A program made the translations under genes and the position numbers. Positions 1 through 64,000 of a DNA stretch of 64,000 bases are shown here, one piece after another; positions within the stretch are counted from its first letter, which is position 1; the number at the start of each line of letters is the position of its first letter. Under the pieces are notes generated by a model. It did no database searches and was not told the DNA's origin. It worked only from the letters and a program-made list of their open reading frames with translations. The DNA is from Cetorhinus maximus (lineage: Eukaryota): positions 22,630,001 to 22,694,000 of the forward strand of contig NC_135893.1 of assembly GCF_964194155.1 (NCBI RefSeq), read 5' to 3'.

Positions 1-638
1 TGTCTCACAACATGCAATGTATTTCCCCACTAAATCAGGGGAACAGTTAAGTTCTACTGGTGTATAAATAGGATTTGAAACCTATTTAAACGTGTAGAGC
101 TAATTTCATTTTCAACCCTTGGGTTTTTGCATTATCAAAGATGGCACAAAAAAACACAAGAGGGTTATACAATCATGTCAAGCTTTAATATTTCAATTAG
201 GGATTTAATTGTAAGAGATGTGGAAAGTAACTTGAGAATGAAGGGCAGGACAGTAGGTACAATAAAACAAATTTGTTTAGGGTTTGCACATAAAATAATA
301 AATACAGATGAGAGAACAGAAAAGAAACAAGGCAAGCAGACAGAAGTTATTAAAACATTTTATTCAAACTGACTTGATTTCTTAAATGATTTTGTTGTAC
401 AGTACTGGTTGCAATGCTTAATATTTGATACACCACAGGAACAAGCTTAACAGTTAATACAGGTAAATTTAATTATTGCAAGATACAAATAAGAACGTTT
501 CACTAACTATTTGAAGTGTGCAACTATATTTCAAAACTGGTAAACATATCTTAATGATAAGTAACTTGTGCTTTTTATGTGAGTTTACATATTTTACTAG
601 TATTTGTTGTACTTAAAGTCATATTAATTGCAATTATA

Positions 639-722
639 GGGGGTTGGTTAGCTCAGTTGGCTAGTGTATGGTTCAGAATAATGGCATCAGTGCGGGTTCA
701 ATTCCTGTTCCAGCTGAGGTAG
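639..722 (+). mobile_element. tRNA-derived SINE head fragment
   Basis: A-box-like TAGCTCAGTTGG and B-box GGTTCAATTCC; no clean cloverleaf. Confidence 0.5.
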
Positions 723-1000
723 ACTTGGGAGCTGCCTCCTCGCCTGCCCCATGCGGTGTGGTGCTGGAAGGACCCCAGACATGGACTGGGATATTCAACT
801 GTGTGCAGCATCACAGTCGACTTCCAATTCCACTCCCAGGCAGCACCTGCCCTTCCTTCCCTGTGACACCGTGAACCCCAGCGAGATTTGAAGCACCTGA
901 CTGGAAGAAGAGGCTTTTTAAAAAAAAAACCCAGAAAACCTGATTGACGGGATCCGTTTGTTCCCTCCCCTCCTCGACCCGACCGGATTCCCTCTCACAC

Positions 1001-1132
1001 CTTGACTTCCTCTATCATGTCGTCCGTGAAAACGCCTTTCGCCACCAGAAAGTCATAAATGAGCTCGGGCTTCAGTTTTGTCACCAGATGCACGCGATGC
1101 CTCTGCAGAAGTTTCCTCTGAAGCGCGTTCAT
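1001..1132 (-). CDS. casp9: Caspase-9 coding exon 1 (start of the CARD); the gene continues beyond the left edge
   Basis: Reverse strand reads MNALQRKLLQRHRVHLVTKLKPELIYDFLVAKGVFTDDMIEEVK, then donor AAG|GTGTGA. The 44 codons align with the human CASP9 N-terminus (MDEADRRLLRRCRLRLVEELQ...MIEDIQ). CpG-rich context; CASP9 lies near DDI2 in human. Confidence 0.85.
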
Positions 1133-1194
1133 CTTTGACAGTCAATTCCTCAGGAATGAAGCACCGACCACTCGGAAGCCCGGCCTGACCCCAC

Positions 1195-1235
1195 GTAAAA
1201 TGGCGTCCAATCACTTCCGGGCGGAGTTCCGGGCT
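1195..1235. promoter_or_regulatory. casp9 CpG-rich promoter motif cluster
   Basis: AAAATGGCG (YY1-like) 1197-1205, CCAAT 1207-1211, ACTTCCGG (ETS/GABP) 1213-1220, GGGCGG (Sp1) 1219-1224, about 65-100 nt upstream of the casp9 ATG. Confidence 0.6.
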
Positions 1236-1692
1236 GTGCTGGAGTCAGGCCGTCTCCCAGAGTGGGCCACAGAGGCCACCAGGAGGGTATCTACACCCTC
1301 AGAGCATAGGAGTCACTGACAAATAAGAGTGCCACACAATCCAACTAAAAAAAAACTTGCAAAGTGCTCACCACTCAGAAATCAAGCAAGTCTGAATATA
1401 CATGGCTTCAGGAAAAACCAGTAAAACTTGGAAATGAAAGGTGCCAGTAAAACTTGCCCGAACTGGTCTTGTCTACCTTAAAATGGAACCCCAGTGTTAC
1501 TGATTTTTTTTCTTACAGTCATCAGCCTACTCTGAACTGTTTCTCACTTATTTGCAATTTGGCCTTTTCCATTTCAAGCTGCAATATATACGACGGCACT
1601 CCCCTCCCCAGCGGTGTCAAGGACAACCTTGGCCCCTGGCTGCAGCCACCCTAATTTTAATTCATCTATCCAGAACAACCTTACATTTTCAT

Positions 1693-3684
1693 AACAAAAA
1701 CAGAATTACCTGGAAAAACTCAGCAGGTCTGGCAGCATCGGTGGAGAAGAAAAGAGTTGACGTTTCGAGTCCACATGACCCTTCAACAGAACTGAGTGTA
1801 GTTAGGAGAGGGGTGAAATATAAGCTGGTTTAAGGTGGGGGCGGGGGGGTGGGGGGGGAGAGAAGTTGAGGGTGGGGTGGTTGTAGGGACAAGCAAGCAG
1901 TGATAGGAGCAGATAATCAAAAGATGTCACAGACAAAAGGATCAAAGAGGTGTTGAAGGTGGTGATATTATCTAAGAAAAGTGCTAATTAAGAATGGATG
2001 GCAGGACACTCAAGGCACAGCTCTAGTGGGGGTGGGGCGGAAAGACTGACAAGGTATTAGTTGTAGATTTGAAAATAATGGAAATAGGTGGGAAAATAAA
2101 AATCTATATAAATTATTGAAAAAAACAAAAGGGAGGGGGAAGAAACAGGGTGGGATGGGGGGAGGGAGTTTAAGATCTAAAGTTATTGAATTCAATATTC
2201 AGCCCGGAAGGCTGTAAAGTGCCTAGTCGGAAGATGAGGTGCTGTTCCTCCAGTTTGGGTTGGGCTTCACTGGAACAATGCAGCAAGCCAAGGACAGACA
2301 TGTGGGCAAGAGAGCAGGGTGGAGTGTTAAAATGGCAAGCGACAGGGAGGTTTGGGTCTTTCTTGCGGACAGACTGCAGGTGTTCTGCAAAGCGGTCGCC
2401 CAGTTTGCGTTTGGTCTCTCCAATGTAGAGGAGACCGCATTGGGAGCAACGAATGCAGTAGACTAAGTTAGGGGAAATGCAAGTGAAATGCTGCTTCACT
2501 TGAAATGAGTGTTTGGGCCCTTGGACAGTGAGGAGAGAGGAAGTGAAGGGGCAGGTGTTGCATCTTCTGCGTGGGCATGGGGAGGTGCCATAGGTGGGGG
2601 TTGAGGAGTAGGGGGTGATGGAGGAGTGGACCAGGGTGTCCCGGAGGGAACGATCCCTACGGAATGCCACCAGGTGGGTGAAGGGAAGATGTGTTTGGTG
2701 GTGGCATCATGCTGGAGTTGGCGGAAATGGCGGAGGATGATCCTTTTAAATGCGGAGGCTGGTGGGGTGATAAGTGAGGACAAGGGGGACCCTATCATGT
2801 TTCTGGGAGGGAGGAGAAGGCGTGAGGGTGGATGCGCGGGATATGGGCCGGACACGGTTGAGGGCCCTGTCAACGACCGTGGGTGGAAAACCTCGGTTAA
2901 AGAAGAAGGAGGACATGTCACAGGAACTGTTTTTGAAGATAGCGTCATCAGAACAGACGCGACGGAGGCAAAGGAACTGAGAGAATGGGATGGAGTCCTT
3001 ACAGGAAGCGGGGTGTGAGGAGCTGTAGTCGAGGTAGCTGTGGGAGTCGGTAGGCTTGTAATGGATATTGGTGGACAGTCTATCACCAGAAATTGGGACA
3101 GAGAGGTCAAGGAAGGGAAGAGAAGGGTCAGAGATGGACCATGTGAAAATGATGGAGGGGTGGAGATTGGAAGCAAAATTAATAAATTTTTCCAGGTCCC
3201 GACAAGAGCATGAAGCAGCACCGAAGTAATCATTGATGTACCGGAGAAAGAGTTGTGGGAGGGGGCTGGAGTAGGACTGGAACAAGGAATGTTCCACATA
3301 CCCCATAAAGAGACAGGCATAGCTGGGGCCCATGCGGGTACCCATAGCCACACCTTTTATTTGGAGGAAGTGAGAGGAGTTAAAGGAGAAATTGTTCAGT
3401 GTGAGAACAAGTTCAGCCAGACGGAGGAGAGTAGTGGTGGATGGGGATTGTTGGGGCCTCTGTTCAAGGAAGAAGCTAAGGGCCCTCAGACCATTCTGGT
3501 GGGGGATGGAGGTGTAGAGGGATTGGACATCCATGGTGAAGAGGAAGCGGTTGGGGCCAGGGAACTGGAAATTGTTGATCTGACGTAAGGTGTCAGAGGA
3601 ATCACGGATGTAGGTGGGAAGGGACTGGACAAGGGGAGAGAGAAGGGAGTCAAGATAACGAGAAATGAGTTCCGTGGGGAAGGA
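1693..3684 (-). mobile_element. 5'-truncated Penelope-like retroelement (Neptune-type): RT + GIY-YIG endonuclease + terminal repeat
   Basis: ORF 2746-3534 has PLE RT motifs (DVQSLYTSIP, GVAMGTRMGPSYACLFM, RYIND for YxDD, LPFLD, YKPT). ORF 2170-2670 has CPRRRCNTC and VYCIRCSQCGLLYIGET...RFAEH...GLN (GIY-YIG). Frameshift near 2746. ACATTTTCAT is duplicated at 1683-1692 and 3685-3694. Confidence 0.92.
1755..1793 (-). ncRNA. Minimal type-I hammerhead-ribozyme-like motif in the Penelope terminal repeat
   Basis: Minus strand AGUU-CUGUUGA-A-GGGUC(AUGUG)GACUC-GAAAC-GUC-AACU: 4-bp stem I, stem II hairpin, GAAA core, palindromic ACGU stem III. Core has U at conserved A6. Confidence 0.6.
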
Positions 3685-3844
3685 ACATTTTCATCTTACA
3701 TTATCTTTACATTTTCATCTTTGTTCTGTCTCATTGTCTCTTAACTTATTCCAGTGTTTCTGCCTGCAACTAATGGTTCCTATAGTCCGTTCCAAGTGTT
3801 GAGCTCACTCTGCATGAAGAACTATCTTCTGATATCAGTCCTAA

Positions 3845-4160
3845 AAAAGAAACTTGCATTTCTAGTTACAGCCAATTTAGTACTTTTGAAGGTGTAGTCA
3901 CTGTTGCAATATAGGAAACATGTATGCGGCAGCCAATTTGTGCAGCAAGCTCCCTCAACCACCAATGTGTAATACCAGATAATCTTTTTAATGACATATG
4001 AGGGATAACTATTGGCCAGGGCATGAGTATCTCCCCTGCACTTCGTCGAAATAGTGTTATGGGTTCTTTTATGCCCACCTAGAGGGCAGATGGTGCCTTT
4101 GTTTAACGTCTCATCCGTAAGAACAAGCCTACATTTTTCCCATTGCTGCATCTAATTGTC
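3845..4160 (-). mobile_element. DeuSINE (SacSINE1/AmnSINE1-like) fragment
   Basis: Minus strand GGATGAGACGTTAAAC...ATCTGCCCTCTAGGTGGGCATAAAAGAACCCATAACACTATTTCGA...CCTGGCCAATAGTTATCCCTCA resembles the Deu domain. Confidence 0.65.
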
Positions 4161-5075
4161 TCTTAAATTATTTCAGGGTTTCTGCCTCCAATACTCGGAG
4201 GACTGTTCCAAGTGTGGATCTCAATCTGCATGAAGATAATAAAATAGTTCTAATAGAAGTCCTAACGTACGTTACCTTTTGTTTAGTTTGAACCTGTGTC
4301 TCCTTATCCTCTTCTTATGGTTTAAAGTTATATTGTGTGTAAACCTTTCCCTGCCATTTACTATCTTATATACACAGTGATTATGAAGTCCTTGTGCAAC
4401 TTTAAACTGTAATAACTTTTGTTGTACATGATAGGACACAAACTATAAACAGCTTTTGAAAGCGTAATTCATAAAATGTTTAATGTGAATTTTATTAATG
4501 ATGGTGAAACTGATTAAAACACTGAAACTGGGCAATTTTTATTTTCTCTTTGCAATACTTCTCTCTTATCTGCATTAATTTTTATCTACATTTTTGATCC
4601 CCACACACATTGTATTTAGCTCATTCTTTCTGAGCTGCCTGAATTCCTTTTAACCAATTTACACTGAGGTTCTGAACCCAAGTCATTTATGCAGCTTAGA
4701 AACACCCGTGGTCCCAACACAGAGTTCCAGGGCACCTCATCAGTAGTTACCTCCCACCCAACTCTGGACATTATTCTGCTAACCTTCTGCCCTCAGCCAA
4801 TTTCTTACCTGTCCTCAAGTTTTGCCCTGACTTTCCAGAGCTTGGTGATTAATTAGTAATCTTTCAAGTGGAGCCTTATCAATTGTGTTTTGAAAGTTGA
4901 AGTACACAATGTCGTAGGGTATGCCATGATTGAATAGTTACTTTCTCAGAACTGGAATTGGTTAGTCAGGATCTTCCTCATCTAAATCCACTTCAACTGT
5001 TGATAACTAGTTTGTTGTTGTACAAATAATACTCAAATTTACTCTTAATAACTAAATCATTTTGTTGGAATTGTA
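4150..5075 (-). mobile_element. Degenerate CR1 LINE fragment
   Basis: Decayed RT motifs on the minus strand (DFQxxxDK-like, GVPxxSVLGP-like); a related ~100-bp segment lies at about 3727-3822. Confidence 0.45.
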
Positions 5076-5744
5076 GACAATTGAGTTAGTTGTTGCCCCT
5101 CCGATTCTAGCCTCTTGTACATGCTCCCCCCTTTCCTTTGCCCTATTGGTGATCATGCTCAGAAATTTTCTTCCTAAATACCTCTGCCTCTTGAACTTCC
5201 TTTAAGATACTCCTTTAGACTCTCTGAACAAGCTTATGGTCACTCCAGATAACCCTTTCTTTGGGCTGTACATCCATCCCCCACCCATTTGGTTATACCT
5301 GATTTTGTTCTTGAATTTCCTTGTTATAAGGTAATTTTGTCACTCCCCTGCCAAGGTTTACACAGCGCTTTGGATGAACAGTGAATATGTTTTTTGTACC
5401 ACCTCAGAGAGAAATCAATCCATATACCATCTTGGCCAAACGTGTTGGTGAAACTAATTGGAGTTGTTTTCCCTAGCTAGCAATTGCTAAATGTAAGCAT
5501 GATGCTAAAAGCCCGATTTTTAAATATAATACTTTTACTACAGTACATCTTGTGATGCAGAAACTTTAGTTTTTAGGATTGTTATAATTTTATTTCAGTC
5601 CAGAAAAGATGTCAAATTAAACCACAACCAACCCTCTTTGCTTCCTGTTAGGTCTCAATAGGAAGGTTGGGAACCTGAGATCACACTCTGGTTCTCCGGG
5701 GACCTCTTTCAGTGTTGCAACAGGCTGTAGTGACAAGTTGGCTG

Positions 5745-5977
5745 GTGCTGATTGGTTGGTTTTGAGAAGAGGCGGTGGTTGACTTTACAAATTGAAGAAT
5801 TTTCGCGTTTAAAAAGTGTTGGGACTCGAAACCTAAAAATAAATAGTAAACTCGATGATAATATTAATAAAAAGCGAGGAGAGCGACGGGCGGGGGAATT
5901 GCAGTTGCTAGGGGGCGGTGGGGTGTTTCCGGTTCCGGCTCCGTGTCCCCGGTTCCGGTCTCTGTGTCCGGCTGGAA
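5745..5977 (+). promoter_or_regulatory. ddost CpG-rich promoter/5'UTR
   Basis: ATTGG near 5751, TTTCGCG (E2F-like) near 5801, GGGCGG boxes near 5888 and 5913, three TTCCGG ETS cores in 5927-5956. Confidence 0.6.
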
Positions 5978-6140
5978 ATGGTGGTGGGTCTGAGCCAGAG
6001 TGGAATGGGGGTTTTGGGGACCTGGGTTCTTCTGCTCTTCTCCCTCCTTCCTGTGGCTGAGGGGGCCGGACGGACGCTGGTGCTTCTGGAGAACATCAAC
6101 ATGAAGGAGACGCACTCCATGTTCTTCAGGAGCCTAACAG
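5978..6140 (+). CDS. ddost: DDOST exon 1 (signal peptide)
   Basis: MVVGLSQSGMGVLGTWVLLLFSLLPVAEGAGRTLVLLENINMKETHSMFFRSLT; donor CAG|GTGGGA. The start could alternatively be the second ATG. Confidence 0.9.
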
Positions 6141-6933
6141 GTGGGAGGGTGACTTATTCTCAGTGATGGGTGCACAGTGGTAAAGAGAAGGTGGAATGCA
6201 AGATCTTGGAGCGATAGAAAAGGAGCTAAATCCGGGGGAGACGCGCATGCAAACATTCAACATTAATGGGCAGGAAAAGACTAGTTGATCCAGCCAGCCT
6301 GCCACACGCCGTGATGGCCAGATCACTATGGCTAAACATTTCCCTTCCCGCCTACTCTCCTAACTTTGCAGCCATGCAATCTCCTGGGAGAGGTGAAAAT
6401 AAACAGGGAAAAGACCCAGAGCCAATATGGGGGGAAACTATTTGCAAAATTCCTCTCTGTCTCCCTCAAGGGATTGAGACCAGTCCAGAAAATCAAATGG
6501 ACCAATTGTTACCTTTGAAGACACTTTTCTATGTCACCAATGTCTGACTCAGTCAGAAATTAGTCCAGCTCCCTCCTAAATGCATGCAAGAGAGTCAGCA
6601 CCACCGCATCAGCTAGCAATGTGGGTGATGACTAGATCCCATCAGCGCCAGAGGTCTTTGGAGTCCAGAGAATAGAGGTTAAATGGAACTGATGGGGAGA
6701 TAATCCAAATTTTGACTGGAATGCTGAGGGGTTGTAATTGTGAAAATTAAGGTAACAAGTGACTTTAAAAGAGCGACCTTCTATTAGCCACTGTACCCTC
6801 AGGACAGGGTCAATTCATACCAGTGCTAGTTTATGCTACGTCTTGCTGTAAGTATGACTTGTGTATCTTCGAATGTTCCTCATTGGTTATTGAAATGCAC
6901 TAACCCGTGCCTTTGTTTGAAATCTCCAATTAG

Positions 6934-7044
6934 ATCTTGGATTTAACTTGACATTCAAGATTTCGGATGATCCTGGTTTGTCTTTGATTAAGTACGGAGA
7001 ATTTGTATATGATCATCTCATCATTTTTTCCCCATCGGTGGAAG
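6934..7044 (+). CDS. ddost: DDOST exon 2
   Basis: [37 protein letters not shown]; TAG acceptor, GTAAAG donor. Confidence 0.95.
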
Positions 7045-7389
7045 GTAAAGATGTCTGTTTCTTCTGCAATAGCTTTCTCACTTGGAAATTGCAATTTTTA
7101 AAAAAGGCTTTTCTAGTTTCCCTGTTTAAAGAAAATCACCGGTAGACTGCAATGGCTTGCTTGGAATGCAGTCATCTGTGTAGTGCGCCCTACCAGCAAG
7201 AGAGTTGGAGGGTTTCTAATGTAATGTAAAGTCAACAGGGTTCAATGTCAGGAAATATATTTATTTCTCAGCGCTTTTCCGCTCTCCTTAAAGACATTAA
7301 CTGCTTTTTGATTTCACCAGTTGTTCTCCAATTCCTTGTCCAAGTTTCCTTTCTTTAATCAAGATCATTGAGGCCACTTGTAAATCCCA

Positions 7390-8140
7390 TATTGGTTCAG
7401 CCACAGAATTACATAGAGCATGCAGCACATTTTCAGGCCATTCAACCTGGCCAATCCACACTGATGTTTATATATTCCACGCTGTTCCCTCCCATCCTTC
7501 CTTTCAGCATTACTCTCAGTCCATTCCCTTCTCCCTCATGTGCTTATCTAGCTTCCCCTTAAATGTACCTATGATAATGGCCTCAACCATTTCCTGTAAT
7601 AATCACCACTCGCTTAGTAAAGGAGTTTCTTTTTCTTGAGTTCTTGGTGATTATCTTACATTGATGGCCTCTCGTTTTACACTTCCCGACAAGTGGAAAA
7701 ACACTCTGTTTAGTCTATCTTTCCTAATTTTAGAGATCCCTATTAGGTTATCTCTCAGTCTTTTTTCAAAAAAAGAGACTGAGCCTGTTCACGTTTTTCT
7801 CACCGTTTTGGTATGAGCCTTGTCCATCTTTTTTGCACCCTCTCGAGTGCCTCTAATCCTTTTTATATTTGACAACCAGAACTGTACATGGTACTCCATT
7901 TGTGGTCTAATGTTCGATACAAGTTTCGTGTAACTTTTTAATTCTATCTCTTTAGAAATAAACCTTAAATTGCTTTTTGTTATGGCCCTATTAATCTTAT
8001 TTTCCTTATCAACGTATTTACCAAAATACTTAACTGTGCTCAAATTCATTTGCCAATTCTACATGTTTAATATCTCCTTGTAATTTGTTGCAGTTCTCCT
8101 CAGTATTGACTAACTCCTCCAAAAGAATTCTTGTCTTCAA
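7390..8140 (-). mobile_element. Degenerate CR1 LINE 3' fragment (resumes at about 8979)
   Basis: Minus ORF 7789-8049 contains IRPQMEYHVQFW (CR1 C-terminal VRPHLEYCVQFW motif). Confidence 0.65.
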
Positions 8141-8145
8141 ATGTA

Positions 8146-8978
8146 TCTTATGATCTCCTGTCGAGACCGATAACTTTAAATAATATATTTGAATTCCTTG
8201 TGAGCAGATTAAAGGAATCGCACAAGATTTTAATTTTTAAGACTGTTACTGTAACAAACAAAGTAAAAGCAACATATGGCTAAACATTACTTAGTAAGCA
8301 ACTACAGAAAAGATAATCTTTATTAATGTTTTAACACAACTGATAACCACACGCCGCATCTGTATACATTACAACATGCTCTCCATAGGATTACAGTCTT
8401 CATAGGAAACAGTCCACAGTCATTCCCAACTTCCAATGAGTCCACGTCTTACCTGCTTTGTCGAATGACAGTGAAAAGGCACTTACCTCCATTTTTTGGA
8501 GAATTTCCAAACAAGCAGTAAGGGCCACATCAGTGATTTCTCACCTTGGGTTTGCTAGAACAAATCTTCCAGAGTCTTTAGAACCACGTGATGCATCTCT
8601 TCAGCCAGAAACTATCCTCCCTCCTGCGTTCTGCTTGTTGCATACAAGGGAACTCTCAGTCTTCTATCTGCTGACCACACCAGCTGCAGACTTTTATCTC
8701 TGTGAGACCTCTCTCTGTCCAAAAACTCGGAGGCCAAAAGGCTGTCTATGGTTAACCGAGCTGCTCCTGCCTTTGTTTTCAGGTGTGAACAGTTTGCACC
8801 TTACTCGCAGTGAGTCTCAACCTGAGCCTTGCTGTGCCCCTGGTAACCAGGCCACCCAGGTTTGTTGTCAGGCAGAATTCAAAGCAGTAAACATGACCCT
8901 CTTATTCCTCCATTTTACGCTGAATTAAAGATAGAGTCCCAAAACATCATCATCTTATAACACCCTGTATTCATAACA
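8146..8978. mobile_element. Probable solo LTR (Gypsy-like termini) inserted in a CR1
   Basis: Termini TCTTATGA...TCATAACA (near-inverted, TG..CA type), near 4-bp TSD TGTA/TTTA, and the host CR1 continues on both sides. Confidence 0.45.
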
Positions 8979-9716
8979 TTTAGAAATTATGTTTTTGATT
9001 CCAAAGTCTAAATCATTAATATTTCACTATTAAATCACTAATTCAGTATTGACCAGAGTTAGATCTGGGACCTTCCCTCAGTTTGTAATGCTTAGTTTGC
9101 TATTGAAGGAGTTCGTATATCTTTCTTCTTGGTCTAATTTTTGGCTGAGAGAGTGGAGAATAAGTCCCTCCCAGGCCGAGGAATGACAAAATAACAAATG
9201 TCAGCCCATCTGTCTGCTAGAGAGACCTGGGAGCAGGTTTGGCATTTCTCCATCTGTTTCCCAACTGAAAAGCCAATGAAATAAGGAATTTGAATATTGG
9301 GAGAAAGCCAAAAGAGTGAAATTGCAAAGGACAGAAGCCACTAAAAACAGCTAACAGAAATGGAAGTTACTTTAGTTAGTTTAGTATGTTAATTCAGATT
9401 TAATACATTTTTAAGAGATTGCTTTGCACTGCCATTAGTGCTGTTTGGCTAATAAGAAAGGAGAATTATGGAGTGTATATTGTGCTGTATCAGACAGTGG
9501 GTGCGAACTTCTAAAAGAGATCCACGTGCTGCAATTGAGACCCTAACATTCTCCCACCGCCACCCGACCCCACCCTCTTTTCCCCCCTCCAACACCTCAG
9601 CTGATGGAGGTTAGAGTATTACTCTTCCTGGAACCAATGCCTGCTCTATTTGGGGGTGTGGAGGAGTGAGAAAGGATATGCAGCTTGGATTAATGGGAAT
9701 TTGCTTTTGATTTTAG

Positions 9717-9803
9717 ATTTTGGAGGCAACATCAATGTTGACACTATTGCCACGTTCATCGATGGAGGTGGAAATGTATTGGTTGCTGCAAGCTCAGACA
9801 TTG
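9717..9803 (+). CDS. ddost: DDOST exon 3
   Basis: [29 protein letters not shown]; TTTTAG acceptor, GTAAAA donor. Confidence 0.95.
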
Positions 9804-9904
9804 GTAAAAATATGAAATAATTATTACATTTGAAATGTCGTGACTTTGGTCATGTGAAGAACACATCAAGCATTATTTTGTGCATTTTAATCTTCATAAT
9901 CAAA

Positions 9905-10335
9905 GAACAAACTTGCATCTATTTATAAAGACTATCAATGCCAGGATGTCCCAAAGTGATTGATAGTAAATTAATTAGTTTTGAAGTATAGTCATTGTTG
10001 TAATGTAGAGGATGTGGCAGCCAATTTGTGCACAGCAGGGTCCCATAAACATTACTGAAATAAATGTCCAGATACTCTATTTTGGTAATGTTGATTGTGG
10101 AAAAAATGTTGGGCTAGGCCACCAGTGAACTCTGCTGCTCTTCAGATAATGAGTGCCCTGGAATCTTACACAGCCTCTTAAAGAGGCAGACAGGGCTTCA
10201 GTTTTAGCATCTCAATAGAAAGAAAATATTTCCAACTATGCAGCTCCCTCCCAATGCTGTATTTAAATGTTAACCTAGATTATGTGCTAGAGTATCTGGA
10301 GTGGGGTTTTAACCCATGAGCCTCTGACACGCTGG
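9905..10335 (-). mobile_element. DeuSINE-like element
   Basis: Shares CAGCCAATTTGTGCA and AGxGxxCAGA body segments with 3845-4160; tRNA-like head remnant near 10300-10330. Confidence 0.55.
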
Positions 10336-11419
10336 GTTGAAACTGATACATTGTACAAAAATTAATGGAGATATCTGTATATTAATTAAAAGTTTCATTG
10401 CCCCCTTTTGATCAGAATATTAATTTTGCAAATTTATAAGTTGTGATTTCTCAGAATGAATATGTAAATGGGTGTTAAAACTTGTTCTCTTAACTGGGAA
10501 TAAAGCTATAGATGCAAACTATCTTTGTCATTGGCTCTTCCTAGACAGATCTTTCCTCCTGCAGGGAGCATAGTTGTATGGCCATAGTAAAGGAGGAAAA
10601 TAGATGTTAAACAGATCTTCCATCCTCTTTAGGTTATGGATCTAGTTCCAGGATCTTTGTGTCCCTTTAGAGTAGAAATGCAGATAACTCTGCACAGGGG
10701 TGATTTGTCTTTCCCTGTGAGCAGATACCTGGCACCCCTGCTTTTGGTGGCTTGCTTCACCATCTCCTTTACTGGCCTATTGAAATCAGGACCTAGTAGG
10801 GGTGGATTGTTGTTGGACAACAGTAATCTGCTGTTTGGACAGCAATTTCTCATTGACCAGGTTCACAGGTTTCATAATTAAAATAGACATTGTGGATTTA
10901 GTGTTGCATCAGTTGGAAACCTGGCCCTTTAGTAGCTGGTTGGTATTATTCCTTCAGCTGATCTGTATTTCATAGATGTGTGTTTTATTTAAGCGCACTT
11001 TCCTATGTCAGAGAGTACAATACTTTAAGGTGATGCTAGCTTGGCACCAATAGGAAATGAGTATTTTATTGCTTGTGTTGGCCTCAGGCTCAAAATAAAC
11101 TTATCTACACTTAAATCTACCTACCTTCGCTTATCGATTTCAATTAGAGTATCTTCGGGAATGCTTCCAGTTTCCTTTTTGCTTTTCATTTTCCCATATA
11201 GTTGCTGTGATTTCAACTTTATCCCTTATTGCCACTGATACTTGTCTGTATTCTATATGCCACCATGACCGTATCACAAACTCTCATTAAACAGTTTGTG
11301 CAATTACTGCCCATTAAAAACTCATGGTTCATAATTTGTTTTTAAGACTTCAAAGCCACTTAGCCTAAAGAATTCCTAATATCATGAATGATCCTTGCAT
11401 TTTTCACCCACGCCCAACA

Positions 11420-12680
11420 ACATCTTCCCAAATTCTATATGTTCTGGAATGGTTCCTGTAGATTGGAAGGTAGCAAATATAACCCCACTATTTAAGAAAG
11501 GAGGGAGAGAGAAAATGGGGAACTACAGACCTGTTAGCCTGACATTCGTAGTAGGGAAAATGCTGGAATGTATAACAAAGGATGTCATAACTGGACACTG
11601 AAAATAATGGTAGGATTGGGCAGCGTCAACATGGATTTATGAAAGGGAAATCATGATTGACCAGCCTGTTAAAGTATTTTGAGGATGTAACTAGCAGAAT
11701 AGATAAGTGGGAACCAGTGGATGTGAAATAAAAACAAAATTCTGGGAAAAACTCAGCAGGTCTGGCAGCATCTGTGGAGAGAGAAACGGAGTTCAAGTTT
11801 TGAGTCTGTTGACTCTTCAGAGCTAAAGAGAAGTAGGAATGGTAGATGTGGTCCATTTAGATTTTCAGAAAGCTTTCAATAATGTTCCACATAGGCTAGT
11901 AAACAAAATTAGAGCACATGAGATGGGGGTAATATACTGACATTGATTGAGAATTAGTTAACAGACAGAACAGAGGAGGAATAAACATGTCATTCTCAGG
12001 TTGGCAGGCTGACAGAATAGTGGGGTACCGCAAGGATCAGTGCTTGGGCTCCATCTATTCTCAATACATATCAATGATTTGGATATGGGGACCAAATGTA
12101 ATATTTCCAAGTTTGCTGATGACAAAATTAGGTGGGAGTGTGAGCTCTGAGGAAGATGCAAAGAGGCTTCAAGGGGACTTAGAAAAGGCTAAGTGAATAG
12201 GCAAAAAAAACGCACCTGGATCATCATGTGCAGTTTTGGTCTCCCCACCCAAGGAAGGAAATACCTCTCATAAAAGAAGTGCAATAAAGGTTTACCAGAC
12301 TGATTCCTGGGATGGCAGCATTGTCCCCTGAGGAGAGATTGAGGAGACTGGGCCTGTATTCTCTACAGTTTGGAAGCATGAGAGGTGATCTCATTGAAGC
12401 ATACAAAATTCTTACAGGGCTCGACAGGGTAGATATGGATAGGATGTTTCCCCTGGCTGGAGGTGGGGAATCGAACCAGGGGACACAGTCTCAGAATAAT
12501 TTGGGACCAGATGAGGAGGACTTTCTTTACTCAGAGGGTGGTGAATCTTTGAAATTCTGTACCCCACAGGGCAGTGGAGGCTCAGTTATTGAGCATGTTT
12601 AAGACTGAGATCTTGATTTCTAGTTACTAAAGACATCAAGAGATATGGGGATAGTGCGGGAAAACGACATTGAGGTAGAA
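11420..12680 (+). mobile_element. Older CR1 LINE (RT fragment) hosting two nested insertions; its 3' tail resumes at about 14016-14085
   Basis: VPVDWKVANITPLFKKG...NYRPVSLT, QHGFMKG, DFQKAF, FADD; frameshifted. Confidence 0.9.
11725..11840 (-). mobile_element. Penelope terminal-repeat-derived short element nested in CR1
   Basis: GAAAAACTCAGCAGGTCTGGCAGCATC shared with 1712-1739; flanked by GTGGATGTG / GTAGATGTG. Confidence 0.75.
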
Positions 12681-12682
12681 GA

Positions 12683-14013
12683 ATACTTGGTATTGGTAAA
12701 GTGCATGGTAAAATCGGGCAAAGTCAGCATGGTTTCATCAAGGGGAGGTCATGTCTGACAAATCTGTTAGAATTCTTTGAGGAGGTAATGAGTAGGTTAG
12801 ACAAAGGAGAGCCAATGGATGTTATCTACTTGGACTTCCAGAAGGCCTTTGACAAGGTGCCACACAGGAGGCTGCTCAGTAAGATAAGAGCCCATGGTGT
12901 TAGAGGCAAGGTACTAGCATGGATAGAAGATTGGCTGTCTGGCAGGAGGCAGAGAGTGGGGATAAGGGGGTCCTTCTCAGGATGGCGGCCGGTGACTAGT
13001 GGAGTTCCGCAGGGGTCAGTGTTGGGAGCACAACTTTTCACTTTATACATTAATGATCTAGATGAAGGAACTGAGGGCATCCTGGATAAGTTTGCAGATG
13101 ATACAAAGATAGGTGGAGGGACAGATAGTATTGAGGAGGTGGGGAGGCTGCAGAAGGATTTGGACAGGTTAGGAGAATGGGCAAGGAAGTGGCAGATGGA
13201 ATACAATGTGGGGAAGTGTGAGGTCATGCACTTTGGTAGGAAGAATAGTGGCATAGACTACTTTCTAAATGGGGAGAGAATTCAGAAATCTGGAGTGCAA
13301 AGGGACTTGGGAGTCCTAGTCCAGGATTCTCTTAAGGTTAACTTGCAGGTTGAGTCGGTAGTTAGGAAGGCAAATGCAATGTTGGCAATTATTTCGAGAG
13401 GACTAGAATATAAAAGCAGGGATGTGCTGCTGAGGCTTTATAAAGCTCTGGTCAGACCACATTTAGAATATTGTGAGCAATTTTGGGCCCTGTATCTCAG
13501 GAAGGATGTTCTGGCCCTGGAGAGGGTCCAGAGGAAGTTCACGACAACGATTCCAGGAATGAAAGGCTTAACATATGAGGAACGTTTGAGGATTCTGGGT
13601 CTATACTCGATGGAGTTTAGAAGGATGAGGGGGGGATCTGATTGAAACTTACAGAATACTGAGAGGCCTGGATAGAGTGGACGTGGGGAAGATGTTTCCA
13701 TTAGTAGGAGAGACTAGGACCCGAGGGCACAGCCTCAGAGTAAAGGGAAGAGCTTTTAGAACAGAGATGAGGAGAAACTTCTTTAGCCAGAAAGTGGTGA
13801 ATCTATGGAATTCATTGCCACAGAAGGCTGTGGAGGCCAGGTCATTGAGTGTATTTAAGACCGAGATAGATAGGTTCTTGATTGGTAAGGGGATCAAAGG
13901 TTACGGGGAGAAGGCGGGAGAATGGGGTTGAGAAACTTATCAGCCATGATTGAATGGCAGAGCAGACTCGATGGGCCGAATGGCCTAATTTCTGCTCCTA
14001 TGTCTTATGGTCT
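12683..14013 (+). mobile_element. Younger 5'-truncated CR1 LINE (RT + 3'UTR), shark HER1-type tail
   Basis: ORF 12701-13645: [37 protein letters not shown]. Frameshift at the G-run near 13630 continues into 13677-13931. Tail GGGCCGAATGGCCT...TATGTCTTATGGTCT. Confidence 0.95.
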
Positions 14014-14311
14014 AAGATCAGTGATAATCTAGTTGAATGGTGGAGCAGGCTTGAGGGGCCGAATGGCCGCCTCCTATTTCCTATTTTAATAGCACCGTGC
14101 GGAGTTAATTGTGGAGCAAAGCAGTAGATCATTTAGGAGCTGGGCAAGACTAAGTGACGTCATTGGGTGGAACAGGATAATGTTCGCAAAGGTGGGGAAC
14201 ATTGAATTTTGAGGTGCGAGGGGGCACAATTTTTGCAGGTTCTTTGGGGATTAGGGTAAGGGTGGAGGGTGATGCAGCTGGAATTTTCCAGCATCTCTGA
14301 AGGTGAGTTAA

Positions 14312-14512
<201 letters not shown>

Positions 14513-14873
14513 TAGAAAGATCTTTGCAAAGTTCTTGTTTCTTTCTCCCCACCCCCACCCCCCCAAAAAAAACCTGGAGCCATAGATTTTAGACATTTTT
14601 ACTTTTATATGTAATGAATTTTACTTCTGTTAAAGTGAGAAATGCTAGTGCTGAGAAATGGAACACATTTCCAATTTTGCAACCTAATATAAGCATCAAA
14701 CACTTTGGTCGGTTATGGAACATATATTAAAATTTGTTAGCATTTATTAAATATATTTGTAAAGCAATCATGAATTGTGCCACAAAGGGACTTTAAAAAG
14801 AACTGTTAAGCGTTTTAAAAGATTGATTCAAAAGAAAGAAAAGTTGACTATAAATACCTCCTTGTTTCCAAAG

Positions 14874-14968
14874 CACACACTGATCATTGCTGATAATGAA
14901 CAACTGCTGAAGGCTCCCACTGTTGTGGGGAAACAACCAAAGAATCCCCTTTTATTTCAGGGAGTTGG
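14874..14968 (+). CDS. ddost: DDOST exon 5
   Basis: [32 protein letters not shown]; donor GG|GTAAGT. Confidence 0.95.
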
Positions 14969-16352
14969 GTAAGTGGGTAAGGTATTTCTTGTTCTTATAC
15001 TCTGTACAGTAAACTTGTAGCAGAACAAAATAATCAATTTGTCGCAAACTTGACCATGAAACGCTGCTCAGTTGTGGCTTGCAGTCTGTGGCCTTTAGAG
15101 TATCTTTCACTCCAATCTGAGTTTGGCAATTTAAGTAAACTTGAGTGAGAAACAAGCTAGTTTCATTGCCCGATAACTGCAAGAACTAGCAGTGCGATGT
15201 CTTTGATATTGTGCACAGTATTGATATTTGCATTTTGTTCCCTAAAGCATGCATGTTCTTTACTTCTAGTAGTTTTGTTTTTCATTAAATTTTGAAACTG
15301 CTGAGTTTCCTTGGAGTGCAAATTGTTTTGCAGGGACAGATGTTGGTTGAGGTTTTGTGATAAGGTCTTGGTGGTATTTGGATGAATACAAGAATAAGTA
15401 GTGATGGAGAAAAAGGTTTAAATTACAGCAACTTTAGTTGGAAATAACAAGGAGAAAGGAGGTTGGCAGCATTCAGGGGGATTTATTCCAATCAACTGCA
15501 GTAAATACTATACGGTTAGTGTAGATGGTTTTGAGGTTAGACATGTTGGAACTTGGGAGCGTCAGAGTAAGGATTGTCCATGAGCAAAGATGGAAAAGGA
15601 AGTGATTTGACCACCAAAAATTATTTAGTCATGTGAAATGTAGCCAGAAGGCTCGTCAAATGATAGAGCACATCTGAGGGTGTTTAAGTGTGAGTTGAAA
15701 CAAGTTGCTGTGTATCCTTCTATACTCAAGTCTTGAAGCCATACTAATGAAGGCAACTGATCAAGAGTGGAATATTTTATATATGGCCTGTGGAAGAAAT
15801 TAGTTTGATAGAATTATTTAAAAAAAAATTTGATACCACTTTATATACGATAGCAGCTGTGGGCTGAATGGCTATTGAGCTTTTAATGCAGCAAAAATTC
15901 CCAGGTGCTTTGCAGTTGATGATCAGACTGGGGAAGGAGAGAAATCAGGGGAGGTGTCAAAAGGCATAGAGGAGCTAGGTATTGAGGAAACTTTAAGGGG
16001 AGGAGGAGATGTAGCAAAGCAGTATGGGGAATTTAGGGATCTTTGCAGAGTGTGGAGGAGAGATAACTGAAGGGTCTGCCAGTAGTGATAAAGTAAGTAG
16101 GAGAACATGTAGTAGGCCAGAGGCAAAAGAATGGAGGTTATGAGCATGGTGTTGGAGGAAGTATAGTACAGGAACCAACTAAGTAACCAAGTAAGTACAC
16201 CAGGGGAGGGGGATGATGCTGTGCTCAGAGCTCAAGAAACAAGCTTGAATGCTGACGTTAACATGTATGTGTATTCACGTCATATTTCAACAAATTATGA
16301 AAGATTTTCTGTGCAGACCAACTTTTTATTTCACTTAAAAACTGCAACTTAG

Positions 16353-16598
<246 letters not shown>

Positions 16599-16734
16599 TG
16601 ACCATTTTTCATTCATGATCCTTATAAGGTGGATATTAGTAAGTTATTTGACTGTGGAACCCAGCCAAGTTCATTCCTCGCATTACCTGATAAGTAACAC
16701 TTTGGGATATTTAAACAAAAAGGATCATGTGATA

Positions 16735-18425
16735 AAGGTCAGAAAGCTAGGAATTCTGCAGCAAGTAACTCTCCTCCTGACTCCCCAAAGCCTGTTTAGT
16801 ATCTACAAGGCAGGAGTGTGGTGGAATACTCTCCGCTTGCCTGGATGAGTGCAGCTCCAACAACACTCAAGAAGCTTGACACCATCCAGGACGAAGCAGC
16901 CCACTTGATTGGCACCCCGTTCACAAACATTCACTCCCTCCACCACCGACGCACAGTGGCAGCAGTGTGTACCATCTACAAGATGCTGCAGGAACTCACC
17001 ATGCTCCTTGGACAGCACCTTCCAAACCCACGACCGCTACCATCTAGGACAGGCTTGTCCAACCTTTTTGCTTGGTGGGCCACATTTGCATATTTTTCTC
17101 AATCAAGGGGCCGATGAGAAAATTTCAGAAAGACAAGGTTTGCCACAACAATAAACTGAATTTCAAAAAAAAGTTGTTTTAAGGAAAGAAGCAATTGCTG
17201 AGCAAAAGTACAGCAATGTCATAGCAATAAATTGTTAATTTAAAAAAGAGTAATCAATGAAAATGACCAGTGTGTGAGAGGGTCAGTGTGTGTCAGGCTC
17301 ACTCCCAGTCCCAAGGTGCTCACTCACTCACCCTCACCTGTTGTTAGTAGGTGCGTGTGTATGTGTTGATGTGTGGTGGTGAGAGTGAGTGAGAAACCTG
17401 GGCGCAAGTGTACAAGTGAAACTGGGCACAACACAGACTCACTTAACCCCCTCCAAACGCTCAGTTTCTCGCACTCACCCCCACACTCTGCCACTCGCAC
17501 TCCTCTCCCGCCCCCAACACGGTCACTCAGTCTTTCGCACTCCCCCCAACACACACACACAGTCATTCACTCATAATCCCCCACACACTCAGATACGCTC
17601 CCTCACTCCCCCCACACACTCTCATACACTCACTCTCCCTCCTCCCCACCCCACACACACTCAGACATGTGCTGTCATTCCCCCAAGCACTCAGACACGC
17701 TCTCTCACTCCCCCCATACTTACACTCTCAGGCATGCTCTCTCACCTCCCCCCACACACACATTCGGGCACACTCTCTCACTCCCACACTCACCATGGCA
17801 TCGTCTCCTTCCTGTGCCGCCAAAACTTTGCCTTTCGTGGGCCCGGTATACCTGGCTCTCTAGGCTTCAGCTCCACCGTTGCTTGGCTCCAGAGGCACCA
17901 GCCCAACTATACCTTTGTTTCCCTCGACCTGGCAGCCCTCAGCATACTCACCATGCCAGTGTTCGCTGCTGTTCCAATCAAAAACTGTTTTTCTCCCTCA
18001 TTTGCTCACTAATGAGCCTATCAGCAGCAAACGTGGGGAGAAATGGCCTGTGATTGGAGGAGCAGCTCCATACAGAACCTTCCATTGAAACTGACCTGTT
18101 TGACTGGAATTTTGAAAACTGACTCAAGGGGCTTTGTGGGCCATATACTTTGGACAATCCTGATCCAGAACAAGGGCATCAAACACATGGAAACACCACC
18201 AGCTGGAAGTTCCCCTCCAAGCCACTCACCATCCTGACTTGGAAATGTATTGCCATTCCTTCACTGTCGCTGGGTCAAAATCCTGAAACTCCCTCCCTAT
18301 CAACACTGTGGATATACCTCATGGGGGTTCAAGAAGGCAACTCACCACTGCCTTCTCAAGGGCAATTAGGGATGGGCAATAAATGCTGGCATAGCCAGCG
18401 ATGCCCACATCCCATGAATGAAATT
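16735..18425 (+). mobile_element. 3' fragment of the CR1/L2-group LINE family seen at 21399-24633, split by a hAT element
   Basis: EYSPLAWMSAAPTTLKKLDTIQD...SLHHRRTVAAVCTIYKM; resumes at 18163 and ends in GGGCAATTAGGGATGGGCAATAAATGCTGG...CCCATGAATGAA. Confidence 0.85.
17050..18162. mobile_element. Non-autonomous hAT (Charlie-like) DNA transposon with a CA-rich interior
   Basis: TIRs CAGGCTTGTCCAA / TTGGACAATCCTG; 8-bp TSD ATCTAGGA / ATCCAGAA (host site ATCTAGAA, the NTCTAGAN preference of Charlie elements). Confidence 0.85.
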
Positions 18426-19128
18426 TTAAAAGCACAGTTCTTAAATTCATCCCTTTCCCAGTTCAAGGGCACTGAGGTAAATTGTCATGCCCCACATGCT
18501 CCCCTGTCTCCGATCAGCTAACTCAGTACAAACTACAGATTGAATGAGGGTTTCTGATTTAATCTTTCTTTTCAGTTCAGCCTTTGTTAATTGATTTAAT
18601 CAAGAGAACTGCAAGAAAGTTCAGTCCTGTTCCATTTTCATTGTACATTTCTTGCCGTATTGAATTTGCTGCCTGCTGGAGTTGTATCTATTTTTACATA
18701 TACGTGTTTTCACCACTGGGTTAATTTCACAACTACATGCTTGTTGTTGAGCTTGAGGAGTGAAAGCGATGAGCATGCTTTGTGCAACATGTTCTGTTGT
18801 GTAGATACTGGGTACTTGAGGGAGACATCTTAAGTGTACATATGGGTACTCTGGTGCATATTGGGCACTCCTTTATGTATATTGCATGTACTATTGGGCA
18901 TATACTGGGTGCTCTAAGCATGCACATGGCCAAACTGCTTTCCATTGGAGTCCTTGTTCAATTAAAACACGTGTGTTGGAGCTGAACGTGCTCAAATACT
19001 ACTGCATGGAATGCATGACAGCCAGTAATTCATCTGTAATAACCGATAGCTAAATGTATATGTATAATAGGAAGGGAAAAGACAACCAGTTTTGTGACAA
19101 ACATCTATATTTTTCCACATTGTGTTAG

Positions 19129-19277
19129 TATCCTCATGGTGTGGGAAAGAACACCTTGCTGATTGCTGGACTCCAGGCCCGGAACAATGCTCGTGTAGTT
19201 TTCAGTGGCTCTATTGATTTCTTCAGTGATGCCTTCTTCAACTCTCCTGTACAGAAAGCTACTCCAGGAGCTGAGAG
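19129..19277 (+). CDS. ddost: DDOST exon 7
   Basis: [50 protein letters not shown]. Confidence 0.95.
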
Positions 19278-19399
19278 GTAAGATGAGGTACCCAAAGTTA
19301 CTTTGCAAGGTATAAGATTTTTCATCAGTAACTTACACTCCTACCAATTCATTGTCACTACATTTCAGAAAGAAAACTTATCATTTAAAAAATAAATTA

Positions 19400-20070
19400 T
19401 TCTTGGGGAATCCAGGCAAGGTCGCATTTATTGTCCCCAAGAAGGTGGTGGTGGCCCTGCTTCTTGAACCATTGCAGTTTTTGTACTCTCTCAATGGCGT
19501 TAGGTAGGGAATACCAGGATTCTGATTCATTGCCAATGAAGCAATGATGATTTATGTCCGGTTTGGATGGACACTTGGAGATGATGGTATTCTAACAGCA
19601 TTGCTGTTCTTCTCTTGGTGTTAGTTGTCACAGATGAGGGAGGTGCAGCTGAAGCATGCTTGAATAGATACTGCATTGGATCCTAAAGATAGTACACACT
19701 GCAGCTACTGGAGGTGGGATTGGATATTGAGCCTGGTGGTAAGGACAGCAATCAAGTGAACTCCTGTACCTTGGACAGTGCTAAGCTTGTTTCAAATTGT
19801 GGCTGTACCAAACCAGGCGCATGGTGTGTATTTCATCGCATTCTTGACTTGAGTGTTGTGGATAAGGAGGCTCTGAGGGGTCAAGAGTTGTGAGCCGCTA
19901 GTTGCAGAGTACCAAGCCTCCTGCGTTGTTGGTGTGGCTGGTCCAGTTCAGCTTTTGGTCAGTCGTGAACCCCAGGATGTTGATGAGGGACTCACTGATG
20001 GTGTCATTAATGGTAATGGAGAGCTGGCTAGGAGTTCTGATGAATGGGTATTACCTGACGCTTGTTGGGC
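19400..20070 (-). mobile_element. Degenerate copy of the same CR1/L2-group LINE 3' region
   Basis: Reverse complement resembles 23880-24630 (GGGGTTCACGACTGACCAAAAGCTGAACTGGACCAGCCAC; TTCAAGAAGCAG). Confidence 0.6.
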
Positions 20071-20109
20071 CAACTCTGGATTTCATGAGCTTTAACTGGA
20101 GGAATTAGA

Positions 20110-20490
20110 GGTCAAACATTGTCTTAATTTTAAAATTCTCAACCTTGTTTTCAAATCCCTCCATGGCCTCCCCCTTTCCTATCTCTCCTGTACTTCCCAC
20201 TTCACAAGAGCCCTCTAATTCTGGTCTCTTGTGCATCCCTGATTTTAACCACAGCATCATTGGTGACCGTCGGTTGCCTAGGCCCCAAGCTTTGGAATAA
20301 CTTCCCTAAAGCTGTCCGCCTCTCTACTTTGCTTCCCTCCTTGAAGACACTCCTTAAAATCTATCTCTTTGACCAAACTTTTGACCTAATATCTCCTTGC
20401 GTGGATCAGTGACATACTATAATTCTCCTGTGCAGCACCTTGGGGTGTTTTATTATGTTAAAGGTGCTATAAAAAATAAGATCTGGTTGT
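20110..20490 (+). mobile_element. L2 LINE 3' end fragment
   Basis: TTTAAAATTCTC...TTCAAATCCCTCCATGGCCT, CTCCTTAAAAxCTAxCTCTTTGACCAA, GGTGCTATA tail typical of L2. Confidence 0.6.
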
Positions 20491-21136
20491 TGAAATGTGA
20501 TTTTTTTTTAACAATATATTGTGGCTTGGTAAGCAAATTTTGCAAAAGGAAACTACTCAATAATAATAAATATTTTTCAGAATAAGATTATGGGAATTGT
20601 GTAGTTGACTTCTTAATCTGGGTGAGCATGTTTTGACCTCAGCATGGTTTTTAATCTCATTTCAGACTGCAGCAGATTTTGCAATGCAATAAAACCTCTT
20701 TCTTCTGCTGACTGCTCAATATCCAGATACTTCTTCCATTCAGCGAAAGCGTGAATGTGGGAATGTGAAATTTTAAAAAAGTAACATCTTTGAACCCAAA
20801 GATTTATTTGAACAGAAGCAGTTGCGCATCTGGGGTGCTGAATGATCAGTCTGATGGCACACTGCCACTCAACACCAATAAGTAGCCATTTTGGGGATAT
20901 CTCTGAAGTTGTGGAGCTGAGATTGAGAATTGGGGACGTAAAGTTTTATAGTTGTAACATTGCTAGATCCAAAGGGGGATAGTCGATCATAATTACAGAG
21001 CATAAAATTTGGACCAAGGTGTGCAGGTCACTGCAATAAACATTCCAGAATTCCTCCCTACTCTGATATGTGAATTTGATATTGGTGTAAGATTATGTTA
21101 GAGTTTGATGTAATATGAACTTTTTCTTGAATTTAG

Positions 21137-21284
21137 ATTCTCAAAAACTGGGAACTATGAGCTGGCAGTGGCACTATCCCGCTGGGTATTCAAAGAGGAA
21201 GGAGTTCTCCGTGTTGGAAAGGTGTCTCACCACCCTGTTGGAGAAATCAAACCGCCAAATGCCTATACCATAACTGACCTGGTG
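21137..21284 (+). CDS. ddost: DDOST exon 8
   Basis: [49 protein letters not shown]; donor GTG|GTAAGT. Confidence 0.95.
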
Positions 21285-21398
21285 GTAAGTACAAATGAAA
21301 CTCATACTAATTGTTAGAACTTTTCGTGGATATTTTAGGAGATATTTTGAATTAAATAATTATGCGGTGGGGACTTGTGGCAGCTGAAGAGGCTTAAA

Positions 21399-24300
21399 GG
21401 GGAGCAAAGGCATAGTGGTATTGTCACTGGACAAGTAATCCAGAGACCCAGGGTAATGCTCTGGGGACCCGGGTTCGAATCCCACCACGACATATGGTGG
21501 AATTTGAATTAAATAAAAACCTGGAATTAAAAGTCTAACGTCGATTGTTGTAAAAACTCATCTGGTTCACTAATGTCCTTTAGGGAAGGAAATCTGTCGT
21601 CCTTACCTGGCCTGGCCTACACGTGACTCATGGTTGACTCTTAAATGCCCTCTGAAATGGCCTAGCAAGCCACTCTGTTGTAACAAACCGCTACAAAGTC
21701 ACAGAAAAGGATGAAACCGGATGGATCACCCTGTATCGACCTAGGCACCGGGAACAACAACGGCAATCTCAGCCATGTCGACTCTGCAAAGTCCTCCTTA
21801 CTAACATCTGGGGGTTAGTGCCAAAATTGGGAGAGCTGTCTCATAGACTAGTCAAGCAACAGCCTGACATAGTCACTCTCACAGAATCACACCTTACAGA
21901 TAATGTCCTAGACTCCTCCACCACCACCACCACCATCTCTGGGTATGTCCTGTCCCATCGGCAGGACAGGCCCAGCAGAGGTGGTGGTATACAGTCGGGA
22001 GGGAGTTGCCCTGAGAGTCCTCAACATCGACTCTGGACCCCATGAAGTCTCATGGCATGAAATCAAATATGGGCAAGGAAACCTGCCGATTACCACGTAC
22101 TGCCCTCCCTCAGCTAATGAATCAGTGCTCCTCAATTTTGAACACCACGGAGGAAACACTGAGGGTGGCAAGGCTGCAGAATGTTCTCTGGGTGGGGGAC
22201 TACAATGTTCATCACCGAGTGGCTTGGTAGAACCACTACTGACAAGCTGGCTGTGTCCTAAATGACATCGCTACTAGACTGGGTCTGCGGTAGATGGTGA
22301 GGGAATCAACAAGAGAGAAAAACATATTGATCTCATCCTCACCAACCTGCCTGTCACAGATGCATCTGTCCATGACAGTATCGGTAAGAGTGGCCATCGC
22401 ACAGTCGTTGTGGAGACGAACTCCCACCTTCACATTGAGGATACTCTCCATCGTGTTGTGTGGCACAACCACTGTGCTAAATGGGATAGATTTCGAACAG
22501 ATCTAGCAACTCGAGACTGGGCATTCATGAGGCACTGTGGGCCATCAGCAGCAGCAGAATTGTACTCGAACACAATCTGTAACCTTGTGGTCCGGCATAT
22601 TCCCCACTCCACCATTACCATTAAGCCAGGGGATCAACCCTGGTTCAATGAAGAGTGCAGGAGGGCATACTAGGAGCAGCACCAGGCGTACCTAAAAATG
22701 AGGTGTCAACCTGGTGAAGCTATAATACAGGACTACTTGTGTGCCAAACAGCATAAGCAGCAAGTGATAGAGCTCAGCGATCCCACAATCAACGGACCAG
22801 ATCTAAGCTCGGCAGTACAGCACATCCAGCCGTGAATGGTGGTGGACAATTAAACAATTCACTGGAGGAGGAGGAGGAGGCTCCACAAATATCCCCATCT
22901 TCAATGATGGAGGAACTGAGCACATCAGTGCAAAAGTTAAGGCTGAAGCATTTGCTACGATCTTCAGCCAGAGGTGCCTAGTGGATGATCTATCTCAGCT
23001 TCCTCCAGAGGCCCCCAGCATCACAGATGCCAGTCTTCAACCAGTTAGATTCACTTCGTGATATCAAGAAACGGCTGAAAGCACTGATACTGCAAAGGCT
23101 ATGGTCCCTGACAATATTCCAGCAAGAGTACTGAAGACTTGTGCTCCAGAACTTGCCACACCCGTAGCCAAGCTGTTCCAGTACAGCTACAAGACTGACA
23201 TCGAACTGGCTATTTGGAAAATTGCTCAGGTATGTCATGTAAACAAAATGCAGGGCAAATCCAATCCGGCCAATTACCGCCCTATCAATCCATTCTCGAT
23301 CAGCAGTAAAGTATTGGAATGGGTCATCAACAGTGCTATCAAGCAACATTTGCTTAGCAATAACATGCTCACCAACGCCCAGTTTGGGTTCCGCCAGGGC
23401 CACTCAGCTCCTGATCTCATTACAACCTTGGTTCAAACATGGACAAAAGATCTGAACTCCTGAGGTGAGGTGAGAGTGACTGCCCTTGACATTAAGGCTG
23501 CATTTGACTAAGTGTGGAATCAAGGAGCCCTAGCAAAACTGGAGTCAATGGGAATCGGGGAAAACTCTCCACTGGTTGGAGTGATACCTAGCACAAAGGA
23601 AGATGGTTGTGGTTGTTGGTCAGTCGTCTCAGCTCCAGGACATCACTGCAGGAGTCCCTCAGGATAGTGTCCTTTGCCCAACCATCTTCAGCTGCTTCAT
23701 CAATGACCTTCCTTCCATCATAAGGTCAGAAATGGGGATGTTCACTGATGATTGCACAATGTTCAGCACCATTCGCGACTCCTCAGATACTGAAGCAGTC
23801 CATGTCCAAATGCAGCAAGACCTGAACAATATCCAGGCTTGGGCTGACAAGTGGCAAGTAACATTCGTGCCACACAAGTGTCAGGCAATGACCATCTCCA
23901 ACAAGAGATAATCCAGTCATCACTCCTTGATGTTCAATGGCATTACCATCACTGAATCTCCCACTATCACCATCCTGAGGGTTACTATTGACCAGAAACT
24001 GAACTGGACTAGCCCTATAAATACTGTGGCTACAAGAGCAGGTCAGAGGCTAGGGATTTTGTGACTAGTAACTCACCTCCTGACTCCTGAAAGCCTGTCC
24101 TCCATCTACAAGGTGCAACTCAGGAGTGTGATGGAATATTCTTGACTTGCCTGGATGAGTGCAGCTCCCACAACACTCAAGAAGCTTGACACCATCCAGG
24201 ACAAAGCAGCCCACTTGATTGGCACCCCATCCACAAACCTTCACTTCCTCCATCTCTGACACACAGTAGCAGCAGTGTATACCATCTACAAGATGGACTG

Positions 24301-24633
24301 CAGGAATTCACCAAGGCTCCTTCGACAGCACCTTCCAATCCCACGACCACTACCATCTAGAAGGACAGTACAAGGGGCAGCAGATTAATGGGAACACCAC
24401 CACCTGGAAGTTCCCATCCAAGTCACACCATCCTGACTTGGAAATATATCGCTGTTCCTTCACTGTTGCTGAGTCAAAATCCTGGAACTCCCTTCTTAAC
24501 AACACTGTGGGCGTACCTACACAACATCGACTGCAGCAGTTCAAGAAGGCAGCTCACCACCACCTTCTCAAGGGCAACTAGGGGTGGGTGACAAATGCTG
24601 GCCCAGCCAGCGAAGCCCATAATCCCATGAATG
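21399..24633 (+). mobile_element. Apparently full-length, decayed CR1/L2-group LINE with a tRNA-derived 5' head, APE endonuclease and RT, no ORF1
   Basis: A box GGCATAGTGG 21409-21418, B box GGTTCGAATCC 21472-21482. EN motifs NIWGL..KLGEL...PDIVTLTESHL, GDYNVH. RT motifs PDNIPARVLK, NYRPI, QFGFRQG, GVPQDSVLCP, MFTDD. Multiple stops and frameshifts. Confidence 0.88.
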
Positions 24634-25774
24634 AATTATTTTTTAAAAAGTGGGAATTCTGCTATCAAATGGGAATTGGGAAGAGTTAGGGGACGTGATG
24701 GTTGCAAGTGCAATTGAAGAATTAAGCTTTCTGAAAGCAATTGAAAGTAGGGAGAGATGTAGCAAGGCAGAGAAGTTTAGAGGGAAAATTTTTGAGAGCA
24801 GGGTATTCTGGCTGAATGCCTTGCCGCCTCTGATGGGGAGTTTGCACACTAGAGGAGGCTCAAATAAGCAGAGAAGGTGACATGTTGACTAAAGGATGTG
24901 CAGAGATAGAGTAGAGTAAGGCTATGAAATGATTGTGTACACAAATTTTCAAGTCAGCCTGCGCTTGCTTCTCTCATTGTGGACATAAGGACCCTCACTT
25001 GAAGATTTACTTTTTGTTGTAAGGAAACCTGACAATTCAGTACTGTTGTAAATTTAAATGCAAGTGGAGTGATTAAAAACTGGGCACAGGTCTTTCAATC
25101 TCTGTTTATCTGCCCCCCCTTTCACAACTTAAAGGGTCACTTAAAGGGTCAGTAGATAATTGGGAATTGGGGGGGGGGGGGGGGCGGCGCGGTTGGGTTG
25201 GGTTGGGAGGGTGGGGGGTGGTTGGGGATATTATGACTATATTTGCTTTTTGCTCGTTTTGCCTGTCTCTCTCGTTCCCTTTGTACATCGAAGAGAGTCA
25301 TTTTCATGCTAATAGACTTGGATCTTATTCATCTTCTTTGACAATGAAGCTGCTCTATAACCTTTAGTGGCTACAGAGCAACATCATTGCCTCTTGAGAG
25401 TTTGGATAAACTCCATTAGTTGAAAATTAAATTGCGTATATAGTTAGACTCTGTAAGCTAGGTCATTTAGCTTTTTTCAAAATTTCAAATGAGATTTGAA
25501 TTCCTGGTCAAATAGTGGAGTGAGATGGGGCCCTTTACACTCCACTAAGAAGCAAAACTATATGATGGAACGTAATGGGGGATTATTCTCTCAATCCGCT
25601 GACTTTTTATTGACTTTCTGTTTATGTACTTTATTCTTTCATTATTCAAATGTAAGTACCCAAGTCTGATTCTTTAAGGTCTGATCACAATTCCCTCTAT
25701 AGCGGACTCTTCTGTGATGCTGTGAGGGTCTTTGGGTTGATTTGTGATATTTGTAATGTTCTGTCTTGGTGCAG

Positions 25775-25895
25775 GAGTACAGCATTGTTATTGAGAAGCT
25801 TTCCAATGGGAAATGGGTCCCATTCGATGGAGATGACATTCAGCTGGAGTTTGTTCGAATCGATCCATTTGTTAGAACTTACTTGAAGAGAAATG
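25775..25895 (+). CDS. ddost: DDOST exon 9
   Basis: [40 protein letters not shown]; donor G|GTGAGT. Confidence 0.95.
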
Positions 25896-26844
25896 GTGAG
25901 TTGAATCTATATGACTCCAGTGATGGGAAAACATCATGACGTTTAGCTGCATTTGGCCTAAAGAGCAGAGTGTTAATATATGAATAGTGTTCTATCTTGT
26001 GATGCATATTGAATATCTAATGTTTTACCATAATTCTGAAAGTCAGATAATATGTTAGTGCTGTTCTCATAGAGGAAAGGTTATTGCTAAGTGGGAATGG
26101 GGAAGGGAGCAGGGGCTTGGCTCTGAGAGAAATATGCTGTTCAAACCGCAGATGTAAAGTACTGAATTAGTTTCCATGAGTGTAGGCTCCATTGCCTCAA
26201 AACAGAAAATCCCGGCATCTAAGACCTTTGTCAGACTTGCTTAGAATGTGACAGAAATAGACTGTGGGTTACCTCTCCCCAAAATATACATCCAGGTTAA
26301 ACAAGTTTATGGCACTTCTGGAATTTGATTAAGTAGATCTAGTGGGAGAAGGGATATCATGAATTACCTAGAGGATGCCAGTGACAAAAGTTCAAGAATC
26401 ATAACCTCGGGACAAACAATGAAGATGATTGAAAGGTGATTATCAGCAGGATTTATCCAAACAATGGGGAAAAGCATTGTATGAGAAGTAACAGGTTTTA
26501 ATTTTGGTTTAGTGCTCATGTTGAGAGATGTTAGTGCTGGGAAATGGAACTATTCCCATTTAGGGTCAACATCAGATTGCCAAACTCAATTCACAGAGGT
26601 CTGTTTCAGATGGGAAACTTTTATCCCATCAGCCTAGACTAGGTGAAAGAACACAAGGACAAAGACACAGGAAATGCAGTGTTGGGAGTCAGCACCTGCC
26701 ATGTTTCTCTCCTTTTTGTTTGCCTGCCAACTTCTGTTTATCTTATTTCTGTGTCTCTTATCTATACAGCTTGAGAATGGATTTCATAGTAATGAATGTA
26801 GAGCTTATCCTTGCAGCTCATCAAGATTGGAAAATATTCTGTAA

Positions 26845-26994
<150 letters not shown>

Positions 26995-27374
26995 TGAGCA
27001 GCAACGTTGCTTGACACTTAACTGACTTCATTGTGTACTAGATGTGTAAAAGGCTTGCAAAGATTGAAAATATTCATCTGACGTCACTCCTGATGGCATA
27101 TGGAAATTGCTGGGGAAGACTGTTCGGTCTTTGTTGAACAAAATCATTTCCCATTCATTATTCTATTCTGTTTAAGTTGGAAAAGGTTTCCGCATTATCA
27201 TTCTGACACTCGAGTATGATTTCTGTTGCTTGTGCAACTGCTAATCATTCCTTTGAGAGGCAGCCTTCACTTACAACAGGGGAAATGACCTAGGGGAATG
27301 ACACTGAATTAGTAGGGACAGATGGGAGTAGGAAGCACAAAGGGACATAAACAGATTGAATTCCATTTGATTTT

Positions 27375-27710
27375 CCCACTCAATGTAGACAATTGTGAGG
27401 TCATCCACCTTGGACTTGAGAGAGAGAAACTGGTATTTTCTAAACAACGAGAAACTAGAACTGCAGAGGAGCAAAGAGATTTAAGAGTGCAGCTACACAC
27501 ATTAAAAGCTGGAAGACAGGAACATAAGCAGTCACAAAAGGCTAATGGAATGTTGGCCTTAATCTCAAGAGGGCTGAAATACAAAGTAGAGAGCAGAGCA
27601 GAGTACAAAGAGAATGTTTCTTATGCTTCAATTGTATAGGAGCCTTGATCAGACTCCATCTTGAGTATTGGGTTGAGTTTTGGGCATCACATCTCCAGGA
27701 CATATTTACC
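27375..27710 (+). mobile_element. Degenerate CR1 fragment
   Basis: NVDNCEVIHLG...EEQRDLRV...KANGMLALISRGLKYK. Confidence 0.7.
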
Positions 27711-28242
27711 TAGGCTTTATGAAATTGTACATTTTGATGGCATGGTGCTTGTGGGAAAATAAATTGATGCACCTATGGTTCTTGGGAGCAGTGTGAGTCA
27801 AGGGATTGAAGCATTTGTTTGGTTTTGGGAAGGGTCTGTATACTTGTGTGGCTTGCAGGATGGCAGGTTACACTGAGTGAATCACCAAGAAAAGGCCAGA
27901 ATAGATTTTTCCATTTCCAGGCAACATCAATTGTTCTGATGAGCATCTGCTTCACATTTGCTTTAGCCACATGTTTTTGTGGGAAGGGCTGCATTTCACT
28001 GTGGGAAATGTCTCTTTTTTTGGGTTATTCCTCCACCTTCAGCCATTTTGATGCCCTTCTGGCCACAGGCTCTCCAGCAGTCATCTGTAGTGGAAGGATG
28101 GACAACATAGAACTTGTGTGGGGTCTTGTATTTGTGACCTATGATTGAGTTGTCAGATATTTTTTCACAGGACAGTTTAGAAGTGAGTAGAATAACTTTT
28201 TTTTACTTTAAGTCTAACCAAATCTGTTTCTTTTTGTCCAAG

Positions 28243-28392
28243 GTGTCTGTTCGACCCCTTCAGCACACTCAGTACGAACGCTTCATCCCCTCTGCCTACC
28301 CATACTACGCCAGTACCTTCTCCATGATGGTCGGACTCTTCTTGTTCTCGGTGGTCTTCTTGCACATGAAAGAGAAAGAGAAGGCAGAGTGA
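28243..28392 (+). CDS. ddost: DDOST exon 11 (TM helix, stop)
   Basis: [49 protein letters not shown]. Confidence 0.96.
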
Positions 28393-29098
28393 ACTGGGAT
28401 TGCAGTGTGCTATGTTCTTGGCATCGGCAATGCTGAGAGTTTAAGTTGGTTTAAACTGGTGATAGATGGGTGCAAGTCCTAGCCTTTTGTATTGGTCATG
28501 GAAATTTCTTGGAGCCCAGACTATGTAGGATGCAACAAAACTTCAAATCCCAATTATTATTGATCCCTCCATTGTTCAGAGGTTAGCCATGAACTGCAGG
28601 TTACTGAAAGTGGGTGTATAAATTCTCCTTCTGGAGCTAATTGTTGAATCCATGTATTCTTATTTTACTGTGGGAGATGATATACTTCTGTGAAAAGAAT
28701 TTATAAAAGTTGGCTGAGAACCAGGTTCATCTTTCACTCTGAGGATAAAGTTCATTGTTTCCATGGCTGGGACAGATGATTGGAAATTATTAGAACTCTT
28801 GATGGTTCTTCACTAGTTAAAGTGACAGCTGCATAAACACAAGAACAAGAAAAACTGGAAGTTTTTGCATTCGTCTATCACCAGTTCAAATCAAGATTAT
28901 GTAAGAGTTAACCACTTGGTCACTCTTCAAAGTGATCTAACCCTTTGGCCAATAAGAGATTAAAATGAACTGGGAAAAATTTATTTTCATTGATCTATTG
29001 ACAGTTGTTTAATTTATAATGTCTCCCTCCAGTTTTCCCGATCTCTGCACCCACAATGATGTAACTTCTGCTCAAAATTAATTTTCCAGACCATCGGA

Positions 29099-29104
29099 AA
29101 TAAA
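29099..29104 (+). terminator. Probable ddost polyadenylation signal
   Basis: AATAAA followed about 15-30 nt later by GT-rich TGTATTGTGGTTT. Confidence 0.6.
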
Positions 29105-29510
29105 GTTTAACATTCCATGTATTGTGGTTTCCATTTCTTTTAACTCCAAATATGTTCTATGGTCAGGTCCCATTGTATTAATTTTGTCTCACTTGCCATC
29201 CATGAGGTGATGTCTTGGTATCCAGCAAAATGACCCAGACTTCCATCGTTGCTAAATGTGAAGTCAGATCAAATCAGGGCCTATGTTGGAGTGTTTGTTT
29301 CTAAGAGATGGTAATTATTTTGTACTCACTTTTGCTGGAGTGCAGACCTCATACTTTGCCCTTGTGACAATTTGTCAAATGTCAGCTGGCTATTTTACTA
29401 CATTGGTGGGAGGAGAACATCATAGCTGCAACCCATCTCCCCTGGAGCTGCTGAGACCAATTTAATACCATACTGCCATTTTGGCTGAGAGCACCAGAGG
29501 GGAAATTGAT

Positions 29511-29649
29511 AAAAAACAAAAAGCTACTGCGGATGCTGGAAATCCAAAACAAAAACAGAATTACCTGGAAAAACTCAGCAGGTCTGGCAGCATTGGTGGA
29601 GAAGAAAAGAGTTGACGTTTCGAGTCCAACATGACCCTTCAACAGAAAT
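29511..29649 (-). mobile_element. Penelope terminal-repeat solo copy with a hammerhead-like motif
   Basis: Near-identical to 1694-1791, including the CUGUUGA core variant and GAAACGUC. Confidence 0.85.
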
Positions 29650-30279
29650 TGACCCTGGAACCTTCTGCCCCTAGTGGCCCAGTACCCTGGATTGTTCAAA
29701 GCAAGTTATAATAGAAAATGTACATTTTCATGTTGCCAAAAGTTTTCAAAATGTCAAATACAGATGCATGAACATTGTAACCACAATTGGTTTGTTTGAT
29801 TTAATCAATGTTAAGGCTGAGTGATTTAGCTGTGACTTGAAAACATGAATATTCACAATGATTAGATTCAAAACTAGCTTTCTAGCTGATTCAAAAGTAA
29901 TTCAATTTCTGGACAACACAGACCTTCAGGGAAGAGGACAAAATGTTTCTTTAAATAAATAAAATAAGGGTGTAATTCTTAAATTGTGCTTCATCAGGGA
30001 TTTAATTAATTGGAAGGAAAATAAAGAGTCCTGATTGTCTGCTGCATCTGGCTTTGAGCAAATATCTAGGAATTTAAATAAATTCTAGTTACCAAGTTGA
30101 CACTAAACTAACACCCAGGAGCCTTTTCTTTTAGATTGTGGGCTCATTTCTGAAAGCAAGGATATATTTTCCTGAAGTCACCATCAGTGGATTTGGACAG
30201 TTAGGCTACAGTAATTCTAACTCGGATTTGGGGGGGATATTGTTAAAAGTACTGAATGTATTTCCTCACCAAGATGGCA

Positions 30280-30506
30280 GTGGGACAGCGACATGTACGC
30301 CTGCTTTGCGGCGGTGCGCGGCTGGTTTTGCGACAGTGGCTGGTTTGCGGCGCTGCGGTTAGGCGGATTGTGGAGCGCGGAGTTGGTGTGCAGTAGTGTT
30401 GGAGTCCTCGCGTTGGGCCTCGATCGAGGGCCGGGTTTCGGTGCTGGCCCCGGATCCTGAAGTCGCTCTGTGCCGGCTTTTTGGTGCTGGGCAGTCTCTT
30501 GCCGCC
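30280..30506 (+). promoter_or_regulatory. ddi2 CpG-island promoter/5'UTR
   Basis: High CpG density, repeated GGCTGGTTT(T)GCG units, and GCCGCCATG Kozak context. Confidence 0.65.
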
Positions 30507-30644
30507 ATGTTGCTCACCGTTTACTGCGTGCGGCGCGACTTGAGCGAGATCACCTTCACCCTGCAGGTGAATGGCGGCATGCAGCTGGAGACTTTCCGGG
30601 CGCTGTGTGAAATGGAGAGCAGTATCCCCGCGGCAGAGAGCCAG
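30507..30644 (+). CDS. ddi2: DDI2 exon 1 (UBL)
   Basis: [46 protein letters not shown]; donor CAG|GTGAGA. Confidence 0.96.
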
Positions 30645-31329
30645 GTGAGAGCAGGAGGGACATGTACAGGCTTAAATATACTGCCACACCCGGGTATATA
30701 CCAGAATACACACACTAGCACACAACATTATATACAATCAGCCCCGTTCGTGGTTCTATATATATATGCAACTCTACGTAATTATATGCAACCACACCCA
30801 TATATAGTGTGATATGAACCCCCGCAGCTGAATCTGTCAACTGGGGTATTCGCACTAGAACCATTTCTGTATACATCTGGTGGCAAGTATATGAATACTG
30901 AAGTGTAAACTCTGATTCTGGACACATAAACCCCAGGCTATATATGCCTAAATAAGTCAATACACAGATCGGATCCTATATAACATTGGAGTGTGTTCTC
31001 TATTTCTTCTTCTCCCCCGCCCCCCGGAATGAACTATATACTTATACTCAATTCTAGATATCTAGATTGTTTAAGCTTTGCTTGTACACCTGGACTGAAT
31101 TCTATGCTCAGTCATTTCTGTATATCCCCCAAATGTGCTTTATTCATAAAATATTTAAAGCTTATTCCAAAACATTTCAAATTGGACATTATGGAAAGTA
31201 TTCTGCATAGAGCATATTGTACTCTGAGGTGCCTCAATACAATTGTGATACGTGTGATATTTTTCATATTCAATGACAAGTGTACAGCCCAAGGAGTTCT
31301 ACAATGTTACAAGCCTCTTGGTGCACTAT

Positions 31330-31880
31330 GGCTGAAGGGCCTTAGAAGGTGGCCTTTTCCCACCAGCCGCGTCTTTGCGGCGGCTGCCCCAAGCTTTAGT
31401 GCATCCCTCAGGATGTTGTCCTGGACCTTGGAATGTGCCAGCCTGCAGCACTTGGTTGTGGACAACTCTTTGCACTGGAAGACCAAAGAGTATGTTTCAC
31501 CAAGTTGACGATCCTTCAGCAGCAACTGGTGTTTGTCTCAGTACACATACTCTTGAGTACTAAAAACACAGGGTGGCGGTGGGGTCTTATATATCACGCA
31601 GGGAGTCCCTGAGTTGCTTGTCAACATTGTCAGCATTGGCTAGTAATGGTAGAGGTTCCAATTTTCTTTCCATCACATGGCTAACCAGGAGTTTCTGCTG
31701 CTCCAACTGCCTGCTTTTGTCATGTGTTGGAAGGATTTGCAGGTTGATACTCAACCTCTTTGGCCCCATTATGATCCCACCTTCCTTGGACATTGACTCC
31801 TGGGTGGGGCTCAAACCCAGAGCTTCTGGCTCAGAGGCAGGCTTGCTACCCACTGTGCCACAGAACCCCCTCAAAACAGG
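31330..31880 (-). mobile_element. Tx1/L1-group LINE fragments
   Basis: Minus ORF LVFQCKELSTTKCCRLAHSKVQDNILRDALKLGAAAAK resembles the C-terminus of fish Tx1-like ORF2. Confidence 0.6.
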
Positions 31881-31883
31881 GTA

Positions 31884-32712
31884 CAGTAAGCCCTCAGTTA
31901 AAGTTGTAGTTGCATTCCTGAAAAATACAACTTTAAGCAATTCAAAATTTCCTATTAAAACCAATATAAAAACTAGAGTTGGGTTCTGTAGGACCTTTGT
32001 CATCAGGGAAAAAACATTATACCCTGTAAGCTGAAATACATTACAGTGCTAAATAAAATAAGTTTTAAAATAAAATAAATGTAAAAATTGAAATATGCTA
32101 ACTTTCTACTTATATCCCCCACTCACTGCCTTTCCTGCTCACTGCCATTACTCCTTGCCAAACCTCCTGCTCGCCACACATCTGACTCCCTGACTCTCCC
32201 CGTCGCTGCAGACCCTTCCACTTGCTGACCCTCCATTTCACGGCCTCTGCCACTCCCTGACCACTGCAGTTGCTGCCAACACTTCGGTTTGTGACTTCAG
32301 CTGCTCCTTGACCCTCCCATTTGGTGCAGACCTCTCCTCGCTGAAACAGCCAGCCCCCACCTCTCCCGCTCGCTGCTTCCCCCTCCTGAACCCTCACTAT
32401 GAGCAAGGGCTCTGGAGATGAATGGCGAGAGGCAAGAAGAGTAGCGACTTGCAGGAGGTAAGCCGTGAGCTGGAGAGGCAGTGAGAGGGAGGGTCAGAGA
32501 GCAGCAGAGACCGCAAACTGAAGGGTCAGCAGCGAGAGGAAGGATTGGGAGCAGCAGAGGCAGTTCCAAAATGGTGGAGAATGAGTCGCATGGCCCTACA
32601 TTGGACCCAGTGCAAAACGACTTTAAAATAAAACTTGCAATGCTAAATGAGAATACGGGCCCCATAAACTGACCGAGTTTAAAGTGAAACGACTTAAAAG
32701 GGGGACTAATGG
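31884..32712. mobile_element. Tc1/mariner (Tigger-like) non-autonomous element
   Basis: TA-flanked imperfect TIRs CAGTAAGCCCTCAGTTAAAGTTG / CGACTTAAAAGGGGGACTAATG. Confidence 0.45.
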
Positions 32713-33659
32713 TATATAAAACACTATACGTAGTTAGATGTGCACCTGCCTACATCCATACATATATGAAAATATACCCACCAACCCACATATACATAGC
32801 TGGAACTAACTGTATACAACCATATCCTCAGCTATGCCTGTAATGGTTGTACATATTTTTAGTAATGGATATAACACACACACACACACATGCCCAGATA
32901 TATGCAACAGGAACCATACACAGCCTCAGATATAACTGCACCTGTCTATGTACACATCCACAGACTCATCTGCCACATTTTAAAAAAAGAAACTGAAAGA
33001 AAGCCGTCTGACTCCTAACTGACCTGAGGTTTTGCTGAGTAATCAGCATATGATTGATTTAAAGAATGCTTAGCAATTACTTTGTGGTGGTAAAATGATC
33101 TACACTTCCATTTTAGAAATAATATACTCTTCGTATAGTCCAATACACCTAAAAGAACGCAAACATCTTGCAACTTGCTGTGAACTATAGGAAATCCAGG
33201 AATAAAGTAACACCTTATAGGTGTAAAACCATCGTAACAATTGTGCTCATATGGAGTTTGAAACTCAACACGTTTCGACTTGCAAAGTTCTTTCATCAAA
33301 CAAAAATCAAAGGCAATGAATCTGAGATATTGTCAACTTAAGAATTAGATTTTATGACTTTAAAGAGATTTTTTCACCATGTCATCCAAATAACACCATT
33401 GTGCAATGGATAGTATAACGTACCTGACCAAATGAAACAATGTATCATCCAACCTACTATAAGCAATTTAATAAATTTCTGCTAATAATCAAATACACAT
33501 TAGGAAAACTCCTGTGTTGCTGCTCATTTTCATTTGGAGGATACTTTTTACAATGATAGAGATGTTATGCCATTTAATGTGCTATGTATTTTTAGGGTCA
33601 CTGATTTTCAGCGACTGAATAAGTCAAATCTTGCTTGTCAAATCATCGAAGTGTGACAG

Positions 33660-33765
33660 GAATAAAAACAGAAAATGCTGGAAAAACTCAAGGTCTGACA
33701 GCATCTGTAGAGAGAGAAACAGAGTTAATGTTTCGTGTCTGTATGACCCTTCTTCAGAGCGGGAC
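33660..33765 (-). mobile_element. Penelope terminal-repeat solo copy with hammerhead-like core and 11-bp TSD
   Basis: Minus strand CUGAAGA-AGGGUCAUACAGACAC-GAAACAUUAACU; AAGTGTGACAG at 33649-33659 and 33766-33776. Confidence 0.8.
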
Positions 33766-34411
33766 AAGTGTGACAGAAACTGGGTTGATATAGATAAGAA
33801 AGCGTGTTGACATATGCAAGACTTCTAATATATGAGAGCTATTTGCATTTCATTGATTGCAATGTCAGATTCATAAATCAGCAACAAGTAACAACTGAAT
33901 GTGTAGGCCCCATACCAATTAGCAAGCAGGAATGAAAATTTGCAATCGTATATTTAAAAAACACACAGATCAAAAATGGGCAGCTAGTACTTTAGGAGTT
34001 ATGGCACATTATCTTAGTATGAGTTATGTATTGTAATTTCATTCCCATACCTTTTCCTTATTTATTTTTATGATTTATTCCAATTCATACCCGCTTCCCT
34101 TGAAACAAAACTATTAAAAAGCGAGAAGCTGAAGCAAATTACTCAAGGTGTATTTGATTCCCCTGGCTGAAAGTTTAAAGTTAAAATTAAGGGGCTGTGA
34201 AACAAGTGCTTTTAGACTGGTTTCTGGTGAAATTTAATAAGTAGATCTGTTTATTTGGACAGTTGTTGGTTTCAAGTTCTTCGTAATAAATACAAATTAA
34301 AACACATGAGAGAACAGGCATCCCATCTACTTGTCAGGCATGCAAAATGCTGTAAACAACCGTTGAATGCAGTTTTTTCGCAAGCAAGCAACTTCGGAAA
34401 ATGTTGACACG

Positions 34412-34530
34412 AGCAAAATCCTGCAGATGCTGGAAATCTGAAATAAAAACAAAAAATGCTGGAAATACTCAGCCCGTCAGGCAGCATCTGTGGAGAGAAA
34501 CAGAGTTAACATTTCAGATCGATGACCTTT
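34412..34530 (-). mobile_element. Penelope terminal-repeat-derived short element
   Basis: CTGCAGATGCTGGAAATCTGAAATAAAAACA...GGCAGCATCTGTGGAGAGAAACAGAGTTAAC. Confidence 0.7.
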
Positions 34531-34814
34531 TAGTTGTTACTTTCAGAAAATGTTTGATGTTTACGCTTTACCTTGAAATTAAATGAATGGAGTAGTGAAT
34601 AAATTCAGCTTGCATTAGTAAACAAACAAGTCTTTGTATATACTGTAGTTACTTACATAATTAATCTCAAGGAGAGGTCCAAAACATTGATGTTGTTTTC
34701 AGATCTTTATACCGAAAAAGCAGTTATCATTTAGGGTTCTTGTGAATTTAAGAGGGGGCTGGGTCCAAATAGCAAGTGGTGGAATGCTTTGTGAATATTA
34801 CTGAGATTCATGCC

Positions 34815-35308
34815 GGTCAGAGAAGGCTCACTCAACTAATTCCTGGGATGAAGGAGGCTATCTTACGAGGAAAGGTTGAGCAGGTTGGACCTATACCCAT
34901 TGGAATTTGGAAGATGATCTTATTGAAACATATAAGATCCTGAGGGGACTTGACAGGGTGGATGCTGAGAAAATGTTTCCCCTTGTGGGGGAGTCTAGAA
35001 CTAGGGGACACCGTTTAAAAATTAGGGGCCTCCCATTTGAGATGGAGAGGAGGAGAAATCTTTTTTCTCAGAGGGCTTGTTTGTCTGTGGAACTCTCTTT
35101 CCCAAAGAGCTGTAGAGGCTGGATCATTGAATATATTCAAGGTTAAGTTGGATAGATTTTTGATTGACAAGGAAGTCGAGGATTACAGAGGGCAGGCAGC
35201 AAAGTGGAGTTGAGGCCACAATCAGATCAACCATGATCTTATCGAATGGTGGAGCAGGCTCGAGGGGCTGAACAGCCTACTCCTGTTCCTCATTCTTGTG
35301 TTCTTGTT
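34815..35308 (+). mobile_element. CR1 3' end
   Basis: DLIETYKILRGLDRVDAEKMFPLVGESRTRGH and the CR1 3'UTR hairpin/tail. Confidence 0.85.
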
Positions 35309-35986
35309 CATAAAGGAAGGATGCCAACATGCTTTTTAAAGAGAGGCTTATTGTGATTGACACAGACAGTAGTTACTCAGAAAGGATTGAGACATTTACC
35401 AATAAATTAATAAAGCCCAACCCAACATTTGAAGATCTCACCAAGCTCTACACAAATTGAATTCAGGCTCAGAACACAGACCAAGAGAACATAATTCTTA
35501 TTTGTTGCCGGTCCAGTGCTATAAATCTTTGGAGAACAGCTTATTGGAGAAGTCTATCCCTGTGTTTAACCAGGAACCATTCAAAAAACGTGTTTCACAG
35601 CCCCTTACAGACTTTGTTCTCAGGATGTTAATGACTCTCAAGGTTGTATTGATTGCCGATCTTTGGTTGCCCTGAGAATGGTGTGGTGGGCAAACTTCCT
35701 CAGTGATCGTTTGTATAACTGATTGGCTTTCGCGGTCACCTGAGCAGGTATTAAAACTCGAGCATGTAATGTGGAATTAGAGTCACACACACAGCACTTT
35801 GGTGGATGTGGCAGGTTCCATTCCCTGAAGGAACACTAAGATGAGTTTATGTTTCCTATATTACGGCTAACAAATAATTTCCACCGTTGTGGTAGTTGAG
35901 ACTATGACCGGCATGTCCGGGTGAGGTGCCTGCCAATGGCATAATCACTGTATGTTAGTTAAACCTGAGTGCTGTTTCTGTGTTAG

Positions 35987-36125
35987 ATAATCTTTGCAGA
36001 GAGGCCATTGACTGATGATCGGCAGACACTGACAGCGTATGGACTGAAAGATGGTGATGTACTGGTATTGCGACAGTTGGATAGACCACCGGTGCAGCCT
36101 AGTCTACCACTCCCAGGTGTATCAG
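35987..36125 (+). CDS. ddi2: DDI2 exon 2 (alternative in-frame donor at 36116)
   Basis: IIFAERPLTDDRQTLTAYGLKDGDVLVLRQLDRPPVQPSLPLP(GVS); donor CAG|GTGAGA. Confidence 0.9.
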
Positions 36126-36914
36126 GTGAGAGATCCTGTAGGAACGGCTTGCCAATAATTTTCATGATTTGATTACCCCTATCACCTACAGGCCTTGTAC
36201 ACACTCTTGTAAAAATCCATTTTTGAATCCACCCCAACACTGTCATGACAAAAAGGGAATTACACAGGTGATTATCCCTTTAAGATGGGTTTTGTACAGG
36301 AGACTGCAAGCTGTGAGGATATTAGTAATTTCTTTTCTGCAGTCTACCTGAAAGATTGGTGAGTTAGCATTAAAGACAATGTTGTTAACCTCAGTAATCC
36401 TGGATTAGGGAGGAGAAAATCAGCCAAGTTTCCTGCTCCTGATTGTTATCATGTTGAAAACTATCTGGGCGAGCATTTGGATTCGGCTCAGATGATACAT
36501 TCTATGGTGCAATAGCTTGTGAGCATCACTGTCTGGACTCGTGCATAAATAACAGCCATTTGGATGGAGTACGAGTGTTCAGCACTCATGGAGCTGTACT
36601 CTGCAGGGAGGCAATGCCCTCAGGAGAGGACAGATTGTGTGCAAGAAACTCTAAAAATACTATTTAGGATAAAAATGTTGGGGCATTTTCTTAATTCTTC
36701 AAATGAGACAATGCTCAATGCAATAACTGAGCTTGACTGTTCTTTGTCCATTCAAGAGTTATTAGAGTTAAGATAGTGTGCAATTTAATTATATCTTGGT
36801 TGGAAATATATTTGCATTATTTTGTCCAGGTCATATGGAGAGCCCAGTGGGCAGAGCCATGCTATTACGTTGCCTATGTGGAAATATCACCATAAAGATG
36901 GCTTCATTGCCTTA

Positions 36915-37500
36915 GAATCTTACAGCACAGGAGGCCATTTGCCCCATCATGTTTCTGTTGGCTCTTTGAAAGCGCTGTCCAATTAGTCTCACTCCTCTGT
37001 TTTTCCTCATAGCTCTACAAATTTTCCTTTTCAAGTATACAGAGAATTCCCCATCAAGTTATTATTGAATCTCTTTCCACCACATCTTCAGGTACTACAT
37101 TCCAGATCACAACATCAAGCTGTGTCAAATACATTCTCCTTGTCTCCCCTTGGCTTTTTTGCCAACTGTTTTAAACTCATGTCCTCTGGTTTCCAACTCT
37201 CCCCTTATTGGAAACAGTTTCTCCCTATCTACCCAAACTCCTCTATTAAACCTCCCCTTAACCTTCTCTGCTTCAAGGAGAACAATTTCTAGCTTCTCTA
37301 ATCTCTCCACGTAACTGCAGTTCCTCATCCCTGGTAAATTCTAGTAAATCCTCTGCACTCTGTCCAAGACCTTGACATCCGTCTTAAGGTATGGTGCCAA
37401 GATTTGGACACAATATTCCAACTGAGGCCTAATTGGTGATTTATAAAATTTTAGCATAACTCCCTTGCTTTTATACCCTATTTATAAAGCCAGAGATCCT
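36915..37500 (-). mobile_element. CR1 3' fragment
   Basis: Minus ORF SYVERLEKL...VDREKLFP...TRGHEFK. Confidence 0.7.
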
Positions 37501-37780
37501 ATATGGTACGATGCATAAAGGCGATTCTAGCTGAAGAATGGGGATCCTGCCAAGGGGAATTTAACCTACCATCATTGTTCATGCCTGTGGTACAGTCTCT
37601 GTTCTATGCCATGTCTTGGCTTGGCTTGTTTACAAACATGTTTTTAACATTAATTCCGGTGATATGAATGGCTCATAAGTTTTCACTGCCTTTCAGCACT
37701 GTGGTATGGACACTGGCATTGGTGTGGGGTTTACCTATTGTCAATGTATTTTGATATTTCTCCCTCTTACCTTCTTTTAG

Positions 37781-38044
37781 GACTTCCCAGGATTGATTTC
37801 AGTGGTATCTCAGTGCCTGGGTCAGTGGGGCCTGGAACTCCTGCATCTGGAGTAGCTAATCAGCAACCACCAAAGCCAACTCCCAGTAGCTCTACTGCTT
37901 CCCCTCCCCCTGTTCCAGCTCCGCACAGCTTGGAAAATAATCCTACCTTACTGCGGGACATGCTGTTGGCCAACCCACACGAGCTCTCACTGTTGAAGGA
38001 GCGAAATCCTCCATTAGCTGAGGCACTTCTTAGCGGAGATCTTG
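37781..38044 (+). CDS. ddi2: DDI2 exon 3 (HDD start)
   Basis: LPRIDFSGISVPG...NPTLLRDMLLANPHELSLLKERNPPLAEALLSGDL. Confidence 0.95.
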
Positions 38045-39298
38045 GTAAATATGGAAATTCTATCGTCTTGTTTCTGCTGGTCTCCTTCCATGTTTGTGCT
38101 GCTATTTGACAATTGAATTGACTCCTGTGAGGGTTAAAATACTGCCCACAGAATTTGTTGTAGGACACCTGTACAGGATTCTTCTGATAAGAGTTACTCA
38201 TGGTGTAACTATGGGCTTTTGCTTATTAAGCAGTGTTGATAATTAATTAAAATGTTGGGAAATTTAATTCAATAATTTTGTTAAATATAATGAGCTAACA
38301 AATGTACCTAGTTAGAAAAAGGTTTTCATGCACAGTTTTGGGATTGTAATATGCCTTAGTTTCAGACAGCTTCTGTATTACAGTTGTGGCTCCTCAGAAT
38401 TGTAGTCCTGTGGCTGCTTAAGGACACATTTAGTACACTTTGCCTGGTTACAGAAGGTTTGCAGGATGTTTAAAAGCTCAGCAGCATGTGCAGTGCTGCT
38501 TGTGGAAGTGTGAGTAAGGGTGAGGTGGTGGGTTGTCAAAGACAAGGTGAGGGATGAGATTGTGATCTTTTATGTATTGTATGATAAATTACATTTTTGA
38601 GGGTATATAGTGAAGAAGTGCAGTAGGTGAGGAACGAGCTTCACCATTTTGAATGCAATGGGAAATTGGAAAGGGAGGTTTGGATATGATTGGTTATTTT
38701 CTGCTTTCATTATTGTCCAATTAAAAATAAGACTTAGACCCTTAACCTATGAGGAAGAAAATTGACAGTTTTAGCAGGTGCCAGCCTGAGCTCAGTGGTA
38801 GCTCCTTGGTCACTATTTATCTCTAAAGCAACAAACTAAAACAAATGATCTGGTCCTTTATCTCATTGCTGTTTGTAGGACTTTGCTGTGCACTAATTGC
38901 CTAATTCACAATTGTTCTTTCTTTAATGGTCATGACAAACTCGAGAAGTTTCATTGTTGCTCACAAATAACCACTTGGATGAATAGCCACAGGACAGCCA
39001 GTGCCTGTGGAACTGTACCCTGGCGAAGAGTCAGTGGTTTTAGACATGAAGGGGAGGACATTTGCACAAGAACCCCGAGAAATTCTTAGGCAACTTTGAA
39101 CAATATAGCCATAATGAATAATAACATTAACAGAATGCTCTTCTAACAGCTCATTAAACAGAGGCAGAGTTATTAATTAATACTGAGCTAAGTGATCAGT
39201 ATGGCTGTGCTCATTACTGCTCACTCATGGCTGTTGTGTACTATGTACTGTCTCAATGGTTAAGTAATTCTTTCCGCTTTGTGCTATTTCTCCATAAG

Positions 39299-39425
39299 AT
39301 AAGTTTACAAGAGTGTTGCGAGAGCAGCAGTTGGAACGAGCACGGCGAGAACAGGAGCGGATCCGACTTCTAAATGCTGACCCCTTTGACCTGGAGGCAC
39401 AGGCCAAAATTGAGGAAGACATCAG
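39299..39425 (+). CDS. ddi2: DDI2 exon 4
   Basis: [43 protein letters not shown]. Confidence 0.95.
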
Positions 39426-40454
39426 GTATAGAGCCATTGCTGTTTGAGGCCTTGAGTTTTCCTACTTAACACTTGTTGCACTCCAAAGTAATTCATTGTG
39501 TGAAACAATTGAAGATATTTTGGTGGTGTTAAGTGCTCTGTAATCACAGGGGCTTATTTTTCTTTGTTCTTCCTATTTTTCTTACACTTAGAGCATCTAA
39601 GGTTGTCTGTATTGAGTGGTTTCTGTCTGAACACAAGAACACAAAATTTGGTGCCCTACATTGGGGAGGGGGAAATTCGAGCAGTACTCCTAAGTGCCCC
39701 CTGCTGGAATGTGAACAGTGTTGATTGAGGACAAATTTAGGCTCAACTGTGATGCAGTCTACAGTTGAATAGCTTGCCAACAGAGTCTTATTTTACATAA
39801 GAATGATGGATACTTGAACATGGTACCAGGGTGTGTTTAGAGCCCATGGAATCATACACTCGCAAGAAATCTGGGTGCTTTCAAATGAGATGGGGAGCAA
39901 ATTAGAAAGAAAAACATTTTTGATATATTCTTGTGCTTGCAGAATTATTGGGGAAATGTTATGCTGGTCCTAGGACGCTAGCAATTTTTTATTACTAGGT
40001 CACTAATTCCTTGTGCAAGTTTTGCTGCAGCACTTGAGAAATGATGGAGAGTTTTGTCCATGCACTGCTCGATTTTCCCAACCCCTCCGTATTCAGTCCT
40101 CCACTGGGAAGCACCCTGCATAGATGTCAGTTTACCTGGGCAATTGGAATTCTTGGATGGGTCAACCACTGTTCTCCTATTCATTCCATCTGTTTCATAG
40201 CACATATTCTGGTGTTACTGTATCTTATCAGTAGTACTCCCCACATCCCTCTACTGTTAGGAATTACATGTAGACACAAAAAAAGAGTGAAAGGGCAGGA
40301 TTGACGGTGCAGTGCTAATTTTAGCCATATACCTCAGGTAACCTCTGCTAGTGAATTTTGCTTGCTGAGTGCCAAGATCAGGCTTGTAGTTGTGGTGCTG
40401 GCATCTCTTCTACCTTATTCTGTTGTCCTGTTAACAGACATTTTTGTTTTCCAG

Positions 40455-40582
40455 GCAGCAGAACATTGAGGAGAACATGACAATTGCAATGGAAGAATCA
40501 CCGGAGAGCTTTGGTCAGGTGGTAATGCTCTACATCAATTGCAAGGTTAATGGGATGCCAGTCAAAGCATTTGTGGATTCAG
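40455..40582 (+). CDS. ddi2: DDI2 exon 5 (protease domain, catalytic Asp)
   Basis: [42 protein letters not shown](G). Confidence 0.96.
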
Positions 40583-41179
40583 GTGGGTTCATATGTGCTT
40601 GTATGATTAAATTATACATAGATTCTGAGTTAGTTTGAAACAATAATTGTAAAATCCTTGGTAGCATTAAAGCAGGCCAGGTTGGGAAGCAGGTTGGGTA
40701 AATGTGCAGGGAAAGTATATAGTTGAATGGTATCAGATGTACAAGATCCCTGTGTCTGACATAACAGTACATGGCAGCTACAGATGTATTACACCCACCA
40801 AGTTTATTACAGCACTATTATTCCATGTGTAGATGCTGTATTTGTTGTACACATACAATAGCCACTTGCAGCTATCCTCTATACAGGACATTAAATGCAC
40901 AATTGCTGCTTTGTACACCCATTCTCCATATACACATTAGTACACAATCATTAATGCCTATTACTTAATCTCATGGCTGCTCCTTCCATGTGTCCTGTAG
41001 ATAATTTTACCATTAGCACTCAAGACAAAAAACTTACATGCTGGAGTAAATATTTAAAATGGAATGATCAAATTACCTTTAGGCACATCAGTAAATGGGA
41101 CTGATACTATGGGGTTATGATCTAACAGTGAAATTGTGCACCCAATTTTGTCAATAAGTCTATACTGTCATTGATACAG

Positions 41180-41308
41180 GAGCACAGATGACAATCATGA
41201 GCCAGGCATGTGCTGAGAGGTGCAACATCATGCGCTTGGTTGATAGGCGGTGGGCGGGAATCGCCAAAGGTGTTGGAACACAGAAAATCATTGGCAGAGT
41301 TCACTTGG
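41180..41308 (+). CDS. ddi2: DDI2 exon 6
   Basis: [43 protein letters not shown]. Confidence 0.96.
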
Positions 41309-41714
41309 GTGAGTAATTTTAACATGATATGTATCTGATTTTTGAGAATTGCCAACATTACTATTTTATGAAGTAAAGTATCTGTAGTGCTTTGAATTTT
41401 AAATGGTTGGAGGAGATCACAAGGCTTTGTCCACATATATAAATAACCATTCCTATAGAACTAACAGTGATGGATATGATGTGGTGGGGTTTCCAGTTTT
41501 TTCCCCATCTGTCTTAAAGATGCGTTTTGGAGAGGATAGTATCTCACTATTTCTGATCTGCAGGGAGCTGATGTAACATTTGAGTAGTGCAGTGTCCTGG
41601 TCCCCATTCCTGGCATCAGAAAATGGAAGGAAAGAACATATTCCTACTTGAAACGATACAGAGAAACATATCCAAAAATAGTGCACTGGTCCAAGACAAA
41701 AATATTAACAGAAT

Positions 41715-42025
41715 ATAAGCAAAACGGACAGGAGTAGGCCATTTGGCCTTTTGAGTCTGTTTCACCATTCAATACGAGCATGGCTGAACTCTACCTCGGG
41801 TCACTTTCCCACACTACACTGATATCCCATAATTCTCTTAGTGTCCAAAAATCTATCAATCTACATCTTGAATTTACTCAACAATTGGAGAGCAAATTCC
41901 AAAGATCTATGAAACTTTGGATGAAGAAATCTCTCTTCATCTTGGTCCTAAATGGCCAATCCCTTACCATGAGACAGTGAGCTCTGTTTCTAGACTTCCC
42001 AGCCAGGGAAAACATCCTTCCCGCA
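41715..42025 (-). mobile_element. CR1 3' end fragment
   Basis: CAGGAGTAGGCCATTTGGCC is the reverse complement of the CR1 tail. Confidence 0.65.
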
Positions 42026-42379
42026 TTATTCACGACTTGATGTGTGCCATTTAGAAGCTACTCTTTGTTCTAATACGGATTCGAAATGTTAACTCTGTTT
42101 CTCTCTCCACATATGCTGCCAGACCTGTTGAGTTTTCCTAGCATTGTCTACTCTTGGTTCTGGTTTTTAGAGCTGGAGTGCCTCCCATTAGTTTCAGAGC
42201 AGTGTTATCAAGAGCTTCAGAAAGGAAGGGACTCTAATGTCAGTAGTTACAAAAAGGGAGCCACAGGAGAAATCAAATAGTTGTGCACAAAAACAGGGAA
42301 AAGGCAAGGGATGTTCAGTAGTCATTTGTTGTTGGCATTCAATTTAGCTGGCTTTAGTCGATATTTTGTCTTTTTACAG

Positions 42380-42483
42380 CCCAGGTTCAGATTGAAGGTG
42401 ACTTCCTCCCCTGCTCTTTCTCTCTCCTGGAAGACCAGCCAATGGATATGTTGCTTGGACTCGACATGCTCAAAAGGCACCAG
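42380..42483 (+). CDS. ddi2: DDI2 exon 7
   Basis: [35 protein letters not shown]. Confidence 0.96.
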
Positions 42484-42594
42484 GTAAGAAGTGAGCACCA
42501 ATTCTAGGCAATGGAGCCAAAGTCATTAGGATGAGGGTAGCATGATTCAAAATTTGGAGCTGAAATTGGATGAACTGTCAACGTTGATTCTGAT

Positions 42595-44300
42595 CATACG
42601 CCATGTCCCAGACACCTCCATCTGGCAGGTCAGCCCCAGCAGAGGTGGCAGCACAGTGGTATACAGTCAGGAGGGAGTTGCCCTGGCAATAACCTGCTCA
42701 CTGACGCCCAGTTTGGGTTCTGCCAGGGCCACTCAGCTCCTGACCTCATTACAGCCTTGGTTCAAACATGGACAAAAGAGCTGAACTCCCAAGGTGAGGT
42801 GAGTTGACTGCCTTTGACATCAAGGCCTCATTTGACCGAGTGTGACATCAAGGGAGCCCTAGCAGAACTGGAGTCAATGGGAATCGGGGGGGTGAAAACT
42901 CTCCACTGGTTGGAGTCATACCTAGCAGAAAAGAAGATGGTTGTGGTTGTTGGTCAATCATCTCAGTTCCAGGACATTAGGAATGCAGGAATTCCTCGGG
43001 GTAGTATCCTAGGCCTAACCATCTTTCAGCTGCTTCATCAATGACCTTCCTTCCATCGTAAAGTCGGAAATGGGGATGTTCGCTGATGATTGCACAAAGC
43101 TCAGCACCATTCGCGACTCCTCAGACACTGAAGCAGTCCCATGTCCAAATGCAGCAAGACCTGGACAATATCCCGGCTTGGGCTGACAAGTGGCAAGTAG
43201 CATTCGCTTCACACAAGTGCCAGGCAATGACCATCTCCAACAAGAGAGAATCTAACCATCGAACACATTCAATGGCATTACCATCGCTGAATCCCCCACT
43301 ATGATCATTCACCAAGGCTCCTTAGACTGCACCTTCCAAAACCACGACCACTACTATCTAGAAAAACAAGGGAAGCAGATAGGTAGAAATACCACCACCT
43401 GGAAGTTTGCCCCTAAGCCACTTACCATCCTGACTTGGCAATATATCACTGTTCCTTCACTGTTGCTGGGTCAAAATCCTGGAACTCCCTAACAGCACTG
43501 CGGGTGTGCCTACACCACATGGACTGCAGCAGTTCAAGAGGGCAGCTCACAACCGCCTTCTCAAGAGCAACTAGGCATGGGCAATAAATGTTGGCCCAGC
43601 CGGTGAAGCTCACATCCTGTGAATTAATAAAAAAAAATTTTTAAATCCTGGGGGTTACCATTGACCAGAAACTGAACTGGACTAGCCATATAAATACTGT
43701 GGCGACAAGAGCAGGTCAGAGGCTAGGAATCCTGCGGCGAGTAACTCACCTCCTGACTCCCCAAAGCCTGTCCATCATCAACCAGGCACAAATCAGGAGT
43801 GTGATGGAATACCCTCCATTTGTCTGGATGAGTGCAGCTCCAACAACACTCAAGAAGCTTGACACCATCAAGGACAAAGCAGCCTGCTGGATTGGCACCC
43901 CATCCACAAACATTCACTCCCTCCACCATTGACAAACAGTGGCAGCAGTGTGTACCATCTACAAGGTGCACTGCAGAAACACACCAAGGCTCCTTCGGCA
44001 GCACCTTCCAAACCCACGACTGCTACCATCTAGAAGGACAAGTACAGCAGATAAATGGGAACCCACTACCTGGAAGTTCCCCTCCAAGCCACTCACCATC
44101 CTGACTTGCAAATATATTGCTATTCTTTCACAGTTGCTGGGTCAAAATCCTGCAACTCCCTCCCTAACAGCACTGTGGATATACCAACACCACAGGGACT
44201 GCAGAGGTTCAAGAAGGCAGCTCACCACCACCTTCTCGAGGGCAATTAGGGATGGGCAATAAATGCTGGCCTAGCCAGCCATGCCCACATCTTATAAATT
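42595..44300 (+). mobile_element. Internally deleted CR1/L2-group LINE copy with a nested 3' fragment of the same family (about 43285-43640)
   Basis: Colinear with 21900-22010 and then 23358-24630; two 3' tails (about 43570-43635 and 44240-44300). Confidence 0.85.
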
Positions 44301-44311
44301 AATTTAGAAAA

Positions 44312-44407
44312 ACTAGGCCATTCATACTCGGCCATTTGTTCTGATCGTATGCCATTCACTAGGCCATTCATACTAGGCCATTAATTCTGATAATACTAGG
44401 CCATTCA
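44312..44407. repeat. Short minisatellite of (ACTA)GGCCATT(CA) units
   Basis: Six GCCATT cores in about 95 bp directly after a LINE tail. Confidence 0.7.
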
Positions 44408-45432
44408 CCCATTAGTACAACTGCAACTTACACTTTAACATCATAAAACGCCCCAAGGTTCTTCATTGAACAAATTTTATTTAGAATTTACTGGCTCCAG
44501 ATATAACTGGCAACAACAATTTCCTGCTTTGTGCTTCCCAGCGAAAACTGAACAGGCAGTTAAAATTGCCATTGGACTTGCCCACTCTCCTTCCCCCAAG
44601 CCCTGATTTTAACTTGCTGTTCTGAGCAGATGGAAAGAACACAACTGGAAACTGGTAGGGCTCCGATAACATCATTGGCACCTGTTATTTTAGCCAGAGA
44701 CCTGTGCAATTGAGCCATTGTGGATTTCTCACTCAACCAACCTAATGGGAAGAAGACATCGGGGCCAGTTTGATTACTCCTCTGGGTCCCACAAGGAAAA
44801 TTTAGGCCTGTCCTGCCCCAAGCCTCCCCACCCCAACCCCGATCCTGAGACCCTCCAGAATCCCTTACCTGTCTTTTGGTCCTAGATGTTGGCCTGCTGC
44901 TGCTTCAAATGGTGCCCCCACCCACCGAACATCTGCCACTTCCAGCCAGCTTTGGACAGGAGCCTGAATTGGCCCTGTGCAGATGAGGCCGGACCTCTCT
45001 GCTGAGGTTAACCTGGCTTCCCACCTGCCTCAGCACACCCCTGCATTACTGCTGCCACAAGTTAAAATCAGGGCTTTAGTGTCCAAGTTATAATATGAAG
45101 ACATGGCATTTTGGTGAAGTACTGGGGGTGCCCCACACTTTCTAAATTCGCAGCCCAGCAAGAGTCCAGGCCTTTTAGGAAAGGAGAGAAATTGGGTAGA
45201 GAAAACCCCGCAAACTGTTATCTCAACCAATGTAGACACGAAGAAGAGATAGTGATCTGGAGCGAACCCTACTTGATGATTAAAAGCTCTGCATATGAAG
45301 ATAACTTTTTGTCTCATATAATGAAGAATTAAACTAATTCCAAAGATTTAGTTGTTTATTTTTTTGGTTCACTGATTATTTTAATTTCTAGTGTTATAAA
45401 TGCAGGTGCTCGTTATTCCTGTCTCCTTGCAG

Positions 45433-45622
45433 TGTTCAATTGACCTGAAACGCAATGTGTTAGTTATCGGCACCACAGGAACAGAGACCCGCTTTTTATC
45501 TGAAGCAGAGCTACCGGAGTGTGCCAGGTTGGCATATGGTGTTCCACGAGATGATCTTCATCCTGAGGAGCTGGCAGATGCAGAACTGGCCGAGGCACTA
45601 CACAGATCGGCAGAGGAATCTG
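45433..45622 (+). CDS. ddi2: DDI2 exon 8 (end of protease, UIM)
   Basis: [36 protein letters not shown]...[16 protein letters not shown]; phase-1 donor G|GTAAAT. Confidence 0.96.
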
Positions 45623-46653
45623 GTAAATTTGCGACAAATCTTTTCCTATTACAGAATTGTGGTAATGTAGATTTAGTTGTGGAATGCAGTAATTTAAAAT
45701 TTGGTAACCAAGTGAACTACAGGATTATTTAAGGCAGAATGTCCCCCAACCCAGCTACCCAAATTCATGAGCAGTTAGTCTGTAGTAAAGGTTTCATTGA
45801 TAGATCCTGGGTGATGTCCTGGCTTCATGATTGTTCAGTATCAGGAAGGTAAGTAGAAATTTTTTCTTTTCTGTCTTTTCCAAAGCTTACTCAAAATTTT
45901 TGTGCCGTTGTTCCTTTGGCTTCATCAAGGTGGACCTTTGCTTGGGTGTAATCCCATCGGCACTGGCAGTCTCCGCTATCTCTCAAAGTGGCAAACTTTA
46001 GTTTGAGATTAAATAGTGAACATTCACAGGTCTTTGACCACAAAGGGGATCAAAGGTGAATCCAATCCTACTCCCACCCATGCATGACAAGGCTGGAGCT
46101 ACTGTATAGTGATCAAGAGCGGGAATCCTGTCTAATTTCCTCTCAGGGGCTAATTTAAGTGACCCTACTATAGCTACAGATGAAACTAATTTAGTCAGCA
46201 TGCACTGGAGATTGGATTTAGCACCTTCTGCTCTGTGTGGCTCAGTGCTACGTCAGTCAGAGCCCTTAGCCATTCATAATTAAAACCACATAGATTCACA
46301 CTATCTCCTGGGTGATGTGTGGGTCTATTCTCTTCCCTATGCCATTTTGTTATGTTTCAGTGTGTCTATAACATCATGCATCTATTTATAATTAACAAGA
46401 CATTGATATCTTCACACCAGTGCTTTTCATTTGGTCAGTCTAACCTCCATGTCAGCTCCAGAAGCTGGGGGTGTTAGTGGAGCGAATACTGTCTAATAAT
46501 ATCGCTCATACTTATGCTGTGATATATTTGTGTGGAATGTTAATCTGTTTGATATCCATGGTGATTCGTAATAGTATATGCATGTTGCATGCGTCCATTG
46601 CCTAATCAAGTTTGCTGTTTGGTTTGTTTTGGGTGTTTTTTTTATTCTAACAG

Positions 46654-46670
46654 GACGCCGGCATCACTGA
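46654..46670 (+). CDS. ddi2: DDI2 exon 9 coding part (GRRHH*); the exon extends to a donor at 46713
   Basis: Strong acceptor TTTTTTTTATTCTAACAG; G|GA CGC CGG CAT CAC TGA parallels the 5-residue human tail ERQKP; donor CAG|GTATTT. Confidence 0.85.
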
Positions 46671-47351
46671 TGCATGTTGCACTTTGCTGCCCCTGAAGAT
46701 GATCAGAGCCCAGGTATTTAATGTTCTTTTACTTTTAAATGACTTATTGTGGCACAACAGCCAAACGTACACACAGGAAATACTTGCATCAAACTACATG
46801 GTTGGCTTCACTGCATTGCCCTGAGGACCTGGATGGCCCTCATGACCAGCTGTGGCATAAGTGAACCACGCCACTAACTCGGCACGTGTACAATTCTTGG
46901 CTTCCTATCTGTTCACTATAATTTTTCCGATTGAACAGTTGGATCCCAGTGAATGCTTCAGTTTTTTAGCCTTTTTAACTCAACTGAGGCATTCCCTATT
47001 CACAAGCTAACTGGGTATTTCATTAGGCTACCCACTCACTCTGCAGTCTTAATAGAGTCGTATGGTATAGAAGGAGGTCATTTACCCCATTGTACATAAT
47101 TGCTTCTCTTTGAAAGAGCAATCCAATTAGTTCCACTCCCCTGCACTATTCCCATTGTCCTGCAGTTTTTTTTTCCTTTTCAAGTATCTATCTAATTCCT
47201 TTTTGGAAGTTACTATTGAATCTCCCTTTGAGGGGGTACATTCTTGATGGTAAAGTAAATTCCCCCTCTGGTTCTTTCGCCAGTTGTCTCAAATCTGTGT
47301 CCTCTGGCCATCAACCTTCCTGCTTGTGTAAACAGTTTCTTCTTTTATTTA

Positions 47352-47739
47352 TTTTTTATTCTTTCATGGGATGTGGGCGACACTGGCAAGGCCAGCACTT
47401 GTTGCCCATCCCTAATTGCCCCTGAACTGAGTGGCCTGCAGTGCCACTTGGAGTGCAGTTAAGAGTTACTGTGGGTTTGGAGTCACATGTAGACCAAACC
47501 AGATAAGGATGGCAGATTTCCTTCCCTAAAGGACATAAGTGAACCAGATGGGTTTTTACGACAATCGACAATGGTTTCACGGTCGCCATTACCGAAACTA
47601 ACTTTTAATTCCAGATTTATTAATTGAATTTAAATTCCACCAGCTGCCGTGGTGATATTTGAATCCTTTGTTCCTAGAACATTAGCCTGGGCCTCTGGTT
47701 ACTAGTCCGTAACATTACCACCACGCCACCATCTCCCCC
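47352..47739 (-). mobile_element. Full-length tRNA-derived SINE inserted in a CR1 fragment (about 47050-47830)
   Basis: Head GGTGGCGTGGTGG...GGATTCAAAT, body TTTAGGGAAGGAAATCTGCC, tail GGGGCAATTAGGGATGGGC...CCCATGAAAGAATAAAAAA. Confidence 0.85.
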
Positions 47740-48240
47740 TATTTATTCCATCAAAGCCCTTCATAATTTTGAACACCCTTATTAAATCTTCCCCTTACTT
47801 CATCTGCTCTAAGGAGAGCAACCCCTGCTCACCAGTTCCTGTATAAAGTTAGCAGAGATGCATTAAGTTAACGCACTGTGAAAACTTCTGATTTAATGCC
47901 TGGTTTGTGACTCTGTTGCTAGTCAAGAAATTACATAACTTGCTTGCCACATTTTAGGACACTTTACATTGTTTGCAGCATTACAAAGGAGTGATTGCTG
48001 TGTAACACCCTGCTAACAAGTTGTTTACATCCTCCAATAAGGTGCATCCTGCAATAAGTAATACATAATTTAATGATACATACTTAAACTCACTTTTAAG
48101 TTTCAATGCAGCTTACACTCGCCACATAACTGTTAGTCTTCAGGGAATGATGGCCTAGAGTAAGTTAGAGCAGTGTTGCTCACTAACTACAAGTATCTGA
48201 TTGAACTAAGCACCATGCATTTGAATTTTCCTATTACAAT

Positions 48241-48966
48241 GGGCAGGATTTTTCCTGCGGGCTTCTGAACTCTGCCGTTAGTCTCAAATTTGGGTCAGAA
48301 GCCCACACTCCGGGGGAAATGGTCACTAGTTGTGGTTTTCCCTAGAGCAGTCAGTTAAGGGCCAGAGGTTGGGCTCACTATCCAATTAAGGACAAAATGG
48401 GTAGGCTCTCTAAGCTGGAGGGCCAATAAGAGACCTTCCTGCTTGGAAGTAGCAGAAGATTGTGATGACAGGTACTTGAGGGAGAGGGAACATCAAAATG
48501 GAGGATCCTGTCTCCAACATTTTAAAATTTAAACCAAGAAATGGCTTTTGCAACCAGGCCACCACTGTAGGGGGGCAGCCCTCTAAAGGGCAGCCAGTGG
48601 CTGCTGCTGCAACCAGGCAGGCATGGAATGTCTCTCAGCCTGCCTGGAGCACTGGCCCTCTTGTCTACCACCAAGGGGCCATCTCCAGACAGCTAAACTG
48701 GCCCATGCAGCCTTCGGGAACCTGGAGGCTGACTGGAAAACCCCAGTTGACTTCCTTTAAGTGGCCGTTACCAAGTTGGATCAGCCACCCGCTGCTTACG
48801 GCCCTGTGGCCTCCTCTCCCCCCCACCCCAACCTCTGCCATTTCACCTCCATGAAAATGGCCCAGGTGCCAAACAGCTAGGGAAACCAGCATGCTAGCCA
48901 GCAGTTCTGTTTCTAACACCCACCTGCCTGCGATCGCAGCCCTAGTGGGCACTAAAAACCAAGCCC
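48241..48966. mobile_element. MITE-like element (GGGC termini, Harbinger-like)
   Basis: Imperfect TIRs GGGCAGGATTTTT / AAAAACCAAGCCC; similar ends to 60941-61620. Confidence 0.5.
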
Positions 48967-49250
48967 ATAGTCTTCCTCAGTTCAGTGAGGTCATCTTTTT
49001 TTCAGTTCTGAGCTCTCCAGTTACTATAACTGAACTTCTATTGTTCAATGAAATGCCTGTACCAAGGTTGAGCCATCTATAAAAGTGGTCATTAACATTG
49101 TCCACTTGATGCTGGTTTGGAAATGAATAGAAACGATAGAACGACAGGATAGTGCATTGCAACTGCTGTGTAATTTTGCTATAAGATGCTCTGGAATAAG
49201 ATGTATATATACCTGTAATCTAGGACTCAATTTCCTATTTTTTGTTTTAG

Positions 49251-51289
49251 GAAAAGAAAATGGCAAAACTACCTCATTGGAAAGCCCTTCATTACCAGCA
49301 CCTCATCATCTTCATCTCCCAGGTCCCATTACAAGAAGTGACCTATCTCAAGCCCCTAAAACCCAAAGTCAGTGGGACCGTTCACTTTCCGTCCCTGCTA
49401 GCCTTCCTTCACAAAACCAGAACAAGTTTGAACTTACAGGTGTAAAAAGCCTTCAGATCACTCCTGAGTGCATGGAAACACAGGCAGAAAAACAGGCACT
49501 GTCAGGATCATTGGACAATATATTGACTTCTCTGTCTCCTGATAATCTGTCTGCTCCTTCTCAGGCATCACTAGGGAAAAAGCACATACCACAGTGTGAA
49601 AGCATTAATTGCAGCTCACAAAACCTCTTGAAATATCCAACTTCAGATACAGATGATGAGTCTGTGCCAAAACATGTCTTGCCAGACATGAGTCCACATG
49701 AGGTTGGCATGGAAAAGGGTGGCATCACACAGGAAAACCATTCTCTTCTAAATTTTAGAACAAAATCCCAGCTGGAAAGCATAAACAAAGGAGATTTGGA
49801 GGAACCACCAATAAGAAAAGTTGGAGAGATTTCTTCAGCTGTACAACCAAATTGTGATCCTGTGCCTGATCTGGGTGTAGCTGACAGGTCAATCCAACCA
49901 CCCTCACCTGAACTGGCTTTTGCTGACAGTTCTTCTAACATGGATGAAATGCAACAGTCCACTGAAAGTGGAAAGGAGTTTAATGATCCAGACAGCCACA
50001 TACAGCAAGTCACTGAGCCATCAGACATGGACCTTGAAATAGCTGAAAAAGATCTATGTAGCTGTCAAAAGAGATTTGAGACTGATGGAAAACCACCATT
50101 TGATTCTTTAACTGGGAACATTGAATTCTGTGGTGCTGAAATTGTAAACTCTACTGAACAACAGGAAGAGGAAATTAGACATTCAGCATCAAAAAAGACA
50201 GAAAACAGTTGCCAAAAGGTGGGGAAAGTCCATATTTCAGATCAGGAATTTGAGGATGGACATGTAAGTTCAAACTCCTCTATTGCTCAGGTGGATATAC
50301 CCATTGAGTTTACTAGTGACTACGTGAGAGAAAAATCTGAAGTTGCTCTTGATGCTAATAAAAAGCATGAAGAGGTACATTTGTTTACCGAGATTAAACA
50401 GTCTACCTATCAGCAGGATCAGACATCAGATTCTGATTCACACTTCTCCCCCGTAGCTACTTTATTTAAATTGCATCGAGAGTTAGTCACCTCATGTCAG
50501 GATGCTTCCTTGAAGACATCAGCCAGTTCAGAGGACAACTATCAGTCATATGCAACAAATCAGGAAGAATGTGTTCAACCAATGGAAGTGTCTGAAGAAT
50601 GTTCAGATAATGATGCCCTGAACAGGATGTGTGTTAGCACAGAAATGGAATCTCTTGTTGTGGAAATGGAAAAAGAACCTTTGCTCACAGCTAATTCCGA
50701 AGCTTCTTCCAAAAGAGACAACAGTGTGGAATGCTCCAATGTATTTCCAGAAAAACTTACCTCAGACGTGCCACGAGTTGAATCTGAGGAGATTTTTATA
50801 CATGACGCAAAGGACAAGGCTACAGCTTTTATTATTGTGTCCAAGGATCTATCAAAGGAAATGGAAGTTTCGCCCCCTGAGGAATCATTGCAAACCCAAG
50901 AATTATCAGTAAAGAGTATGGTACATACACCTGACACTGCAGCAGGTGAAAACAGCCAGATGTCACAAAGTAGTGAGACACATTTGCAAGTGATGACAGA
51001 TAATGTAGTGTGTCCTTCAGAGGTCCCAGACGTTTCAGCTGCTCCAATGATATGGGAAGGGACTATGGAAGCAAACGTGAATCAGCCTGATGGACATTCT
51101 TTGGATAGCCCTCTAGGACTGCATTCTCCAGCTTTATCAACCCAGATTTTCCCAGCTGCAAATGTTGAACGAATAAGAAGATCAGGATTTACTCAGCAAG
51201 AAGCAGTCGAGGCCCTTGAACGTTTTCATGGCAATACAGATCTGGCTCTCCTGGTTCTCCTTGCAAGAAAAATTGTGGTTCCTATCTGA
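49251..51289 (+). CDS. rsc1a1: RSC1A1-like terminal exon of the ddi2 locus: long acidic Ser/Glu-rich region plus C-terminal UBA
   Basis: 2-kb uninterrupted ORF after acceptor TTTTTTGTTTTAG. C-terminus IFPAANVERIRRSGFTQQEAVEALERFHGNTDLALLVLLARKIVVPI matches the RSC1A1 UBA. Phase-1 start fits both the exon 8 and exon 9 donors. Confidence 0.9.
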
Positions 51290-52125
51290 AGCTGTCCAAC
51301 AAGAGTCTGTAGGACAGTAATAAGCTGGCACTGTTTCGACATTTGGGCCTACAAATGGGTATCTGTTGGTCGAAAGGAAGCGAGTTTCAGTCAGAATCAT
51401 TATTTTTGGATGTTGTTGGGAAAAACCTGTTTTATCTGTTGATATCATCTGTCACTGGCAAACTGGTTATTGTGGTCAAGTTTCAGCAACATTAGTATTT
51501 GATTTCAGTGCCATTCTGGAGTTACTACTTCACTCCGCAATATTCACTGGTAGCCCATAAGCCTACCAACCCAGCTCTATTTAAATATCAACCCTAATGC
51601 TGTTTAAACTGCCTATGATTTTTAAGTGAATATTCTCAAAGCTGGTTTGGCACAGCAAGGAGGAGGAAGGACAAAAGTAGCAGGTTTGAATCCTTGGAAG
51701 ATGATCTACGTGTACGTGCAGTATTCATGGTGGAATCATGTTAGATTTAAAATTTGCGCAAGGTCAGTAGTTGTCTACATTGGATTTGGGGGTTGCTTTA
51801 GGGTTTGGCTTAACCAGAGGGAGAAGTGGAAAGTCTCTATCATGTTTCCTCCATAAAGTTCATGTATCTCACCTTCTGAGAACACAAATTTTTAGAATTA
51901 TTTTACTCTTTTATAGCCTTTGTCAAATCTGACACAGCAACACCACCTCTGCTGGACATTTGTCACATTTGAGGCATATTCAGTATTCACAGTTGGTAAA
52001 AATTGTTTTATGAAGGTGTTTGTGCATTTTTTTTCTTAATTGACAGTAGTGATGTTGCTGTAATCTTCAATGGCTGCTTAGTGCAACCTCTGGTCTTTGT
52101 TTTTTCTCTTTTTTTAAACCAAATA

Positions 52126-52131
52126 ATTAAA
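52126..52131 (+). terminator. Possible polyadenylation signal for ddi2/rsc1a1-like transcript
   Basis: ATTAAA after a T-rich tract, with GT-rich TTGGTTTTGTGT downstream. Confidence 0.4.
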
Positions 52132-52382
52132 AAAAGTTATTGCCAAACAAAATATTGGTTTTGTGTCACCTGATGCGAGCATTTAAAAAGCTATCTGTAT
52201 GAAGAAGGCTAGAAATCTGAAGTGTTCTGACTTCTTGTCTGTAAAAGCTGATTTCAGCCAAAGATGCAATGATGAAGTAGTAGGTTAAGGTTCTGGAGGA
52301 TAGCAGATGGGAATAATGCACGATGAAAATCTTGATTCATCATTGAAACCTCTGAAACTATTACCGTCATAATCTGGACTCT

Positions 52383-53286
52383 CAGGGCTGAATCTTAATT
52401 CTCAAAAACTGGTGGGTTGGGCTCATGTCGCAAATTAAAATGTACAAAATCTGTAACAGGAACTGAACCTGCACACTTCCAGTTTTAACAGAGGTGGGAT
52501 GAGGGGTGGGCAATCAACTCATTCATAGAAAGGGATTTGCTCATTTAACTATTATAACGAGGCAGCGTGCTTACATTTTAACAGGCATTCTATTTTTAAC
52601 CATGGACAGCCAGGTATCATACAAATTAGGAGCAGGAGTAGGCCATTCAGTTCCTCAAGGTTACCCTACCATTCAACAAGATCATGGCTGATCTGATGTG
52701 GGCCCAACTCTGTCCCAGGCAAGAGGCGCTGAATCCATGGCGTAACTGCCTTCACAACACAGCTATGGGTCAAGAGGAGCAGGCGTGCTTCCTCCAGACC
52801 CAACAAGCTAACTCAGTAAACTGCACCCACCCCGCCCTCCATCCTCATGTGATCTGTCTATGCTCCAGAACGTAATCAGACTCGAGCATGATCGGGACCC
52901 TCTCCCACCGACTCACCATCTGACTCTTCCCTCATGACCAGGACCCCTCGGCCACCGTGGAACTCTTCAGTCCCCTGTAACCTGGACTCCTCCAAGTTTC
53001 TGAAAGTAATACTTAGTCCTGTTACAGATCTGGAAATTTTCTCTTTACAGTACTTACATTGCAGAAGCATTAAACAAATATCTCTAGTGAGCTTAAACCA
53101 AAATATTATAACTCCAAATGAAGGCATTCTCCCTGAAAGTCTTTGTACCTTATGAATTGAGCTGCACTATTGTCGAACCAATAAGTAATAAGAAAGTATT
53201 TGTCAAACCTAGCTGCTGTAATAGACTTTGGCCCTCTGAAGCTGGCTTCCTGCCTGAAAGGCTTCCAGCCTGTAAGATTGGGCTGT
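52383..53286. mobile_element. MITE-like element with a small CR1-tail insert (about 52620-52700)
   Basis: Imperfect TIRs CAGGGCTGAATCTTA / TAAGATTGGGGCTG. Confidence 0.4.
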
Positions 53287-55744
53287 GTGGGGGTGGAAAC
53301 CTCACTAATAGCAGTCTTGCAGTTAAATCAGTTAAATTCTGCCAGCCCTCCTTTTTCCCTGTTTCCCCTCCAACACACACACACATTCACAGAACTCACC
53401 TCCAGGCGTCAATGTCTTCTGAAAAACTTCTTTAAAAAGAACTGTGTTTCTTCAGATTGATTCTTTATATTCCATATAGGATAGGCTGAGCTTCCTGACT
53501 GGGTGACTTGCATCAAAGATGCTCTCTTATGAGAAATTTCTTGACATAGATTTTGCTAGGCATCCCTGATGTCCTTGTAGCTACCAAAGCATACATACAA
53601 ATGTGTTCCAGGTTCAGTCACCAGTTTGCTGATCTCAACTGGGGCAAACGTTGGGGTACTGCAACTGGCTTCAGTGATCATGAGGATAGGAAGGAGAAAA
53701 TTAGATTGGGTCGCTGCTCTTTATCATTGTCCGTTGATCCTCATCGTCCATTGACCCTTGTTGGAAAGTTTGTCTAGGTGGACATCAAAACAGGATCACA
53801 CTTATCCCTGACGTGTCCAGCATTCACTGCCAAAATTCACTCTCCCAAATCGTTACATGAAGAATGGACACTTGAGTGTGGTACCAGAGAGCATCACATT
53901 ATCCCCTTGGATCGGCATCCCAGCAAGAGATGGCACTTTCGAAGAGATATATTTCTTCATTCACATCCCTCACATTCTGTTGGACAAAGCAGGTTGATGT
54001 TAGGAGGATCATATGCCCTTTCTGATATAGATTATGTTGTTGGCACATCACCAAAGATGATTTCAAGTGTATGGGGGATGTGCTGAAGAGATATAAAGAG
54101 AGCCTAAGACAGCTCAGCCTCCACAAGAGAGAAAATGGTTACAGGGGTGTCTTCTTGAAGTTCAAGAAATATTAAATGCTTGGATAAGGTTAAAATAATA
54201 CTGCTTAGTGGGAGCAGAAGTCACAAGTATAACTTAATAGAAAATAAATGTAAATCTAATAAAAGGAACTGCTTCACACAAAAGGGAAAAGTTGGTGATA
54301 GTCCAGGAAAGAGAAACATCTACTGTAGGTGGTTAAAACATAGCCAGTTACCAGGCTTGGACAGATAAAGACTGGAAGGGTGAGCTTTGGCCCTTGATTT
54401 TGTTTTTCTTATGACCTCTCACATGGCATACATAAAGGTGGATTCATCAATGACAGATTGTTGTGTTATTCTAGCCATATTCAGGTTTTCCTGGGGATAC
54501 TTTGGAAACATTATCAATTATTTTGGTTTCTGAAGTGAACATGAGAAATATTCACAATCCAGAAGAGAACCATAATGGTTCCAAAAAGACATGGTAAGTA
54601 TACTCATCCACTGTGCCTTAACCTCTATCTGAAGGATGGAAAGATTATCTGTAGTGATCCTCAAGGTGGGATCAGCCTTCAAGAATTCAGTCAATCAGAA
54701 TGAAACATTTGAGCCTAATATATTAAAGCTGAACAAAGCATGCTCCTTTCAGGAGTACTTCCTTGGCATCTTGATATCAAGCTTTGCAAAAAGTTAGTTC
54801 TCTAACTTCAGCTGTTGGTCGTAGATTAGTTTCTGCATCAAAAATCTTCTGTTTCTCTGCACCAGTTTTTACTGAGCACATCTAAAGCCACAAAGATCCA
54901 AATTGAATGTTTTATAGCTCCTCAGTGTCGAGATGCTATTTTGAATTGGAGGTTGCCATGAATCTCAAATGCCATTGGCAGTTGGCTTCCAAGTCATTAG
55001 TACACTTGGCAATGACTTTTCTTGACCAATGGTCTTGGTTGATCCTTTGTTAATGCAAATTGCTGATGTTATGATATAGTCATTGATACATTATAATAGT
55101 TATTATGCACCAGGAATTGCCTTGGTCTGCTGTTGCATTTGGCCTTGTTTTCATATTTCCTGGTGAAGTCTACAATTGTATCCAAATAAATCTGTTGCTG
55201 GGTACTCTGAGTGGCACTTCCATAGACAGGTCAGCTTCTGTTAGAAGTTTGCCAATGTGAGACTGACCTCAATATCTAAGACAGAAAAGGGAAAAGAGGA
55301 AATGAAAGCAGGAAAACAGCATGCTGATCAGCATTTAAAGAGAAAGATAGATTAATGTTTCCAATCTGACCTTTCATTGGAACTCCATATCAAAAACCTG
55401 TTTTGCCCAGTTGTTTTTCAATTTTATGCCTTGTTCTCCTCCATTCCCCTGTCTGCCATAAAAGTGGGAGAAGAAGTAAGGTATTGGGTTCTTGTCCAAT
55501 TACAAAGAATTGCCATACATCCAGCCTCTTTACCAAGTTGCTAATTTGTGGCTGCAGTCAGTCCGCTAGAGAAAGCTGCATGTTTCTCTCTACCAATTAA
55601 TTAGCAAAGCCAATTAAAGAATGCATAACCTCTTTTATCACCAAACTCGAGAGGCACTGCCTGATTTAAGCAGGGTACAGACTTTATACAGATTACCTGA
55701 CTTCACATGGTGCCTTAACCACTCTTCTCCATGCAATTCCTACA

Positions 55745-56150
55745 AATCCACTTGATCAGCATCCCATCCATCACATTAAACATTCATGCTCTCCACAGCT
55801 GATGCATCATGGTTAGAGTGTGCACCAGCTACAGATGCACCACTGAAACTCGCCAAAGCTTCTTCAACAGTACTTCCCAAACCCAACACCTAGAAGGATA
55901 AAACACCATTGCTTCTGCGTTCCCCTCTGAGCCGCACACCATTTTGACTTGGAGATATATTCACCGTTCCTTCATCATTGATGGGTCAAAGTCCTAGAAC
56001 TTCCTACCTAATAGCATTGTAGGAGAACCTTCACCATATGGAATACAGTGATTGATTCAAGAAGGAAGTTCACCACCTCCCTCTCATGGGCAAATAGGGA
56101 TGAACAATAAGTGCCAATGCCCACGTCCTGACAATGAATATAAAAAAAGT
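55745..56150 (+). mobile_element. Degenerate 3' fragment of the CR1/L2-group LINE family
   Basis: Similar to 24205-24630, ending GGGCAAATAGGGATG...ATGAATATAAAAAAA. Confidence 0.65.
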
Positions 56151-56519
56151 GAACCATTATACAGAACCATCTTTGATGCCTGAGAAACCATTGTTATGAT
56201 TTGGGTGCTCCCAACTCTTTCATTCATATTAACAGCAAAAGGCAATTTCCTTAACCCTGAGTCTCCTACAACATCAAAGTTGTAACTTTATGCATGGCAA
56301 GAAAGGAATCATGTGTCGCAAGACTAACCTTTACTCTTGATCCAAATCTTTCACGCCATTGACTATACATGTTGCCTACCCTCTTGTCTTGCTCACACTG
56401 AAATATGGAAAACACCACTGAACACCATTCAGGCGAACACTAATATTGAAGCTTACAAGAATTTGAATTGAACTGAAACAAAATAATACAGAAAATAATC
56501 AGCAATATTTGATTTGCAC

Positions 56520-59175
56520 TCATAAGATCATAAGAAATAGCAGGAGTATGCCATTTGATCCATTGAGCCTGCTTCACTATTCAATATGATCATGGTTGAT
56601 CTGATTGTGGCCTTAATTCCACTTTCCTGTCTGCCACCCCATAACCCTTGACTCCTTTGTCAATCAAAATCCTGTCTAGCTCAGCCTTGAATACACTCAG
56701 TGACTCAGCCTGCATTGCTGTCTGTGGAAGAGAATTCCAAAGACTAACAACCCCCTGAAAGAAGAAATTACTCAAATCTGTCTTAAATGAGACACCTCTT
56801 ATTTTTAAAGCCTGCCCCCTAGTTCTATGTTCCCCCCACGAGGGGAAACATCCTCTCAACATCTACCTTGTAAAGCTCCCTCAGAATCTTATATGTTTCA
56901 TTGAGTATAGGCCCAACCTTTCCTCACCTTCGCTTCATCCCAGGAATCAGCCTAGTGAACCTTTTCTGAACTGCTTCCAATGCAAGTACATCACTCCTTA
57001 AGTAAGGAGGCCAAAATTGTACACAGTACTCTAGGTGTAGTCTCACCAATGCCCTGTACAGAGTTTTTATACTTAAATCCCTTATAATAAAGGCCAACAT
57101 TCCATTTGCCTTCCCAATTATTTGCTGTACCTGCATGCTAACTTCTTGTGATTCATGTACAAAGACACCCAGAATCTTCTGTACTACAGCATTCTACAGT
57201 CTGTCTCCATTTAAATAATATTCTGCTTTTCTAATCTTCCTGCCAAAGTTGACAACCTCACAATTTCCCATATTATACTCCATCTGCCAAATTTTTGCCC
57301 ACTCACTTAGCCTATCTATATCCCTTTGCAGACTCTGTATCCTTCTCGCAACTTTCTTTCCTACCTATCTTTCTTACCTATCATCAGCAAATTTGGCTAC
57401 AATACAGTCGGTACCTTTAGCCAAGTCATTAACATAGATTGTAAATAGTTGAGCACTGATCCCTGCAGCACTCCACTAGTTGTAGATTGCCAACCTAAAA
57501 ATGACCCTTTATCCTGACTCTCTGTTTCCTGTTAGTTAGCCAATCCTCTATCCATGCTAATATATCACCTCCAGCATGAGCTCTTATGCAGTAACCTTTT
57601 ATGTGGCACCTTAACAAATGCTATTTGGAAATCTTAATACACTACATCTACTGGTTCCCCTTTATCACCCTGCTTGTTACATCCTCAAAGAATTCTAATA
57701 AATTTATCAAACACAATTTCCATTTCACAAAACCATGTGACTCTGCCTGATTGTATTATGATTTTCTAAATGTCCTGTTACTACCTCCTTAATGGATTCT
57801 AACATTTTACCAATGATAGATATTAGACTAATTAGCCTATAGTTTCCTATTTTCTGTCTCCCCCTCTTGAATGGTGAAGTTACATTTTCAGTTTTCCAAT
57901 CTGCTGGGACCTTTCCAGTGAATTTTGGAAGATTACAACTAATGCATCCAATATTGCTGCAGCTACTTTCTTTAAGACTCTAGGATACAGGCTGTCAGGT
58001 CCAGGGATCTAGCCAGCCTTTAGTCCCAATAGTTTTTCTGCTAGCTTTTCTCTAGTGATTGTAAGTTCCTCCCTTTTGACCCTGCTTTTCTACCATTCTT
58101 ACGATGTTTTTGTGTCTTTTATTCTGAAGACAGATACAAAATACTTGTTTAATGTGTCTGCCATTTCCTTGTTTTCCATTATTAATTCCCCAGTTTCACC
58201 CTCCTAAGGGTCTAAAGCTCAGTTTTGCTACTCTTTTCCTTTTTATATACTTGCAGAAGCTTTTATTATCTGTTTTTATATTTCTTGCAAGCGTTTTCTC
58301 ATACTCTAATTTCTCCTTTATTTTTAAGTCATCCTTTGCTAGTTTCTAAAATGTTTTCAACCTTCTACCACATCTTTGTAGCATTGTACATCTCTTCTTT
58401 CAATTAGATACCACCCTTAACTTCTTTAGTTGGCCACGGAAGTTGCAGCTTTCTTGTAGAGTCTTTCTTTCTCAATGGAATATATCTTTGTTGAACTATC
58501 TGCTTAAATGTCTCCTACTGCTCTACCTTTTAACCCATTTTCCTTTTCCACTTTAGTGAACTCTGTCTTCATATTCTTGTAATTGTCTTTATTTAAGTTT
58601 AAGATATTAGTTTCAGACTCCGGTTTCTCACCTTCAAACTGAATGTGAAATTGTATCACGTTATGAGCATTCTTACCTAGAGGATCCTTTACTGTGAGGT
58701 CATTTATTAATTCTGTCTCACTACACATTATGAGGTCTAAAATGGCCTGTTCCCTGGTTGGTTCCAGAATGTATTGTAAGAAACTGTCCCAATACACTCT
58801 ATGAATTCATCCTCCAGGCTCCATTTGTCAATTTGATTTGTCCAATCTATGAAGATTAAAATCTCCCACAATTATTGCAGTAGCTTTCCTATAAGCACCC
58901 AATATTTCTTGATTTACACTCCATCCTATAATGTAGCTACTATAGATGGGGATGGGTGGGGGGAGGGTGGGGTCTATAAACCACTCCCACCAGTGACTTT
59001 CCTTTGCTATTTCTTATCTCCACCCAAACTGATTCTATATCTTGATGCTCCGAACCAAGATCATTTCTCGCGATTGTACTGACCTCATCCTTTATTAACA
59101 GAGCTACCCCACCTCCTTTTGCTTTCTTCCTGTCCTTCGAAATGTCAAATACTGGAGTACTCAGGTCCCAGGTGT
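56520..59175 (-). mobile_element. Long degenerate CR1 LINE (endonuclease end, RT, 3'UTR)
   Basis: Minus ORFs DSFLQYILEPTREQAILDLIMC...DPLGKNAHNVI (EN), KANGMLAFI...LVRLHLEYCVQFW, WNSLPQ; tail at 56520-56560. Confidence 0.9.
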
Positions 59176-59384
59176 GGTCATTTTGCCCTGTATTTTAAAC
59201 TGTCTCAATAAAACATCTAAAATCTGTGTCCTTTTCAGAATCTTTTGACTGAGTCTGATGAATGTTATATGAATATTTAAACTCTATGGAGCCCCTACTG
59301 CTAACATGCAGATAGGCAAATCAGACTGCTGTCCAGAAGTACTTGAGCATTTTTTAGTTTGGTCAGCTTCCTTCCCTCGAAGCA

Positions 59385-59657
59385 TGCAACTGCTCTATTA
59401 ACCCATTACCGCCCCTTTTGCCTTGCACTATCATCCCTTTTGTCATTTAATCTCTCCTGCCTTCCACCCTATCACTGATCCGTCCTTTTGTTTTTACCTC
59501 CACTTCCCACTTTTTCTGCCTCTTGCTTAAAATCTGCTACGTCAGTAACCTTTTCCAGTGATGCTGAAAGGCCGTCAACATGAAATGTTAACTTTGTTTC
59601 TGTCTCCACAGATGCTCTCTGACTTGCTGAGTGTTTCCAGCAAATTCTGTTTTCATT
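59385..59657 (+). mobile_element. Penelope 3'/terminal-repeat fragment nested in a CR1 remnant
   Basis: GAAATGTTAACT...CCACAGATGCT...GCTGAGTGTTTCCAGC...CTGTTTT. Confidence 0.6.
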
Positions 59658-60289
59658 CACCATTACTCTTTGCTTTCTGCCCCTTAGCCAATTTTGCATC
59701 CATGTTGGCACTGTTCTTTTAATACATCGGCTTTAATTTTGCTGACAAGTCTATTGTGGAGTACTTTGTTAAATGCTAATATTCAAATTAAAAGCTATCT
59801 CCAGGAGTATTTGTATATTGTTTTACTTACCCTCCCTGTAAAGGCACAGAAGGTATTTTAACGAGTTCTGTAACAGAAGTCCATTTACAATTCACAGTAT
59901 ATTGGCTGAAGTAAAATTTCATATATTAATAAATATGTTAATGGACATTTTATGATTACTTTAATCACAGATAGTATAGATGAAAATACACTTCAATATT
60001 TTGCTAACCAGTTTGCAGCTGGAACTCTCTGCACTGTCATCGTCCTTTGTGATAGATGTCTCTCTGGAGGAAGCCAGGACACAAGGAATATGGCATTCTT
60101 CTGTGGAATTCATGGCACTGAAACAGGCTATGAGTAGTTTGGCTGAACTTGAATTACTTTAAGGGGCAAGCACTTTATAAAGTTATAAAAATGTAGACTG
60201 ACATTGCAGCTGTGGTATACAGTATTGAAAAGCTGCCTGGTACTGGATGCTTGATTGTTTGCCTCAGTACCATGCAAATATTACACAGA

Positions 60290-60680
60290 CTTACATAAGA
60301 TATATGACATAGAAACAGGCCATTTGGCCCAACCACTCCATATCAGCGTTTATGCTCCACTCGAGCCTCCTCCCATCTTTCCTCCTCTAAATCTATCATC
60401 ATAACATCTATTCCCTCCTCCCTCATATGCTTGTCTAGATTTTCCTTAAACTATTCACTTTAACCATTCCCTGTGGTAGTGAGTTCCACATTCTCAAACT
60501 CTTTGGGTAAAAAAGTTTCTGGATTCCCTACTGGATTTCTTGGTGACTATCTTATATTATGGCCTCTCATTATGCTCTTACTCAGAAGAGGAAACATTCT
60601 CTCTGTGTCCCTGCTATCAAAATCTTTCATAATTTTAAAGACCACTATTAAGTTACTCCTTGTCTTTTTTTCAAGAAATG
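60290..60680 (-). mobile_element. CR1 3' fragment
   Basis: GAAACAGGCCATTTGGCCC tail; similar to 7390-7780. Confidence 0.55.
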
Positions 60681-60940
60681 TGATGGTGCAAATTGAATTT
60701 ATGAATTTGTCAATTCATCAAACAGCAGAAGCATAGAGTGAGCAGGTGGATAGCCCGAGCAGTATTAAGATCTAGTTTCACAAATCGTACCTTCTCTCAA
60801 ATGTGTTAATTGTTGTTTTTTAGCAATGGGGCTGTTTGGAAATACCTTGGGCTATAGCCCATAACACAATTGCTGGGGTTCTGCTGAAAGTTAGTGCAGT
60901 GGCCCTGGACATCTAACCCATAATCAGTTGATAAAACATA

Positions 60941-61620
60941 GGGCAGGATATTGAGGTCGGCGAGTGGGAGGCGGGGCCCGCTTGCTGACTCGTAAAATGA
61001 CGTGGGATGACGTCAGGCAGAACTCCCGACGTTACCCTGCGTCATTTCAATTTTCAGGTCGGCGGGGGTGCAGCCAAATCAGCTGTGCGCCCACCGACCT
61101 GTCAATGGCCAATTGAGGCCATTTAAAAACGAATTGAACTAGTTAAAGGACCTGCCCGTCCAACCTTAAGGTTGGCAGACAGGCCGGGAGCCCTGGCAGG
61201 CTTCAGAAAAAGCATGAAACCTCATCCATGGGCGGGATGAGGTTTCATGTAGGTTTTTAAAAATTTAATAAAAGTTTAATTGAAAGTGATGGACATGTCC
61301 CAACTCATGTGACAATGTCACAAGAGGGGACATGTCAGGGAAATTTTATTTTTCACATTTACCATTTTAAAATTTGGCACTGATCTCCCTGAGGCAGCAC
61401 TTAGCCCCAGGAAGAGGAGTGCGCTCTGTCGTGCGCATGCGTGAAAGAGCGTGCTCCCAGCTGAGGGAATACCCCCGCCCGCACAGAGAGTGCATAGTGC
61501 TTAATTGGCCCACCCAAGTAAAATGGTGGCGTCCTCCCTGATCGGGGGTGCCGATTGGAGGTGCACCTGCACGCGCCCGCTGCTGAATTCCACCCCCCCA
61601 ACAGGGGGAAAATTCTGCCC
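60941..61620. mobile_element. PIF/Harbinger-like MITE with internal palindrome
   Basis: TIRs GGGCAGGATATT / AAAATTCTGCCC, 3-bp TSD ATA/ATA, internal hairpin CATGAAACCTCATCC...GGATGAGGTTTCATG (61213-61249). Confidence 0.7.
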
Positions 61621-61851
61621 ATACTTTCCATCAGCAATGCCTATGAAAGTTTAAAATACCATGTAAAAATATTTGACCTCACCTTTGTTTAATGCATAAA
61701 CAGCTTGCATTTTTAGGCTGTCTTTAACGAAGAAGATATTGCAAGGAAAGTTAAAGAGGGTGGATAAAGATGACCAAATGAATGCTGGGCTATGTGACAG
61801 AGATTAGAAGGGATGCCAGATAGCTTGGCCAAAAGTATATATTTTGAGGTT

Positions 61852-62432
61852 TTGAATGTTGGAGAGGCAAAGATGTTTAGATAAAGAATTTGAGAGAGTA
61901 TGGCAAAGGTGGCTAGAGATAATGTAATTAATGGTGGGACAAAGATAGGAGGATGCACAAAAGACCAGAAATGGGTAACAGAGGTGATCAATGGGGAGAT
62001 GGTGACAATGGTGACGTTTCACACAAAATTAATCATATAGGATGAAAAACAAGAGATACAGAGTGGGTGCTAGCAGATCAATCACCTGTTAAACACCCAG
62101 TCCAATTTTCCTTCACATTGTCTTCAATGGAAAGGACTATTGTATGGGTGTATAATCAGTGGCTGTTTCGCTACAACTCATTTTGCATCCCTGTTGTAGT
62201 TGAATTTTGTATCTGATTTGCAGTTTAGAAATTTGTGGACCATTTGATCCAAAAAAAGGACAAGTTGCAGTAGTGTTATCAGCCTCTCCCCATTGATCAC
62301 CTCTGTTCTGCATTTCTGGTCTTTTGTGCATCCTCCTATCTTTGTCCCACCATTAATTACATTATCTCTAGCCATCTTTGCCATACTCTCTCAAATTCTT
62401 TATCTAAACGCCTTTGCCTCTCCAACATTCAA
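61852..62432. repeat. 148-bp inverted repeat (arms 61852-61999 and 62285-62432)
   Basis: Arms are reverse complements with about 6 mismatches by eye; mirrored ORFs appear in the track. Confidence 0.9.
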
Positions 62433-62433
62433 T

Positions 62434-62787
62434 ATCACTGAACTAGTAATCCAGAGGCCCAGCCTAATGCTCTGGGGGTTCAAAACGCACCCTGGCAACT
62501 GGTGCAATTTAAATTTAATTATTAAATCTGGAATATAAAGCTAGCCTCAGTAATAGTGACCATGACAACTATCATCAATTGTTGTAAAAACCCAACTGGC
62601 TTTTGGCTCACTAATGTCCTTTAGAGAAGGAAATCTGCCGTCCTTACCTGGCCTGGCTTTCAGGTGACTCCAGAGCCAGAATGTTGTGGTTGACTCTCAA
62701 CTGCCCTTAGTTCAAGGGAAATCGCGGATGGGCAACAAATGCTGGCCTTGCTTGTGACATCCACATCCCATGAAAGAATAAAAAAAG
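62434..62787 (+). mobile_element. 5'-clipped tRNA-derived SINE (same family as 47352-47739)
   Basis: CTAGTAATCCAGAGGCCCAG head, TTTAGAGAAGGAAATCTGCCG body, CCACATCCCATGAAAGAATAAAAAAA tail. Confidence 0.85.
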
Positions 62788-64000
62788 ACTGGATGAGGTT
62801 ACAAAGATAAGGTATAGCAAAGCCATGAAGGCATTTGAAATTTAATGCATTGGAGTACAGTGTAGGTTAGCAATGATGGTGGTGATGATCAGTTATGATT
62901 TAGTGTGGGGCAGGATATAGGTAACTAAATTTTGGCTGAGTTAGGGTTAATGAAGGCAAGCAGAATGACACTGATGAAATCAAGTCTAGAAGTGACAGAA
63001 GCATGAATAAGGATTTCAGTGGCACAGCAGCTGTGGTAGGAGCCTTGGCAAGATGCAGCCTTAGTGATGAAGTTTAGCTCTGGTTGAACAGGATGGCAAG
63101 GTTTCATACTGCCTGATTTTGCTTAAACAAATGGTTGGGTAGGGATGGAGTTAATGGCAGAAGAGCTGAATTTATGGCAAGGGTCATAAACAATAGCTTT
63201 GGTCTTCCCAAGGAAGCTGTGATTATCTATGGTAACGTCAAAACAAATCGAAAACTAATGGTAGATCCTGGCAGGAGCTGGGAGGCGATAGCGAAGATAA
63301 CGGGAAGAGAGGCCATTGCTGGAGTAACCAATTTAATTTCGATTAGGTAAAAATGTATCAAAAGAGGATAAGACACTGATAGACAAGTAAACTGGCAATT
63401 CATAAATCCTAGTTTCGTCCAGATGGATTTTATGGAATGCGGAACACAGATGAGAACAAAACAACTGAAACTTGGCAAAAGCTAAATTTTATATAAATCT
63501 ACCTGGAGACTGCCAGCGAGTCCGAAGAATTGACAATCTCCCTGGGCCAGTTAAATTTTAGCTTTCATCTGTCTTTCAGTGTGACACTGAAATAAACATT
63601 AAAGCTGCTCAAATGTCAGGAGTAGCATTATTAAACTAACTGTAAAAAAAAATGTAAACCACAATTTTATATTTTTTAGAATGCCAGAGGCTGCTCACAG
63701 TTTTGTGTTCTGACTGTCCCTGAATTGCCTGTTTAAACACCCCCAGAGTAAACTCATTCCCCAGGTTAGAATGACTATTTAATTTCTTCACAAAAAGGTT
63801 GCAAAAGCAAGCTTTTGCTTTATGTTCCCACTCACAACAGTACTTATAAAATCACACAGGAACAATGCCAAACTATGAATCATGCTAAAGTCTAAGATAC
63901 TAATCTTATATTGCAAATTCTGTCATAAATTAAATATGTGTGTGAAACCCAGCATGGTGTGCACCATCTGGCACCTTGTAGACACTGAGTGCTTTGACTT

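What the first reader, a model, noticed from the sequence alone, without database searches (positions are those of the whole stretch)
21399..24633. A LINE with a tRNA-derived Pol III head and no ORF1, whose two ends together make up a local SINE family
Seen: the first ~280 nt (A/B boxes, body TTTAGGGAAGGAAATCTG, to GCCACTCTGTT at 21679) and the last ~65 nt (CAAGGGCAA... from 24569) of this 3.2-kb EN+RT element match the head/body and tail of the SINEs at 47352-47739 and 62434-62787. In the 47352 copy the two parts are joined directly (GCCACTCAGTT-CAGGGGCAATTAGGG). The endonuclease starts about 100 nt after the shared head, with no in-frame ATG in this copy. Established: SINEs usually share only the 3' tail with a partner LINE. 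Inference: either the SINE is an internal-deletion derivative of a tRNA-headed autonomous LINE, or the LINE captured a SINE as promoter, implying an unusual transcription and translation mode.
Basis: partly seen in the sequence, partly recalled or inferred. Interest (0 to 1): 0.75.

Follow-up and report, generated by a model that had tools for sequence, protein, structure and literature searches.

The report
Shark LINE with tRNA promoter head
A protein-coding jumping gene common to sharks and rays starts with the tRNA-type promoter normally found only on short non-coding SINEs and avoids the T-runs that stop RNA polymerase III, so it may be a coding retrotransposon made by that polymerase.

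Summary
The 3.24-kb element is a dead copy (23 breaks) of the elasmobranch Zenon LINE (CR1 group). Its first 280 nt and last 65 nt match two SINEs in the window (71-85%). The body-linker-endonuclease junction recurs in 9 of 32 listed contigs from other loci and in four whale-shark gene models. All 7 published elasmobranch Zenon consensuses (5 species; supplement of PMC13343379) begin with the same tRNA-like head; hagfish and coelacanth Zenon do not. That paper never mentions tRNA or a promoter. Lack of ORF1 is ordinary for Zenon. New here: the sense strand avoids T-runs (odds ratio 0.35; CR1 controls 0.9-1.15), and both TTTT runs are private to this copy. A conserved AUG opens a 35-codon ORF out of frame with the endonuclease. 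Best reading: a Pol III-promoted autonomous LINE with non-canonical translation and a SINE made of its two ends. Pol III use (about 55%), translation mode and direction of descent are inferred, not shown.

The parts
21399..21492 (+). tRNA-like head with A box (21409-21418) and B box (21472-21482); folds into anticodon-like, long variable and T arms
   Evidence: same head starts 7 of 7 elasmobranch Zenon consensuses
21493..21679 (+). Body shared with the SINEs; not a Deu, Meta or UCON3 domain; two deletions private to this copy near 21540 and 21630
21680..21787 (+). LINE-only linker; endonuclease frame open, no in-frame ATG
21711..21818 (+). Conserved 35-codon upstream ORF (MKPDG...), frame +1 relative to the endonuclease, overlapping its first 10 codons
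   Evidence: same AUG peptide in whale-shark models P0082, P0083, P0085, P0095 and in published consensuses
21788..24581 (+). Single AP-endonuclease + reverse transcriptase ORF, about 937 residues, dead (14 frameshifts and 9 stops against P0064)
24569..24638 (+). 3' tail shared with the SINEs (last codons, stop, stem-loop, A-rich end)
47352..47740 (-). SINE A: head + body joined directly to tail
62432..62787 (+). SINE B: 5'-truncated in the head, about 23 nt missing before the tail junction
42618..44304 (+). Rearranged partial copies of the same LINE family (82-88%), without head
16736..18427 (+). 3' fragment of the same LINE family, interrupted at 17047-18166

Best explanation
The element is a decayed full-length copy of the elasmobranch Zenon LINE. 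SHOWN: the family's unit is tRNA-like head + body + linker + one EN-RT ORF + tail, in sharks and a ray, and an abundant SINE is its first 280 and last 65 nt joined at one sharp point. INFERRED: the head was gained in the shark-ray stem; it works as an internal type-2 Pol III promoter that makes the whole 3.2-kb RNA, which is why the sense strand is cleared of T-runs; the uncapped RNA is translated without an in-frame AUG, most simply by ribosomes that enter the conserved 35-codon upstream ORF and reach the endonuclease frame by a -1 shift or re-initiation; the protein binds the 3' stem-loop and copies both its own RNA and the SINE RNA. The SINE most likely arose by internal deletion (about 55:45 over capture). 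Architecture about 0.97, Pol III use about 0.55, the specific translation route about 0.3.
For:: 9 of the 32 listed contig pieces cross 21679/21680 with 31 or more nt on both sides and run into the endonuclease, each with 24-47 differences (other loci; this locus's own contig has 1 in 176), in runs of organisms A, B and C; the SINE tail is a top loose end at exactly 21679 in 4 of 4 runs (404, 313, 344, 62 contigs). Whale-shark gene models P0079, P0081, P0078, P0082 (read by eye) join body-encoded peptides to the endonuclease start; 7 of 7 elasmobranch Zenon consensuses begin with the head, 0 of 3 hagfish/coelacanth ones, 77 denominators include 2313, 1419 and 612 copies. T-runs: sites where T would make TTT hold T 26:109 against 458:681 elsewhere (OR 0.35, CpG contexts removed); partial copies OR 0.54; three CR1 copies 0.87-1.15; A-run mirror 1.22; lowest TTT excess of 152 sliding windows; synonymous sites 9:35 against 213:240. 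Both TTTT runs are private. Zenon gives internal-deletion derivatives in moths (PMC6740152).
Against: No transcript was seen: contigs cannot give RNA ends or strand, and X15 is only guessed to be RNA. Pol III RNA is uncapped (PMC11485995), a real obstacle to translating 930 codons. Zero TTTT is not significant against a dinucleotide null (expected 2.8, P(0) 0.07); sites in the T-run tests are not independent; in the codon-level test the CR1 controls also leaned low (OR 0.54-0.66). The SINE copies themselves show no TTT avoidance (OR 0.76, 1.5; short). I could not test whether head-less invertebrate Zenon are equally T-poor. One whale-shark model (P0079) has the upstream ORF fused in frame. No canonical slippery heptamer is visible. 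Only the first 400 nt of the published consensuses were readable.
Confidence: 0.6

Rival explanations
1. Same architecture, but the RNA is made by Pol II (from the head/body acting as a Pol II promoter, or by read-through from host promoters); the A/B boxes matter only for the SINE and T-poverty is a compositional trait of the lineage.
For: LINEs are normally Pol II transcripts and need a cap; TTTT absence alone is weak; sense strand is A/C-rich.
Against: A and B boxes kept at the very 5' end in 7 of 7 consensuses across sharks and a ray; T-run avoidance is specific to T, to the sense strand and to this family.
Confidence: 0.35
2. Direction reversed: a tRNA SINE with a Zenon tail existed first, and a template switch or recombination put its head and body on a Zenon ORF (promoter capture).
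For: Outgroup Zenon lack the head; the window's SINEs carry the longer head form seen in Squalus LINE consensuses, not the form on this LINE copy, so the SINE lineage is old; module exchange among SINEs is common.
Against: The old head form equally fits an early deletion from an ancestral LINE; Zenon has produced deletion derivatives repeatedly; the body matches no published SINE domain tested.
Confidence: 0.45
3. Translation is ordinary: active masters had the 21711 AUG in frame with the endonuclease and the consensus frameshift is an artefact of decay.
For: P0079 reads upstream ORF into endonuclease in one frame; few intact ORFs exist in the published table (0/2313, 1/1419, 3/612).
Against: Window copy and HypSab consensus agree on the out-of-frame state; whale-shark models change frame at different points, as expected of random indels picked by a gene finder; one search lists no indel between 21711 and 21800.
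Confidence: 0.15
4. A one-off LINE insertion into a SINE at this locus.
For: No contig other than published consensuses links the tRNA head itself to the linker; contigs are short.
Confidence: 0.01

Closest known systems
Elasmobranch Zenon LINEs (CarCar_Zenon-1, ScyCan_Zenon-1, RhiTyp_Zenon-1, HypSab_Zenon-1, SquAca_Zenon-1/2/3; Stuart et al. 2026, PMC13343379)
   Same: Length 2.9-3.3 kb, no ORF1, A-rich tail; first 400 nt match head, body and linker by eye.
   Different: Nothing structural. The paper's main text has 0 hits for tRNA, promoter, polymerase III, start codon or nonautonomous: the head, the SINE and the T-run avoidance are not described.
Persaeus, short internally deleted element of lepidopteran Zenon (PMC6740152)
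   Same: 5' and 3' ends of a Zenon LINE joined, tail starting inside the ORF end.
   Different: Persaeus has no tRNA homology and no Pol III promoter.
Bipartite SINEs of RTE and Vingi (Bov-tA, AfroSINE, SINE2_Gav; PMC5786205)
   Same: SINE body matches LINE 5' UTR and tail matches LINE 3' end.
   Different: There the tRNA head is on the SINE only, and only RTE and Vingi were found to contribute; here a CR1-group LINE carries the head itself.
SacSINE1 (DeuSINE) and HE1 (V-SINE) of sharks
   Same: tRNA-headed shark SINEs with CR1/L2-group tails.
   Different: The published Deu domain is absent from this body; both share only tails with partner LINEs.
Human L1 ORF2 AUG-independent translation (PMC11485995)
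   Same: Reverse transcriptase ORF made without needing its own AUG, after an upstream ORF.
   Different: L1 RNA is a capped Pol II transcript with a full ORF1; here the upstream ORF is 35 codons and overlaps.

Membership tests
Zenon (CR1 group) | Single ORF with AP endonuclease and RT | tested here: met
   Pfam RVT_1 E 9e-11 and 4e-6, Exo_endo_phos E 0.066; aligns to P0064 residues 4-948
Zenon (CR1 group) | No ORF1 | tested here: met
   389 nt precede the endonuclease; longest AUG ORF 35 codons
Zenon (CR1 group) | Poly-A tail | tested here: inconclusive
   A-rich but decayed in this copy; A6-A9 in sister copies and SINEs
Zenon (CR1 group) | RT groups with Zenon in a tree | not tested
   No labelled reference set; nearest named hits are elasmobranch (58-72%) then amphioxus (47%)
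Elasmobranch Zenon | Nucleotide match to published consensus | tested here: met
   By eye over the first 400 nt only; not computed
SINE2 (for copies at 47352 and 62432) | tRNA-derived head with A and B boxes | tested here: met
   77/100 and 58/74 to the element head; boxes degenerate in these old copies
SINE2 (for copies at 47352 and 62432) | Tail shared with partner LINE; repeated as a unit | tested here: met
   tail loose end at 21679 in 4 of 4 runs
DeuSINE / SacSINE1 | Deu domain in body | tested here: not met
   Published motifs not found in element or either SINE
MetaSINE, UCON3-type SINE | Meta or UCON3 domain | tested here: not met
   Meta motif 0 hits; UCON3 alignment compared by eye
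Pol III transcription unit | No TTTT inside the unit | tested here: met
   Two runs in this copy, both private (22136: majority other letters in 4 of 4 runs; 24057: absent in 3 of 3 sister copies)
Pol III transcription unit | Pol III makes the RNA | not testable with these tools
   needs ChIP, 5' end chemistry, inhibitors
Ribozyme-headed LINEs (HDV-like) | Self-cleaving ribozyme at 5' end | tested here: not met
   No Rfam ribozyme match at E up to 10 in 21200-21900 or SINE A; decayed copies limit the test

The most novel reading that the evidence does not exclude
An autonomous, protein-coding retrotransposon family that has been transcribed by RNA polymerase III since before sharks and rays split, whose 2.8-kb coding region was purged of Pol III terminators, whose uncapped RNA is translated through an overlapping upstream ORF, and which spawned a SINE by simple deletion: a natural Pol III messenger and a direct LINE-to-SINE route.
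Probability: 0.5. Interest if true: 0.9.

Novelty: new variant of a known kind. Interest (0 to 1): 0.74.

Why it matters
The textbook split is that LINEs code and use Pol II while SINEs do not code and use Pol III. A multi-thousand-copy LINE family with a tRNA promoter and a T-run-free coding strand breaks that split. If Pol III use is confirmed it gives a natural case of a long protein made from a Pol III transcript, and a way to study cap-independent initiation. Even without that, it extends the 'SINE body comes from a LINE 5' end' model from RTE and Vingi to the CR1 group, with the head included, and it makes the question of SINE origin testable by trees of head and body across five sequenced species. 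It also warns that repeat annotation in sharks will split this LINE into a SINE plus a headless LINE.

Tried and rejected
No host genome was held, so copies could not be counted directly. My recalled guess that the body is the Deu domain (SacSINE1/AmnSINE1) was tested and failed. A 20-nt endonuclease-start pattern found 0 matches in metagenome, viral and prokaryote collections; P0006 as query found no loci, so 5' ends of invertebrate relatives were not seen. Depth falls about tenfold over the linker but swings as much inside the ORF, so I did not use it as copy number. Folding z-scores of head, body, linker and tail were not significant. No target-site duplication beyond 5 nt. No head upstream of three other LINE fragments (scores within shuffles). 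No ribozyme match. The first T-run null was biased by CpG decay and was replaced. No precedent for a tRNA-headed LINE in ten paper searches; a recalled Bov-B precedent was not confirmed. The library lacks most subscription journals, Repbase Reports and Dfam. Supplements of PMC5499810 and file 1 of PMC4824008 could not be read and may bear on the SINE's name.

Full report
Observation. The element runs from 21399 to about 24638 on the plus strand. Its first 280 nt and last 65 nt match SINE A (47352-47740, minus) and SINE B (62432-62787) at 71-85% by module, far beyond chance for the head/body (E 5e-40 and 8e-31). In SINE A the two matches abut at 47425. A-box-like and B-box motifs lie at 21409 and 21472. 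A frameshift-aware alignment to P0064, an intact 956-residue relative from an unnamed record, covers 21788-24578 as one endonuclease-RT ORF with 23 breaks; Pfam confirms RT. The copy is dead. No ATG lies in the endonuclease frame between 21656 and 22045.

Host and family. No genome was held. Named protein hits closest to the RT piece are from Mobula, Heptranchias, Heterodontus, Pristiophorus and Rhincodon, so the host is inferred to be an elasmobranch. Stuart et al. 2026 (PMC13343379; I saw passages, the outline, the data section and supplement rows cut at 400 characters) report Zenon elements in five elasmobranchs, over 84% alike, without ORF1, with poly-A tails, and absent from repeat repositories. 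'No ORF1' is therefore ordinary for this clade.

Is the junction a family trait? Three lines say yes. (1) I laid contigs of 4 of the 24 listed runs on 21250-22450. Of 32 listed pieces (281,191 not shown), 9 cross 21679/21680 with 31 or more letters each side and reach the endonuclease, with 24-47 differences each; 5 more cross with shorter left sides. Further joints link the body (21587-21703) to the endonuclease start across unaligned linkers. The SINE tail is a leading loose end at exactly 21679 in all 4 runs, so the SINE has one sharp breakpoint. Single contigs in organisms B and C cross this locus's 5' junction with 7-8 differences in 190 nt, so the insertion predates their split. No contig joined the tRNA head itself to the linker. 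(2) Of 4 whale-shark gene models, three (P0078, P0079, P0081) start with body-encoded peptides, as does P0082; tblastn confirms P0079 and P0081, the other two are read by eye. (3) All 7 elasmobranch Zenon consensuses in the supplement start with head, body and linker; the 2 hagfish and 1 coelacanth consensuses do not. This closes the gap left by short contigs. The paper's main text has no hit for tRNA, promoter or polymerase III, and one for SINE, in the references.

Which polymerase? Pol III stops at TTTT. The copy has two such runs on the sense strand against 14 on the antisense. At 22136 the majority of contigs in 4 of 4 runs read other letters; at 24057 3 of 3 sister copies lack the run. 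Against a dinucleotide null, zero runs has P 0.07, so this alone is weak. The TTT signal is stronger: with CpG contexts removed, pyrimidine sites where T would make TTT hold T in 26 of 135, against 458 of 1139 elsewhere (OR 0.35, nominal p 6e-7; sites not independent). Pooled sister fragments give 0.54; three CR1 copies in the window 0.91, 0.87, 1.15; the A-run mirror 1.22; and the two 3.2-kb windows over the element have the lowest TTT excess of 152. At synonymous sites the ratio is 9:35 against 213:240, and Phe is TTT in 4 of 22, though CR1 controls also lean low in that test (0.54-0.66). The SINEs show no such avoidance but are short and old. I read this as selection against Pol III terminators; a lineage-wide compositional bias remains open because no head-less Zenon DNA could be fetched.

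How is it translated? An AUG at 21711 opens 35 codons in frame +1, ending at 21818, ten codons into the endonuclease. The same AUG peptide appears in P0082, P0083, P0085 and P0095 and in the published consensuses; the HypSab consensus, visible up to the endonuclease start, is out of frame as here (read by eye). Gene models reach the endonuclease frame at different points, which suggests random indels; P0079 alone is fused cleanly. Invertebrate relatives start 3-6 residues before the first endonuclease motif. So the ORF needs a -1 shift, re-initiation or internal entry. L1 ORF2 is a precedent for AUG-independent initiation (PMC11485995, passages). I found no canonical slippery site and no ribozyme. 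This step is inference.

Direction. Outgroup Zenon lack the head (Persaeus lacks tRNA homology, PMC6740152, passages), so it was gained on the elasmobranch stem. The window's SINEs carry the longer head form of the Squalus consensuses, while this LINE copy has the shorter form of the Carcharodon and Scyliorhinus ones (by eye): the SINE lineage separated early. That fits early deletion or capture equally. Zenon's known habit of making deletion derivatives tips me slightly to deletion.

Comparison. Kojima 2018 (PMC5786205, passages) found LINE 5' parts in SINE bodies only for RTE and Vingi, with the tRNA head on the SINE alone. The body is not Deu, Meta or UCON3 (PMC7245038, passages and supplement file 1 in part), so the SINE is not SacSINE1 (PMC5499810, parts 1-2 of 6 and passages; supplement unavailable). 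Also seen as passages only: PMC4824008, PMC5753468, PMC3747384, PMC11481361, PMC8620236, PMC5009743. Ten searches found no description of a tRNA-headed LINE; Repbase, Dfam and most subscription papers were out of reach. Two earlier notes of this scan on other genomes reach a similar reading; they are not independent support.

Verdict. Real, family-wide, a member of elasmobranch Zenon by sequence match, with an architecture that sits in published consensuses but was not remarked on there. New variant of a known kind; interest 0.74; the Pol III messenger reading is about even odds and would merit 0.9.

Noticed in passing
window 3690-4260, minus strand (core near 4110-4030): A stretch resembling the published Deu domain, probably an old SacSINE1-like copy: a different SINE from the one in this finding.
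   Followed up: partly
window 24639-24649, about 43628-43645, about 18418-18428: 3 of 5 tails of this LINE family are followed at once by T4-T6 then A3-A5, while neither SINE tail is; may be target preference, tail decay or a built-in terminator.
   Followed up: no
window 12713-13820: A canonical CR1 RT fragment with only one break in 369 codons, much younger than its neighbours.
   Followed up: partly
window 56650-59200, minus strand; 11416-12200: Older CR1 copies, used as controls.
   Followed up: partly
window 61852-62008 and 62276-62432: 157-nt inverted repeat at 94% identity, ending exactly where truncated SINE B begins.
   Followed up: no
window 17047-18166: A 1.1-kb insertion splitting a LINE fragment, with ends that look like short inverted repeats; possibly a DNA transposon.
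   Followed up: no
window 1690-1791, 11721-11823, 29545-29647, 33660-33760, 34436-34533, 42073-42149, 59564-59658: A separate dispersed repeat of about 100 nt, one pair 97% identical.
   Followed up: no
window 42618-44304: Same-family LINE pieces in rearranged order with large internal deletions (21955-22013 joined to 23357).
   Followed up: partly
proteins P0026, P0037, P0053: More distant relatives carry an NPGP motif, recalled as 2A-like, before the endonuclease; the shark element has none.
   Followed up: no

Follow-up and report, generated by a model that had tools for sequence, protein, structure and literature searches.

The window analysed here, a 64,000-nt stretch of Cetorhinus maximus NC_135893.1 in whose coordinates all positions are given, contains DDI2 and RSC1A1, and RSC1A1, supposedly a separate gene, is very probably the last exon of DDI2. 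The explanation that we consider highly likely as a whole comprises one gene, an ancestral last exon with a swollen linker, an exon 9 that serves as a stop cassette, and a long form of DDI2 that carries a UBA. When proteasomes fail, NRF1 is activated by the protease DDI2, a proposed drug target. Vertebrate DDI2 is stated to be without a UBA (PMC4962041, PMC9062259), a premise that leads these papers to ask how DDI2 binds ubiquitin; a conserved UBA-bearing form would change that premise and is directly testable. All exons lie on the plus strand, and the features of the locus are the following.

30001..31000, no strand given: CpG-rich promoter/exon 1 region of DDI2 (CpG o/e 0.81 and 0.69 versus 0.0-0.2 in 48001-50000)
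30507..30644, +: DDI2 coding exon 1, ATG at 30507, first half of the UBL
35987..36125, +: DDI2 exon 2, remainder of the UBL
37781..38044, +: DDI2 exon 3, Pro/Ser linker and start of the HDD
39299..39425, +: DDI2 exon 4, HDD
40455..40582, +: DDI2 exon 5, start of the retroviral-type protease (DSG motif, its catalytic Asp codon at 40576)
41180..41308, +: DDI2 exon 6, protease
42380..42483, +: DDI2 exon 7, protease
45433..45622, +: DDI2 exon 8, protease end and UIM-like LAEALHRS (45586-45609), phase-1 end
46579..46591, +: pair of RBFOX-type TGCATG motifs, 75 and 68 nt 5' of the exon 9 acceptor, where the intron end is TG-rich
46654..46713, +: DDI2 exon 9, putative stop cassette (GRRHH, TGA 46668-46670, third TGCATG 46671, in-frame ATG 46674)
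49251..51289, +: coding part of exon 10 (RSC1A1/RS1 ORF), which continues the exon 8 frame
49253..49300, +: conserved junction peptide carrying the TTS motif, encoded ahead of the first in-frame Met codon (49472) of exon 10
49379..49396, +: RSxSxP motif in exon 10, presumably of 14-3-3 mode-I type
50447..50488, +: conserved amphipathic helix LxELHxxL (here LFKLHREL), midway along the disordered linker
51149..51286, +: Ddi1-type UBA with the animal-type tail LLA[KR]xIxVP
51290..52152, +: common 3' UTR, ATTAAA at 52126

Exon 2 has two same-phase donors (36116 and 36125), giving 408 or 411 aa for the short product and 1082 or 1085 aa for the long one; the later donor is used in shark RefSeq models having extra VS/VT residues. 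Exon 8 (190 nt) ends with TCT G/gtaaat in cumulative phase 1. Exon 9 (60 nt) starts with ag/GA CGC CGG CAT CAC TGA, and this TGA lies 43 nt before the next junction. The exon 10 acceptor at 49251 reads ttttgttttag/GA AAA GAA and the frame is open to the TGA at 51287-51289. Joining exon 8 to exon 9 yields a 45-kDa protein whose stop is supplied by exon 9, while translation of the window with exon 9 skipped yields a 119-kDa protein of pI 4.7 with a C-terminal UBA. Exon 10 codes 678 aa, consisting of a Ser/Glu/Asp-rich linker of ~630 aa (pI 4.5) and a 48-aa UBA, and is matched at 678/678 residues by a RefSeq protein labelled Cetorhinus maximus. A preliminary description of this DNA had proposed that the 45622-49251 splice is in frame and attaches a ~630-aa acidic linker and a UBA to DDI2 (~1085 aa); phases, open frame and composition agree with it, the chance of a phase match alone being 1 in 3. 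The DSG protease motif is present in the translated exons, and LAEALHRS follows the protease and fits the UIM-like LAxAxxxS motif defined in PMC4962041. Pfam ubiquitin, Ddi2_HDD and Asp_protease score above cut-off in the sawshark orthologue P0005, the protein used for the domain scan. The short form has the UBL-HDD-retroviral-type protease-UIM order of human and vertebrate short DDI2 (~400 aa; PMC4962041, PMC9062259) and ends, as they do, 3-5 residues past the exon 8 junction. In contrast to the short-form view, the same gene codes a second, UBA-bearing frame.

Splicing was examined in assembled contigs from 4 of 20 listed runs of related sharks (~98% alike), with 15 of 100 joints displayed; the runs are RNA-type by their contigs, with no run on record as RNA and no tissues given. 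GT..AG joints between exons 8 and 9 and between exons 9 and 10 were found in 4/4 runs among the joints listed; therefore RSC1A1 is spliced as the last exon of DDI2. A single 3901-nt contig extends from exon 8 through exon 9 to 52152. The region 30001..31000 is the sole CpG-rich stretch within 29001-54000 by CpG o/e computation, and no CpG island precedes exon 10 (48001-50000), where a minor non-CpG promoter is possible. The earlier proposal that DDI2 and RSC1A1 form one transcription unit is thereby substantiated. The 8-10 joint is absent among the 15 of 100 joints listed for these four runs, which is no evidence of absence since contigs drop rare variants. At the 3' end, contigs stop at 52145-52152 in three of the four runs and at 52095 in the fourth, a weak hint of the transcript end. 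Positions 45000-45366 were without cover in all four runs and introns 8 and 9 had some, an observation not counted as evidence.

A search by the protease/UIM region gave 258 long proteins (599-1908 aa), of which 120, picked by length, were listed; many come from close mammals and gene models may propagate by homology, so that they are not 120 independent observations. The UBA is at the C-terminal end in 118/120 of the listed records, from chimaera to primates. The TTS-type junction motif is found in 118/120, in 116 of them at the same offset from the UIM. The junction of the in-frame UBA-bearing form, as proposed in the preliminary description, is therefore conserved across this range. The post-UIM region measures 404-809 aa (median 630); LxELHxxL is present in 119/120 listed long forms and RSxSxP in 55/120, being degenerate in placental mammals. 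Fused models exist in 8 cartilaginous fish species, and both forms have gene models in fish, amphibians, reptiles, birds and mammals. Over the 16 codons that open exon 10 and precede its first in-frame Met, identity is complete in 6/8 other cartilaginous fishes and 15/16 and 12/16 in the other two, against only 37-74% for residues 74-630 of the exon 10 product in the same fishes. The curated cattle record NP_001422309.1 'isoform 2' is a 1021-aa fused form, and in zebrafish a 914-aa fused ORF lies on three Logan contigs (2922-3589 nt), which places the skip junction in transcript contigs. The RefSeq/UniRef fused models ('protein DDI1 homolog 2 isoform X1', cattle NP_001422309.1) have the identical architecture and junction to the shark long form but are annotation alone; we found no paper that interprets or tests them. 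Among the database matches listed no human fused record appears, and our search for protein-level evidence of the long form found none. It seems that the databases already list the long form while its meaning has apparently been overlooked; the accessible portions of PMC11424978, PMC11012796 and PMC13004010 do not mention it.

A different second product is conceivable but unlikely, namely free RS1 translated from mRNA that includes exon 9, through re-initiation at the ATG 4 nt after the TGA, or at a downstream ATG, with the skip form secondary. The ATG at 46674 is in frame with exon 10, a RefSeq 692-aa protein starts from it in two lamniform sharks, and 8-9-10 is the form seen in RNA. A Met directly after the junction motif is kept in 76/118 motif-bearing records listed, those of placental mammals and birds; it is missing in the other 42 (sharks, fish, marsupials, hamster, tenrec). 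Against this route, the length of exon 9 varies without regard to frame (60 nt in this shark, 62 nt in mouse) and the catshark and owl-monkey models imply a frame shift, so that the exon 9 ATG is not conserved in frame, and this ATG sits inside a TGCATG motif. Free RS1 can also coexist with the long form. Quite unlikely is a switch that works in other vertebrates and is vestigial in this shark lineage, exon 9 being always included. The longest RefSeq models of Cetorhinus and Carcharodon are the 692-aa exon 9-10 products, with no fusion in the cluster examined, and the exon 8 contig runs unbranched through exon 9 in 2/4 runs; however, these four runs have no stated tissues, the junction peptide is 16/16 identical to that of six other cartilaginous fishes, the UBA is 75-94% identical to theirs, the ORF is intact over 678 codons, and repressor-type motifs lie at exon 9. 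We thus favour an exon 9 that would also be skipped in this shark. The intact splice-switchable state that had been claimed for an early-branching jawed vertebrate stands as to frame and structure, but it is not special to this lineage: two forms are modelled from fish to mammals, and published measurements record skipping in mouse and human neurons.

A comparison of UBA profiles supports a Ddi1 ancestry of the domain. The vertebrate UBA profile matches yeast Ddi1 (27.9 bits) and Mud1 (22.6) best in the PDB, with the next single domain at 19.9; NUB1 reaches 28.6 bits as the sum of 14.3 and 11.6, not as a single domain. The shark UBA scores 38.1 bits with a profile of 120 invertebrate-type Ddi1 C-termini, which was not motif-filtered although the query alignment was built from tail-motif proteins, and 20.1 bits with Pfam UBA, under the 22.4 cut-off. 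A first animal-UBA profile (43 bits) was discarded as circular, because the tail motif had served to select it. With the shark UBA alone as query, PDB matches were no more than weak (Ddi1 E 0.096, behind designed repeat proteins), a profile of whole RS1 proteins (A1) gave 0 PDB matches, and the ESM Atlas gave generic UBA clusters under 0.9, a lead only. In the AlphaFold model of P0005, a prediction, the UBA helices span 1039-1047, 1052-1061 and 1066-1077 with pLDDT >90 over most of the domain, and a mid-linker helix spans 811-835; the protease is unfolded in this monomer model (pLDDT <50), which makes it uninformative on linker-core contacts. The M-G-F loop, which we take to be canonical for the UBAs of UBL-UBA shuttle factors, is replaced by S/A-G-F in 11/12 aligned vertebrate UBAs and by E-G-F in one. 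Because of this loop and the score under the Pfam cut-off, ubiquitin binding by the long form, though it may occur, is not assured.

An invertebrate Ddi1 gene splices in the same phase after the UIM. In the genomic invertebrate-type Ddi1 locus L005, a 187-nt exon begins in phase 0 and, past the UIM, ends in phase 1, as exon 8 does; it is followed by a 200-nt intron and a last exon with a short linker and the UBA. The proposal of kinship with Ddi1 UBAs thus gains from both the best single-domain PDB matches and this splice. Yeast Ddi1, S. pombe Mud1 and invertebrate Ddi1 (Rngo-like) share the UBL-HDD-protease-UBA order with the shark long form, and invertebrate Ddi1 additionally shares the UIM, the post-UIM phase-1 intron and the LxA[KR]S tail with vertebrate long DDI2. 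UIM and UBA occur together in hemichordate, sea cucumber, mollusc and arthropod Ddi1, and by pattern match in 69/120 listed invertebrate Ddi1. The linker there has a median of 31 aa (range 10-47), against the several hundred post-UIM residues of vertebrates, in which the UBA would be optional via the stop cassette. When exon 8 was used to scan metagenomes, the matches were 7 invertebrate or protist-type loci, with no vertebrate DNA among them. No record among the matches listed was identified as lamprey, hagfish, lancelet or tunicate, and the linker expansion can therefore be placed no more narrowly than between the hemichordate/echinoderm outgroups and the jawed-vertebrate ancestor.

These data bear on the published model, in which the UBA was lost in all vertebrates and a new gene was inserted (PMC4962041). 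It is very unlikely that RSC1A1 was inserted between DDI2 and its UBA as a gene in its own right, with its own promoter and start, skipping being noise and fused models artefacts. Earlier work treated RS1 as a free-standing protein that regulates SGLT1 trafficking (PMC7462918, PMC11774587), ~617-aa RS1-only records exist in many mammals, and baseline skipping is low. Yet exon 10 is spliced to exon 9 in all four runs and has no CpG island upstream; the start Met is missing in 42/118 listed records although phase and upstream peptide are kept; the invertebrate intron and single linker-UBA last exon need no gene insertion; and the UIM, already coexisting with the UBA in invertebrates, is no replacement for it. 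The shark ORF has the position directly downstream of DDI2, the single coding exon, the acidic linker, the central LxELH helix and the C-terminal UBA of RSC1A1/RS1, and aligns with the mammalian protein. It differs as a spliced last exon without a conserved start codon, its shark-mammal identity is just 22-25%, and it is recognised here by position and sequence. A link between DDI2 and the RSC1A1 UBA had indeed been noted before, but as UBA loss plus an inserted gene, whereas our data favour an expanded ancestral last exon behind a stop cassette. Read-through of the exon 9 TGA (1102/1105 aa) can be rejected almost outright: exon 9 is 60 nt here and open on both sides of the TGA, but its length is not a multiple of three in mouse (62 nt) or catshark (3n+1 implied by the model), and the stop context is TGA-TGC, not CUAG, which we take to be the read-through context.

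Exon 9 skipping has been measured in TDP-43 models. In the available part of PMC11163724, mouse Ddi2 PSI is 100/95.9 in controls versus 42-64 in TDP-43 mice, human DDI2 PSI is 85.7/96.4/100 versus 28.6/12.5/60, and the event is one of only two common to mouse and human; the available part of PMC12108026 gives 2.5% versus 10.5% for 'Ddi2 exon 9' skipping. The mouse primers of PMC11163724 encode ECARLA (exon 8) and VGSPTS (RS1 N-terminus), and its accessible text gives a skip product of 222 nt (3n), a full product of 284 and hence a 62-nt exon. From primer translations and product sizes, the TDP-43-induced skip is the in-frame exon 8-10 junction. Three other rodents lead one to expect 225 nt, one codon more than the 222-nt product. 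This 'skiptic' exon (PMC11163724, PMC12108026) is the same by name, size and primer positions; its authors describe, in the portions available, aberrant skipping of a constitutive exon with low control skipping, as against the stop-cassette switch proposed here. RSC1A1 is named 0 times in the main text of either paper, and the available parts do not mention the gain of ~620 aa and a UBA. The splicing event measured in these models would thus have an unrecognised protein consequence.

In the proposed mechanism, exon 10 would be the ancestral last exon of animal Ddi1 (short linker and UBA), whose linker would have grown from ~30 to 400-800 disordered residues before the shark/bony fish split, and exon 9 a 60-64-nt cassette adding 3-5 residues and a stop. 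Default inclusion would give the 45-kDa UBL-HDD-protease-UIM protein and leave the RS1 ORF in the 3' UTR; under the 50-nt rule of NMD this mRNA should escape decay, its stop lying 43 nt before the last junction. Skipping would restore the ancestral phase-1 splice and a ~110-120-kDa UBL-HDD-protease-UIM-IDR-UBA protein. It would be minor and regulated (0-14% in control mouse/human neural samples, 36-87% when TDP-43 is in excess). Repressors bound at the exon 9 acceptor would drive it: TDP-43, shown in mammals to act on UG-rich sequence, and probably RBFOX, on the three UGCAUG sites. The three TGCATG fall within 93 nt, the sole such cluster of 17 sites in the window, and 186/20000 shuffles reach three; the cluster was spotted after the fact, and its conservation beyond this shark is seen only via mis-framed protein models. 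Upstream UGCAUG promotes skipping, according to the accessible part of PMC5840707. The long form would most likely be a tethered Ddi1: a UBA at a distance from the dimeric protease core, together with the motifs of the linker (RSxSxP, amphipathic helix), may alter its substrate capture or location.

Rsc1a1 knockouts, probes and expression counts would act on the last exon and 3' UTR of DDI2. That the fused sequence is already in databases limits the novelty; the shark dates the arrangement to the jawed-vertebrate ancestor or earlier and offers a cis-regulatory signature that can be read. We tentatively propose, as a possibility that falls somewhat short of even chances, that jawed vertebrates never lost the Ddi1 UBA but put it under a splicing switch. 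The TDP-43 skip would then be an ancient switch, not damage, making much of neuronal DDI2 a ~115-kDa UBA-bearing protease that handles ubiquitin chains or NRF1 differently. Some of the RS1 traits (nuclear shuttling, trans-Golgi location, knockout obesity) might be due to long DDI2 or a fragment cut from it, and the choice with or without UBA after the UIM may predate vertebrates. The latter is suggested by DDI1-like isoforms of Mya arenaria, predicted models of one clam for which homology and convergence with the vertebrate switch are both possible: X1 (509 aa) has UIM, linker and UBA, whereas X2-X5 (376-391 aa) diverge just after the UIM and stop.

DDI2 comprises ten exons on the + strand of the window, with its ATG at 30507 and GT-AG boundaries at every intron. 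The C-terminal end is formed by the following exons:

Exons 8 to 10 of DDI2
45433-45622, + strand: exon 8, ending in phase 1
46654-46713, + strand: exon 9, 60 nt, contributing GRRHH and then a TGA 43 nt upstream of its donor
49251 (acceptor), + strand: exon 10, 678 codons open in the frame of exon 8

Joining exon 8 to exon 9 gives a short form of 408 or 411 aa (45 kDa), and joining it directly to exon 10 gives a long form of 1082 or 1085 aa (119 kDa). The preliminary description had the coordinates, phase and length right. The three-residue variants come from two alternative exon 2 donors; these lie at 36116 and 36125, 9 nt apart and in the same phase. All 678 residues encoded by exon 10 recur unchanged in a RefSeq protein with the label Cetorhinus maximus, and an ATTAAA is found at 52126.

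Four of the 20 listed runs were compared with the window; they come from four studies, are of RNA type (a guess), and consist of contigs from related sharks about 98% alike. The GT..AG joints 45622-46654 and 46713-49251 occur in all four, and a single 3901-nt contig reads through exon 8 and another 60 bases into exon 10, as far as 52152. Introns 8 and 9 are partly covered by contigs of these runs too. The 8-10 joint is absent among the 15 joints listed of 100 in the four runs, whose contigs lose rare forms. The sole CpG-rich stretch within 29001-54000 lies at exon 1. Both joints, the spanning contig and this lone CpG-rich stretch place the RSC1A1 (RS1) ORF in the last DDI2 exon, and the single transcription unit proposed earlier is thereby supported. 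We regard a single gene whose in-frame skip form is conserved as very probable, and exon 9 skipping is probably active in this shark. In two of the four runs contigs also continue past exon 8 across intron 8 as far as exon 9 (45623-46682), and in two they connect intron 9 with exon 10 (48687-49278). On retention of intron 8 the protein would stop at 45732, 36 residues past the junction; some fish and primate records end in alternative tails of this kind.

The protease end plus the UIM-like motif, queried against proteins of 599-1908 aa, gave 258 matches. The 120 listed are mostly gene models, chosen by length and partly redundant, and come from chimaera, sharks, coelacanth, gar, sturgeon, teleosts, amphibians, reptiles, birds, platypus, marsupials and placentals. 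Among these best 120 of 258, a UBA forms the C-terminus in 118 and a T-T-S-type motif is present in 118, exactly 10 residues past the UIM in 116; the post-UIM part measures 404-809 aa. Independent support is provided by the curated cattle record NP_001422309.1, which is the fused form, and by a fused zebrafish ORF of 914 aa carried by three Logan contigs (2.9-3.6 kb), with the 408-aa short form also present. Fused models with the 8-10 junction are found in eight cartilaginous fish species; the Cetorhinus/Carcharodon cluster holds only 692-aa models, starting at the exon 9 ATG. No human fused record is among the matches listed. Judged from these records, the long form appears general to jawed vertebrates, and the in-frame UBA-bearing DDI2 of the preliminary description holds.

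The frame and the junction peptide are conserved; the RS1 start codon is not. The conserved T-T-S motif precedes the Met regarded as the beginning of RS1. Of the 118 listed records with the motif, 76 have this Met after it and 42 lack it, among them those of sharks, fish, marsupials, hamster and tenrec; in this shark no in-frame Met occurs in exon 10 before codon 74. Residues 1-16 of exon 10 are identical in six of eight other cartilaginous fishes, and identity among cartilaginous fishes is 55-89% over residues 1-73 versus 37-74% over residues 74-630. Nucleotide-level constraint, namely splice enhancers, could contribute to the junction conservation. Free RS1 made by re-initiation on exon 9-containing mRNA can coexist with the long form. 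That the long protein itself is made and selected we consider quite probable.

A part of PMC4962041 describes the UBA as lost in all vertebrates, RSC1A1 as an inserted new gene and the UIM as a vertebrate replacement. The origin proposed here differs, with an expanded last exon and an added exon 9 instead of a gene insertion after UBA loss. In an invertebrate-type genomic Ddi1 locus (L005), a 187-nt exon opens on the codon that also begins shark exon 8 and ends in phase 1 directly past the UIM; a 200-nt intron separates it from the last exon, which encodes a short linker plus the UBA. An invertebrate profile, its query built from proteins of the short linker plus UBA form, gave 2932 matches; in the best 120, the UIM pattern occurs in 69, a C-terminal LxA[KR]S/T/A resembling the vertebrate LLA[KR]xIxVP in 112, and the linker between UIM and UBA measures 10-47 aa. 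Among the matches listed, Ddi1 of hemichordate and sea cucumber is of this short-linker UBA form. Against the PDB, a profile of 12 vertebrate UBAs scores yeast Ddi1 at 27.9 bits and S. pombe Mud1 at 22.6, with all other single UBAs at 19.9 bits or less; this ranking and the shared phase-1 splice in L005 bear out a Ddi1 ancestry of the UBA. The L005 structure, the short invertebrate linkers and the PDB ranking argue that the 8-10 splice is the ancestral path, that the linker expanded inside the last exon, and that exon 9 is an addition. The UIM-like motif, which non-vertebrate Ddi1 is said to lack, accompanies the UBA in priapulid, arthropod, mollusc, hemichordate and echinoderm proteins (examples of UIM plus UBA include records P0229, P0230, P0231, P0379 and P0436). 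Five predicted isoforms of Mya arenaria (P0232, P0358-P0361) split directly past the UIM into one UBA form and four short ones ending 3-19 residues past the split point. This is a plus/minus UBA choice at the same point as in vertebrate DDI2, outside vertebrates, and the likeness may reflect shared ancestry or convergence.

The DDI2 switch is already measured, though not recognised as such. PMC11163724 reports a 62-nt Ddi2 exon skipped in mouse spinal cord with TDP-43 excess (PSI 100 and 95.9 in controls, 42-64 in transgenics). For the equivalent human exon in neurons, PSI was 85.7, 96.4 and 100 versus 28.6, 12.5 and 60 under TDP-43 excess, and the skip is given there as one of two events common to mouse and human. 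The primers listed in that paper translate to ECARLA (exon 8) and VGSPTS (N-terminal part of rodent RS1), and the skip product, at 222 nt, is divisible by three, which an in-frame join demands, and falls one codon short of its length in three other rodents. PMC12108026 gives skipping of 'Ddi2 exon 9' as 2.5% in controls versus 10.5% with TDP-43. RSC1A1 is mentioned nowhere in the main texts of both papers. In the open-access full texts searched, most subscription papers lying outside them, no description of a UBA-bearing vertebrate DDI2 turned up, and one paper reports a biological link between DDI2 and RSC1A1. A passage of PMC9062259 repeats the absence of the UBA in vertebrates, and passages of PMC7462918 and PMC11774587 handle RS1 as a separate protein. 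Primary RS1 papers and supplements could hold relevant transcript or band-size data. The sequence of the long form is already in databases, and the novelty lies in how an annotated isoform is read; no new system is involved. PMC11774587 also reports a roughly 12-fold rise of Rsc1a1 in Rtl8a/b double-knockout brain; should Rsc1a1 be the last Ddi2 exon, this rise may reflect a shifted Ddi2 isoform assignment.

The window has 17 TGCATG sites on the + strand. Three of them cluster at exon 9 within 93 nt (46579, 46586 and 46671), and none is within 200 nt of exons 1-8 on that strand. This cluster has a Poisson P of 5e-5, and among 20000 dinucleotide shuffles of the 260 nt, 186 contain at least three sites, both tests being post hoc. 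According to PMC5840707, an exon is skipped more when RBFOX binds upstream of it; RBFOX control of exon 9 is a tentative proposal. The 150 nt upstream of exon 9 hold 22 TG, by simple count the highest of exons 2-10 (others 9-18), which fits TDP-43. Two mis-framed models, from catshark and owl monkey, agree in giving D-A-C across the exon 9 stop, compatible with, but not proof of, a conserved stop-TGCATG. The stingray model P0008 translates the intron end upstream of exon 9 (46590-46653) almost like the window (NRVCC/NQVCC, CFFYPNR/CFFYSNR), which suggests that intronic sequence at the cassette acceptor is conserved.

In the structure predicted for the sawshark orthologue, a helix at 811-835 is the one ordered part of the linker, the UBA is a confident three-helix bundle, and the protease is unfolded as a monomer. 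Three linker islands are conserved: the junction motif, RSxSxP (55 of the 120 long forms listed), which we take to be a 14-3-3 motif, and LxELHxxL (119 of 120). The canonical UBA loop is M-G-F. Because S/A-G-F replaces it here, the UBA ligand may be other than ubiquitin, and useful ubiquitin binding is somewhat doubtful. Most likely, exon 9 repression dependent on tissue or stress would yield a tethered-UBA protease that differs from the short form in substrate capture or location.

Other features in the window
2170-3690, - strand: degenerate retroelement, reverse transcriptase then GIY-YIG, presumably a Penelope-like arrangement
12674-13931 and 21656-24581: broken LINE reverse-transcriptase fragments

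Repeat pieces related to the LINE fragments lie in intron 7 (43310-44312, two copies 672 nt apart) and in intron 9 (about 47340-47780, with very deep contig cover). In intron 1, three stretches of 153-174 aa without a stop overlap one another, with both strands represented (30984-32048); they have no Pfam match and are perhaps a decayed insertion. A CpG-rich patch at 5501-6000 (o/e 0.77) is possibly the promoter of a neighbouring gene.

Follow-up and report, generated by a model that had tools for sequence, protein, structure and literature searches.

A stop-carrying exon of basking shark DDI2: a likely role in splicing, not in translation restart

The window, a stretch of 64,000 nucleotides from the basking shark Cetorhinus maximus (NC_135893.1, positions 22,630,001 to 22,694,000), contains the gene DDI2 and, in its last exon, an open reading frame resembling RSC1A1. 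The DDI2 exons were mapped with tblastn, in which protein P0007 matched the window at 87–100% identity per exon, and the Pfam domains of exons 1–8 were read off the shark fusion protein P0003. The short exon of interest is number 9 of the 10 exons in this mapping. The features are as follows.

30507..45622, + strand: DDI2 coding exons 1–8 (UBL, HDD, RVP protease and UIM), located by tblastn and Pfam
45433..45622, + strand: exon 8, 190 nt, carrying the UIM and ending in phase 1, covered by RNA-like contigs
46579..46591, + strand: two tandem TGCATG elements (starts 46579 and 46586), predicted to be of RBFOX type, 63–75 nt upstream of the exon 9 acceptor
46654..46713, + strand: exon 9, a stop-cassette exon of 60 nt, with AG before it and GTATTT after it
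46668..46670, + strand: TGA closing short DDI2, 43 nt upstream of the last junction
46670..46672, + strand: ATG overlapping the stop, here out of frame and open for 8 codons
46671..46676, + strand: exonic TGCATG, whose last three bases are the in-frame ATG 46674
49251..51289, + strand: RSC1A1-like ORF of exon 10, with the junction motif TTS, RSxSxP, an ELH helix, a long low-complexity linker and the UBA
51155..51271, + strand: C-terminal three-helix domain, predicted to be of UBA type from a model, fold matches and a profile match
52126..52131, + strand: AATAAA, the likely poly(A) signal; three RNA-like contigs end about 20 nt further on

Upstream of DDI2 and in tandem with it lies DDOST, with OST48 exons for the N-terminal and middle domain at 6921–7142 and 28138–28389 (+ strand), one coding exon being placed about 2 kb before DDI2 exon 1. 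Reverse transcriptase and GIY-YIG ORFs at 2173–3690 (− strand) resemble a Penelope-like retroelement, and more reverse transcriptase fragments are found at 12674–13642 and 23062–23908.

Exon 9 measures 60 nt between canonical splice sites, and all coordinates given in the first-pass annotation hold. In the joined frame of exons 8, 9 and 10, the TGA at 46668 is the sole stop before the final one, which bears out the earlier claim that a single codon is the only barrier between the DDI2 frame and the downstream ORF. As also claimed, ATG 46674 spliced to 49251 opens an RSC1A1-like ORF of 692 aa; it is letter-identical to the C. maximus RefSeq protein XP_078414210.1 and thus already annotated, and the Carcharodon RefSeq model starts at the same ATG. 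The coordinates agree with the 43 nt previously stated for the distance from the stop to the last junction. According to the 50–55 nt rule, a stop this near the last junction escapes nonsense-mediated decay (NMD), and the exon-9-included mRNA would be expected to do so. No second copy of the exon 9 region was found in the C. maximus genome.

The splicing of exon 9 is seen in shark relatives only, in sequencing runs that are presumed to be RNA and whose GT..AG joints show splicing. The joint from 45622 to 46654 (GT..AG) is present in runs X8 and X16, where a loose end past 46714 reads on into exon 10. Runs X1, X5 and X6 each provide one contig with exactly 60 letters between exons 8 and 10 (by record coordinates), extending to about 52,100–52,150, near the AATAAA at 52126. 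The 46713 donor is accordingly used, and exon 9 joins exon 10 across the 46713–49251 junction that the first-pass annotation had proposed to check; DDI2 and the RSC1A1/UBA ORF share one spliced contig, as its view of RSC1A1 as the 3' exon of DDI2 had it. Inclusion of exon 9 gives the main mRNA of all six informative shark runs (X1, X5, X6, X7, X8 and X16); X12, with no contig here, and X15, with a single unspliced one, are uninformative. An exon 8–10 skip junction was found in none of the six among the joints listed, in contigs that lose rare forms and come from tissues unrecorded for these runs. X8 also has a contig spanning all of intron 8 (45623–46653) at a depth of 25, compared with 325 for the spliced junction, and this is some intron retention or pre-mRNA.

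A route to a joint protein that was absent from the first-pass annotation, and is simpler than translation restart, would be skipping of exon 9. The exon 8 donor is in frame with exon 10, and when the two are joined directly the frame is open to the final stop, through the UBA; the phase of the exon 10 acceptor is identical across jawed vertebrates. In a protein search that covered lengths of 595–1,894 aa, with short proteins outside its scope, we found 265 DDI-like proteins of at least 595 aa, most of the long DDI2 proteins being automatic gene models. The best 120 of the 265 are from chimaera, sharks, coelacanth, sturgeons, gar, bowfin, teleosts, amphibians, reptiles, birds, platypus, marsupials and Old World monkeys, and further long forms were found in rays, rat and a frog; no human protein is among the long forms listed. 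Within the best 120, an xTS motif follows the junction by a few residues in every protein, the ELH helix is present in 118, RSxSxP in 86 (in the window near 49379–49396, + strand, where we take it to resemble a 14-3-3 mode I site) and the UBA-end pattern in 119, the one miss having a variant tail. A stricter UBA-end pattern is matched by 53 of 124, because it misses teleost-type tails.

Long forms are also found on Logan contigs. The zebrafish cluster has three long members known from Logan only (P0098, P0196 and P0197; 914 aa, contigs of 2.9–3.6 kb) next to seven short ones among the ten Logan members listed, and the macaque cluster has one (P0163; 1,018 aa, contig of 6.2 kb). These four contigs barely exceed the coding sequence or are transcript-sized. 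The Logan contigs of these two clusters comprise included as well as skipped forms; the sharks (six runs) show inclusion only. A literature search, with most subscription journals outside its reach, gave no paper on a long DDI2–UBA isoform.

Based on these observations, we consider it probable that exon 9 is an alternatively spliced stop-cassette exon, and that skipping it gives a conserved long DDI2 with a UBA-type domain. With exon 9 included, DDI2 would end just past the UIM; with exon 9 skipped, the in-frame junction of exon 8 with exon 10 would yield a DDI2 of about 1,080–1,090 residues ending in the UBA-type domain, a form that we presume is also made in C. maximus. The name RSC1A1 would then mainly denote DDI2's final coding exon, and the length divisible by three and the in-frame ATG of exon 9 would be a lamniform accident of a one-base difference. 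Overall, exon 9 is likely to act as a switch in splicing and not to signal a restart of translation.

The domain at the end of exon 10 is, by prediction, of UBA type. The model has helices at residues 16–24, 29–38 and 43–54 with a mean pLDDT of 79.6, and most of the top matches in the fold search were UBA or UBA-like, none at E 0.001 or better. A profile of 18 sequences matched the UBA of yeast Ddi1 (2mr9) with an E-value of 3.6e-6, ranked after NUB1, and S. pombe Mud1 (1z96) with an E-value of 0.004. The curated cut-off of Pfam PF00627 was not reached, with 14.3 bits for P0001 compared with the 22.4 required. The domain may bind ubiquitin.

A shorter version of the same arrangement is seen in P0277, where a UIM-like helix and a Ddi1-like UBA are connected by a short linker that contains the TTS motif. 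P0279 has the same tail, and P0280 a similar short linker with a UBA; no longer homologue of P0277 was found, and the Atlas search gave weak leads. As a lead, these three proteins suggest that exon 10 arose by expansion of an ancestral linker and not by insertion of a gene, and that the UIM may be older than the vertebrates.

A candidate for the control of exon 9 is provided by the TGCATG elements. Among 17 plus-strand sites, those at 46579, 46586 and 46671 are the only three that fall within 100 nt of sequence, and none was found upstream of or inside the other DDI2 exons tested; the probability of two more such elements beside the exonic one is about 3.5e-4. UGCAUG is the RBFOX element, and GCAUG binding upstream of an exon is associated with its repression in the accessible text of an Rbfox1 splicing study (PMC11874969), where the authors' own data are only partly consistent with this pattern. 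DDI2 is absent from the searchable supplements of that study and of the other papers searched. The cluster upstream of and within exon 9 has the placement seen in RBFOX-repressed cassettes, and ATG 46674, earlier assigned as the restart codon, is part of one predicted RBFOX motif. In other species, this exonic motif is compatible with the MH-V N-termini and with the shark frames. Judged by motif position, RBFOX proteins may therefore favour skipping of exon 9, in which case the long form would be biased toward neurons and muscle.

Reinitiation is a first alternative, in a wider form in which ribosomes that end DDI2 restart at whichever ATG of TGATGCATG is in frame, so that the main mRNA would also yield a free RSC1A1/UBA protein. 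Many bony vertebrates would use the stop-overlapping ATG and lamniform sharks the second one, and such a process would be compatible with skipping. Predicted proteins with N-termini in exon 9 are found at 46 nt from the junction in the rat cluster, at 43 nt in Hyla, Dendropsophus, P0012 and Varanus, at 40 nt in lamniforms and at 37 nt in Conger and Albula. In the rat cluster, 10 of the 14 Logan members checked start with MMHV, at the stop-overlapping ATG, and the net three-base difference of rat exon 9 keeps the frame. The overlapping ATG is likewise in frame, by protein N-termini, in the two frogs (Hyla and Dendropsophus) and in P0012. The mRNA concerned is the form that predominates in the shark runs.

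The frame relation is not kept in the relatives, however. Exon 9 is 60 nt in Cetorhinus and in organisms A and B, but 61 nt in the shark organism D, which has one extra base at 46682, and the same length follows from the annotated N-termini of P0002 (catshark) and P0009 (stingray), which match the window frames only with one extra base; exon lengths outside the sharks were read from protein N-termini throughout. Both post-stop ATGs are out of frame with exon 10 in these 61-nt lineages. The annotated N-termini are, moreover, subject to ascertainment, because a case out of frame leaves no such N-terminus, and with two ATGs available two of every three exon lengths place one of them in frame. The N-terminal peptide is not conserved. 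A scan of metagenome contigs for the exon 9 pattern returned only chance hits: tblastn with seven long DDI2 proteins matched none of the 15 loci.

Termination-reinitiation of the TURBS type combines overlap or adjacency of stop and start with an upstream UGGGA motif. ATG 46674 does adjoin the stop in the downstream frame, but no UGGGA occurs in the 207 nt upstream of the TGA, the Kozak context of ATG 46674 is poor, and better ATGs lie out of frame at 46699 and 49260. Reinitiation past an ORF of 400 codons is also normally inefficient. We therefore regard restart at exon 9 as unlikely. The stop-restart idea of the first-pass annotation thus fails at ATG 46674, whose equivalent is out of frame in the 61-nt relatives, whereas a variant using the overlapping ATG survives for rat, the two frogs and P0012.

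In the published account, RSC1A1 counts as a gene in its own right that starts within the last exon of DDI2, and the long models would be annotation artefacts or splicing noise. In the accessible part of Siva et al. 2016 (PMC4962041), the study that characterised human DDI2, all vertebrate Ddi1-like proteins are stated to have lost the UBA, which RSC1A1 is said to have taken over on its insertion into the locus; RS1 is treated as a separate regulator of SGLT1 and studied as a protein in mammals in the portion available of PMC7462918. Stand-alone models of about 618 aa exist, and the lack of a skip junction in the six shark runs points the same way. The start Met of mammalian RSC1A1, 11 residues past the junction, is nevertheless not conserved: this column has Met in 37 of the best 120 of 265 long DDI2 proteins and Thr in rat (rat cluster, P0284 and P0221), and in 45 of the same 120 the first Met of exon 10 is over 30 residues into the exon. 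Conserved residues continue upstream of the start Met up to the splice acceptor, and an RSxSxP-like motif precedes the first exon 10 Met in 30 of the 89 proteins having such a motif. Together with the shared acceptor phase and the transcript-length contigs that carry long forms, this makes a separate gene improbable as the explanation.

The narrow version of the restart, in which a conserved exon of 3n length serves initiation at ATG 46674, is very hard to maintain. It holds in Cetorhinus and Carcharodon, where the RefSeq models start at this codon, but the 61-nt exons of organism D, catshark and stingray refute it as a conserved feature, and the expected conservation of length and post-stop frame failed. 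The reservation made at the outset, that a 3n exon open after its stop can occur by chance, proved apt: when the 43 bases after the stop were shuffled 20,000 times, 15% of the trials had an in-frame ATG and no further stop before the junction, and a 3n length is expected by chance in one exon of three. No helper motif was found in the 207 nt before the stop. The arrangement is therefore weak as a signal against coincidence, and the stop-restart as first stated is a lamniform coincidence.

Readthrough of the TGA or its recoding as selenocysteine, for which it can be said that one stop alone parts the two frames here, is scarcely credible as a route to the fusion protein, since programmed readthrough has the context UGA-CUAG but this stop reads TGA-TGC, as already recognised, no Rfam match of any kind, SECIS included, lies within 45,000–56,000, the route is impossible in the 61-nt lineages, and skipping yields a fusion without recoding.

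DDI2 is a ubiquitin-linked protease that acts in NRF1 activation and in resistance to proteasome inhibitors. A conserved long form with a UBA, if true, would alter the ubiquitin chains or substrates that it engages, probably by tissue. Knockouts, probes and antibodies directed at RSC1A1 would then hit the last exon of DDI2, and RS1 phenotypes would need re-reading. The long form itself is already in automatic annotations; what is new is how it is read, in contrast to the published account, together with the candidate switch. The most far-reaching version is that DDI2 never lost its UBA, that all jawed vertebrates have an RBFOX-switched long protease with RSC1A1 as its last exon, and that TGATGCATG doubles as a stop-start site for free RS1/UBA protein from the short-DDI2 mRNA; this combination we hold to be improbable.

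Viral termination-reinitiation, as for calicivirus VP2 and influenza B BM2, resembles exon 9 in having stop and start overlapping or 3 nt apart, but exon 9 has no upstream UGGGA, its frame is not conserved in elasmobranchs, and a restart there is hypothetical. The human DDI2/RSC1A1 (RS1) locus, as described in the part of PMC4962041 available, is the same locus, with a UBL–HDD–RVP–UIM protease upstream and an RSC1A1 polypeptide that ends in the former Ddi1 UBA; there, the UBA was lost and a gene inserted, whereas we propose alternative splice products of one gene. As in the RBFOX-repressed cassette exons that switch a C-terminus, TGCATG occurs upstream of and inside a short exon, but inclusion of exon 9 ends the protein, with escape from NMD predicted, and dependence on RBFOX is a prediction here. 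In analogy to yeast Ddi1 and S. pombe Mud1 (UBL–RVP–UBA), long DDI2 would have the same domain order, with the difference that its UBA is carried on an exon 10 segment of 255–805 residues, mostly linker, which we propose is made optional by splicing.
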